Assembly: GCF_006345805.1 (NCBI RefSeq)
Contig: NC_043009.1
Span: forward strand, 59,892,001 to 59,956,000
Reading direction: 5' to 3'
DNA from: Octopus sinensis
Taxonomy: Eukaryota
Length of the DNA stretch: 64,000 nucleotides
A program made the translations under genes and the position numbers. The notes under the pieces were generated by a model. That model was given only the letters and a program-made list of their open reading frames with translations. It was not told the DNA's origin and searched no databases. Below, in pieces: positions 1 through 64,000 of the stretch; position 1 is the stretch's first letter; each line of letters opens with the position of its first letter.

Positions 1-346
1 CTAACCAACCACATGGTTCTGGGTTCAGTCCCACTGCGTGGCATCTTGGGCAAGTGTCTTCTGCTATAGCTCCGGGCCGACCAATGCCTTGTGAGTGGAT
101 TTGGTAGACGGAAACTGAAAGAAGCCTGTCGTATATATATATAAGTGTGTGTCTGTGTTTGTCCCCCTAGCATTGCTTGACAACCGATGCTGGTGTGTTT
201 ACGTCCCCGTCACTTAGCAGTTCGGCAAAAGAGACTGATAGAATAAGTACTGGGCTTACAAAGAATAAGTCCCGGGGTCGATTTGCTCGACTAAAGGTGG
301 TGCTCCAGCATGGCCGCAGTCAAATGACTGAAACAAGTAAAAGAGT
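1..346 (+). mobile_element. tRNA-derived SINE family A/B (head + internal microsatellite + tail), truncated by window start
   Basis: GGTTCAGTCC B-box-like motif, CTTGGGCAAGTGTC CORE-like block, (TA)/(TG) insert, tail ending AAGTAAAAGAG; shared with the copies listed below. Confidence 0.85.
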
Positions 347-869
347 ATAGCTCCTGCCTTCACACACCATGAGTGGGGTGGTTCTATGGTTGGCGCAAGC
401 AATTGTTGTTGTTGCTTTGCATAAAGTCAACCCTGACTGAGCGGGTCTATGATCAAAGACACTTCAGCTATGCTCCACCAACTACCTTTTAGGGGTAATG
501 TCTAGGATCACATTTATCAATATGTCCTTCCCTTTTATAAGACAGTAGAGTATGACTTGAGGGAGATTTTGCTGCTGTGTATATCTAATAGTTTGAATGA
601 CCACATAGAAGCTCCTTCATTGGAGAAACTGTTTGTAAAGCTGGAGGGACCTCCTTCACTGTTAACCCTCTCAACTCTGAAAGAGAATTAATTGAACAAA
701 ATGCCCCCAAAAGCTGAAGTTAGATTTATATTGTTGTTTTATGTGTAGTGGAGAATAATTCTTGCTTATGAAGACTATGATAAAAGTAATGTGAAACTAA
801 GGCTGGGAATTGTAAGTGTAATAGTAAAAGCTGGAAATTCTGTCGTCTTTATTTTGACAAATTCTCTGT

Positions 870-1200
870 GTGGAGATGAAGTTTTCTGTTCAAACATGCA
901 AGTGGCTCAGCACTCCACAGACACGTGTACCCTTGACGTGGTTCTCAAGGAGATTCAGCGTGACACAGAGTGTGACAAGGCTGGCCCTTTGAAATTCAGG
1001 TACAACAGAAACAGGAAGACAGAGAGAAAGTTGTGGTGAAAGAGTACAGCAGGATTTAACCCCCTCCCCCATCCCCTGCCAGAGCTTCATGGAACTTTAG
1101 GTGTTTTCGCTCAATAAACACTCACAACGCCCAGTCTGGGTATCGAAACCGTGATTCTACGGCCGCGAGTCCACTGCCCTAAACACTGGGCCATTCCACA
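870..1200 (-). mobile_element. SINE family E, diverged/partial copy
   Basis: Homologous to 22000-22383 (AAGTGGCTCAGCACTCCACAGACACGTGTACCC...CACTGGGCCATT). Confidence 0.8.
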
Positions 1201-1418
1201 CAAGTGTAGAACAATGTTATGAATAAAGTTTCCAAGGTAATGCATACCTTAGTGTAGATTCATTTAATACTTAACCCTTGCAGACAGATTTAGAACTCAC
1301 AGTCTTTGTGGTGTTCTGGTACATAATTTTTCACACAAGGAATTTTACAGTGAAGTAACAGATCCTCCTTAGTGTGGTATATTTGAAAATACGGTGCCAT
1401 ACAGAGTGAGACATCGCG

Positions 1419-1460
<42 letters not shown>

Positions 1461-1745
1461 GTTTCAATGTCAGTACCACTTCATGTCTGCAAGGCGTTAA
1501 ATTACATTTCTAAAAATCCTCAGTGCATCTAGATCAGCAGTTCTCATCCAGGCCCTCATGTTGCTCTCATGTATCATTCCAATGGTGATCTTTCTACAAA
1601 TATAATAAATGTTTCATTAATTCACCTGTATTTCATTTTCTTTGTGTGACCCCCTAAAAACGATCCAGGTTTTGGATTTGGTCCAGATATTAGAATGGTT
1701 GAGGGCTACAGATCCAGATATTCTTATCAACACAATATTTGAGAA

Positions 1746-1759
<14 letters not shown>

Positions 1760-1778
<19 letters not shown>

Positions 1779-2278
1779 CGCAAAATGTCTGTCTGTCTGT
1801 GTGTGTATCTTTTATACAAATCCACAATTTTTCAGTTAGAGGGCTCGCACTTTCTATGGTCATTCAAAACTGTCCAAGGGTGGTCGTGCACATCTTTACA
1901 TTTCCCCAGTCACCCCACAAAGCCATTAAAAAATCAATAGAAGTGACTTTTTTGTGAATTTTCTATCCAAAACCCAATCAAAATGCCCGAAACTTGATAC
2001 GCCAATTGAATGCCAGCTAGCTGTATGTGATTGGTCGGAGATTTGGACAGTATTCGCGTGTATATGTGCATGCACGCAGCTGTATATGCATGCACTAGCA
2101 CTATGACCCTGAGTCAGAGATGTTGATAGTAGAGTTGGAGTTGAAGTTTTTTGTTTTGACTGCACAGAAGAACATTATAGGGTAGGTGTGAGAGGCTGGA
2201 CCTGACTAGCTTGAACATAAAACAAGGAGACTATTTGAAAAGAAAAAGGATCCTATTATTGCCGGGTCATAGTGCTAG
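1760..2278 (+). mobile_element. Putative non-autonomous Helitron-like element
   Basis: 5' TCTATATATA...TGTCTGTCTGTGTG start; 3' end GCCGGGTCATAGTGCTAG|T resembles the end of the 29983-30379 Helitron. The 5' limit is ambiguous inside (TC)n. Confidence 0.5.
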
Positions 2279-2510
2279 TCATTGATATTTACCATCTCAT
2301 CCACTCGAACAAGAATGGAAAAATGGTTGTAAAAATATAAACCCCCAAGAAAAAGAACTTTGGAGAAGCTTGTATAATTACTGTAGATATAAGTAGGGGA
2401 CATAGATGTCTACAAGAACTGTAGAGAACCACTACAATACAACAACAATAATACTGGAATAACTGTCTTGTAAATTCTATTTCCAGGTGAAGTTTAACAA
2501 ACATGGCATC

Positions 2511-2699
2511 ATGATGAATGATGAAGAATCAGATGCAGTCTCTGCATCAATCCTTGACGATGATGAAGAGGAGATATTTGAAGTTAATCATGACAAACCA
2601 ATCCTACCTTTAAGACAAAGTGGGAACCGAGCCACACAATGGACATGGTGTGGAAAATTCCTCAAGTCTGTTGGACTATCAGCGTCTTTTTTAGCTCTC
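2511..2699 (+). CDS. MFSD4B: MFS transporter, MFSD4B/NaGLT1-like, coding exon 1 (MMNDEESD...SASFLAL)
   Basis: Acceptor TTCCAG at 2481-2486 precedes the exon (5'UTR part 2487-2510). ATG at 2511 (alternative 2514), acidic N-terminus then first TM segment. Donor GTAAGT at 2700, phase 0, in frame with exon 2. Confidence 0.8.
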
Positions 2700-4619
2700 G
2701 TAAGTTTTGTGGCATTTTTATGTTGTCTTTCCCCACGCCCCATTTTTTATTCTCTTTTTTTTTTAAATGTTTGCAGTGGTAGAGCAGTAGGCTAGATACC
2801 TTGTAGTGTTTAGTTTTCTTCCTGTGTTCCCTTACAATCTCTCCTGTGCTCATAAAGATGAGTTGGATTGATATAATTGTCTGTATTCCTCCTCAAAAAT
2901 CTTGTGAATTCACGCTCTCATTAGAAATTCTAATTAGCATTGCTAATGTTATAAATTGTTAATAAACTCTATGGAAGTTCTGTCAGCTTGGTCGACACAT
3001 GAAAGGAAGAGAAAGGTGATGAAAGGAAGAGACAGATTCAAGCCCTTTTTTTTTTCTTTTGTGGACTGAGAGGCTGGTTTATTAGAGACTCCCTCTACAC
3101 TTTTTTTTTTTGACCAGGAGGAGGTAGTGAGGTTATAGAGCCTTGCTTTGGTTGAGAGCAAATAATATAAATTTTGACCTATTGTAAAAAAGTGTGTGCA
3201 GAGCAACGAAACCATTTTGCACTTAATTTGTTCATTGTCAAAGCATTCTTTACTGAGATCTGGAGTTATGTAAACACATCTGCTGTCATGTGTTGGACAG
3301 ATCCAGTTTTTGGCAATGTCTTTTGTGAAAGTCATCCTGTCACTTTCCTTTGGTGTCCAGAGGGTTAGTGTTTTTCTGTCTGATGACTATAGCCAGGGCT
3401 GTGGAGTCGGAGTAGAGTCTGAAACAATTAAGGGATAGTTGGATACCAATTCCGACTAGCTTTATTCTTTAATATAAACCAGTTATAACATATAGGCCTA
3501 CTCAAAGTACAAACGTATGCATATGCTTTATGAGTTATATAGACCACAATCACTTAATTACATAAAGAGGAGTCAGTCAGAGATGTTGATAGTAGAGTTG
3601 GAGTTTTTTGTTTTGACTGCACAGAAGAACATTATAGGGTAGGTGTGAGAGGCTGGACCTGACTAGTTTGAACATAAGACAGGGAGAATATTTGAAAAGA
3701 AAAAGAAAAAGGATCCTATTATTTAAGATACAGTTTGCTAATGTTATTCAAGTAAAAAGCATTGGTGTGGGTGCTGGAGCCCTGTAAAAAGTACCCAGTA
3801 CACCCTGTAAAGTAATTGGGGTTAGGAAGGGCATCCAGCTGCAGAAACCATGCCCAAACAGACTGTGGAACTTGGTGTGGCCCTTGGCCTTGCTAGATCC
3901 CGTCAAGTTATCCAACCCATGTCAGCATGGAAAATGGACGTAAAATGTTGATGGTGATGATGTGAGAGATCCTCGGAGATTGTGAGTTGTAGCAACATTG
4001 GGTGTTTTGATTTTGTGCCGTCCCAAACAGGAGAGGGTGAGGAGCAAGATTATTTTGTTGTTGTCTTTAGTGATTATGACTTTGGGTTGATGGAAGAGTT
4101 TAATGTCAAGGGGCCGTATTGGGTGGGGTGGGGATGTCTTCTGAGTTGTTGGTTATGGTGGTCATGCAGGAATTAGTGAAGATGTATGGATTAACATGTG
4201 GGATGATGTAAGAGATGTTTGGGTTAACATGTGGAGTGATGTAAGAGATGTTTAGGCTAACATGTGGGGTAATGTCTAAGTGTGTATGGAAGATCACGGA
4301 GATGGGAAGAGTGGTGTCATTTGCATAGAGTTTTTTCTTTTTACTTTTTTCAGTCCTTTGATTGTAGACATGCTGGGGTACCACCTTGAAGGGTTTAGCC
4401 GAACAAATCGACCCGAGGACTTTTTTTTAAAGCCTAATATTTATTCTATTGATCTTTTGCCGAAACATTAAATTATCGGGACGTAAACACACCAACACCA
4501 GTTGCCAAGTAGTGGTGGGGGAAAGCAAGCAGTTGATTGATGTGCAGATGGGAGAGGGTGAGAACAGGACTGTATTTGGATAAATCAAATTTTTATTTCT
4601 TGGAAATTGTAGTTGTGAT

Positions 4620-4925
4620 ACCTGTGCCTGTTGCACATTAAAAGCACCATCCGTATGTGGCTGATGCTAGCGCCGCCTTACTGGCACTTGTGTCGGTGGC
4701 GTATAAAAAGCACCAACTGATCATGGCCATTGCCAGCCTCCCCTGGCACGTAAAAAGCACCCACTACACTCACGGAGTGGTTGGCGTTAGGAAAGGCATC
4801 CAGCTGTAGAAACACTGCCAGATCAGACTGGAGCCTGGTGCAGCCTCCTGGCTTCCCAGACCCCAGTTGAACCGTCCAACCCATGCTAGCATGGAAAACG
4901 GACGTTAAACGATGCTGATGATTAT
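4620..4925 (+). mobile_element. SINE family D ((GAT)n-tailed)
   Basis: TGGTTGGCGTTAGGAAaGGCATCCAGC...CCCATGCTAGCATGGAAAACGGACGTTAAACGATG tail. Further copies at ~3790-3960, 7835-7968, 9775-9970, 10135-10507, 10905-11168 (+) and 18490-18627 (-). Confidence 0.85.
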
Positions 4926-5179
4926 TGCCCACAGGGGGCTAAACATAGAGGGGATAAACAAGGACAGACAAAGGGATTAAGTCAATTACATCGACCCCAG
5001 TGCATAACTGGTTCAAATTGAAGGTATGTGAATGAAGGAGAAGTTGGTCAGTACTTGCTGTAACTGTGTGACTTGACAGGAAATAAATACATTTAAAACA
5101 TATATATAATCAAATCATAAAATCAAATCAAAAAATCAAACAAAATCAAAATAGATGAACATCAATGGAATTTGTATCT

Positions 5180-5810
5180 TTGTGGCACCAGTGCCGGTGG
5201 CACACGAGAAAACCATCCGAACGTGGCCGTAGCCAGTGCCGCGCTGACTGGCCTCCATGCTGTGGGCACGTAACAATCACCATCCGATCGTGGCCGATCG
5301 CCAGCCTCATCTGGCTCCTGTGTCGGTGGCACATAAAAAACACCATCCGAGTGTGGTCGTCTGCTAGCCTTGTCTGGCACCTGTGTCGGTGGCACATAAA
5401 AACACCATCCGAGCGTGGCTGTTCGCCAGCCTCGTCTGGCACCTGTGTCGGTGGCACATAAAAACACCATCCGAGCGTGGCCGTTCGCCAGCCTCGTCTG
5501 GCACCTGTGTCGGTGGCACATAAAAATACCATCCGAGCGTGGCCGTTCGCCAGCCTCGTCTGGCACCTGTGTCGGTGGCACATAAAAACACCATCTGAGC
5601 GTGGCCGTTCGCCAGCCTTGTCTGGCACCTGTGTCGGTGGCACATAAAATCACCCACTACACTCTCGGAGTGGTTGGCGTTAGGAAGGGCATCCAGCTGT
5701 AGAAACACTGCCAGATCTGACTGGCCTGGTGCAGCCTTCGGGCTCCCCAGACCCCAGTTGAACCGTCCAACCCATGCTAGCATGGAAAGCGGACGTTAAA
5801 TGATGATGAT
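5180..5810 (+). mobile_element. SINE family D with internal 62-bp tandem expansion
   Basis: Units begin at 5278, 5341, 5403, 5465, 5527, 5589, followed by the family D body and (GAT)n tail. Confidence 0.88.
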
Positions 5811-5996
5811 GCAGCCTAGTTACAAGGTTTTCATGTTAGATTTATTTGAAGAATTTGCTTAAATTAAGCGCGACAATCATTGTTTCCAGGTCACCACTGG
5901 TCAGTCACGTGGGTGAACAAGTCTCTGGTATGTCTTTAGAGGCCATACTGCTGTTTACTGAGAATGGAGAGAGACAGACAGACACCAAATGCAATT

Positions 5997-6162
5997 AGGA
6001 GTGGCTGTGTGGTAAGTAGCTTGCTTACCAACCACATGGTTCCGGGTTCAGTCCCACTGTGTGGAATCTTGGGCAAGTGTCTTCTACTATAGCCTCGGGC
6101 CGACCAAAACCTTGTGAGTGGATTTGGTAGACGGAAACTGAAAGAAGCCTGTCGTACATATG

Positions 6163-6203
<41 letters not shown>

Positions 6204-6404
6204 CTGTGTTTGTCCTCCTAGCATTGCTTGACAACCAATGCTGGTGTGTTTACGTCCCCGTCACTTAGCGGTTCGGCAAAAAAGACCGATAGAATAAATA
6301 CTAGGCTTACAAAAAATAAGTCCCGGGGTCGATTTGCTCGACTAAAGGCGGTGCTCCAGCATGGCCGCAGTCAAATGACTGAAACAAGTAAAAGAGTAAA
6401 AGAG
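5997..6404 (+). mobile_element. SINE family A/B, full length
   Basis: A-box TGGCTGTGTGG, B-box GGTTCAGTCC, internal (TA)n(TG)n, (GTAAAAGA)n tail. Confidence 0.9.
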
Positions 6405-6729
6405 AGAGAGAGAGCTAGACGATTGTTGACAGTTGCTTTCATCAAGTATGACACGTTGGAAGTTAGCAGGGTCAGAGAGGTTGCTTTCATTTGAAGAACA
6501 GGAAAGAACATTGCAAGTTTGTATAGCACAATGATGGCAGGGTACTATTTGCAGGGTTATGGAAAGAAGATTGTCAGGAAAGTGACCCAGGAGGGGGATT
6601 TCACTATGGTATGTTTCTGAAGATTTTGATACATTTGTGTGGAGAAGCAGAGAAAGCAATATTGAATCGTTTGAGGAGAGACAGAAGTAGCTCCATAGCT
6701 GACTGTTTAGTGACAATAGTGAGGGGAAG

Positions 6730-7110
6730 GGAAGCACTCCGTCGGTTACGACGACGAGGGTTCCGGTTGATCCGATCAACAGAACAGCCTGCTTGTGAAA
6801 TTAACGTGTGAGTGGCTGAGCACTCCCCAGATACGTGTACCCTTAACGTAGTTCTCGGGGATATTCAGCGTGACACAGAGAGTGTCAAGGCCGGCCCTTT
6901 GAAATACAGGTACAACAGAAACAGGAAGTAAGAGTGAGAGAAAGTTGTGGTGAAAGAGTACAGCAGCGATCACCACCATCCCTGCCGGAGCCTCGTGGAG
7001 CTTTTAGGTGTGTTCGCTCAATAAACACTCACAACGCCCGGTCTGGGAATCGAAACCACGATCCTACGACCGCGAGTCCACTGCCCTAACCACTGGGCCA
7101 TTGCGCCTCC
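6730..7110 (-). mobile_element. SINE family E, full length
   Basis: Minus-strand head GGAGGCGCAATGGCCCAGTGG...GGTTTCGATTCC; 11-bp direct repeat AGTGACAATAG at 6709-6719 and 7111-7121 (probable TSD). Confidence 0.9.
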
Positions 7111-7967
7111 AGTGACAATAGGCAGAAGCTGTGGAGTTGGCTTTTTGGGGATGATAAGGACTAGATGCAGAGAGTGCTGGTGAGAGTAAGAACCATGAAG
7201 TCTGTTGAAAATGGAAATTGAACATTTAAAAAAACCACCAAAATCTATTTATTTACAATTTAGAGTTATCTTTCGTTTTTGGATTAGGTTTGCAAGATTC
7301 TTTATATGAGTTCGTGTGTTGAAGCATATTCTGTTGTGTCTGGGGAGAGTCATTTTCTTTTTGTGCCTTATAATGTAACACACTCACCCGTAAAATTTCC
7401 GCTTATTTCTTACTTTTATTTTCCTAAAATTTTCGTTTTATTCTTCTCTTGATCCACTGCTCTCAGTGTTTACTTCCAGTTTTGGAATGTTCTCAGGAAA
7501 AGTGCACAATTCTTATCATGAATTTTCTCCAGTTTTTTTTCTATTCTCTGAAATCAGTGACCTTCCAGAGTGAATTTTACTTTTGGGAAGAGAGACAAAA
7601 GAGAAAAGAAAAAGGCTGTAGTTACCAAATTCACAGAGTAAGGCAGCTGGGGGTTGAGAGTCATCTTATGTTTTACCAAACAGTTTGCAGATAAAGAGTG
7701 ACGTATGAGTAATGATTGTCTTTGCACCGCACCCAAGTTTTTTTTTTTTGTGTCTGTGCTTCAGGCCTCTTCACACTGTCTCTCATAAAAGTTTCAAATT
7801 TTGGCACAAGGCCAGAAATTTTAGGGGAAGGAGTGGTTGGCATTAGGGAGGGCATCCAGCTGCAGAAACTCTGCCTGGAGTCTGGTGCAGCCAACTGGTT
7901 TGCCAGACCTCAGTCAAGTCGTCCAACCCATGCTAGCATGGAAAGCGGACGTTAAATGATGGTGATG

Positions 7968-9520
7968 ATATATATATGTAAAGTATGTATATATTAGTGT
8001 ATATATATCATGTGTGTGTGTGTATATATATATTAATATATAATGTGGTGTGTGGTATATATATTATATATATATATATATATGTGTTATATGTATGTAT
8101 ATATATATATAGTATAATGTGGATATATTATATATATAATATATATATGTAGTATATATATATATATATAATGTGTATATATATATATTATATATATGTA
8201 TATATGGTATATGTATATATGTGTATATATATATATGTTATATATATATATGTATATATGTATATATATATGATATATATATATAGGTGTATATATATAT
8301 AATATATGGTATTATATATATGTGTATATATATATATGTGTATATATATATATGTGTATATAAATGTAATATGTGTATATATCTATATATATGTGTATAT
8401 ATATATATATATGTGTATTATATCTATGGATATATGTGTTATATTATATATTATATATCGTGTATATATATATATATATGGTACTATATATATATGTGTA
8501 TATATAGATATGTGTTATATATATATATATATATAGATGTATATATATATATGTATATATTATATATAATGTGTATATATATATATATGTGTATATATAT
8601 ATATGTGATATATATATAGGTGTATATATATATGTAATATATATGTGTAATATTATATAGGTGTATATATATATATGTGTATATATATATATGTGTATAT
8701 ATATATGTGTAGTTATATATGTATATATATATATGTGTATATATGTGTTAGATATATATATGGTTATATATATATGGTGTATAATATATATATGTGTATG
8801 TTTATATATATATAGATATATATGTGTTATATTATATATATGTGTATATATATGTGTATATATATATATGGTATATATATATATATATATATGTGTCATA
8901 TATATATAATGTGGTGGTATATATATGTGTGTGTTATATATATATGTGTTATATATATAATTGTCATTCATATAATATAAATATATATATACACACACAT
9001 ATATGTACACATATATATTATATATATGTGTATATATAATGTATATATTAAATTATTATATATATATGTGTGTGTGTGTATATATATGTGTGTGTATATA
9101 TATATTGTGTATATATATATGGTTGTAATATATATATGTGTATATATATATGTGTAATATATATATGTGTATATATATATATGTGTAGATATATATATGT
9201 GTGTATATATATATAGTGTATATATATATATGTGTATATATATATATGTGATATATATATATATGTGTATATATATATATGTGTATATATATATCTGTGT
9301 ATATATATATGGTGTATATATATATTGTGTCTATATATATGTGTATATAATAGGGGTATATATATAATGTGTATATATATATATGTGTTATATATATGTG
9401 GTATATCTCTGTGTATATATATATGTGTATGTATATATATATATATGTGTGTGTATATATATATAGATGTGTGTGTGTACTTATATATATTATATATGTG
9501 TATATATATATAGATATATA

Positions 9521-9553
<33 letters not shown>

Positions 9554-9590
9554 TTATATTATATAGATTTATATTATATTTATATTTATT
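7968..9590. repeat. Degenerate (TA)/(TG) microsatellite field, ~1.6 kb, in intron 1
   Basis: Continuous TATATG-type low-complexity sequence; the source of the spurious YIYI ORFs. Confidence 0.95.
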
Positions 9591-9716
9591 TATTTGAAAA
9601 TATTCAAGTGAAAAAATTTTCAGATTTTTTTCTCTTATGAGGTTTTTCACGCTAACTACCTGATAATTTCTTGTTATGATTTCTTATTAAGATTTTATCC
9701 TTAATTGTTAAATTTA

Positions 9717-9747
<31 letters not shown>

Positions 9748-10559
9748 ATGTATGTATATAGCGAGGTCGTTGCAAGTACCGCCGGACTGGCCCCTGTGCT
9801 GGTGGCACGTAAAAGCACCCACTACACTCTCGGAGTGGTTGGCACGAGGAAGGGCATCCAGCTGTAGAAACTCTGCCAGATCAGATTGGAGTCTGGTGCA
9901 GCCATCTGGTTCGCATCCAACCCATGCTAGCATGGAAAGCGGACGTTAAATGACGATAATGATGATGATGATTAACATGTTAGTTTGAAAAGTTTGCATT
10001 ACAGCTACATTTTTATGGGTTCAGTCCCACTGATTAAAAAAACCCTTTGTAGAAATGAGAGAAACCAGAAAAACACATTTAACATATAAATTTTGGTTAA
10101 TGAGCTTCCAATTATTGTTTGTAGTTGTGATACCTGTGCCGGTGGCACATAAAAAGCACCATCTCAGCGTGGCTGATGCCAGCGCCGCCTTGACTGGCTT
10201 CTGTGCCGGTGGCACGTTAAAAGCACTATCCGAACGTGGTCGATGCCAGCGCCGCCTTGACTGTCTTCCGTGCTTGTAGCACGTTAAAAGCACCAACCAA
10301 TTGTGGCCACTGCCAGACTCCCCTGGCATGTAAAAAGCACCCACTAGACTCACGGAGTGGTTGGCGTTAGGAAGGGCATCCAGCTGTAGAAACACTACCA
10401 GATCAGACTGGAGCCTGGTGCAGCCTCCTGGCTTCCCAGACCCCGGTCGAACCGTCCAACCCGTTCTAGCGCGGAAAACAGACGTTAAACGATGATGATG
10501 ATGATGATTATTAATTTCTGTTTCTGTTTTTTTTTGTTTTTTTTACCTTGTATCTGTAG

Positions 10560-10845
10560 GGACTTTGTTTGGCCGTACCCGGGGTGACATTACTGGACTT
10601 GAAAGAACGGGTAGGCACCACCACCGAGTACATCTCCTACATTTTCACGGCACGCTCAGTGGGATACCTGCTTGGTTCCATTCTGGGTGGATTTCTATTT
10701 GACCATTTTGACCAGCAGTTACAACTCTCTTACACCCTCCTCCTCACTTCTGTGGCCACCATCACAGCCCCATGGTGCACTTCTCTTGTTGTTCTGGCTG
10801 TCATGATTTCCTTCCAAGGAATTGCAATGGGAGTTCTGGACACAG
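10560..10845 (+). CDS. MFSD4B: MFSD4B-like coding exon 2 (GLCLAVPGVTLLDLKERV...GIAMGVLDTG)
   Basis: Polypyrimidine tract plus TGTAG acceptor (AG 10558-10559); donor GTGAGT at 10846, phase 1. The peptide matches the MFSD4 N-terminal pattern GLxxAxxGxTLLDL...GYLxGSxxGGFLFD...GxLDTG (recognised from memory). Confidence 0.9.
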
Positions 10846-11454
10846 GTGAGTTAACATACTTCTTTCATTACTAACCTATATTTTTTTTTGTGAATTTATT
10901 GGTAGTGCCGGTGGCACGTAAAATGCACCATCCGATCATGGCTGTTTGCCAGCCTCGTCTGGCACCTGTGCCGGTGGCACATAAAAAGCACCCACTACAC
11001 TTATGGAGTGGTTGGCGTTAGGAAGGGCATCCAGCCGTAGAAACATTGCCAGATCAGATTGGGCCTGGTGCATCCTTCTGGCTTCCCAGACCCCAGTTGA
11101 ACCGTCCAACCCATGCTAGCATGGATAGCGGACGCTAAACGAAGATGATGAAGATGAAGATGATGATCATGGGCATTCTGTCTGGCATGCTAATGATTCT
11201 GCCAGCTTGCTGCCTTTCGTTTCAGATTTTGGCTCAGGTCCAGTTGTTCCAGAGGAGTGGGGCAAATCGAATATGTTGACCCCCCAATGTTCAACTGGTG
11301 CTTATCTTAGCAACTGCAAAAGGATGAAAGGCAAAGTCAACCTCTGGCATTTGAACCCAGGATGTAAAATGTTTGAAGAGATGCCTCTAAGTATTTTGTC
11401 CAGTGCACAAACAATTCTGTCAGCACCCAGCCCTTAGTTTTAATAATCTTTTCT

Positions 11455-12185
11455 ACTATAGGCACAAGGTCTGAAATTTTGGGAAAGGAGGCCACTTGAT
11501 TAGATTGGCCCTGAAAGGATGAAAGGCAAAGTCAACCTCAGCGGAATTTGAACTCAGAACGTAACGGCAGATGAAATACCTATTTATTTCTTTACTACCC
11601 ACAAGGGGCTAAACACAGAGAAGACAAACAAGGACAGACAAATGGATTAAGCAGATTACATCGACCCCAGGGCATAACTGGTACTTAATTTATCGACCCC
11701 AAAAGGTTGAAAGGCAAAGTTGACCTCGGCGGAATTTGAACTCAGAACGTAGCAACAGAATAAATACCTATTTCTTTACTACCCACAAGGGGCTAAACAC
11801 AGAGAGGACAAACAAGGACAGACAAACGGATTAAGCCGATTACGTCGACCCCAGTGCATAACTGGTACTTAATTTATCGACCCCAAAAGGTTGAAAGGCA
11901 AAGTTGACCTCGGCGGAATTTGAACTCAGAATGTAAAGACAGAGGAAATACCTATTTCTTTACTACCCACAAGGGGCTAAACACAGAGAGGACAAACAAG
12001 GACAGGCAAACGGATTAAGTCAGTTACATCAACCCCAGTGCATAACTGGTACTTAATTTATCGACCCCAAAAGGATGAAAGGCAAAGTCGACCTCGGCGG
12101 AATTTGAACTCAGAACGTAACGACATATGAAATACAGCTACGCGTTTCGCCCGGCGTGATAACGTTTCTGCCAGCTTGCCATCCT
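11455..12185 (-). mobile_element. SINE family C, tandem concatemer (~3 body units)
   Basis: Repeated ~185-bp body (GCCTTTCATCCTTTCGGGGTCGATAAATTAAGTACCAG on the minus strand, resembling a Meta-type SINE central domain from memory) with one tRNA-like head. Confidence 0.85.
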
Positions 12186-12884
12186 TGTTTTTAATAATCC
12201 TTGCTTACTATAGGTACAAGGCCTGAAATTTTGTAGGGGTAAGGATAGTTGATGAAAGGCAAAGTTGACCACGGCTGAATTTGAATCCAGGATGTAAAGA
12301 ACCCAGAATAAATACTGCCAGGCGTTTTATTTGACCTGCTAATGATACTGCCAGCTTACAGTCTTTGTTTTTAATTTTTTTTTTTTTTTTTTTTGTACTT
12401 GTTTCAGTCATTTGACTGCGGCCATGCTGGAGCACCGCCTTTAGAGTGGTGAAAGAGTACAGCAGGGATCACCACCTCCTGCCGGAGCCTCGTGGAGCTT
12501 TTAGGTGTTTTTCGCTCAATAAACACACACAACGCCCGGTCTGGGAATCGAAACCGCGATCCTCCGACCGCAAGTCTGCTGCCCTAACCACTAGGCCATT
12601 GCGCCTCCACAATAATATTATTAATAATAATAATAAAAATAATAATCCTTTCTACTACAGGCACAAAGCCTGAAATTTTGGGGGAGAGTGCTAGTCAATT
12701 TAAACGGCCCCAGTGCAAAACTGGTGCATATTTCATCGACCTCAAAAGAATGAAAAGCAAAGTCAACCATGACGAAATTTGAAATTAGAACATGTGGAGA
12801 AAGAGCCATTAAGCAGTGTGTCTGGCATGCTAACCATTCTGCCAGCTGACCACCTTTTAATAATAACAATAATAATTCCTTTAG

Positions 12885-13122
12885 CTCTTTTACTCTTTAC
12901 TCTTGTTTCTGTCATTTGACTGCGGCCATGCTGGAGCACTGCCTTTTAGTCGAGCAAATTGTTCCTCGGGACTTATTCTTTGTAAGCCTAGTACTGATTC
13001 TATCGGTCTCTTTTGCCGAACCGGTAAGTTACGGAGACGTAAACACACCAGCATCGGTTGTCAAGCGATGTTGGTGGGACAAGCACAGACACACAAACAC
13101 ACACACACACACATACACACAC

Positions 13123-13175
<53 letters not shown>

Positions 13176-13340
13176 TATGACGGGCTTCTTTTCAGTTTCC
13201 GTCTACCAAATCCACTCACAAGGGTTTGGTCGGCCCGAGGCTATAGCAGAAGACACTTGCCCAAGATGCCATGCAGTGGGACTGAACCTGGAACCATGTG
13301 GTTCGTAAGCAAGCTACTTACCACAGCCACTCCTATGCCT
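12885..13340 (-). mobile_element. SINE family A/B, full length
   Basis: Reverse complement of 5997-6404 with an internal (CA)/(TA) tract. Confidence 0.9.
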
Positions 13341-13603
13341 TTTGTTACCATATTTTTCTTGGAATACACTGCCTTTGTGTTAACTTTAAAAATAATGAAG
13401 AATTTAATAAAATGTCTTTATTTTTCACCTAATGTTTGAAACATAACTGAACTTGAAATTTTGATGGAAAATGTTAAATTTAGATTAGTGGTTCTCAACT
13501 AGGGTCCATAAAACCCTTGGGGATCCCTATAAGATTGTGTTGTTAAAATTTTTATGCAATAAATAATTGGTTCCACTTCTGCGATACACAAAATATTTTA
13601 ACA

Positions 13604-13678
13604 ATAGCCTCGGGCCGACCAAAGCTTTGTGAGTGGATTTGGTAGACGGAAACTGAAAGAAGCCCGTCGTATATATGT

Positions 13679-13748
<70 letters not shown>

Positions 13749-14108
13749 GTGTGTGTGTGTATGTATATGTGTGTGTGTGTATGTATATGTGTGTGTGTGT
13801 GTGTGTGTATGTATATGTGTGTGTGTGTGTGTATATATGTGTGTGTGTGTGTATGTATATATATATGTGTGTGTATGTATATATATATGTGTGTATGTTT
13901 GTGTGTCTGTGTTTGTCCTCCCCAACATCGCTTGACAACCGATGCTGGTGTGTTTACGTCCCCGTAACTTAGCGGTTCGGCAAAAGAGACCGATAGAATA
14001 AGTACTAGGCTTACAAAGAATAAGTCCTGGGGTCGATTTGCTCAACTAAAGGCGGTGCTCCAGCATGGCCACATTCAAATAACTGAAACAAGTTAAAGAG
14101 TAAAGAGT
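13604..14108 (+). mobile_element. SINE family A/B, 5'-truncated, expanded internal (TG/TA) microsatellite
   Basis: Same body and tail; internal microsatellite ~230 bp. Confidence 0.88.
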
Positions 14109-14373
14109 AATTATTTTTATACAATTCCGAATATTTTATTCTGAAATTACAATACAATTTTTTTTAAGCATCAAAACGGGAATCAAAGGGATTCATTTTA
14201 AGACATGAAAATTTGTTTCATAGAAATAAGGGAGGTCTCTAAAGGGTTTAAGTAAAAAATCCTGTCAGTTTTGTAACTTAGTCGAACTAGTATACTGCAT
14301 GTTACCACTATTGTAACAGTGTTTTGCTTGTATTAATCTTTTAATTTTCCTGCTTTTTCTCTTATCTTTTCAG

Positions 14374-16373
14374 GTGGAAATGTTTTCTGTATGAGAATCT
14401 GGGGTCAACAAAGTGGACCTTACATTCAAGCTATGCATTTTGCTTTCGGTATTGGTGCCTTTATTGCCCCACTGTTAGCTAAACCCTTTCTGGCTCCTGT
14501 CATATCAAGCAACATGACACCAATCTTAACCCACCCCCACCTGCACGTGCATATTCCAGGCATGGATGCCAAACAGCATCTGTTATATCTGCGGGACGTT
14601 CCACAACCACTTACCTGGAATCAGTCTACAGGTGGCATCAGCACAACTACCAAATATTTCACTGATAGTAACAGTAGCGTATTGGCAGCGGACAACAGTT
14701 CCCGAACCCGGTACCCTCTGGCGCCAACCCTCACGTCCACATCACCAAGACCGAAAAAACCAAACAGTGCTAATGGAAAATTCCTCAAGAAAAATTTTGC
14801 CGACGGCCAGAACATCAAAACTCATTTGAAGCAATCGGAGAAGAATAAGAATGCAGCAGAGAATCCGCCAAATGTCGTAACGACATCGTCCACCACCTCT
14901 TTGAGTATGACTACGAACAGGTTGGCAGCATCTGCTAACGGTTCAACTGCAACCTCATCTCCTTCCCTGTCTGTAGACTCAGCTTCTGTCACCACTGCTA
15001 ATATTAAAAATACTGGTACTACTACTACTACAACCACTACTCCTACTACTACAACAACAACAAGGAAAGCAACTGCTGCTGCTGCTACTACTCCTACCAC
15101 TGCTACAACTACTACTACTACTTCTACAACTGCTGCCACTGCAGAAAGTAAGGCAGTAGTGACAGCTTCAGTTGGGCCTACACCCTCCTCCATTCTACAG
15201 TTAAGGACCGTAACAAATTATGTGACGAAGCAGAAAATTAACCAGAGTACTTCTGCTGCTGCTAATACTACCACCAATAGTAACCATGTTAGTAGTAGTA
15301 GTAATAGTAACAATGGTGGGAATAACTCAGTATTGACAGGTGGAAATTCTTATTTGCCCTCCAGTAATCAGTCAGTGTCAACGGAAAATCCCGCATTGAC
15401 CACATTCCACCCACAAAAGCCTGAGACATTTGACAAGATGCTGAACAACGCCATCCATGCTGTGAAGGGCATGTCCCACATCCAGTTTGCTTACATGATT
15501 ATCGGCGTTTTGCTCTTTCTTATTAGCATCTTCTTCATGTGTCTCTACTGCTACGACAAATCCTACCAGAGTCCAGTTGCTTATCGGAGCGACCGGAAAC
15601 ACAAGTCATGCTTCGAGGACCAGGGTTTCCGCATCCAGATCCTCATTGCTCTCTTCATATTCTTCTTCATGTATGTCGGCATGGAAGTTACATTTGGCGG
15701 GTTTATAATGATTTTTGCTGTCGAACAGTTTCACTGGAACAAAGACAATAGTGTGATGCTAACATCACTGTTCTGGGGAGCACTTGCTACTGGCCGGGGT
15801 ATATCTATTTTTATTACCAGATGCTGTGTCCCTTGTTGGATGCTCGTTACAAACATCACACTAGTCCTTCTTGCCAGTTTAATCTTATCGTTTGGCCTGT
15901 CTCACTATCAGGTTCTCCTCTGGGTTGGTACTTTACTGTTTGGGCTTGGTCTCTCATCCTTGTTCCCAACAGGGATGTCATGGGCCGAAAGCTACATGAC
16001 AATGACTGGAAAAGCGACAGCTGTCCTGATAGTCGGTTCAGCGTTGGGTGAGATGATACTACCAGCCATTACTGGTTTCTTCTTCACCAAAAAGAAGATG
16101 GTTTTGATGTACATAATGTTCAGCCTCAGCCTGCTTAGTTGTCTGTGTTTCATCATAATGCAGAATCTCGCTTCGAACCAGCATCGCAAGTCAATGAGGA
16201 GCGAGCTTTCGTCCTCACTCGAGCAACAGCAGCAGGTGTCACTGATGAACGGCTCACCTTCCAGCCTGTCCCACGGATGCAACGGCGACCTTACATGTCG
16301 CAAACACGTGACTTTCAAACTCGATCATGACAGGGTCAAATACGACCGGCTCCACTCTTCAGATGAGGAATAA
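14374..16373 (+). CDS. MFSD4B: MFSD4B-like coding exon 3 (GGNVFCMRIWG...stop TAA): TM5, S/T-rich loop, TM6-12
   Basis: TTTTCAG acceptor (AG 14372-14373) completes the phase-1 Gly codon. Contains QAMHFAFGIGAFIAPLLAKPFL and FFFMYVGMEVTFGGFI...LFWGALATGRG...LSSLFPTGMSW, typical of MFSD4/FucP-like MFS. Total CDS 189+286+2000 = 2475 nt = 824 aa plus stop. Confidence 0.92.
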
Positions 16374-16378
16374 GAAAC

Positions 16379-16384
16379 AATAAA
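16379..16384 (+). promoter_or_regulatory. Candidate polyadenylation signal AATAAA
   Basis: AATAAA 6 nt after the stop codon, with more copies in the (AAAAT)n run and T-rich sequence downstream. The real 3' end is unknown. Confidence 0.3.
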
Positions 16385-16888
16385 AACAAAGGAATGAAAA
16401 TAAAATAAAATAAAATAAAAATTGTGAGGTGGCAAAGGAGAAAAAAAACCCTTTTTTTTTTTAAAAAAAGAAAAAAAGAAAATTTATGTTTATATATTTA
16501 TTTAGAAAATAATTATTTTTTAAATTCTATATTTTTTATTTATTATTTGATTATTATTATTTTCATTCTTTTCTGCTCCTCCACATCAAAGACCTCTACC
16601 CCTTGCCCCACCCCCCATCTCTAAACTACTTCAATCCTTGATCTTTCACTCATCCTTGCCACACTCCAGTTGTGTTTTTTTTTCCTGCAATTTGCTAAAC
16701 AAAAATAGTATTCCTTTTGTTTTGTTTTTTATAAATAGTTTTTTTTTTATCTTTGTTTATTTTTGATTGTTACATTGCTATTTTTTTTTTGTTCTTTATT
16801 TTGGTTTGTATGTGAGTGTGAACGCTTTACATTCCATTTCAGTATAATGTAATGTCTGTATATATACATAAACTTTGAGTACAGATAT

Positions 16889-16929
<41 letters not shown>

Positions 16930-17084
16930 GATATATATGAGTAGTCATTGAATATCTTTGCTCATATACACCACACAGACAGTTGAATATGTATTTACAC
17001 ACATACCCACACACACATTAGCATACATGTAGATTTGCACACTCACTCACACAAAGACACACACACACATATATATATATATAT

Positions 17085-17312
17085 AGAAAAAGTAGGCCAA
17101 AATTATCCAAAATTCACACATACACACACACACCACACACACACATATATATTAAGAAAATGTAGGCTAAAATTATCCAAAATTCACACACACACACACA
17201 CACAACACACACACACACACACACACATATATATTAAGAAAATGTAGGCTAAAATTATCCAAAATTCACACACACACACACACACAAAGAAAATGTAGGC
17301 CAAAATTCCCTC
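17085..17312. repeat. Composite minisatellite: GAAAATGTAGGCTAAAATTATCCAAAATTC spacer + (CA)n, ~4 copies
   Basis: Spacer recurs at ~17086, 17156, 17237, 17289. Confidence 0.8.
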
Positions 17313-17877
17313 TGCCTTCTTTTTCTTAATATACAATATCTGTATACCACTTCAAACACTCTATACATACATACATGCATGCATGCATACACACACACAC
17401 ACATTCACACATGTACATACACACCATGTGTTTCTAGAAGTCTACCTAGGTTTCTCAATATATAAAGCATATTTAAACATTGCCTTACTTATGGAGACAC
17501 CCTGTATGTATGTATGTACGTACGTGTATATATCTATCTGTATGTATTATACACACACATCCATATACAAATGCACGTAATTAAAAATCTTATTTATTAA
17601 CAACAATTGGATGAAATCATTGATGTTTAAATTAATTTTGATGCAACTTGCTTATTTATTAATGAAGAGAAACATTTTTTTTTTTGTAAGAAAGTTTTCC
17701 ATTTGTTAAATAAACAAGGGATTTATATTTTCCTTATTATTATTATAATTATTGTTATTGTTATTTCAAATTTCACTGAAGTCAACTTTGCTTTTCGTCC
17801 TCCCTGGGGGTCAACAAAATGAAGTATCCATTAGGCACTTGGGTCAACTAAACTCCTCCCCAAATTTCAGGGACTCA

Positions 17878-18195
17878 TTCTTTTGTAAGCCCAGTACTTA
17901 TTCTATCGGTCTTTTTTGCCGAACCGCTAAGTTACGGGGACGTAAACACACCAGCATCGGTTGTCAAGCAATGCTAGGGGGACAAACACAGACACACAAA
18001 CACACACACATGCATATATATACATATATACGATGAGCTTCTTTCAGTTTCCGTCTACCAAATCCACTGACAAGGCTTTGGTCGGCCCGAGGCTATAGTA
18101 GAAGACACTTGCCCAAGGTGCCACGCAGTGGGACTGAACCCGGAACCATGTGGTTGGTAAACAAGCTACTTACCACACAGCCACTCCTGCGCCTA
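17878..18195 (-). mobile_element. SINE family A/B, tail-truncated
   Basis: Homology to 12885-13340. Confidence 0.85.
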
Positions 18196-18631
18196 TAAGA
18201 GGATAAACCCCCCCAAAAAAAACCTGCATCCTTCTGCCACACCATGTTGAGCCAGTGTGAAAGAGTAAGCTCATGAAACCAGTTTGATGTCAAGCACAAT
18301 TTCACAGCTTCCATGTCAGATTTGAAGCTGAGTGTCTGGGAATATGAGGAACAGTTTTGTTATTTTAATGTCTACTAAATATATATTAGAAGCTGACATA
18401 CATTTGGAGAATGGCTGTGTGGTAAGTAGCTTGCTTACCAACCACATGTATATGTATGTATATATTTATATATATATATATATATATATATCATCATCAT
18501 CGTTTAACGTTCGCTTTCCATGCTAGCATGGGTTGGACGGTTCAACTGGGGTCTGGGAAGCCCGAAGGCTGCACCAGGCCAGTCAGATCTGACAGTGTTT
18601 CTACAGCTGGATGCCCTTCCTAACGCCAAAG

Positions 18632-18663
<32 letters not shown>

Positions 18664-18905
18664 ACGGGCTTCTTTCAGTTTCCGTCAACCAAAATCCACT
18701 GACAAGGCTTTGGTCAGTCCGAGGCTATAGTAGAAGACACTTTCCCAAGGTGCCACAGTGGGGTTGAACCCGGAACCATGTGGTTGGTAAGCAAGCTACT
18801 TATTACAGGAAAAAAGAAAAGAAAACATCAAGCCATACTCTTAGTTTCTTTCAGCCATAGTAGGATACAACTTTCAAAGATTTCTTTTATTTATTTATTT
18901 GTTTA

Positions 18906-19412
18906 CCGTAAATCCTCGATTATAGTCTGCCCTTGAGTATAATACGCAGGGGATTTTAGGGGGCTGTACCTCTGAAAAGCCTAAACCTTGTGTATAATAT
19001 GCAACCTTCTCTAACTTGAGTCAAGGAGGTCTATATAACGTCCTTGGTTTGTAAAAATGTATACGGTAACGTCCTTTATTATTATTGTATATATAACAAT
19101 GCAAACGTGTAGCTTTTTTGTGCATTTTGTTTGCAGAAAATAAAGAAATAACAGTAATAACGTTTAATAAATGTTGCTTACTGCAAGTTATGGATGATTC
19201 TTTTATGACTTCATTGCTTTCAGGCGTAGCTTAAGGTATTTTCGCACCCGACATCACAAAATGCATCTGAATAAACATTGTCGGACAGCAAATAGAGACT
19301 CGGACATTGCTTAGAAAATAATTTTCATTTTTAACCTCGTATATAGTACGCACTAGGGATTTTGACCTTTAAAATTGGGGAAAAAATGCGGATTATACTC
19401 GAGGACTTACGG
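18906..19412. mobile_element. Tc1/mariner-superfamily MITE (~510 bp), copy 1
   Basis: TIR CCGTAAATCCTCGATTATA...TATACTCGAGGACTTACGG, TA on the left; second copy at 54091-54602. Confidence 0.88.
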
Positions 19413-19829
19413 TTTTTTTTTTGCCGATTATTTATATTGAAAGCTGTAGAATCTGATATTAATTTTATTGGTATTTAATTGAAATGTCAAATTAACGTCA
19501 TATTTTCATGAGTTGCCTCCCTTTAACGACTTTCGTTCGTAGCCTTTGAAGGAGCGATACTGAAAGAAGCTCATCATCTGACGGTGCGCATGCGTGTTTG
19601 TCCCCCCCCCACCCCATCACTTGACATCCGGTGTTGGTGTGTTTACATCCTCGTAACTTTGGGATTCGGCAAAAAAAAAAAAAAAGACCGATAGAAGTAA
19701 CCGGGGCCGACACGTTCGACTTAAAATTCTTCAAGATAGTGCCCCAGCATGACCACAATCTAAAGACTTGAAACGAGTAAAAGATAAAAACTAGCACCGC
19801 ACTAGTCTGAAAAAGTTAAAACTATCTTA

Positions 19830-20500
19830 TTGTTATGAAGCATGACAGCGGATGTGAATGTACTATCAAAAGTCTTGCAAAAAGACTATCTGAGGCTTTA
19901 TATAGCTATGGTGCGGCCTCACCTGGAATTTGCATCACCGGTCTGGAACCCCTATCTTGCCTAGGATATTAATCATCTGGAAACCGTTCAGCGACGTGCA
20001 ACCAAGAGAATACTCTCCATCAGGCATTTGCCATATTCTGAACGCCTTACATCCCTGGGCATGGATACATTGAAACTCCGACGTCTGGCAGCTGACTTGG
20101 CAGTCACCCATAAAATTATTAACCATCTTACTAATAATAACTCTGAGCACCTTTTCAAACTCCACCTGTCTAACACCCGTGGACATGTTTACAAAGTCAG
20201 AAAAAAGCACAGCTCCCATGACTTTCGGAAACATTTTTTCACGCTAAGAGTTACTGAAGTATAGAACAAACTGCCGGCATCAGTTGTTAGTTGCTGGAGC
20301 ACTGCATCCTTCAAAACTTCCATGCTTCCTGAGATTCGCCAACACTACACCTGATTTTCTCCCCTCCATACACACGCAAGCATGTATCTGACTCATACAC
20401 TGTTCACTTCCCAGACATTTGTACATTACTGCATATGCTTTATACGCACTTTTGACAAGTTGTGGTGCACTTGAGCACTGTATACAATAATTTCATTATG
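19830..20500 (+). mobile_element. CR1-type LINE 3' fragment (decayed RT C-terminus + 3'UTR)
   Basis: Translates to LYIAMVRPHLEFASPVWNP..*..LETVQRRATK...YSERL..LGMDTLKLRRLAADL...TRGH...RKHFFTLRV, with in-frame stops. Confidence 0.9.
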
Positions 20501-21575
20501 CCTACTTAAAAAAAAATGTATATATATATATTGTATTTTATGCATGCATAGTAATCAGAGTAACCTTCATCATAGCATTAGTTGAATATTTTGCCATAAA
20601 AGGAAAATGTTGCTATCGATCTATTTTATTCAAGGTAGGCACTGCTTACCTTGCCTACCTAGGTGGCACGTTTCTGAAATACATCTACCTGAGAGAGTGC
20701 TGAAAAATTCCTGGCTTTAAGAGTATCACAAAAGGCCCAACGTACCGAGTTCTATCACAGGGCTTAGAAAAACTGAAGGACCAATTATAATAATCCAGTC
20801 TCATTTTTTCTCTGGACCTCTGGGACTGCATTACCTTAAGGGCCCTTTTTTTTCAAGACTGTGGAGTTTAACATGAGGGAGATTTCGCTCTATTTCTAGC
20901 ATGATAAACAGACCTATGATTAAAGGCATTCCAGCTGTGATAATTTGTTTTTCATTGAGCTGTACCTTATCTAAGACGATGTCATCCAATCGCTTTTTTT
21001 TTAACGTAGTATGTTGCAATTTAAGAAAGATTTGGCTGCTATTTTTAGCATATCTTGTGACGATGTAGAGATCTTCTAACTTTGGTGAGGACAGTGTTGT
21101 CTCCCTTAGTGTTCAACTTGATAAAAACGTTCTCTCATTGCAAGCCAACATTTATTATTTATGTTGGTCTCTGGTAAAAGCAAGCAAACTTGCATAATGT
21201 ATGAACCAAATAAATAATACAAACGTCAGATATTCGAGAGCTGAAAAACACGAACAAAATTTACATTCATGTTGGATCTTGCTAAACTTCTAACCACTTC
21301 AAATTTCAAATTTTCGTCAAATTTGTTTTAAAAAATTTTCTACATTTACGTAACTTCCTGGAAAAAAAATTAAATAAATAAAATGAATACGATTTTCGTC
21401 TTCAGTATTCGAAACTAGATTGGTTAAAAATAATCTAGTAAAAATTTGAAAGAATTCGAGTGGTGGGAAGAAATTTACCAAGATGCTGCATGTTTTGTAA
21501 TGTTGCATGAATATTTTGTCAAAAAAAAAAAAAATTACGAACTTTAAGATTTAAGAACTTTAAAAATTAAGAAAT

Positions 21576-21918
21576 AGGCGTAGGAGTGGCTGTGTGGTAA
21601 GTAGCTTGTTTACCAACCACATGGTTCCGGGTTCAGTCCCACTGAGTGGCATCTTGGGCAAGTGTCTTTTACTATAGCCTCGGGCCGACCTAAGCTTTGT
21701 GAGTGGATTTGGTTGACGGAAACTGAAAGAAGCCCGTCGTATATATGTGTATGTATATATATATATATGTGTGTGTGTGTTTGTGTGTCTGTGTTTGTCC
21801 CCCCAACATCGCTTGACAACCGGTGCTAGTGTGTTTACGTCCCCGTAACTTAGCGGTTCGGCAAAAGTGACCAATAGAATAAGTACCAGGCTTACAAAGA
21901 ATAAGTCCTAGGGTCGAT
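21576..21918 (+). mobile_element. SINE family A/B, tail-truncated
   Basis: AGGCGTAGGAGTGGCTGTGTGG head, internal microsatellite, B part. Confidence 0.88.
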
Positions 21919-21999
21919 ATCGTCCATATGACAATCAGAAATTATCAGGCAATAAACGCCATTATTTACTGTTAGTAGGTTTTATAAGTCTTCATTTTA

Positions 22000-22383
22000 A
22001 TGGAAGCACTCCGTCGGTTACGACGACGAGGGTTCCGGTTGATCCGATCAACGGAACAGCCTGCTTGTGAAATTAACGTGTAAGTGGCTGAGCACTCCAC
22101 AGACACGTGTACCCTTAACGTAGTTCTCGGGGATATTCAGCGTGACACAGAGAGTGACAAGGCCGGCCCTTTGAAATACAGGTACAACAGAAACAGGAAG
22201 TAAGAGTGAGAGAAAGTTGTGGTGAAAGAGTACAGCAGGGATCACCACCATCCCTGCCGGAGCCTCGTGGAGCTTTTGGTGTTTTCGTTCAATAAACACT
22301 CACAACGCCCGGTCTGGGAATCGAAACCGCGATCCTACGACCGCGAGTCCGCTGTCCTAACCACTGGGCCATTGCGCCTCCAC
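22000..22383 (-). mobile_element. SINE family E, full length with 15-bp TSD
   Basis: TSD TAAGTCTTCATTTTA at 21985-21999 and 22384-22398; A/B boxes on the minus strand; near-terminal hairpin GTTCCGGTTGATCCGATCAACGGAAC. Confidence 0.93.
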
Positions 22384-23249
22384 TAAGTCTTCATTTTAGT
22401 TGTGAGTCGAACAATGATGATGATGATGTGAGTCATTAAAAATTAGAGCCGCATCCAGTGTTTATACACCTTGACTTCATAAACTTCATTACAGGAAACA
22501 GTGATTCACTGCAAAAATAGAAATGAATCGCATTCGTTTTCTTAGTCCAGAATATTTTAGTGGTGGTGGTGACGATGATGGTAGTGACTTGTTTTCAGAA
22601 CTTAATTTTCATCAGAGATTCAGGTCCATTTCAACAGCAGATTATTCTGTAAGCAGAAGTTCAAGAATAGGACAATTTTAGGGAGTGTGAAAGGATTTAC
22701 AAGTTTTTCTGAGTCATCGAATTTGACGAAGAGATTACTAAGGAATCGTTGTAATTTATTTTGGTAAATTTCAGTTTGTGGTCCTTCTTTTCAATCTCAG
22801 AGAATGTGTTTATTCCTTTCTTGTAGAGATTGGGAAATTGACTGGTATTTCTTGAGAATATCTTCCTTTGAAGTTTTTAAAAAAATTTTATTCTGTAAAC
22901 TGAACATAATCTGAGTAAAAATCATAAACAATCGTAGACTTACCTCGAAGTGACAAATTGAGAGATCGTAGTTGAGTCATTATATATCAAATGTTATAAG
23001 AAGGCCAGCAATTTCGAGAGAGGGGTTAAGTCGATTACATCGACCTCACTGCTCAACCCTGAAAGGATGAAAAGCAAAGTCGACCACGGCAGAATTTGAA
23101 CTCAGAACGTAGAGATGGGCAAAATGCCGCTTAAGTATTTTGCCCTGACTGCTAACAATTTTTTCAGTTCGTCGCTTTAGTTGAGTTACTATATCAGTAA
23201 GGAACATCAGTTGTTGTATTCATTCAGCATTTTCCAGTTATAAATAATA

Positions 23250-23503
23250 ATAAATGCGCCCTTTTAAAGCCTAGCCAGGCTCATGGGCCCGGTTTCCCGG
23301 TTTCAATGGCGTATGTATTCCCCAGCTGGATAGGACGCCAACCCATCGCAGCGTTACTCATTTTTGCCAGCTGAGTGGACTGGAGCAACGTGAAATGAAG
23401 TGTTTTGCCCAAGAACACAACGCTTCGCCCGGTCCAGGAATCGAATCCACAATTTTACGATCATGATGCTGACACACTAACCACTAAGCCACGCGCTTCC
23501 ACA
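23250..23503 (-). mobile_element. SINE family F (tRNA head GTGGAxGCGCGTGGCTTAGTGG)
   Basis: A/B boxes; GTTGCTCCAGTCCACTCAGCTGGC block; other copies at ~24345-24568, 28285-28560 (+), 35878-36135, 61296-61385. Confidence 0.85.
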
Positions 23504-23589
23504 CATTTTCCGGTTAAGGATAGGATATTTTCTTTAAGAAAAGTAATAATAGATTCCGACAGAGCTAGAAACCTATTCAAGACATTGGT

Positions 23590-23938
23590 GGTGGTGGTGA
23601 CCCCCTTCGGTCAGACACTGACCATGGGTTTGCACCTAGAGAGTTATCCTCTGAGGCACAAGTCTGGGCAAGGTTGTTTTTGTATGGAAGACCAGCAGTC
23701 GCCCATGCATACCGGCCTCCCCTCTCCACGTCACCGATGTTGTCCAAGGGAAAGGCAAGGGCCGATACAGCTTGGCACCTGTGACGTTGCAACTCATTTC
23801 TACAGCTGAGTGAACTGGAGCAACGTGAAATAAAGTGTCTTGCTCAAGAACACAACACGCAGCCCGGTCCGGGATTCGAGCTCACAACCTCACGATCGTA
23901 AGCTCGACGCTCTAACCACTGAGCCACGCGCCTTCACA
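23590..23938 (-). mobile_element. SINE sharing the family F head with a different tail
   Basis: Minus head GTGAAGGCGCGTGGCTCAGTGGTTAGAGCG...GAGCTCGAATCCC. Confidence 0.8.
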
Positions 23939-24569
23939 AGACATTACTAGTCAACAAACACCTCACAGTTTAGTCGAAAGAATCATTATAGGGTTCATCT
24001 CCAAGCTCCAACTCCTCAGATAAAATTTCTAAAATGCCGTGCTGTAAGATCGAACTTGAAACTACATGGCTACGAAGGAACTTTCTTAACTATAACTATG
24101 TCGGAAAGCTCAAGAAGGCAATATTATTCAAGCTTTGGAGACAGAGATTCAGAGCAAGCGGCTTCTTGGAGCAGCCCTCTAGAGGTAGATTTAAACACTC
24201 TGCCATTTTTCTCTGTTTCATTGTGCTGTAGATCTAATTTCGTTAGAAACAAATTTAATTCGGTAAGGAATCTTCAAGCAAACATAAGGAAATTACCATC
24301 TCATATACCAGTAAGCAAAGTAAAGCCACGCTCGAGTCCTAGGACTCATAGTGTTGGTTACTCGGTTTCCACGGTGCTTAAGTGACCGAGATCACAAGAT
24401 TTCCCCACTGAATAGAACACCAGTCCGTCGCAGGGACATACATCTGTAGCAAAGCGGACTGGAGTACCGTGAAATGAAGTAGTTTATTCAAGAACACTAC
24501 CCATCACCAGATCGGTGATTCGAAACCACGATCTTACGAACGCGAGAGCAATACCCTAATCATTAGACA

Positions 24570-25310
24570 GCGGCGAGCTGGCAGAAACGTTAGCACGCCG
24601 GGCGAAATGCTTTGTGGTATTTCGTCCGCCGCTGCGTTCTGAGTTCAAATTCCGCCGAGGTCGACTTTACGTTTCATCCTTTCGGGGTCGATAAATTAAG
24701 TACAAGTGACGCACTGGGGTCGATGTAATCGACTTAATCCGTTTGTCTGTACTTGTTTGTCCCCTCTTTGTTTAGCCCCTTGTGGGTAATAAAGAAATAG
24801 GTATTTCGTCTGCCGCTACGTTCTGAGTTCAAATTCCGCCGAGGTCGACTTTGCCTTTCATCCTTTCGGGGTCGATTAAATAAGTACCAGTTACGCACTG
24901 GGGTCGATATAATAGACTTAATCCCTTTGTCTGTCCTTGTTTGTCCGCTCTGTGTTTAGCCACTTGTAGGTAGTGAAGAAATAGGTATTTCGTCTGCCGC
25001 TACGTTCTGAGTTCAAATTCCGCCGATCTCGACTTTGCCTTTCATCCTTTCGGGGTCGATTAAATAAGTACCAGTTACGCACTGGGGTCGATATAATAGA
25101 CTTAATCCCTTTGTCTGTCCTTGTTTGTCCGCTCTGTGTTTAGCCACTTGTAGGCAATAAAGAAATAGGTATTTCTGAGTTCAAATTCCGCGGAGATCGA
25201 CTTTGCCTTTCATCCTTTCGTAATCGATAAATTAAGTACCAGTTTCGCACTGGGGTCGGTCTAATCGACTGGCCCCCTCCCCCAAAATTTCGGGCCTTGT
25301 TCCTTGAGAA
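24570..25310 (+). mobile_element. SINE family C tandem concatemer (~4 body units)
   Basis: One head GGCGAGCTGGCAGAAACGTTAGCACGCCGGGCG followed by repeated GTTCTGAGTTCAAATTCCGCCGAGGTCGAC... bodies. Confidence 0.9.
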
Positions 25311-25699
25311 GAAAAGATTCTTTACAAGGTAGAGTGGTTACAGTGAAGAATTTAACAGCCGCAGTTACAATTTATTCAAGGGAAGTAACTCAGTGAGAAT
25401 AACTCCCGATAGCTGAAATTATAATTACACGACATTAAACTGTTTATATTATTGAGTTAAGGAGGTGTACCGGCAGAATCGTGATCGCGCCGGGCAAAGT
25501 GCTTAACCCGCCAAGACGAAATTGCTGGCCTTGTGTCAAAGTTTGAAGCCAATAGTTTTAAATCAAAATAGCTACTACAAACACATATTTATATGATCAA
25601 AAACACATCAAGGATTAAATCGGATTTCTTTTTCACCTGCTTAAATCTTTTAGAGTAGAATTTTCGCCCCCATGCCGCCGTTCTCTCAAGTGTATACAG

Positions 25700-25723
25700 T
25701 TAATCGCCTACGTATGTGTGTGT

Positions 25724-25762
<39 letters not shown>

Positions 25763-25798
25763 CATGTATGTATGTATGCATGTATGTATGTATGTATG

Positions 25799-25829
<31 letters not shown>

Positions 25830-26110
25830 ATATGTATGTATGTATGTATATATGTATGTGTGTGTGTATGTATGTATGTATGTGTGTGTGTATGTATGTA
25901 TGTATGTGTGTGTGTGTATGTATGTGTGTGTATGTATGTATGTAAGTATGTATGTAAGTATGTATGTATGTATGTATGTATGTGTGTATGTATGTATGTA
26001 TGTATGTGTGTATGTGTTTATGTATGTATGTATGCATCATGTATGTATGTATGCATGTATATATATGTATGTGAGTGTATGTATGTGTTCCAACACACAC
26101 ACACACACAT
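25700..26110. repeat. (TG)/(TATG)n microsatellite
   Basis: Seen directly. Confidence 0.95.
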
Positions 26111-26111
26111 A

Positions 26112-26326
26112 TGAGTGGCTGCTAAAAACTTCCTGGCTTTAAGGGTGTCGCGAAAGGTCTGGTTGGAGGCCCAACCTTCGGAGTTCTTTAACAGGGCTTA
26201 GAAAATCAGAAGGACTGCTGCATGCAATAAGTGTGTGAATCTGAGAGGAGGGGAATATGTTGAATAAAATCATAATTAACTGATCATCCTGTATTTTCTT
26301 TTACCAAAAGCTAGGAACTTTTCAGT
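26112..26326 (+). mobile_element. Mariner-derived non-autonomous element
   Basis: TA|TGAGTGGCTGCTAAAAACTTCCTGGCTTT left end; imperfect inverse AAAGCTAGGAACTTTTCAG at right; internal GAATATGTTGAATAA (EYVE*) mariner C-terminus relic; partial copy at ~20693-20790. Confidence 0.65.
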
Positions 26327-26504
26327 ATGGTTGGGGAATCAAAGACAACAATTCCTTTTTTTGTTTTAAATTTATTTTGCAGGTTCTTAATCTCTGCTGG
26401 AAGTCATGTTTTTAAAAGAACAAATGCAACAGCTGCTGAGATGAAGTAAAGACATCGAATCTAAAACGAAGTGCCAAGTATTGTGTATCACATAATCCTT
26501 TTTA

Positions 26505-27490
26505 CTATAGGCATAAAGCCTGAAATTAGATCGACCCCAGTACACAACTGGTACTTAATTTATCGACACTAAAATGGTGAAAGACAAAGTCGACCTTGGT
26601 GGAATTCGAACTCAGAACGTAACGGCAGACGAAATACCTATTTCTGTATTGCCCACAAGGGGCTAAACACAGACGGGACAACCAAGGACAGACAAACGGA
26701 TTAAGTCGATTATATCGACCCCAGTACGTAACTGGTACTTATTTAATCGATGCTGAAAGGATGAAAGGCAAAGTCGACCTCGACGGAATTTGAACTCAGA
26801 ACGTAACGGCAGACGAAATACGGCTACGCATTTCGTCCGGCGTGCTAACGTTTCTGCCAGCTCGCCGCCTTGTTATTGTGTATCAAATGATTCTAACCAA
26901 AATTTAAACATCAAAGGTTTCTTAATATGGGAGGTAACTCTAGCTATCTTTACAGCGTTCTACTTTTACGTAATCAATTCTATCTGCTATCGAAAGACGG
27001 CGGCGAGCTGGCAGAATCGATACCGCGCCGAAGAAAAATTGCTTGCAGCATTTCGTCGGCCGTTACGTTATGAGTTCAAATTCCGCCGAGGTCGACTTTG
27101 TCTTTCAACCTTTCAGGGTCGATAAATTAAGTACCAGTTACGCACTGGGGTCAATATAATCGACTTAATCCCTTTGTTTGTCCTTGTTTGTCCCCTCTTT
27201 GTGTTTAGCCCCTTGTGGGCAATTAAAAAATAAGAATCGTTACCGCGCCGAGGAAAAATTGCTTGCAGCATTTCGTCGGCCGTTACGTTATGAGTTCAAA
27301 TTCCGCCGAGGTCGACTTTGTCTTTCAACCTTTCAGGGTCGATAAATTAAGTACCAGTTACGCACTGGGGTCAATATAATCGACTTAATCCCTTTGTTTG
27401 TCCTTGTTTGTCCCCTCTTTGTGTTTAGCCCCTTGTGGGCAATTAAAAAATAAGAATCGTTACCGCGCCGAGGAAAAATTGCTTGGCAGC
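26505..27490. mobile_element. Two oppositely oriented family C SINE clusters (26505-26870 minus; 26998-27490 plus, internally duplicated)
   Basis: Family C motifs on both strands. Confidence 0.85.
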
Positions 27491-27544
27491 ATTTCTTTCG
27501 AATTTACACCACCACTTCCCCCACCACTTCCACAACCACCTCAC

Positions 27545-28130
27545 AACCGGTGTTGGTGGTGGTGGTGGTGGTGGAAGTGACCGTAGTGGAAAAAGTGGTG
27601 GTAGTGGAAGTGGTGGTGGTGGAAATGGTGGTAGTGGAAGTGGTGGTGGTGGTGGTGGAAATGGTGGTGGTGGTGGAAGTGGTGGTAGTTGTGGAAGTGG
27701 TAGTAGTGGAAGCGGTGATGGTGCAAGTGGTGGTGGTAGTGGAAGTGGTGGTGCTGAAAGTGGTGGTGGTGGAAATGGTGGTAGTGGAAGTGATGGTGGT
27801 GGTGGTGGTGGAAGTGGTGGTGCTGGAAGAGGTGCTGATGGTGGAAGTGGTGATGGTGGTAGTGGAAGTGATGATGGTGGAAGTGGTGGTGGTGGAAGTG
27901 GTGATGGTGGAAGTGGTGGTGGTGGAAGTGGTGGTGGTGGAAGTGGTGGTGGTGGAAGTGGTGGTGGTGGAAGTGATGATGGTGGAAGTGGTGGTAGTGG
28001 AATGGTGGTAGTGGAAGTGGTGGTGGTGGGGTGGTGGTGATGGTGGTGATGGTGGACGTAGAGGTGCTAAACGTGGTGGTAGTGGTAATGGAGGTAGTGA
28101 TGGTGATGGTAGAAGTGGTGTTTTTGTGAA
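27545..28130. repeat. (GGT)n/GGAAGT degenerate trinucleotide repeat
   Basis: Seen directly; gives Gly/Val/His-rich pseudo-ORFs. Confidence 0.92.
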
Positions 28131-28214
28131 GCTCCAGGCTAATCACGACGACCACCACCTTCAAGACGTTTGATTTAAAACCATTCCAATTGGCTTTTGT
28201 TTAACCGTGGTGAG

Positions 28215-28254
<40 letters not shown>

Positions 28255-28569
28255 CGGTGGTTGCGGGTCAAAATAAGTAACGGTATATGACCTTGTGGTT
28301 ACGGTGCTGCATTCATGATTGCAGGATCGAGGTTTCGATTCCCGGGCCAGGAGGTGCATTGTGCTCTCGAACAAAAACACTTCGTTTAACGTTGCTCCAG
28401 TCCATTCAGCTGTGAAGGTGTTCCAGCAATTGCAGGGGAAATAACACTGCGACGGACTGGCGTCCCGTTCAGGAGCGGTGTTCTACTCTCGATCACTTCT
28501 ACGCTATGAAAACAAAAACCGGGTGACCGGCCTTATGAGACACAAGACTCGAGACAGTAATGTCCAGGG

Positions 28570-28800
28570 GTTGCTGCTTCTGCTTCTGCTGCTGCTGCTG
28601 CTGCTTCTACTACCACTGCTGCAGATGCTGGCACTGCTGCTGCTGTTGATGATGATGATGGTGATGATGTCGACGACGACGACGACGACGACGATGATGA
28701 TGATGATGATGACGATGGTGATGACGATGGTGATGATTGATGATGATGATGATGATGATGACGATGGTGATGACGATGACGATGGTGATGATGATGACGG

Positions 28801-28838
<38 letters not shown>

Positions 28839-28880
28839 ATGATGATGATGATGATGATGATGACGATGGTGATGGTCAAA
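28570..28880. repeat. (CTG)/(GAT)/(GAC) trinucleotide repeat
   Basis: Seen directly. Confidence 0.92.
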
Positions 28881-29089
28881 ATGGTTGAATAACTATGGCG
28901 TGATATTTTTGTTCTTGTTTCTAATTAGCCTTACGTTATTCCGTTCGAGCAAATTTATGATAGAAGACATTCCAATCATGACCATCTCGTATCATTTCCA
29001 TTTGTATGTACAATGATTCCAGGACCAGGTTATTCAAGGTGTAATTCCTTTTAGGTGATGAGGTGCGATACGAAAGGAAGAGGTGAGAG

Positions 29090-29245
<156 letters not shown>

Positions 29246-29982
29246 GGGAAAAGGGACGTGTGGCTGCTATTTCTAGCAAGTTGACTTACCACTTTGAGGC
29301 TTCTTTGAATGATGTAGCGTAAAGATCTCTTCTAACTGTCTTTAAATCATATTACGAGAACGGATATAAAAAACAATCACGAGTAATTTCTAGCAATTAA
29401 TGGCAATTACTAAGCTAAGCGACATCCATCCAATCTTATTAAGCTCCAAAGTATTCTGTCTATATAACACTTTGAGAGATTACCACGCTGATAATGGACG
29501 TGATGTGTCTGATAGAAAACAACAGATACAGCACGTCCGTCAACATCGAAGATACACACAAATATATACGGAGGTAACTAGTGTCCAAATAGATAAACGA
29601 AATATAAGCGGTGAGATCATATCCACTTAGAAGAGCGCTGAGAATCTCCTTCACAGACGACGTGCGAAATAAATAAATAAAACAACTGATTATCGAAGGA
29701 ATATTCTGACGAACTAATCTATATATATAAAGCTGAAGTTGTCTGTGTGTGTGGCAGGTTTGGTAGTCTTCAACTAATACTATCTCCTCTGAGACCCTGC
29801 GGCGCAAGTTGACCAAAATTGAGAGTATGATAGAAGAAGGCTTGCCCTTCCATCCGTAGAAGAAATATAAGCGGTGAGATCATATCCACTTAGAAGAGCG
29901 CTGAGAATCTCCTTCACAGATGAGATGTGCGAAATAAATAAATAAAACAACTGATTATCGAAGGAATATTCTGACGAACTAA

Positions 29983-30379
29983 TCTATATATATAAAGCTG
30001 AAGTTGTCTGTGTGTGTGGCAGGTTTGGTAGCCTTCAACTAATACTTATCTCCTCCGAGACCCTGAGGCGCAAATTGACCAAAATTGAGAGTATGATAGA
30101 AGAAGGCTTGCCCTTCCATCTGTAGAAGAAAAAATTCAAATCGGACCATGTTGACACCAAAAATTATTTACATCAAAACGGTGCTTTTTTTCTATGAAAA
30201 TCCCTATTTTTTTACGATTTTTTGACTGCTGTGTCGCCATTTTTCGATGTATTTCAACCAGAAAAATGTTCACCTAAAGAGAATAAATAACAAGCTACAT
30301 AATGCAAAATTTTACTTTTCAAAAATTCTAATTCTAAAGGGTTGAAACAAACCCGATCAATGCCGGGCGATACTGCTAG
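29983..30379 (+). mobile_element. Non-autonomous Helitron (397 bp)
   Basis: Inserted A|TC...CTAG|T; 5' TCTATATATATAAAGC; subterminal hairpin CCCG(30352-55)...CGGG(30364-67) just before CTAG; no TSD. Confidence 0.82.
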
Positions 30380-30589
30380 TAAATAAATAAATAAGACGAG
30401 TGATTATCGAGGGAATATTCTGACAAACTAATATTCTGACAAACTAATATTCTGACAAACTAAGGAATATGCGACTCAGTAATACGCCTGGCATCACGTA
30501 TGTTAAAAGCTAAGATACACACGCGACGACATATGAAATGGATTATGTGACTCGAATGCAAACTCACTATACAATAAAAGAAAAACATT

Positions 30590-30906
30590 CTTTTATTCTT
30601 TTACTTGTTTCAGTCATTTGACTGCGGCCATGCAGGAGCACTGCCTTTTAGTCGAGCAAAATCGACCCTAGAACTTATTATTTGTAAGCCTAGTACTTAT
30701 TCTACCGGTCCCTTTTGCCGAACCGCTAAGTCATTTTATCGATTTCCTTCGTTGAACCGCTAAGTTATTTTATTGATCTCGTTTGGCGAACCGCTAAGTT
30801 ATTTTATTGACCTCGATTGCCGAACCGCTAAGTTATTTTATTGATCTCGTTTGGCGAACCGCTAAGTTATTTTATCGACCTCGATTGCCGAACCGCTAAG
30901 TTATTT
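30590..30906. repeat. Truncated SINE tail (minus) running into a 34-bp minisatellite (6 copies)
   Basis: GAACCGCTAAG at 30720, 30754, 30788, 30822, 30856, 30890. Confidence 0.9.
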
Positions 30907-31213
30907 TAAGATTGGACACCTTTTGCCCGATTTCAATCTAATTTTCAACATGGTAAAGTGGAAACGGATTAGTAATTTAAGCGCGGAAATCTATTTTTTT
31001 ACAAATGGGAGAGAGATAGTCAGAGAAAGATAAGGAGTAAGAGAAAGCGAGGGAGAGTCCGAGAGAAAGGAAGAGTAAGAGAGTGGGAAAGTGAGAGAGA
31101 AAGGAGAGAGAAACAAAGAGGGAGAATATGGTGATAAGAAACAGAAAGGAAGCAACAGAAAGTAACAACCACACCTTCACTCGCGCGTAGAGCGGGTCAA
31201 CTGAAGCTAGTAT

Positions 31214-31245
<32 letters not shown>

Positions 31246-33304
31246 TTACCTATACGTCAACGTACATGTATATCTATGTATGTATGTATGCATATGTGCA
31301 CACACACATACACTCATGCGTATGATGGGTTCCCGCAGGAGTTTCGTCCAGTAAATTCCTTTCATAAGGTATTGCTCAAGGCAAACCTACCGCAGAAGAC
31401 ATTTGGCTAAGTTACTGTGCAGTGGAACCGAACCCCAAAGCGTGACTGCGTAGCGCATTTATTAAACACACACACAGAATAAGTCAAGTCAGTAAAACTA
31501 TTTTAGATTTCATTACTTTTAACAATGCACAGATGGTCTAAGGCGGTGTTCCGGGCCGCAGTCAAATGACTGAAACAAATAAATGAATAAAAGACAGCTT
31601 CGTATTTGTTATCGAACAATAGTTATCGGAAGAGCTGGAATATAATTTAATGGGTTTTTTTTCGAAAGCTGGCTATATTAATCACATGAAATTGCATTCA
31701 TAATCACAGAAACGATCTATGGACAACAATCTCTCACTTTCATGTTTGCAATATTCTATTCGTACATTGTGCAGTAAAATACATTAATTCAAGCCTGGAC
31801 TGCAAAGACGTGCACATATAATTTTCCACTCTCAGAACCAACCAATTCTGTAGAGGTACTGAGTTTTCCCTGTCTTGTTTGCACCAGGCATTGTAAAATG
31901 GTGTAAATGGGGAATCAGGGAGACAATATTTAGTTTAACATAATCGCGAACATATCAAAATATCATAGATCATCAGTACATCGAGATTTGATTGATTGCA
32001 AATCCGGGTGAAATGCCTTCGTCTCGTTGCTGATCACATTGTAAAAATCTTTAGCCAACATCTTACGGGTTTTTAGAAAGTAAAAAGTAAACTAAAAAGT
32101 AACCTAAAGCAATCTCCCTTGTAAATTACACCCCCAAAGGAACAGCAAAGGTTTATTCCAAACGTTTGAGAACATGGGAAACGAAACCCCAAAACACTGT
32201 CATCTTCAAAACGGATCTACCGCGACTGGAAGCCTTTTCTCATATATCTGCTTGATGATGGTTAACGTATCTCTGTTTCTAGTGCACCAGAGAATAATAT
32301 GATATCAAACAAGGCGACGGGGTAGTAAAATCGTTAGCATGCCGGACAAAACCTCCTTGGCAGCATTTCGTCCGCTTTTATGATCTAAACTCAAATTCCA
32401 CCGAGGTCGATCTCCCTGCTATTTCAGGCCTTCTTCCAATAGTAGAAAAGATTATTATTTTAAAGACGGCGAGCTGGCAGAATCGTTAACACGACGGACT
32501 AAATGCTTAGCGACATTTCTTCTGGCTTTACGTTCTGAGTTCAAATTCCACCGAGGTCTAGTTTTGCCTTTCATTGCTTTCAAGATTAACAGAATGAATA
32601 CCATTTGAACAATATCATCAACTAGCCTCCCTCCCTCCCTCCCTCCCTCTCTCCTCCATAACTTCAGACGGACCTATATTGGAAAGGCTACGATAATATC
32701 CGACATTGTGTTTGACATCAAACCAGCTCTTATATCTATCTACTGTCTCTTTAACCCAGCAAATTGTTCAGATATGCCTCTCTTTCTCCTTCACTCTCTA
32801 TTTTACATTCTTTCCCCCCATTCCCTTCTCGCTTTTGTTACCATAGCAACAAATATAACAGTGAAGTTGTTTGGCTGAGAACTAATTCAATCAGCTTATC
32901 CAAACGAAATTTCCGCAAGCCTCGGGTGCGTACATGTGTGAGTGTGTGTACCAAACTAATTATATTTAGATCTCTTAAGCTTTTTGCTGTCTGCCATTTG
33001 TACTCCCCCTTCTTGTTTAAAATATTTTTGGTGTAATTGTTCAAAATGCAACTGGAATGGCAAAAACGGCAGAACCGTGCTTTGTTGAAGTCTGTAGTTA
33101 AGTTTTTTTTGACGTCATGAGGAATTTAATTACCACCGGGGGCAGAGTGGACAGTGATTGCATTATTTTTTTCCTCTCCCTCTCACCCACTCACTTTCGC
33201 TCTGCCTCTCTTCCTCTCTGCCACCCTCCCTCTTCTCCTTCCTCCTCCTATGCTTCTTCTCCGTATAGACCGGTCATCAACCACGATCAATCAAATAAGT
33301 ATCA

Positions 33305-33965
33305 GTCAAGTACTACGTTGCACATACACATACATACATACATACATGCATACATAGATACATAGATACATGCATACATACATATATAAAAGCATACATA
33401 CACACAGATACGTACGTACATATACACATACAGACATACACACATACACACATACATACACACACATACATGCACACACATGCGCACATACATATACGCA
33501 TTCATGCATATATGCAAACATACATACATACGTACATACATACATACGTACATACACATACATACATGCATACACACATACATACATATATAAAAGCATG
33601 CATACATGCATACATACATACACACACATACACACACATAGATACACGCGTAAATGCGTACATACATATACGCATACATGTATACATATGTGCATAAAAT
33701 ATATACATACATACATACATACATAAGAGCATACATACATGCATACACACATACGTACGTACATACACGCATACCATACATACATACATACATACATACA
33801 TACATACATACATACACACACAAGCATACTTACATATACGCATGCATGCATATAGGCATACATGCATACATACGTGCCTACACATACATACATTCTTACA
33901 CAGAATACATGCATACATGCTCATATACATGCATACATGTGTATATATACTTACATAGATATAAT
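33305..33965. repeat. (CATA)/(CA) degenerate microsatellite
   Basis: Seen directly. Confidence 0.93.
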
Positions 33966-34118
33966 ACACATAAAGTACAGCCAGCCATTGCTGGCAAACA
34001 AGTATGGTTTGCTAGCACGTACCACACTTTCGCTAATTGTTTTATAAGCCTACATTGTCGCGGGCAGAGACACAGATACTGTTTTAGCCATAATGTATGT
34101 TTGTGAGTGTATATATAT

Positions 34119-34183
<65 letters not shown>

Positions 34184-34191
34184 ACATATAT

Positions 34192-34222
<31 letters not shown>

Positions 34223-34224
34223 TA

Positions 34225-35153
<929 letters not shown>

Positions 35154-35241
35154 ATATATAATATATATATATAATATATATATGTATACATATATAAATA
35201 TATATATATATAATATTATATATATATATATATAATATATA

Positions 35242-35273
<32 letters not shown>

Positions 35274-35553
35274 GTATGCCAGTGTATGTGTTTCTGCGTG
35301 TGTGTATTCCACAGTTATTTTGAAAACTATAAGCTTTTTGAATGTTTATCGAGAAAAAAAGAAATAAGTAATTTAAATGGAAAGCGTAAGATTTTTAAGA
35401 TGGTGTAAAGTCCACATTCGTAGGACTAAAGTTTCGGTCTTAGGAGGGAGCATCTTTGAAAACTATATTCTTTTTTATCATGTCTTCTATCTTGAAAAAT
35501 ACATACATACATGCATACGTCAAGGCGATAACAATATTATCAATGGGAGGAAA

Positions 35554-35590
<37 letters not shown>

Positions 35591-36132
35591 GAGGATACTA
35601 CTATTCATAGATACCGCACTCTAGGAGGGACCCTTGCGGTCAAAACTACTAAAATAAACAAATTGTACCGAATGCAAAACTTCAAAGCAAGTCATTTAAA
35701 AAAAGAATTTAGTTACATATCACCTGTGATTTCGCAATTAATGCAGAATATGCATTCTATGCTCATCAGTGCAACAAACTCAAGACATATAAGAAAAAAC
35801 ATAACATTACAAACCCGACAGCCAACCGTAGAATTCGTCGTAGAATTCGTATATAAATATATATATATATAACATGAATAAATAAATGCACCCTTTTTAA
35901 AGCCTAGCCAGGTTCATGGGCCCGGATTCCCGGTTTCTATGGCATATGTGTTCCCCAGCTGGACGGGACGCCAGTCCATCACAGCGTTACTCATTTTTGT
36001 CAGCTGAGTGAACTGGAGTAACGTGAAATGAAGTGTTTTACTCAAGAACACAACGCGTCGCTCGGTCCAGGAATCGAAACTCACAATCTTACGATCATGG
36101 TGCTGACACCCTAATCACTAAGCCACGCGCCT

Positions 36133-36168
<36 letters not shown>

Positions 36169-37065
36169 ACGCACACACGCACACACACACACACACGCAC
36201 ACACGCACACACACACACATATATTTGCCGATATGAGTATACAAATATGTATATACACATACATACATACATACATACATACATACATACATACATACAT
36301 ACATACATACATACATACATACATACGTGTGTGTGTGTGTGATACGCATACTGGTAGAGGTTTGGAGACAGCAGGTAAAGACAAATAAATGTGGTGTACT
36401 ATGTAAGACATCGTGTAAATCAATAAGCGATTATTTAAACAACATAATGCTTTACTTAGTGAACGACAACGCACCGGGTGACTGTGGGTGACGGTTATGT
36501 TCAGTTCTTTCCTTATACACCTCGTAAACTCTATTGCTCAGCAGCCATACCTTGTGAAGTGGTGGGTGTTATTAGGGAAAGAAGTTCAAGGAAAAACGAT
36601 AGCAGTTACTGGGAAAAGTGGTTGGTGGAAATAAATCGAATGAAGACATTATCCTTTGGTGATGGAACATCTGACTTTGTATGTTCGAATAAAGGTGTGA
36701 TACTTATGAATGAAAAAGAGAAGGCTGAGTATATATATATACACACACATTAATATATATAATATATATATAATATATATATATATTAATATTATATATA
36801 TCTGTCTGTCTGTGTGTCTTCTAAGATCTCGGGTATCTCCTCCATCCGATTGCGCTCAAATTTGATATGTTGATACCGACGGTATCAGGGCGTGTATAAG
36901 TCTTGACAAAATTACAAAAAATCGATTCCAGGTGAGAATGCGATCGACAAAGCCGCGGGAACGTGCATATTTGTGTGAATAAAATCGTTTTTCTTGGAAT
37001 AGAAAAAAAGTCTATCTTTATTTATTAAGTATATCTTTAAAAGTCTATCATAATATATATATATA

Positions 37066-37131
<66 letters not shown>

Positions 37132-38046
37132 ATGTACGTGTGTGTATATGTTTGTGTGTTTGTGTTTGTCCCCTCAACACCGCTTGACAATCGATGGTGG
37201 GGGTGTGTTTACGTCCCGTAACTTAGCGGTTCGGCAAAAAAGACCGATAGAATAAGTACCTTTCCATTCTTCATGAGCGTCAAACTATTACATCTGCTTG
37301 TTGTTCCTACACCTGTCTTCATCTTTCGTTTTCTGTAAATTGGAACTCTCTCTCTCTCTCTCTACATATATATATATACATACACACAAACGACGGGCTT
37401 CTTTCAGTTTCCGTCCACCAAATCCTCTCACAAAGCTTTCGTCGGCCCGAGGCTATAGTTGAAGACACTTGCCCAATGTGCTATGCAGTGGGACTGAACT
37501 CGGAATCATGTGATGGGGAAGCTAGCTTTTTACCACACAGCCGCACCATGCCCTCGTAACTTAGCTGTTGGACAAAAACTACCGCTGGAATAAGTATCAG
37601 GTTTTATAAGAAAAATAAGTACTAGAGTCTATTTCTCAGACAAAAAACCTTCAAGTCGGTGCCCCAGCATGGCCGCAGTCGAATGGTTGAAACAAGTAAA
37701 AGATGGAAGATGACAAATAAATGATTCATACATACACACACACACATATACATACGTACACATGTACATATACATTCATAGATAGACAAACAGGTCTCTT
37801 GTACTGTCTTGTTCCTCCCCACAACTACGAAACTCTCCATAAAATGATTAAATTCCCCACAAAGGAATTAATTTGATTGAAAACCCCACTAGAATGGGAG
37901 AAAGCGCTAATAATCTGAATGATATGATCTGAATGATATATATATATATGTAAAAAATGTAATATATAAATAAATATCTATAATATGAACCATCCGATCT
38001 CTGATTACCTCATTTCTTCTAACATATATATATATATATATATATC

Positions 38047-38108
<62 letters not shown>

Positions 38109-38286
38109 ATGACCAATAACTAATAATGTATATAAGGGCATATGAATTGATTTAGATACATTCTTACATATATACGCATATGTATGCGTGTGTATATTCT
38201 GTGTATGTGTACATTATTATATATATATATATTATATATATATATATATATGTAGTTATGTATGTATCTATATATATGTATATATA

Positions 38287-38362
<76 letters not shown>

Positions 38363-38843
38363 CTTATGGCAATGCATACATAAGTAAGGAAACATCATTC
38401 AAGTAGATAATGTATTAAATTCTCATATATTTAATCTCATTGAGAATATAACCTGTGGGTATACTACAGTCGTTTCAGCTGTTTAAGCCAAACATCGTCA
38501 GGAGTCGCTTACCTCATAATTTAATTGAATACGAATAATCTATCTTATGTATAATGTTACCAAACTTTTAGAGTGCAAGGAAATGGCGTAAGGTTAACGT
38601 CCGTAATACAATGACAATAGTACACTTCCGGTGTTGGTTATTTATAAATTGTCTAAAACACTCTTCCATATATATATGTTTGAATGACTTCTCTTCAGTT
38701 TGTACATTCAAACACAGACGCAAACATGTATACATATGTAGACATATGCAAGTACATATGCATGTAAATACATGTGTCTGAATGCACATATATATATTAT
38801 TGATATATATATTATTGATATATATATATATATATATATATAT

Positions 38844-39012
38844 AACTTATAAATAAAGGCAAACGAAAAAAATTCTAATACCAAATATGCCGAAAATTGG
38901 ACATATTGTCCATTTACCATAGGGAAAAAAATTATATGGTAAATGGACAATATGTCCAATTTTCGGCATATTTGGCATTAGCAATTTTTTCGTTTGCCCT
39001 TATTTATAAGTT
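38844..39012. repeat. Long inverted repeat (78-bp arms, 13-bp loop)
   Basis: 38844-38921 is the reverse complement of 38935-39012 with ~3-4 differences. Confidence 0.92.
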
Positions 39013-39216
39013 GTTTGTTCCCCCCCTAACATCACTTGACAACCGATGCTGGTGTGTTTACGTCCCCGTAACTTAGCGGTTCGGCAAATGAGACCGATAG
39101 AATAAGTACTAGGCTTACAACCATTAAGTCCTGGGGTCGATTTGCTCAACTAAAGGCGGTGCTACAGCATGGCCGCAGTCAAATGACTGAAATTAAAGAG
39201 TAAAGAGTAAAAGAGT
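39013..39216 (+). mobile_element. SINE family A/B tail (B part)
   Basis: TTGACAACCGATGCTGG...GCATGGCCGCAGTCAAATGACTG...(GTAAAAGA)n. Confidence 0.88.
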
Positions 39217-39218
39217 AT

Positions 39219-39357
<139 letters not shown>

Positions 39358-39361
39358 ATAT

Positions 39362-42300
39362 AAACTGCAGTCTGAGAATTTTCCGGTTGTATTTAGTAAT
39401 GTTTTTATCTCATTTCACTTAATTTATCAAGCTTCTGTATTCCTAGCACATATTTCGCCTTAATGTACTGATATATGAAAAATATATGGCTTGTGTTAGT
39501 AATACCAGCGATTATAATTATTTTTATATTTTTTTATTCTATCGCAATTTGATTTGTTTACATATTTCTCGATAAATTATGAGCGCCAGGCGATATACCA
39601 GAATTCCCTAGTGTTCGGGACGTTCGGAGAGTGTCACGTTAGTAAGTCTGCGCAGTGATATGATTAGTTAGGAAGGTACTCATTAGACGCACATGCTTCT
39701 AGTGAGTTAGGATCCCAGAAAAACAGGGTCTCACTGATGAATTCTCCCTGGGCAAATAAATTATCTTGTTTGCTGAATTAGAAAGAAACTGCAGTCTGAG
39801 AATTTTCCGGTTTAGTAAATGTTTTTATCTTCATTTCACTTAATTTATCAAGCTTCTGTATTCCTAGCACATATTTCGCCTTAATGTACTGATATATGAA
39901 AAATATATGGCTTGTGTTAGTAATACCAGCGATTATAATTATTATTTTTTATTTTTTTATTCTATCGCAATTTGATTTGTTACATATTTCTCGATAAATT
40001 ATGAGCGCCAGGCGATATACCAGAATTCCCTAGTGTTGTCGGGACGTTCGGAGTCTGCGCAGTGATATGATTAGTTAGGAAGAGTAACTCATTAGACGCA
40101 CATGCTTCTAGTGAGTTAGGATCCCAGAAAAACAGGGTCTCACTGATGAATTCTCCCTGGGCAAATAAATTATCTTGTTTGCTGAATTAGAAAGAAACTG
40201 CAGTCTGAGAATTTTCCGGTTTAGTAAATGTTTTTATCTTCATTTCACTTAATTTATCAAGCTTCTGTATTCCTAGCACATATTTCGCCTTAATGTACTG
40301 ATATATGAAAAATATATGGCTTGTGTTAGTAATACCAGCGATTATAATTATTTTTTTTTTATTTTATTCTATCGCAATTTGATTTGTTTACATATTTCTC
40401 GATAAATTATGAGCGCCAGGCGATATACCAGAATTCCCTAGTGTTGTCGGGACGTTCGGAGTCTGCGCAGTGATATGATTAGTTAGGAAGAGTAACTCAT
40501 TAGACGCACATGCTTCTAGTGAGTTAGGATCCCAGAAAAACAGGGTCTCACTGATGAATTCTCCCTGGGCAAATAAATTATCTTGTTTGCTGAATTAGAA
40601 AGAAACTGCAGTCTGAGAATTTTCCGGTTTAGTAAATGTTTTTATCTTCATTTCACTTAATTTATCAAGCTTCTGTATTCCTAGCACATATTTCGCCTTA
40701 ATGTACTGATATATGAAAAATATATGGCTTGTGTTAGTAATACCAGCGATTATAATTATTTTTATATTTTTTTATTCTATCGCAATTTGATTTGTTTACA
40801 TATTTCTCGATAAATTATGAGCGCCAGGCGATATACCAGAATTCCCGTGTTGTCGGGACGTTCGGAGTCTGCGCAGTGATATGATTAGTAGGAAGAGTAA
40901 CTCATTAGACGCACATGCTTCTAGTGAGTTAGGATCCCAGAAAAACAGGGTCTCACTGATGAATTCTCCCTGGGCAAATAAATTATCTTGTTTGCTGAAT
41001 AGAAAGAAACTGCAGTCTGAGAATTTTCCGGTTTAGTAAATGTTTTTATCTTCATTTCACTTAATTTATCAAGCTTCTGTATTCCTAGCACATATTTCGC
41101 CTTAATGTACTGATATATGAAAAATATATGGCTTGTGTTAGTAATACCAGCGATTTAATTATTTTTATATTTTTTATTTATCGCAATTTGATTTGTTTAC
41201 ATATTTCTCGATAAATTATGAGCGCCAGGCGATATACCAGAATTCCTAGTGTTGTCGGGACGTTCGGAGTCTGCGCAGTGATATGATTAGTTAGGAAGAG
41301 TAACTCATTAGACGCACATGCTTCTAGTGAGTTAGGATCCCAGAAAAACAGGGTCTCACTGATGAATTCTCCCTGGGCAAATAAATATCTTGTTTGCTGA
41401 ATAGAAAGAAACTGCAGTCTGAGAATTTTCCGGTTTAGTAAATGTTTTTATCTTCATTTCACTTAATTTATCAAGCTTCTGTATTCCTAGCACATATTTC
41501 GCCTTAATGTACTGATATATGAAAAATATATGGCTTGTGTTAGTAATACCAGCGATTATAATTATTTTTATATTTTTTTATTCTATCGCAATTTGATTTG
41601 TTTACATATTTCTCGATAAATTATGAGCGCCAGGCGATATACCAGAATTCCCTAGTGTTGTCGGGACGTTCGGAGTCTGCGCAGTGATATGATTAGTTAG
41701 GAAGAGTAACTCATTAGACGCACATGCTTCTAGTGAGTTAGGATCCCAGAAAAACAGGGTCTCACTGATGAATTCTCCTGGGCAAATAAATTATCTTGTT
41801 TGCTGAATTAGAAAGAAACTGCAGTCTGAGAATTTTCCGGTTTAGTAAATGTTTTTATCTTCATTTCACTTAATTTATCAAGCTTCTGTATTCCTAGCAC
41901 ATATTTCGCCTTATGTACTGATATATGAAAAATATATGGCTTGTGTTAGTAATACCAGCGATTATAATTATTTTTTTTTTTTTTATCGCAATTTGATTTG
42001 TTTACATATTTCTCGATAAATTATGAGCGCCAGGCGATATACCAGAATTCCCTAGTGTTGTCGGGACGTTCGGAGTCTGCGCAGTGATATGATTAGTTAG
42101 GAAGAGTAACTCATTAGACGCACATGCTTCTAGTGAGTTAGGATCCCAGAAAAACAGGGTCTCACTGATGAATTCTCCCTGGGCAAATAAATTATCTTGT
42201 TTGCTGAATTAGAAAGAAACTGCAGTCTGAGAATTTTCCGGTTTAGTAAATGTTTTTATCTTCATTTCACTTAATTTATCAAGCTTCTGTATTCCTAGCA

Positions 42301-45240
42301 CATATTTCGCCTTAATGTACTGATATATGAAAAATATATGGCTTGTGTTAGTAATACCAGCGATTATAATTATTTTTATATTTTTTTATTCTATCGCAAT
42401 TTGATTTGTTTACATATTTCTCGATAAATTATGAGCGCCAGGCGATATACCAGAATTCCCTAGTGTTGTCGGGACGTTCGGAGTCTGCGCAGTGATATGA
42501 TTAGTTAGGAAGAGTAACTCATTAGACGCACATGCTTCTAGTGAGTTAGGATCCCAAAAAAACAGGGTCTCACTGATGAATTCTCCCTGGGCAAATAAAT
42601 TATCTTGTTTGCTGAATTAGAAAGAAACTGCAGTCTGAGAATTTTCCGGTTTAGTAAATGTTTTTATCTTCATTTCACTTAATTTATCAAGCTTCTGTAT
42701 TCCTAGCACATATTCGCCTTAATGTACTGATATATGAAAAATATATGGCTTGTGTTAGTAATACCAGCGATTATAATTATTTTTTTTATTCTATCGCAAT
42801 TTGATTTGTTTACATATTTCTCGATAAATTATGAGCGCCAGGCGATATACCAGAATTCCCTAGTGTTGTCGGGACGTTCGGAGTCTGCGCAGTGATATGA
42901 TTAGTTAGGAAGAGTAACTCACTAGACGCACATGCTTCTAGTGAGTTAGGATCCCAGAAAAACAGGGTCTCACTGATGAATTCTCCCTGGGCAAATAAAT
43001 TATCTTGTTTGCTGAATTAGAAAGAAACTGCAGTCTGAGAATCGTCCGGTTTAGTAAATGTTTTTATCTTCATTTCACTTAATTTATCAAGCTTCTGTAT
43101 TCCTAGCACATATTTCGCCTTAATGTACTGATATATGAAAAATATATGGCTTGTGTTAGTAATACCAGCGATTATAATTATTTTTTTTTATTCTATCGCA
43201 ATTTGATTTGTTTACATATTTCTCGATAAATTATGAGCGCCAGGCGATATACCAGAATTCCCTAGTGTTGTCGGGACGTTCGGAGTCTGCGCAGTGATAT
43301 GATTAGTTAGGAAGAGTAACTCATTAGACGCACATGCTTCTAGTGAGTTAGGATCCCAGAAAAACAGGGTCTCACTGATGAATTCTCCCTGGGCAAATAA
43401 ATTATCTTGTTTGCTGAATAGAAAGAAACTGCAGTCTGAGAATTTTCCGGTTTAGTAAATGTTTTTATCTTCATTTCACTTAATTTATCAAGCTTCTGTA
43501 TTCCTAGCACATATTTCGCCTTAATGTACTGATATATGAAAAATATATGGCTTGTGTTAGTAATACCAGCGATTATAATTATTTTTATTTTTTATTCTAT
43601 CGCAATTTGATTTGTTTACATATTTCTCGATAAATTATGAGCGCCAGGCGATATACCAGAATTCCCTAGTGTTGTCGGGACGTTCGGAGTCTGCGCAGTG
43701 ATATGATTAGTTAGGAAGAGTAACTCATTAGACGCACATGCTTCTAGTGAGTTAGGATCCCAGAAAAACAGGGTCTCACTGATGAATTCTCCCTGGGCAA
43801 ATAAATTTCTTGTTTGCTGAATAGAAAGAAACTGCAGTCTGAGAATTTTCCGGTTTAGTAAATGTTTTTATCTTCATTTCACTTAATTTATCAAGCTTCT
43901 GTATTCCTAGCACATATTTCGCCTTAATGTACTGATATATGAAAAATATATGGCTTGTGTTAGTAATACCAGCGATTATAATTATTTTATTTTTTTATTC
44001 TATCGCAATTTGATTTGTTTACATATTTCTCGATAAATTATGAGCGCCAGGCGATATACCAGAATTCCCTAGTGTTGTCGGGACGTTCGGAGTCTGCGCA
44101 GTGATATGATTAGTTAGGAGAGAGTAACTCATTAGACGCACATGCTTCTAGTGAGTTAGGATCCCAGAAAAACAGGGTCTCACTGATGAATTCTCCCTGG
44201 GCAAATAAATTATCTTGTTTGCTGAATTAGAAAGAAACTGCAGTCTGAGAATTTTCCGGTTTAGTAAATGTTTTTATCTTCATTTCACTTAATTTATCAA
44301 GCTTCTGTATTCCTAGCACATATTTCGCCTTAATGTACTGATATAAAAAATATATGGCTTGTGTTAGTAATACCAGCGATTATAATTATTTTTATTTTTT
44401 TATTCTATCGCAATTTGATTTGTTTACATATTTCTCGATAAATTATGAGCGCCAGGCGATATACCAGAATTCCCTAGTGTTGTCGGGACGTTCGGAGTCT
44501 GCGCAGTGATATGATTAGTTAGGAAGAGTAACTCATTAGACGCACATGCTTCTAGTGAGTTAGGATCCAGAAAAACAGGGTCTCACTGATGAATTCTCCC
44601 TGGGCAAATAAATTATCTTGTTTGCTGAATTAGAAAGAAACTGCAGTCTGAGAATTTTCCGGTTAGTAAATGTTTTTATCTTCATTTCACTTAATTTATC
44701 AAGCTTCTGTATTCCTAGCACATATTTCGCCTTAATGTACTGATATATGAAAAATATATGGCTTGTGTTAGTAATACCAGCGATTATAATTATTTTTATA
44801 TTTTTTTATTCTATCGCAATTTGATTTGTTTACATATTTCTCGATAAATTATGAGCGCCAGGCGATATACCAGAATTCCCTAGTGTTGTCGGGACGTTCG
44901 GAGTCTGCGCAGTGATATGATTAGTTAGGAAGAGTAACTCATTAGACGCACATGCTTCTAGTGAGTTAGGATCCCAGAAAAACAGGGTCTCACTGATGAA
45001 TTCTCCCTGGGCAAATAAATTATCTTGTTTGCTGAATTAGAAAGAAACTGCAGTCTGAGAATTTTCCGGTTTAGTAAATGTTTTTATCTTCATTTCACTT
45101 AATTTATCAAGCTTCTGTATTCCTAGCACATATTTCGCCTTAATGTACTGATATATGAAAAATATATGGCTTGTGTTAGTAATACCAGCGATTATAATTA
45201 TTTTTATATTTTTTTATTCTATCGCAATTTGATTTGTTTA
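39362..45240 (+). repeat. Tandem array of ~405-bp units (14 full + ~0.5) with one hammerhead ribozyme per unit; putative non-LTR retrozyme/ribozyme satellite
   Basis: Unit starts (AAACTGCAG) at 39362, 39786, 40195, 40603, 41007, 41409, 41816, 42217, 42625, 43025, 43426, 43829, 44235, 44638, 45045. Units are near-identical; (TA)n lies on both sides. Confidence 0.97.
39715..39810 (+). ncRNA. Type I hammerhead ribozyme (first of 14 copies)
   Basis: Stem I TCTCA(39729-33)/TGAGA(39797-801); core CTGATGA 39734-40; stem II TTCT(39742-45)/AGAA(39780-83) plus an inner hairpin GCAAATA/TGTTTGC; GAAAC 39785-89, loop TGCA, GTC 39794-96 (cleavage after 39796). Equivalent sites at 40205, 40613, 41017, 41419, 41826, 42227, 42635, 43035, 43436, 43839, 44245, 44648, 45055. 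Confidence 0.88.
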
Positions 45241-45581
45241 TATATATATATATATATATTACTCAAATTCCGACTTCGCCTGATTTTCACGTTTTTATTA
45301 CAACCTTATGTAATTAAATAATGATATAAATTATATAAGATGATATAATATAATGAAATGATAGAATATTAGGTGTCCATTCTGATTGAACTAGTACTTT
45401 CATGCATTAAACTACGCAATCTTCAGGTTCATGTAGTAGTGGTGACAGTTATGTTTTACATATGCGTGTGTATGTATGTAATTATTCAATTTTATTTCAA
45501 GATTTCTTGACAATAGAGAAAGAGCCGGTTTCTAACCTAGAGCCAAGTCTTTTTCATTGGAATTTCAACACCAACAACATG

Positions 45582-45612
<31 letters not shown>

Positions 45613-46835
45613 TGTATGTATGTATGTATGTATGTATCTATGTATGTATGTATGTATGTATGTATGTACGTAGATTTGTATTTTTGTGTGTATATAATTA
45701 AAATATAGTTGAGCTGTCCTCTAAAATGCAAGGAGATATATTCAGAACCAAAATAAATTGTAAATGTTTCCACATTCAGGTCTTCATATGTCCCTCTCAA
45801 CCGATTTCAACTCTTACTGGAGTATTCATTATGGATAAGTAACTACAAAATGTCTGTACAGTGTAGTTTTAATAGTAAGAGATGCTATAAAGACCTGCTA
45901 TAAGCAGAGCCATAATAAATGTTCAACCGGTTTCAACTCTTATTGACATATTCACGGTCAATGAGTAATAACAGAGGGTAGTTTTTTTTAGGAGAATTCT
46001 TCCGTAAACATTTGAATTCGGGAAGAAAATTGCCGCCAAATCCTACGGCGTGTAAAAAAAATAATCAATTCTACGTTTTCGTTCTTCCTCCCCATTTCTC
46101 TCTCTCTCTCACTCACTCACTCACTCACCTCTCTTACTCTCTCTCTATTTTCAAATTTTTGAGAAAAAAGACAAAAAGATTCTGTGATTATATGCATTAC
46201 TTTTCTAACTTACAAAACTATCGATTTTAATTCTCAAATACTTAAAGTGGACTTCACATGGTAGAGGTTCAGCTTAGACTAAAAATAAGTACGATTTTCT
46301 TGTTATCACCAAGAAAATAAATAATAATTAGATATAATATAGTGTAATATAATTCTGCAGTTAAATATGATTATTATTGTTATGAAATAAACCGAAGATA
46401 AAATAAATTTACACCTACTCACTCAAAGAAAACGTATTGACCAATCAGATTATCGCTTGTCAGTCATTATTCATAGTGGGTTACCATTAATATAATTAAT
46501 TGTGATTATATCATTATTAGTGGGTTCGCTAAAGTGACAGCAGTTATCAGATATCTTCTCGTGAATGTAATGACCTAAGAAATGAAGTAAATCAAGTGTG
46601 TATCTTACTCTCCTTAACACATTCATACACATACACACACACATACATACATACATACATACATACATACATACACATACATACATACATACACCTACAC
46701 ACATACGCGCGTCTGCACACATACACATTGAATTGTGCCGATAACTAAGAAAAAAATAGGTCTCGACGGAAAATATTTATATTCGAAAAGAAAACGACCC
46801 CCAAGCCCTCAGCTGGGAAAAAAGTAATCTATCCT

Positions 46836-46837
<2 letters not shown>

Positions 46838-46884
<47 letters not shown>

Positions 46885-47178
46885 CTTCTGTTCTCTTCTT
46901 CCTCCTTTTTTTTGTCTCGACTTCTTCCTTTCCTGCTCCTCTTCCTCTCCTTCTCCACTTCCCCTCCTTCTCCACTTCCCCTCAAGCTCTTCTTGCGCCT
47001 CCTCCAGCTCCTCCTCCTCCTCTTCTTCCTTTCTTCTTCCTCTCATCCTCCTCTGCCCTCTTCCTCTCTTCCACCCTGCCTCATCTTCCTCTCATCCTCT
47101 CGTTTTCCTTTTCCTCTTCTTCTCTCCTCCTCCTCTGTTTCTCTCCCCTTCTCCCCTCCTCTTCTTCCCATCCACTTC
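46838..47178. repeat. (CT)n / CT-rich polypyrimidine tract
   Basis: Seen directly. Confidence 0.9.
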
Positions 47179-47589
47179 CTCTCATCCGAAAATAAAATAG
47201 ACCAATCAAAGGCACGCCAGCGTACATATTTATATGTGTATATGTGTGAGTGCGCGCGTGCGCGCGTGTTTATAACACAGAACGATACAGGTGTATCAAA
47301 TACCATATACTATAAATTTTTGAATTATTTAAGTATCTCCGCCTCTAGAGAATGTATCCTAATGATCAAATTACAATTAAAATTAATCCCAGTCGAGGAG
47401 ACACACATTCACACATACATCCCCCCCCTGACACACACATACACATACACCCACACCGGAGCTTAATCTGATGATTTTTTTTATGCCTCCTTTTCTTAGA
47501 AACAGTCAACGGCGATGGAGAGCATAAAGTTTATAATTGAAAAAGTTAGCTGATATGAAAGACTAGAAGCCATTTGAATATTGGAAACT

Positions 47590-47900
47590 GTTAACCTGTA
47601 TCTTGATGTTTCGCGCCGGGTGTCAAAATGCCGACACCATGACCGCTTTTCAACGCTTTGTGAACACTGTAAAGGCTACAAGACGTGACATGAACAGCTG
47701 CAACGGAGACTACGAAGCCGTAGCCACCAGGAAGAAACACAGCAGGCGTTCTGACTGCATCCAAATGCCTGAATTTATTCAACAACTGCAGGACAAGATG
47801 ATGGAAGATCCAAATAAGAGAATCCGCCGTTGGCGAGAGAGCTGGGTGTTGTCGTCACCACCATGAAGCTGACCCTGAAGGAGGACATTTGCTTTCACTT
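47590..47900 (+). mobile_element. Tc1/mariner (maT-like) transposase N-terminal fragment, decayed
   Basis: RKKHSRRSDCIQMPEFIQQLQDKMMEDPNKRIR, then frameshifted xRELGV...TMKLTLKED, resembling the HTH region of DD37D-type transposases (from memory). Confidence 0.55.
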
Positions 47901-48189
47901 AAATAAAACGAAACTATGGATAACATCCTTACTATGATGAAAAAGTTTGGATTAGGTCTCTGCTTTAAGAATAATTTCTTTCTGTTAACACTGTCAGGTT
48001 CAGAGGCCACGCAAAAATAATTAATTGATTAATAGTGAGAGAAACAGTATTGATTCAAAAAGGTAATACTTATCTCCACTTAAAAGTGGATGTTTTGTTT
48101 GAACACAGTATAATACGTTAGTTATCATGGGAGGTCTATGCATATAGAGCAGTGGTACATATAAGCACTCGTGTTCATATCACTTATTT

Positions 48190-49552
48190 CTTTACTGCTC
48201 ACAAGGGGCTACTCACAGAGGAGACAAACAAGGTCAGACAAACGGATTAAGTAGATTACATCGACGCCAGTGCGTAACTGGTACTTAATTTATCGACCCC
48301 GAAAGGATGAAAGGCAAAGTCGACCTCGGCGGAATTTGAACTCACAACGTAACGACAGGTGAAATACCGCTAAGCATTTCGCCCGGCGTGCTAACGTTTC
48401 TACCAGCTCGCTCCTGGTGTTCATGTCACTACCGGGAGATAATCGCCGTCGGGAGTGATTTCTGCCTTCATTGGCCTTGTCAATGGTAGACGCCCAAAGC
48501 TAGAGATAACAATGATTCCTCCGTCAGTGATATACATAGAATCAATCTCAGTGTCTAATCAGGTACTGGCATCTCAAAGAGCCAGTGGACCTAATAATGG
48601 CTTTAAATTTTGGCATATTTTGAGGGAGTTTGAGGGAGGGGCTGAGTCGATTAAATCTATCCCAGTGTTCAAATTGTACTTATTTTATCGATCTCGAAAA
48701 GATGAATAGTTTAGTCGACCACGATGGAATTTGAACTTAGAACATGAAGACGGACGAAACACCGCTAAGCATTTTGCCAGTTCGCCGCCAACAATGGACT
48801 CAATAAGAATCCTTTCTCCTAAAGGCACAAATCCCCAAACTTTGGGGTAGGTGGATATATTTTTACATCGATCCCCAGTACTCAACTGGTACTTATTTTA
48901 TCGGCCCCGAAAAGGATGAAAGACAAAGTCGACTGCGATGGAATTTGAACTCAGAATGTGAAGATGGACAAAATACCTATTTCTTTACTACCCACAAGGG
49001 GCTAAACACAGAGGGGACAAACAAGGACAGACAAACGGATTAAGTCGATTACATCGACCCCATTGAGTAACTGGTACTTATTTAATCGACCCCGAAAGGA
49101 TGAAAGGCAAAGTCGACCTCGGCGGAATTTGAACTCAGAACGTAACGGCAGACGAACTTTACACCTCACAAGGGACTAAACACAAAGAGGACAAACGGAT
49201 TAAGTCGATTATATCGACGCTAGTGCGTAACTGGTACTTATTATTCGACCCCGAAAGGATGAAAGGCAAAGTCGACCTTGGCGGAATTTGAACTCAGAAC
49301 GTAGCGGCAGACGAGATACCTATTTCTTTACACCTCACAAGAGGCTAAACACAGAGAGGACAAACAAGGACAGACAAACGGATTAAGTCGATTATATCGA
49401 TCCTAGTGCGTAACTGGTACTTATTTAATCGACCCCGAAAGGATGAAAGGCAAAGTCAACCTCGGCGGAATTTGAACTCAGAACGTAGCGGCAGACGAAA
49501 TACTGCCAGGCACATCGCCCGGCGTGGTAACGTTTCTGCCAGCTCGCCGCTA
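48190..49552 (-). mobile_element. Cluster of family C SINEs, including a ~4-unit concatemer (48850-49552)
   Basis: Repeated ATCGACCCCGAAAGGATGAAAGGCAAAGTCGACCTCGGCGG. Confidence 0.88.
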
Positions 49553-50189
49553 AAAGTGGGCTTAATTATAATAAAGAATCGGATACACTGCTAATTTCCA
49601 CCATGCCTAAACGATAAGAAAGAAAAGAATAAACCCAGAAAACAAAACGCTTTATTACTCCAATCATGCTATATCATTCAATAAGACAATGTAGAATTTA
49701 TTGATTTCTCAGCAAAAAATCAACAACCACACAAGGAAGAATCTTATCTGAGATTTAAACAACCAAGGTTAAGCACTAACTAAGGGTGTCAGTAAAAACA
49801 ACAGAAAATTCAATTCTTTAGAGTTATTAAAAAATCAATAATGTTAATGTATCAATGAGAGAGAAGAGCGTTTTATAGTTTTTGGCAGGAGACACTCACT
49901 TCATACGTTTCTTAAAAAGAGGAAAAGAAAGAGAGAGGAACAAAAACTATTGATTTGAAATCAAGACCTATGAGATGTTAGTCAAGCACTATACCTACTC
50001 AGCCTTTTCGCATGTGTATGTACGGATAGTTTTAACTGTTCTGCTACCCGGCAGCCCAGCAACCCTCTACTCCGTGGTGGGCCGCATGCCAAAATTCCAA
50101 AATGCTTAGCAGAAACAAGATCAAAAAACGAGATCGATCGGTGTTTGTAGAAAAATCTAAGAAATGAATCTGTTCGGTGAAGTGTATTG

Positions 50190-50202
50190 TGATGTGTGTG
50201 TA

Positions 50203-50253
<51 letters not shown>

Positions 50254-50955
50254 GTTGTATATGTGTTTGTGTGTGTGTTGGAAATTTTGGGCTTGTGTGT
50301 GTGTGTGTGTTTGTGTATGTGTGTGTGTGTGTTTGTGTATGTGTGTGTGTATGTGTGTGTGGTGTTTGTGTATGTGTTTGAGTGTGTGTCGGGATTTTGG
50401 GGCTTGTGTGTGTGTGTGTTTGTGTGTGTGTGTATGTGTGTGCGTGTATTGTGTGTATGTGTGTGTGTGTGTATGTGTGTGCGTGTATGTGTGTGTATGT
50501 GTGTATGTGTGTGTGTGTATGTGTGTTGTGTATGTGTGTGGTGTTTGTGTATGTGTTTGAGTGTGTCGGGAATTTTGGGCTTGTGTGGGTTTGTGTGTGT
50601 GGTGTGTGTGTATATGTGTGTGTGTGTGTTTGTGTATGCGTTTGAGTGTGTGTTGGGAATTTTGGGCTTGTGTGTGTGTGTGTTTGTGTATGTGTGTATG
50701 TGTGTGTGTGTATGTGTGTGTGTATGTGTGTGTGTGTTTGTGTATGTGTTTGAGTGTGTGTCGGGAATTTTGGGCTTGTGTGTGTGTGTTTGTGTGTGTG
50801 TGTATGTGTGTGCGTGTATGTGTGTGTATGTGTGTGTGTGTATGTGTGTGCGTGTATGTGTGTGTATGTGTGTATGTGTGTGTGTGTATGTGTGTGTGTA
50901 TGTGTGTGTGTGTTTGTGTATGTGTTTGAGTGTGTGTCGGGAATTTTGGGCTTGT

Positions 50956-51000
<45 letters not shown>

Positions 51001-51070
51001 TGGTTGTATATGTGTTTGTGTGTGTGTTGGAAATTTTGGGCTTGTGTGTGTGTGCATGTGTGTGTGTGTG
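50190..51070. repeat. (TG)n-rich minisatellite punctuated by GG(G)AATTTTGGGCTTG, 7 copies
   Basis: Spacer at ~50280, 50390, 50567, 50655, 50761, 50938, 51028. Confidence 0.88.
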
Positions 51071-51753
51071 CAGGTGTTTAGTATGTGTATATAGTGTTTG
51101 AACATGCTGTGTCTGTGTATGTGTGTATGCGGTGCGTGGTGTATGTGTGTGTGTTTAGTGTGTTTGTGTGTATGTTTGTATATGTGATGTATGGTGTGTG
51201 TGCTGCGTTCTTGTGTTTTCTGTATGCATATGCAGTGTGCATATTACAGGAAGTGTGTGTGTATGTGTGTGTGTGTGTACATGTGGATAACGTGTGTGTG
51301 TGTGTGTATGGTATGTGCATGAGTATAATGTGTATCTGTGAGGTATGTTTATGGATATATGTGTGTATGTGTATTTATATACGTATTTGTTAATGTGTGT
51401 GTCTGTTTATATGTGTATGTGTCTGGTGTGGATATGTTTTTGTTATCAAAATTATTTGTTTGGTTTGGGAGAAAGAACTGTGCACATTGTTTTCACCGAT
51501 CCCCAGAGACTGGCGAGATCGATAGATCGAAGCCGTTGATGTTTTATTTAAACAATTACAGTTGTAAGGAAAAACGTGCAGGAACGGATTGCAAAGGGCG
51601 AACGTTCTTTCATGAAAAAAAAAAAGACTTTAGCGTAGTAAGGAACGATAAGGGTGACGGGAGGAGGAAAAAATGAATGAATCGGTGAAATAAACATGAG
51701 ACTAGCTGCCTCTGAGGAGCCGAGGCCCTTGTAATAGCGGTCAAATTAGGGAG

Positions 51754-51821
<68 letters not shown>

Positions 51822-52003
51822 GCAGACAGAGTGCACAGCACGTAAGTGAGCCAAATGTTGGACTGTGGGAGTGAATTCATCATAATTAGTCAGGTGGATT
51901 TTGTTTGAATGCGAACTAAGATATCTCTTTACCGGAGAGAAAATAGATAGATAGATAGGTAGGTAGGTATGTAGGTAGGTATGTAGGTAAGTAGGTAGGT
52001 AGG

Positions 52004-52045
<42 letters not shown>

Positions 52046-52074
52046 CACATTTTTTTCTCTCCTTGTTTCTCTCC

Positions 52075-52220
52075 CTGTTTTTTTTCTGTGTCCCTTTCTG
52101 TAGAAGAGCGTAGGCTCGAAACGTAAGAGACTTTTTCTATTCCTGAGCGTTATACTAATACATCTGTTTGTTTTGCACACCACCTGTCTTCGTCTTTTGC
52201 TTTTTTCGTAAACTCTCCCT
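52075..52220 (+). mobile_element. Penelope-like terminal-repeat fragment with degenerate minimal hammerhead-like core
   Basis: CTGTAGA-A-GAGC-GTAG-GCTC-GAAACGTA; related segments at 37260-37350 and 53575-53715. Confidence 0.5.
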
Positions 52221-52288
<68 letters not shown>

Positions 52289-53574
52289 GTAAATAGAGTA
52301 TAGTCTATTGAATTGATTCCAGCTTATAACGGATTTCATGAATGCAAAAAAAAAAAAAAATTATTAATCACGGTGAAATTCGAACTCAGAATGTTGAGAT
52401 ATAACAGTAAATTGTACAATGACAAACAGTAGCTCGCTCTTACATTTTGCTAAGCTGCCGCCTTTAGGCACCAATGGTTCACAGTCTAGGGTAGGGGCTG
52501 TAGTCGTTTGAGTTGAGTCAAGTATATGACTGATTTTATCCAGCCTTGGAAAGATGAAAGGCAAAGCGGTGCCCAGCGGGCTTTGAACTCAGAACATTAA
52601 AAAGACGAAACTAAACACCGCAAGATATTTTGTCCACCACTTTACTGATTCTTCCGATCCAACGAGCTCCTTCATAATATCATAATTATTAAACATGACC
52701 AACAACACCAATAACCTCAGTAACAATAGCAACAAAGGCAGCAGTAACAATGATAATGAAGAAAACTATGTTGTTAGCTGATTTCCAGACCGATTCCTGT
52801 ACTCCATAATTTTACAGTTATCTTTATTAGATGAATGGTTATTTTCAATTCCTATCATATTCCACAAACAAGACTTAAATTACTGGTCTCTTTCATACAA
52901 ATTTGTTGATTTATTTTTACAAAAGAAGCGTAAATTTATTGTTTGGCGGAATTTCGTTCGATGTTTGAGTATGAATAATTAATAGTTATATTGTCGGCAG
53001 ACGACGTAATTGCCAAACGCAGACGGTTTTTATATGTTTATTTTTTTTTAATGGTGTAGACAAAGTAATAAGGATCTTTTTCAGGATCTCCGTGACTGGA
53101 AAGAGGGATATCGGGATGGTTTGAGAAATAATTGTTTCCAATTTAGAATCAAAACCAGCAGCTTTGACTCCACCATTTGACTGGTACTTTATTTTACTCA
53201 CCTCGAAATGTTAAAAGGCAAAATTGATTTCAGCGGGATTTGAACGCAGAACGTAAAGAGCTGGGAGAAATACAGAAAGACACTTTACTTTGTTTGCCAT
53301 GCTAACAATTTTTCAATCCGCCATTTTATTGGCGATTCTAGAACCGAAATAATGGTTTTCAATTTCGGCATAGGGCCAACAGTTTTGAGGAGAGAGGGTT
53401 CTTCAATACTATCGACTCCGACACTTGACTAGTCGCTCTATCTTATCGAAACCGAGTGAATTTTCTCCCTGACTTATTATGGTCTCTTAGGCGACTCATA
53501 CACGCGCGTATATCAAATGAGACCGCGTGTGTATCGTTGGCGATTTTTTTTCCTCCGTCTTCCCTCCTTGGATC

Positions 53575-53712
53575 TTTCCTTTTTCTATGTTTCTGACGAA
53601 GAGCTCCACTCGAAACGGTAAATCTTTCTTTCCTTTCCTGAGCGTCCAAAACACTATACTTGTTCCACGTCCTCGCGTTGTGTTTTCTCTTTGTGTTTTC
53701 ATGTTTTGATTA

Positions 53713-53715
<3 letters not shown>
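53575..53715 (+). mobile_element. Penelope-like terminal-repeat fragment with hammerhead-like core
   Basis: CTGACGA(53593-99)-A-GAG-CTCCA-CTC-GAAAC(53612-16)-GGTA, followed by TTCCTGAGCGT as in the 52.1-kb copy. Confidence 0.5.
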
Positions 53716-53802
<87 letters not shown>

Positions 53803-54090
53803 ATATTTGCATGTTTATTATACCTATGTATGTATGGATATTCACACATACACACACACAAATACCAATACATATATGTACAATGTGTTGTTTTTTTAAA
53901 AACTGAGAATGCATATAGCTAGAGGAAACAAACTTCGTATAAGTCTAAAGTTCACACTCACATATTTAATAATGTCTTGACTCAGCTCCGCATGACTTGA
54001 AGTTTCGTGAGTGTGTACGACGAACTCACCTCCGATATTTGATGAAATTAGTTCACATGGAACTGAGTCAAACTGTTATTAATAGAAGTA

Positions 54091-54602
54091 CCGTAAATCC
54101 TCGAGTATAGCCCGCCCTTGAGTATAATACGCAGGGGATTTTTAGGGGGCTGTACCTCTGAAAAACCTAAACCTTGTGTATAATATGCAAACTTCTCTAA
54201 CTTGAGTCAAGGAGGTCTATGTAACGTCCTTGGTTTGTAAAAATGTATACGGCAACGTCCTTTAATATTATTGTATATATAACATAATGCAAATGTGTAG
54301 CTTTTTTGTGCATTTTGTTTGCAGAAAATAAAGAAATAACAGTAATAACGTTTAATAAATGTTGCTTACTGCAAATTATGGATGATTCTTTTATGACTTC
54401 ATTGCTTTCAGGCTTAGCTTAAGGTATTTTCGCCCCCGACATCACAAAATTCGTCTGAATAAACATTGCCGAAAAGCAAATAGAGACTTGAACATTGCTT
54501 AGAAAATAATTTTCATTTTCAACCTCGTGTATAATACGCACTAGGAATTTTGACCTTTAAATTTTGGGGGAAAAAATGCGGATTATACTCGAAGATTTAC
54601 GG
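54091..54602. mobile_element. Tc1/mariner-superfamily MITE, copy 2
   Basis: 19-bp TIR (18/19 match) CCGTAAATCCTCGAGTATA; TA TSD on both sides (54089-90, 54603-04). Confidence 0.92.
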
Positions 54603-54979
54603 TATATGTAACTCCAAACAAATATGTTTACCATTTTCTTTATATATAAGCCAGGTGATACTAACAGGGAAACAGAAATCAAAACAGGGACATAAACAAA
54701 TGCACACACACATACACACACACATTTAAATCTAAGCGAATGACATCTTTAGTAGGCTTCTAGGAAAAACTCAAACGAAATAAATTCTGTTTTCATAATC
54801 TGTCAGGAGTGCCATGGGACATGTAAAGTAATATTTATGCAGAACTAAAAGTGATGGAAATCTGCAAAAACAGAAAAACAGGACACATTAACTCTAAGCC
54901 TTTAGTCCATCAATAAATGGTACTTGCAGTTAAATAACCCCAGGTGACTGCTCGAGCAACAACAATACCCACAGAATGA

Positions 54980-55024
<45 letters not shown>

Positions 55025-55057
55025 ATCTTCTATCTATCTATCTATATATATATATTT

Positions 55058-55126
<69 letters not shown>

Positions 55127-55479
55127 GAGAGAGGTGGGAGAGAGAGAGACAGACAAAGAGAGAGAGAGAGAGAGAGAGAGATTCAAATAAATAAACTCTT
55201 GAGTTTTAACATACAAAATATATATTTTGAGATTCTGTATTGAGATTCTCTTGGTCTCATCTGTTGACTCTCTGTCTGTCTGTCTCTCCATCTGTCTGTC
55301 TGTCCGTCCATCTGTCTGTCTCTCTTTTCCCCACTCTCTCTTTCTCCCTCTCTCTCTGTCTCTCTCTCAAAAACCTCTCAATCCAATAACACCGTGTACA
55401 AACTCTATGCTTGGAATAACCAATTTTATATATTATTGGAACTTACACACAAGGCACAAGACATATGTATACCTATTTC

Positions 55480-55695
55480 TTTATTGCCCACAAGGGGCTA
55501 AACATAGAGGGGACAAACAAGGACAGACATAGGTATTAAGTCGATTACATCGACCCCAGTGCGTAACTGGTACTTAATTTATCGACCCCGATGAAAGTCA
55601 ACCTCGGCGGAATTTGAACTCAGAACGTTGTGACAGACGAAATACCGCTAAGCATTTCGCATGGCGCGCTAACGTTTCTGCCAGCTCGCCGCCTT
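55480..55695 (-). mobile_element. SINE family C, single copy
   Basis: Family C body and head. Confidence 0.85.
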
Positions 55696-56103
55696 ATATG
55701 TATACCAGTCTACTTAAATAATAGAACTGCTGGTACACAACTGCTGCATATCTCACGTTTGTTTTCATTCCTCCACTTCACTCTCTATTTCATATCTTCT
55801 CTCGAATAACTATTGCTTAACCTCCTTATCGCACCGTCTCCGATCAAGGGATATATAAAATATCCCAGAAACAGCTGTAAGGCCTTCCCTTTATAAGTGT
55901 TCTGAAATCTCTCACAGCCTTGGATTTTTATCTCATTCTGTTAATTAATATATATTATATATATTATATATATATATATACTCACATATCAACGCTTCAA
56001 TAGATTTTCTTTCAAGCCATTTAGTTCACATACACACTAACACACACACAACACGCACACACACGTGTAAATATATATATATATATATATATTATACATA
56101 TAC

Positions 56104-56143
<40 letters not shown>

Positions 56144-56320
56144 TAGATATATATATATATATTAATGGAAAACCTCTATAAATGGCTGATGATTGTTCAA
56201 CATTTTAAAACTGTTGTAATACATAGAATATTTAATAAAATGATGTAGCGTGAAACGATCGTACCAAATTACCGAAGTTATTCTTGTTGCTGATTTCTGA
56301 TATATATATATATTATATAT

Positions 56321-56366
<46 letters not shown>

Positions 56367-56376
56367 TGTGTGTGGG

Positions 56377-56426
<50 letters not shown>

Positions 56427-57194
56427 TGTGTGTGTGTGCTTTCCATTTTAGTTTTGAATACTTTTTACATTAAGTATGGAAGCATCAATACCTTTTGGAC
56501 ATTTTAGCTTCGCCATTAACAGCGCTTATCGACTTTTTAATGAAAATCAAGGTGACAGACATCTCAAAAGGAAACGACGCACACACACTCGCATGCGTAC
56601 GCACGCACACATATATCATGTAACATGTTCATGTATTCTTAGATGTGTGTGTGTGTGTTGTATATATACACACACACTCACACTCTCACGTTCATATATA
56701 TTCATGTATGTCTGTATGTATGTATGTATGTATGTATGTATGTATGTATGTATGTATGTATGTATGTATGTATGTATGTATCTAGCCTTTTCTTTACACG
56801 GATGTAAGTGATCTTGTTTCTTACTTTAAAAAAAATTTCTTTTTATGATACACGATCCTTTTTGATCGCCTTTTTTTTCCGATCCCTTTTGATCGAAATT
56901 TTACATTTGTTTCCTTTTTTTCCTTTTTCCTTTTTCATCTTCGAAAAGAAAAGCTCTACATTTGTATTTGTCCCTTCTGTGTTCAGCCCTGTGTGGCCAA
57001 TAAAGAAAGTTATCTATTTATCTATCTATGAAGCCACCTTGAGCATAATCCTATGAACCCGGGAAAATTTAAAACAGAGGGTTACCTACTTGCAAACAAA
57101 TGTGGTAACATGTAACATTATTGACCGAGGTTACTGTGGTCTTTCCCGTAGGCTTTTCTTTCCACGGATAAACCTTATCTGCTTCTCCCTTTAC

Positions 57195-57860
<666 letters not shown>

Positions 57861-58263
57861 ACGCACATATATATTTATATATATATTGAAATAGTTTGAA
57901 TGTTTCAAGCATGTCTTTTAAGCCATCGATCTTAACAGGTATCGATCGACTTAAATAGTTTTCCGACTCGGAGTTGTCTAGATCTCAAGTAATTATATGA
58001 CAACCAATGTCTCTTTTACCTGTGTGTAGTGGTCTGGGTGGGGTGGGGGAGGCGGAAGGCATCAAAAGACGAATATATATATAGAATTTACTCTACTCAT
58101 ACAGACACTAACACACAGACGCATGCGCATACACGCAAGCGAAGACACAACACACACACACACACACACACAGATGGTGTATGTTCATGCATATAACATT
58201 CTTCTGTCTTCTGTTTTAAATATATATGTGTTTTGTGCGTGCATGTATGCGAGGCGTTGTAAG

Positions 58264-58343
<80 letters not shown>

Positions 58344-58449
58344 GTGTGTCTGTCTATCTGTATGTCTGTCTGTCTGACTGTCTGTCTGTCTGTATGCCTG
58401 TCTGCCTGTTTGGTTGTCCGCGTGTCTGTCTGTCTGTCTATCTTTCTGT

Positions 58450-58531
<82 letters not shown>

Positions 58532-58592
58532 CTCTCTATATAGGTAGCTAGTTAGATATACATACATATATAGAAAAGTAGATAAATGTAGA

Positions 58593-58634
<42 letters not shown>

Positions 58635-59604
58635 CATACAGAGAGAGAGAGAGAGAAGAGAGGCAAAAGTTTTTCTTTCTCACTCTTTCTCTCCCCGTCT
58701 CTCTGTAAGTGTTCAAAAGTCTTTAGGTACAAAATGTTTCCAAGATATCATTCTAAGAGATCTTTAGGTAGTCCATTATTAAATTCTGCCGAACTCAACT
58801 TTGCGTATCAATCAAGTTATCGATTTAACCGTAGATGAATGAAATATGTGTACGCGGTTAAAAGAGGAAGTCGCCTTTGTCTCAAATGTGTAATAGTATT
58901 AGAAGGTGATTTTGTAAGATATGTGTTATGTCAGATATGTTAGGTGTCAGACAGAGTTAGGTGATTATTATAGAAATTGTAGTAGCAAGGTGTATTACAA
59001 CAGTCAGTTGTGATTGTGTAAAATGTGTATTGTGTACGTTGTGGTATAGAACTAGGAGGACATTGTACAGAATATGCTGGTGAGAAGTATCGCGCTTCCT
59101 TTTCATGTAAAAATTAAATAAAAGAGAAGTCGATAAGGGTTTGGTCGAAGAGAAAAATTATCTGTCAACCACACAACTTTTTCCATTGAAGCTAACAGAT
59201 TGAGGAAAAGTGCCTGTTTTTTTTTGTCTTTTTCTTTTGAAATCAAAGTAAGGCGATTGGATGATTTTTCACAATGGGCTAGGCCAGTAGCGAGGCCAGA
59301 GATTTCTGGAAATTATCTATAGTCCTTAGGTCAGCAGTCCTCTGGAATAGACCAGCCAGTTTATCATCGTTGATGTTTAGAGTTTACTCGAGAATGCCTT
59401 TTCTCTTTCTAGTTGCTAGTCATCTGTTGGATGTTAACGTGGGAGTTTCACTGGCTGCGTTGCTAGATTGATAGAAGGCCGTGAGCGCATGGCAATATTC
59501 TAGATGCCTAAAGCGGTGAGCAGGCAGAATCGTTACCATGCTGGAGAAATTCCTGCGGCATTTGTATCGACTTTACGTTCTGGGTTCAAATGTCGTCAGC
59601 TCTA

Positions 59605-59905
59605 GACCGGTCTGAAATGTTTGATGATAATATTTGATAGATACTACCTGTCTGATCCAGTTTGAACCGGTTGGGAGCGGTTTGAATAGATTTGAACCGG
59701 TCTGAACTGGTTTGAACGGGTTTGGGCCGGTTAAAACTGGTTTGATTGATGCGACGTGTTTGATTCGGCTCCAGCCGGTCTGGATCGATCTGATCCGTTT
59801 TGGACCTGTTTGAACGGGTTTTGACCGATCTGATCTGATATGGACCGGTTTGGACAGTTTGTACCAGTTTGGACAGCTTGTACCGGTTTGGACCGGTTAG
59901 GATTA
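59605..59905. repeat. Degenerate ~10-bp repeat (ACCGGTTTGG/GGTTTGAACC)
   Basis: Many imperfect decamer copies, ending in TTAGGATTAGGG. Confidence 0.75.
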
Positions 59906-60754
59906 GGGTTTGATGTTTGATGAAGATGTTTTATGAAGATATGATGTTTGATGAAGACGTTTAATGACAATACCTGGTGTCCATTTGGGATCTTTGCTCG
60001 ACCCAGGACTGCAACTCCTTCAAAGAGGCATGATGTGGGAAAACATGCCTGGCAAAAGGCGACCAGCCTTGGCTTGCCAACCCCTTTGCATCACAAGTGG
60101 AGCGTGTCCCATCGATAAAAAATGCAAAGGAGCAGACCCACCAATTCGCTCAGATGAAAACTGAAACAAGGTGCGATGCTCAAGTGATATTTTATATATA
60201 CGTCTTCGCCACCTTTTACTGTACATTAAAAAATAGCTTCTCATCAGCCTATTTCTGGGTGAGATTGGTTACAATGTTCGTAACCAGCCCCAATCTACTT
60301 AGAGACCCGAACGAACCAGACCCCCAAACAACTTAACCGAGATATCGAACCACTCTCCGCGTATGCAACCCCAAGGACATGTCCGGGTTAACATTCGCTC
60401 CTGTCATCCTGCCGTATTTCTTTAGAACGTTGTTAACCATCTTGTCTTCTATGGTTCCTGACAATTACAGTGAGATCATCCGCATAAGATAATCTCACAA
60501 ACGAAATGTATCTAAGCAGCTCCAGTTTCCTAAGCAGTGGATCGGTAGTCATTAGCACTCAGAAGAGACATTAGTGGAAAAGATCCCGATATGTTACCAT
60601 TTCATCTGAGTACCGAGAAGGTGCCGGTGTACAGATAAATCAAGTAACATTTTCTCATATGACCCATATGATCCCTTGTAGTTCACATAATATTTTTTTG
60701 GGTCCAAACAAGCAAAATAGTAAACTGGGTCCAATATAATATTTTATAGATCTC

Positions 60755-61123
60755 TTTACTCTTTTACTCTCTTTTACATGTTTCAGTCATTTGACTGCGG
60801 CCATGCTGTAGCACCACCTTTTAGTCTAGCAAATCGACCCCCAGGACTTATTCTTTGTAAGCCTAGTACTTATTCTATCGGTCTCTTTTGCCGAACCGCT
60901 AAGTTACAGGGACAAACACAGACACACAAACATACACACACACGCACATATATATAAATATACATCTTCTTTCAGTTTCCGTCTACCAAGTCCACTCACA
61001 AGGCATTGGTCGGCCCGAAGCTATAGTAGAAGACACTTGCCCAAGGTGTCACGCAGTGGGAATGAACCCAGAACCATGTGGTTCGTAAGCAAGCTACTTA
61101 CCACAGAGCCACTCCTACGCCTA
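60755..61123 (-). mobile_element. SINE family A/B with internal deletion
   Basis: Homology to 12885-13340. Confidence 0.85.
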
Positions 61124-61687
61124 TGAAAAATTTCTGCTTTAGTTGTATTTATTGCAAGAAACATCGAGCTTTCTTTAACGTTTTACATTGTTCAACCTAC
61201 ACAAGGGAATCTATACCAAAGAAAATAAGAATTTTGAAAGAAGTGTCTATAAAGCTAGTTTTTAGACAGTGCATTGCAATGAGGGTCCACTTTGTTCCTT
61301 CTCGAGCCACGCGTGGCTCATAAGGGCCGGTTTCCCGGTTTCCTTGGTGTATAGGTTCCCCATCTGGACGGGACGCCCGTCCGTCGCCGAGGTCGACTTT
61401 GCTTTTCATCCTTTCGGGGTCGATAAATAAAGTACCAGTTACACACTGGGGTCGATATAATCGACTTAATCCGTTTGTCTGTCCTTGTTTGTCCTCTCTG
61501 TGTTTAGCCCCTCGTGGGTAGTAAAGAAATATATGGCTTTCAATGTACGAATCCTACAACCACAACATTTACCACAACTTCAACAGCAACTGTTTTATCC
61601 AAATCCAAAACTGCTGTTTAACAACTCTAAGAGGTTCACATTCATACATATACACATTTAAAAACATAAGCACACGCACACACATAT

Positions 61688-61722
<35 letters not shown>

Positions 61723-61859
61723 GAGGCACAATTTAAAAGAAAACCATCCAGAAATGTAGTCGAAGAAATTGCCATGTTCGCGTGATCTACTAATTATATC
61801 TGTAGACTGATTTTAACACCTTACTCCAAGCTATAATTTGCAAAGGGGAAGGAGGAGGG

Positions 61860-61979
61860 GAGAAGGAGGAGAAGACCAAACAACAACAGCAACAACAAAA
61901 TAAACTACTACTACTACTACTACTGATGCTGCTGCTGCTGCTGCTACTACTACTACTACTACCACCATCACCACTACCC

Positions 61980-62025
<46 letters not shown>

Positions 62026-62079
62026 CACCACCACCACCACTACCACTACCCCTACTACCACTATGCCCTACTACTACTA

Positions 62080-62121
<42 letters not shown>

Positions 62122-62125
62122 TTAT
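61860..62125. repeat. (CTA)/(CTG)/(CCA) trinucleotide repeat
   Basis: Seen directly. Confidence 0.92.
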
Positions 62126-62392
62126 TGCTACTCCTAATGCTAATCTAAACAATCATTTAAACAGAGTCTAAATAGTTCACAATTAGAAACACATCTAGCT
62201 GCAATCGTGTTCTGCGTTTTTGAATCTTAATATCTGTCTGGCGACATTAACTCAGCTTCGAGATACAGATTATATATTTTGAAATGGAAATTGAAAGGAA
62301 AGAGAGAAAAAAGTTGTTAACTCTTCAAAAATTCAAACAGCATCTGGTAACATTAAATGATTTAGCAAAATACATAGTGACTCGATTTGATG

Positions 62393-62492
<100 letters not shown>

Positions 62493-62705
62493 GTCTGTCT
62501 GTCTATCTGTCTTTCTGTCTGTCTGTCTGTCTGTCTGCACTTTACATCATGACATTTCTGTGATACACGATTCCTATTGATCTTTTTTTCTACGATCCCT
62601 TTTGATCGAAAACCTACCCTCCTTTTTTTTCCTCCCCAAAAAGAAAAGCTCTACTTTGTAATTTGTCCCCCCTGTGTTCAGCCCTGTGTGGCTTATAAAG
62701 AAACA

Positions 62706-62803
<98 letters not shown>

Positions 62804-62804
<1 letters not shown>

Positions 62805-64000
62805 GAGGTGTGCTCCTTAAAGATTTGCCCTGAACCACTTCCCAAGTACTGGGATAAATGAAACTTGTCATAATTATTAGTCCTTCTCTACATAGCCACC
62901 ACCAATGGTGATACACTTCTCCCATCGCTTTATGCAGCTGTGAGGACCTCGTTTGTAGAAGTCAGTAGGTTGCAGCTAGAGCCAAGACTTTACCTTAGAA
63001 ATAAGTTCGTCATCACCCGAAAACTGCTTCACCTTCAAAAAAGACTTCATGGTTGGAAAGAGGTGGAAATCAGACAGTGCAAGGTCGGGAGAATAAGCGG
63101 GATGAGGAAGGATTTCATAGCTACAGGAGTGTACTTTCATCTGGGCAGCATGTGTATTTCGGACTGGGACGTTGTCTTGGAGAAGGCAGACTCCTTTGGT
63201 CAGGATACCACACCTCTCTGCCTTAATGGCGTACCGCAATTTCTGCATTAGAGAAGCATAATACACTCCGTTAATTGTGGTGCCCTTTGCCAGTAAATCC
63301 ATCATCATTACTCCGCGTTGCTCCCATAATATTATGAGCGTCACCTTGCCTGCTGAGGGTTGGACACGAGCCGTCTTTGGAGGTGGTGTGTAATCATGCT
63401 TTGTTGTTTGTTCCTTCTCGAGCCAAACCTGGCTCATAAGGGCCGGTTTCCCGGTTTCCTTGGCGTATAGGTTCCCCACCTGGACGGAACGCCGGTCGGT
63501 CGCAGGTGAGCTGAAAGATGCAGGAAGAAAGAGTGAGAGAAAGTTGTGGCGAAAGAGCCAGCAGAAGTTCGCCATTACCTTCAGCCGGAGCCGCGTGGAG
63601 CTTAGGTGTTTCGCTCATAAACACACACATCGCCCAGTCTGAGATTCGAACCCGCGAGTCCGCTGCTCTAACAACTAGGCCATGTAATCATGCTTCCATT
63701 ACTTCGATTGGACTTTGGTCTCAGGATCACAGTGGTGGACTCATGTTTCATCCTGTGTGATAAGTCTGCCGAAAAAGACCACTTCGTTTTCTTGGTACAT
63801 TGCCAAAAGAGCCTGGGAGCAAATGACTCGTTCCTGTTTCTGAAAAGGTGTGAACATCCGGGGAATCCATCATGTAGACAATTTCCCCATGTGCAAATTG
63901 TCGTGAGTGATTTTTTTTGCACGGACCCTACACTTGTCCTCATTCCTTGCGATAGTTGCCGAATAGTTATGCGGTGAACCTCCAAAATGGCGGCTTTCAC
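62804..64000 (-). mobile_element. Decayed mariner (DD34D) transposon, runs off window end
   Basis: QDETWVHH...QWKH|DY...SAGKV...LLQDN-(34 aa)-YSPDLALSDFHLF...RWEKCITIGGGYVEK*; premature stop at 62976, frameshifts; terminus TA|TGAGG at 62802-62808. Confidence 0.93.
63402..63682 (-). mobile_element. Chimeric SINE (family E-like head, family F-like tail) inserted in the mariner ORF
   Basis: 13-bp TSD TGTAATCATGCTT at 63389-63401 and 63683-63695. Confidence 0.9.

What the first reader, a model, noticed from the sequence alone, without database searches (positions are those of the whole stretch)
39362..45240. Tandem ~405-bp array with an intact type I hammerhead ribozyme in every unit: candidate octopus non-LTR retrozyme / circRNA-producing satellite
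Seen: 14 complete copies of TCTCA-CTGATGA-[stem II]-GAAAC-TGCA-GTC-TGAGA, with the catalytic core and stem I invariant in all 14. Predicted GUC cleavage after 39796, 40205, 40613, 41017, 41419, 41826, 42227, 42635, 43035, 43436, 43839, 44245, 44648 and 45055, giving 13 monomers of 400-409 nt. No meaningful ORF. Established: tandem repeats with type I hammerheads occur as newt satellite 2, Schistosoma Sm-alpha, cave-cricket pDo500 and the non-LTR retrozymes of several metazoans, where + strand transcripts self-cleave to monomers that can circularise. Inference: this is such an element, a non-coding mobile RNA amplified via RNA/rolling-circle intermediates. I cannot verify whether this family has been described in cephalopods.
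Basis: partly seen in the sequence, partly recalled or inferred. Interest (0 to 1): 0.95.

Follow-up and report, generated by a model that had tools for sequence, protein, structure and literature searches.

The report
Octopus tandem repeat with hammerhead ribozymes
A 5.9-kb stretch of octopus DNA is 14.5 head-to-tail copies of a ~407-base non-coding unit that each carry a hammerhead self-cutting RNA motif, which fits a class of small mobile elements ("retrozymes") already known in mussels, corals and salamanders, though this ribozyme has an unusual flaw and its activity is untested.

Summary
A tandem array lies at 39362-45245 with 14.5 units of about 407 bp. No ORF exceeds 56 aa.

The window is from Octopus vulgaris or a very close relative: a neighbouring ORF is 99% identical to an O. 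vulgaris protein.

The anatomy matches metazoan non-LTR retrozymes:
- unit size about 407 bp and GC 35%;
- one + strand HHR per unit;
- a two-base-pair helix III with the palindrome ACUGCAGU, which favours a double hammerhead;
- (TA)n on both flanks;
- recently active Penelope-like elements reported in this species.

"Intact" overstates the case:
- The most conserved stem pair (10.1-11.1) is an A·A mismatch.
- Helix II is a 42-44-nt interrupted stem.
- Rfam Hammerhead_1 scores 24 bits against a threshold of 34.
- A model built from four validated retrozyme HHRs does not lift the motif above noise.
- Core invariance says nothing, because units 2-14 are almost identical throughout.

I found no other copies, transcripts or family members with these tools.

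Verdict: a probable new member of a known kind. Catalytic activity and circRNA production are unproven. Interest is moderate to low.

The parts
39219..39362 (.). Left flank: (TA)72 microsatellite that abuts the first base of the array
   Evidence: TRF row 39219-39362, period 2; sequence read
39362..45245 (+). Whole tandem array, 14.5 units of about 407 bp (consensus 407 nt, GC 34.6%)
39362..39372 (+). Array start: 3' half of a hammerhead (AAACUGCAGUC) with no upstream core. This GUC site has no ribozyme in cis.
39373..39796 (+). Unit 1, a divergent 424-nt variant. It has 4-nt and 17-nt insertions and about 6 other changes, all outside the hammerhead.
39797..45055 (+). Units 2-14, 13 near-identical monomers of 400-409 nt bounded by GUC sites
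45056..45240 (+). Truncated unit 15 (185 nt). It ends inside the monomer's ...GATTTGTTTA(CATAT) stretch, where it merges with (TA)n.
45239..45258 (.). Right flank: short (TA)10 tract
39729..39801 (+). Hammerhead 1 (helix I 5' strand to helix I 3' strand), cleavage after 39796
40138..40210 (+). Hammerhead 2, cleavage after 40205. This copy was used for the fold calculations.
40546..40618 (+). Hammerhead 3, cleavage after 40613. Rfam RF00163 19.9 bits.
40951..41022 (+). Hammerhead 4 (variant with a T deleted in the helix II internal loop), cleavage after 41017. Rfam RF00163 24.2 bits.
41354..41424 (+). Hammerhead 5 (T-deletion variant), cleavage after 41419. Rfam RF00163 24.3 bits.
41760..41831 (+). 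Hammerhead 6, cleavage after 41826
42160..42232 (+). Hammerhead 7, cleavage after 42227
42568..42640 (+). Hammerhead 8, cleavage after 42635
42968..43040 (+). Hammerhead 9, cleavage after 43035
43370..43441 (+). Hammerhead 10 (T-deletion variant), cleavage after 43436
43774..43844 (+). Hammerhead 11 (T-deletion variant), cleavage after 43839
44178..44250 (+). Hammerhead 12, cleavage after 44245
44581..44653 (+). Hammerhead 13, cleavage after 44648
44988..45060 (+). Hammerhead 14, cleavage after 45055

Best explanation
The array is a non-autonomous, non-coding, retrozyme-type tandem repeat in the genome of Octopus vulgaris or a very close relative. Each unit of about 407 bp encodes, on the + strand, a type-I hammerhead with an atypical helix II.

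Proposed mechanism:
1. The array is transcribed as a + strand multimer.
2. Helix III is only A-U/C-G closed by the self-complementary UGCA. Two hammerheads, from adjacent units or from two molecules, therefore pair their ACUGCAGU segments into an 8-bp helix and swap helix I strands. This is the double hammerhead known from newt and axolotl repeats.
3. Cleavage after GUC releases monomers of about 407 nt with 5'-OH and 2',3'-cyclic phosphate ends.
4. The host tRNA ligase RtcB circularises them.
5. The circles or multimers are copied by the reverse transcriptase of an autonomous Penelope-like element into tandem cDNA, which is integrated, here into a (TA)n microsatellite.

Shown here: the tandem anatomy, the complete core and three-helix topology, the palindromic helix III with a computed preference for the dimer, the lack of coding capacity, the (TA)n flanks and the octopus origin.

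Inferred from the family: transcription, cleavage, ligation, reverse transcription and mobility.

The A·A mismatch at 10.1-11.1 makes me expect slow cleavage at best, probably dependent on the dimer. I put about even odds on these particular copies being catalytically active.
For: Anatomy:
- 14.5 units, period about 408, 97% matches.
- 14 motifs, each with CUGAUGA, GAAAC and GUC, a 5-bp helix I (UCUCA/UGAGA), a closed helix II and a closed helix III.

Chance:
- The descriptor hits only these sites in the window and 0-1 per 20 Mb of random sequence.
- Rfam's best family for the motif is Hammerhead_1, full-length match to model positions 1-45, E=0.018 for 6.6 kb across all 4227 families.

Dimer:
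- The double-hammerhead constraint gives -45.7 kcal/mol.
- Two single hammerheads give 2 x -14.4, and the unconstrained dimer MFE is -49.1.

Class features:
- GC is 34.6%, against <45% for the class (PMC7229834).
- Mussel units are about 350-390 bp.
- All four experimentally validated retrozyme HHRs have a palindromic helix III. The mussel's GAAAC-GCGC-GUC has the same format as GAAAC-UGCA-GUC here.
- Axolotl HHR_Amex2 has a U·U mismatch at the base of helix II, yet cleaves 22% per hour as a monomer and efficiently as a dimer.
- No ORF exceeds 56 aa, and there is no RT or GIY-YIG domain in any ORF of 73 aa or more in the window.

Target and partner:
- (TA)n lies on both sides, and PLEs show insertion bias for microsatellites including (TA)n (PMC8557442).
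- O. vulgaris has 30 recently active Penelope families with 329 insertions (PMC13282606).
- Retrozymes co-occur with PLEs and are related to their pLTRs (bioRxiv 10.64898/2026.07.22.740005).
- The four variable columns inside the 73-nt hammerhead all fall in predicted loops. Small numbers and a homopolymer bias make this weak.
Against: - Rfam at gathering thresholds finds nothing. The best score is 24.3 bits against 34, and the majority variant scores 19.9. Scaled to a genome of about 2.8 Gb, scores like these are expected a few to tens of times by chance.
- A covariance model from four validated retrozyme HHRs scores the motif at 9.3 bits, E about 2.6, within the noise.
- 10.1-11.1 is A·A. 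It is the most conserved stem pair, and U·U is reported as the most active mismatch.
- Helix II is 42-44 nt with a 3x3 internal loop and a G·G mismatch, so the canonical loop 1-loop 2 contact cannot be assigned.
- The hammerhead fold is not the minimum-energy fold: -14.4 against -20.6 kcal/mol. An 8-bp alternative, GAAUUCUC/GAGAAUUU, competes with helices I and II.
- The circular monomer is not unusually stable (z about -1.6 on both strands), whereas the class is described as 'highly self-paired'.
- I found no second copy or fragment of the monomer elsewhere in the 64 kb.
- I found no match in metagenome, viral or prokaryote contig collections, nor among 5.8 billion predicted proteins using its six-frame peptides.
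- Near-identity of units 2-14, a divergent edge unit, and a variant shared by units 4, 5, 10 and 11 fit DNA-level unequal crossing-over as well as RNA-mediated amplification.
- A (TA)n target has a chance probability of about 0.03-0.08 in this TA-rich neighbourhood.
Confidence: 0.6

Rival explanations
1. This is a relic. The unit descends from a hammerhead-bearing element (a retrozyme or a PLE derivative), but this array is now an ordinary young minisatellite. It was expanded at the DNA level by unequal crossing-over or replication slippage. Its ribozyme is crippled by the A·A mismatch, so it produces no cleaved or circular RNA.
For: - A·A at the most conserved stem pair.
- Scores are below threshold.
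- A competing fold is more stable.
- Units 2-14 are almost identical and the edge unit is divergent, which is typical of homogenised satellites. One variant is shared by units 4, 5, 10 and 11, which suggests a block duplication.
- No other copies in the window.
Against: - A U·U mismatch at the same position is compatible with activity in axolotl retrozymes, especially as dimers.
- Every other core and helix element is intact in all 14 copies.
- The palindromic helix III gives a stable double hammerhead.
- Recently active PLEs exist in the species.
Confidence: 0.25
2. This is an ordinary AT-rich tandem repeat in which a hammerhead-like string arose by chance. It has no ribozyme ancestry.
For: - The Rfam score is below the curated threshold. 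After scaling, matches of 20-24 bits are expected several times per genome of this size.
- The independent covariance model does not separate the motif from noise.
- The 14 copies are effectively one observation.
Against: - The descriptor gives about 1 hit or fewer per 20 Mb of random sequence, which is under about 6e-5 per 408-nt unit.
- The motif coincides with several independent class features: tandem units of the right size and GC, a palindromic helix III (1/16 by chance given AC...GU), a (TA)n target and + strand uniformity.
Confidence: 0.08
3. The array is part of an autonomous Penelope-like element, namely its pseudo-LTR or tandem region with its own hammerheads, and is not a separate non-autonomous element.
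For: - PLEs carry type-I HHRs in tandemly arranged pLTRs and prefer microsatellite targets.
- Retrozymes and pLTRs are homologous in Xenopus.
Against: - No reverse transcriptase or GIY-YIG domain in any of 150 stop-to-stop ORFs of 73 aa or more across the window.
- 14.5 uniform short units with no internal coding region.
- PLE hammerheads are described as minimal variants, whereas this one has a long helix II.
Confidence: 0.05

Closest known systems
Metazoan non-LTR retrozymes (Cervera & de la Peña 2020, PMC7229834), especially the Mytilus galloprovincialis repeat of about 350-390 bp (construct Mg353)
   Same: - Both come from molluscs.
- Head-to-tail non-coding units of a few hundred bp.
- Low GC: 36.8% in Mg353, 34.6% here.
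- One + strand type-I HHR per unit.
- Identical core strings: TCA-CTGATGA, GAAAC and GTC-TG.
- Helix III is a 2-bp stem with a palindromic tetraloop: ACGCGCGU in the mussel, ACUGCAGU here.
- The host genome contains PLEs.
   Different: - Helix II is 4 bp plus a 5-nt loop in the mussel. Here it is 42-44 nt, interrupted, and starts with A·A.
- No sequence similarity outside the core.
- Expression, cleavage (kobs about 0.1 per min) and circles are demonstrated for the mussel and untested here.
- The mussel has about 5000 copies. Only one locus is seen here.
Axolotl HHR_Amex2 / Rtz_353 and newt satellite 2 hammerheads
   Same: - A weak helix III with a palindromic loop.
- Activity mainly as dimers.
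- HHR_Amex2 has a mismatch (U·U) at the base of helix II, the same position as the A·A here.
- Tandem repeats of 330-350 bp.
   Different: - The mismatch is U·U there, the best tolerated one, and A·A here.
- Helix II is short there.
- The hosts are vertebrates.
- Copy numbers there are very high, about 60,000 per family.
Minimal type-I hammerheads of Penelope-like elements (Cervera & de la Peña 2014)
   Same: - Type-I topology.
- Tandem occurrence.
- Proposed dimeric action.
- Microsatellite target bias, including (TA)n.
- PLEs are the probable source of the reverse transcriptase.
   Different: - Those lie within or next to an RT plus GIY-YIG ORF and are minimal. Here there is no such ORF.
- Helices I and II here are long.
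Rfam RF00163 Hammerhead_1
   Same: - Best-scoring Rfam family for the motif.
- Full-length alignment to model positions 1-45, with core and helices I and III matching.
   Different: - The score is 19.9-24.3 bits, against a gathering score of 34.
- A 28-29-nt insertion in loop 2.
- A non-canonical first pair in helix II.

Membership tests
Hammerhead ribozyme, type I (RF00163) | Conserved catalytic core CUGANGA ... GAAA ... with cleavage after a non-G H17 (RUH) | tested here: met
   CUGAUGA, GAAAC and GUC are present in all 14 copies
Hammerhead ribozyme, type I (RF00163) | Three-helix junction with helix I open and helices II and III closed | tested here: met
   - Helix I is UCUCA/UGAGA and can be extended by GGG/UCC and AAAC/GUUU.
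- Helix II is closed by a hairpin.
- Helix III is AC/GU plus UGCA.
Hammerhead ribozyme, type I (RF00163) | Watson-Crick pair at 10.1-11.1 (base of helix II) | tested here: not met
   - The pair is an A·A mismatch in all copies. cmscan marks it as non-canonical, and the constrained fold agrees.
- U·U is the only mismatch I found reported in natural active HHRs.
Hammerhead ribozyme, type I (RF00163) | Score at or above Rfam's gathering threshold (34 bits) | tested here: not met
   - 0 matches at gathering thresholds.
- 24.3, 24.2 and 19.9 bits in E-value mode.
Hammerhead ribozyme, type I (RF00163) | Tertiary contact between loop 1 (helix I) and loop 2 (helix II) | tested here: inconclusive
   A 4-nt bulge (AUUU) lies 5 bp up helix I, and a CCC/AUU internal loop lies about 5 positions up helix II. 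They are geometrically placed like loops 1 and 2, but no conserved contact nucleotides can be assigned from one sequence.
Hammerhead ribozyme, type I (RF00163) | Mg2+-dependent self-cleavage | not testable with these tools
   Needs an in vitro transcription and cleavage assay
Metazoan non-LTR retrozyme | Head-to-tail tandem repeats of about 150-450 bp (up to about 1 kb), from dimers to large multimers | tested here: met
   14.5 units of 400-424 bp
Metazoan non-LTR retrozyme | One type-I HHR per unit, all in the same polarity | tested here: met
   - 14 motifs, all on the + strand and none on the - strand.
- This is subject to the hammerhead caveats in the rows above.
Metazoan non-LTR retrozyme | Low GC (<45%), non-coding, no LTR/PBS/PPT features | tested here: met
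   - GC 34.6%.
- ORFs of 56 aa or less.
- Uniform units without terminal repeats.
Metazoan non-LTR retrozyme | Short helix III with a palindromic loop, allowing dimeric hammerheads | tested here: met
   - ACUGCAGU is self-complementary.
- The double hammerhead is about 17 kcal/mol better than two single ones.
- The four validated retrozyme HHRs have the same format.
Metazoan non-LTR retrozyme | HHR recognisably similar to validated retrozyme HHRs | tested here: inconclusive
   - A covariance model built from the coral, mussel and two axolotl HHRs gives 9.3 bits, E about 2.6, within the noise.
- The model has only 4 sequences and penalises the long helix II insertion heavily.
Metazoan non-LTR retrozyme | Dispersed multicopy family in the genome (evidence of mobility) | not testable with these tools
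   - No other copy in the 64-kb window.
- No octopus genome is available to search. Pattern and peptide searches of the available collections found nothing.
Metazoan non-LTR retrozyme | Expressed as linear and circular monomeric RNAs | not testable with these tools
   No transcriptome access. The peptide route into assembled public runs gave no hit.
Metazoan non-LTR retrozyme | Coexistence with autonomous Penelope-like elements in the host genome | tested here: met
   - From the literature only: 30 recently active Penelope families with 329 insertions in O. vulgaris (PMC13282606).
- None within this window.
Penelope-like element (pLTR region) | Adjacent ORF with reverse transcriptase and a GIY-YIG endonuclease | tested here: not met
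   A Pfam scan of 150 ORFs of 73 aa or more found only MFS transporter and mariner transposase domains

The most novel reading that the evidence does not exclude
The octopus unit is an active retrozyme whose hammerhead is a structural subclass that current models miss. It has a purine-purine A·A at 10.1-11.1 and a roughly 15-bp interrupted helix II, whose internal loop, rather than a terminal loop 2, contacts a bulge in helix I. It works only as a double hammerhead. If so, hammerhead-bearing circRNA elements are under-counted by Rfam and by descriptor searches, and cephalopods carry an unrecognised family of abundant ribozyme-derived circRNAs.
Probability: 0.2. Interest if true: 0.5.

Novelty: new member of a known kind. 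Interest (0 to 1): 0.35.

Why it matters
If confirmed, this extends non-LTR retrozymes to cephalopods. No paper in the searchable library describes a hammerhead or a retrozyme in this group.

It would also add a natural hammerhead with an A·A at the position considered the most conserved stem pair. That would test how far dimeric action and peripheral contacts can compensate for a core-adjacent defect.

In practice it would flag a class of repeat that the recent O. vulgaris repeat annotation does not mention, and that could yield abundant small circRNAs.

It does not open a new kind of biology. The class, its mechanism and its wide invertebrate distribution, molluscs included, are already published.

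Tried and rejected
1. Rfam at gathering thresholds over the whole window gave no match.
2. An exact-pattern scan for TCACTGATGA-N30-55-GAAACTGCAGTCTGA in metagenome, viral and prokaryote genome contigs gave 0 hits each. None of these collections is expected to hold octopus DNA.
3. An exact look-up of 8 array ORFs and 2 flank ORFs among 15 billion proteins found none.
4. A search of 5.8 billion proteins with all consensus six-frame peptides of 20 aa or more, aimed at reaching assembled octopus runs, scored nothing.
5. blastn and nhmmer of the monomer against the rest of the window gave only low-complexity noise.
6. A covariance model from four validated retrozyme HHRs did not discriminate the motif. 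Its top hit at 35740-35775(-) lacks GAAA and helix III, so I rejected it as chance.
7. I considered alternative registers that would restore a 10.1-11.1 pair (an extra A after A9, or using the first GAAA of AGAAAGAAAC). I rejected them by inspection because helix II or helix III then fails to pair.
8. ARAGORN found no tRNA-like part in the unit. I judged a weak resemblance to an A/B box too poor to report as a promoter.
9. Comparison with the mussel and coral retrozyme sequences showed no similarity beyond the core.
10. My first dinucleotide-shuffle script hung and timed out. I replaced it with first-order Markov simulation.

Full report
OBSERVATION

Tandem Repeats Finder reports a single array at 39362-45245: period 408, 14.5 copies, 97% matches, 1% indels. 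A direct scan finds 14 complete copies of TCTCA-CTGATGA-[42-44 nt]-GAAAC-TGCA-GTC-TGAGA on the + strand.

The array opens with the 3' half of a motif (AAACTGCAGTC, GUC ending at 39372). The first unit (39373-39796) is a 424-nt variant with a 4-nt and a 17-nt insertion and about six smaller changes. The last unit is cut after 185 nt.

The longest ATG/GTG/TTG ORF in the array is 56 aa.

IS IT MORE THAN CHANCE?

Units 2-14 differ from one another at only 1-7 alignment columns. Most differences are single-base deletions in short homopolymers, which may partly be long-read assembly errors. The "invariant core in all 14" is therefore one observation, not fourteen. It says nothing about selection.

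The question is whether one 407-nt unit would contain such a motif by chance. I wrote a descriptor with these requirements:
- a 5-bp helix I;
- CUGANGA;
- 4 consecutive helix II pairs, allowing a 10.1/11.1 mismatch;
- GAAA;
- a helix III of at least 2 bp, or a palindrome;
- a non-G H17.

It hits only the 14 array sites in the window on either strand. It gave 0 hits in 20 Mb of Markov sequence with the monomer's composition and 1 hit in 20 Mb with the window's composition. That is under about 6e-5 per unit, although I wrote the descriptor after seeing the motif.

Rfam gives a cooler picture. Nothing reaches a gathering score. In E-value mode the best family is Hammerhead_1 (RF00163), aligned over all 45 model positions. 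It scores 24.3 and 24.2 bits for the variant with a T deleted in helix II, and 19.9 bits for the majority variant, against a threshold of 34. The E-value of 0.018 covers 6.6 kb and all 4227 families. Scaled to a genome of about 2.8 Gb for this one family, a few to tens of such scores are expected by chance.

A covariance model I built from the four experimentally validated retrozyme hammerheads (coral Amil224, mussel Mg353, axolotl Ax353 and Ax330; sequences from the supplement of PMC7229834; alignment; model) scores the octopus motif at only 9.3 bits, E about 2.6, inside the noise.

The motif alone is therefore not a confident hammerhead by curated standards. The case for it rests on the motif together with its context.

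ANATOMY OF THE RIBOZYME

**Core:** C3-A9 is CUGAUGA, G12-A14 is GAA, and cleavage follows GUC.

**Helix I:** It is UCUCA/UGAGA. In the constrained fold it continues past a 4-nt bulge (AUUU) into GGG/UCC and AAAC/GUUU.

**Helix III:** It is A15.1-U16.1 and C15.2-G16.2, closed by UGCA. The eight bases ACUGCAGU are therefore self-complementary.

**Helix II is unusual.** Position 10.1 is A and 11.1 is A, a mismatch that cmscan flags. This is followed by:
- UUCU/AGAA;
- a CCC/AUU internal loop;
- a U-A pair;
- a G·G mismatch;
- a 9-bp stem, GGCAAAUAA/UUGUUUGCU;
- a hexaloop, AUUAUC.

Perreault et al..1-11.1 the most conserved base pair after A15.1-U16.1. They note that U·U supports more activity than any other mismatch (PMC3088659). 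Axolotl HHR_Amex2 has that U·U. It cleaves 22% in an hour as a monomer and efficiently as a dimer (PMC7229834). So there is a precedent for a mismatch at this position in an active retrozyme hammerhead, but A·A is expected to be worse.

**Thermodynamics:** In a 93-nt segment:
- single hammerhead: -14.4 kcal/mol;
- minimum-energy fold: -20.6 kcal/mol, using a competing 8-bp pairing GAAUUCUC/GAGAAUUU;
- double hammerhead, with an intermolecular 8-bp helix III and swapped helix I strands: -45.7 kcal/mol;
- two single hammerheads: -28.8 kcal/mol;
- unconstrained dimer optimum: -49.1 kcal/mol.

If the ribozyme works, it should work as a dimer, like the newt and axolotl repeats.

CONTEXT

The window is octopus. 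The 660-aa MFS-type ORF at 14391-16373 is 99% identical over its full length to an Octopus vulgaris protein on an 84-Mb scaffold.

The consensus unit is 407 nt with 34.6% GC. The circular monomer is not unusually stable (z about -1.6 on both strands).

The array sits between a (TA)72 tract (39219-39362) and a (TA)10 tract (45239-45258), as if inserted near one end of a single microsatellite. Perfect (TA)n tracts cover 3.1% of the window and 7.7% of the nearest 5 kb on each side, so this is only modest evidence.

Both junctions fall at points of microhomology: A-rich GAAAC on the left, and ACATAT merging into TATAT on the right.

No other copy or fragment of the unit occurs in the window. None of 150 stop-to-stop ORFs of 73 aa or more across the window has a reverse transcriptase or GIY-YIG domain. 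Only the MFS gene and a mariner-type transposase remnant were found.

COMPARISON WITH WHAT IS KNOWN

Cervera and de la Peña (PMC7229834) defined metazoan non-LTR retrozymes as short tandem repeats (about 150-450 bp, GC below 45%, dimers to large multimers). Each unit carries a type-I hammerhead. The repeats are transcribed, self-cleaved, and circularised mainly by RtcB. They are thought to be copied into tandem cDNA by the reverse transcriptase of an autonomous non-LTR element, with Penelope-like elements the leading candidate.

That work demonstrated the elements in a coral, the mussel Mytilus galloprovincialis and the axolotl. It also reports similar repeats in many other invertebrate phyla.

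The mussel element is the closest comparison:
- It is also from a mollusc.
- Its units are about 350-390 bp, and construct Mg353 has 36.8% GC.
- It shares the strings TCA-CTGATGA, GAAAC and GTC-TG.
- Its helix III, ACGCGCGU, has the same two-pair-plus-palindromic-tetraloop format as ACUGCAGU here.

All four validated hammerheads have a palindromic helix III.

The octopus motif differs in three ways:
- Helix II is long and interrupted.
- The base of helix II is an A·A mismatch.
- There is no sequence similarity beyond the core, which the authors say is the rule between species.

[quoted passage not shown] PLEs show insertion bias for microsatellites, including (TA)n (PMC8557442). A 2026 repeat annotation lists 30 recently active Penelope families with 329 insertions in O. 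vulgaris, and it mentions no ribozymes or retrozymes (PMC13282606).

Full-text searches for hammerhead or retrozyme together with octopus, cephalopod, squid or Sepia found no description of such an element.

MOST LIKELY EXPLANATION

The array is a retrozyme-type element of O. vulgaris or a close relative. The tandem anatomy, the core and topology, the dimer-favouring palindrome, the lack of coding capacity, the target and the host are shown. Transcription, cleavage, circularisation, reverse transcription and mobility are inferred from the family.

I put about 0.6 on this reading. Within it, I give about even odds that these copies still cleave.

The main rival (0.25) is that the unit has ribozyme ancestry but the array is now an inert minisatellite expanded by unequal crossing-over. 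Three things fit DNA-level growth: the near-identity of units 2-14, the divergent edge unit, and a T deletion shared by units 4, 5, 10 and 11. The A·A mismatch could be disabling.

A purely fortuitous motif (0.08) and membership of an autonomous PLE (0.05) are less likely. The remainder is unassigned.

WHAT COULD NOT BE DONE

No octopus genome or transcriptome could be searched with these tools. Pattern scans of the metagenome, viral and prokaryote collections, exact look-ups of the array's ORFs, and a peptide search meant to reach assembled public sequencing runs all returned nothing. All three remain open.

One caution for follow-up: on a tandem array, divergent RT-PCR and junction-spanning reads cannot separate circles from linear multimers. 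Gel behaviour, RNase R resistance and end chemistry are needed.

VERDICT

The array is probably a new, cephalopod member of a known class, with an atypical and possibly weakened hammerhead. Interest is 0.35.

Noticed in passing
window 11514-12135, 24616-25270, 48884-49499 (period 184) and 27013-27495 (period 220): Four short tandem arrays (2.2-3.6 copies) of one repeat family, present in both orientations. The unit contains GAGTTCAAATTCCGCCGAGGTCGACTTTGCCTTTCATCC, which looks like a tRNA-derived SINE arranged in tandem. ARAGORN and Rfam find no tRNA there.
   Followed up: partly
window 14391-16373 (+): An uninterrupted 660-aa ORF with an MFS_1 domain. It is 99% identical to an Octopus vulgaris 'sodium-dependent glucose transporter 1'-like protein and 76% identical to an Argonauta hians protein. 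It identifies the source organism.
   Followed up: yes
window 62976-63575 (-): A 199-aa ORF with a mariner-type Transposase_1 (DDE) domain, E=9e-15. It is probably a Tc1/mariner remnant.
   Followed up: partly
window 8056-9593 and 50188-51202; also 34-39 kb: Very long dinucleotide microsatellites: (TA)n of about 1.5 kb and (TG)n of about 1 kb. There is also a dense cluster of (TA)n tracts in the 5 kb upstream of the array, which weakens the significance of the array's (TA)n flanks.
   Followed up: partly
window 5265-5654 and 10134-10316: GC-rich minisatellites of 62 and 67 bp (6.3 and 2.7 copies) with related units (...CACCATCC.A.CGTGGCCG...GCCAGC...). Nature unknown.
   Followed up: no
window 39373-39796 versus 39797-45055: - The edge unit is a distinct 424-nt variant.
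- A one-base T deletion in the helix II internal loop is shared by units 4, 5, 10 and 11, six units apart, which hints at a block duplication inside the array.
- Most other differences between units are single-base indels in homopolymers and could be assembly errors.
   Followed up: partly
window 40148-40155 with 40207-40214 (and the same positions in every unit): GAAUUCUC (the last two core bases plus the helix II 5' strand) can pair with GAGAAUUU (the helix I 3' strand and the three bases after it). This gives a more stable alternative to the hammerhead fold and could act as an on/off conformational switch.
   Followed up: partly
window 35740-35775 (-) and 47468-47503 (+): Isolated CUGAUGA-containing strings. 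One has hairpin-like helices I and II but no GAAA or helix III, and the other is CTGATGA-N-GAAAC only. I judged both to be chance matches.
   Followed up: yes
window 27549-28120: A GGT/GGA-rich minisatellite of about 570 bp (periods 15, 30 and 45) directly after the 220-bp SINE-like tandem.
   Followed up: no
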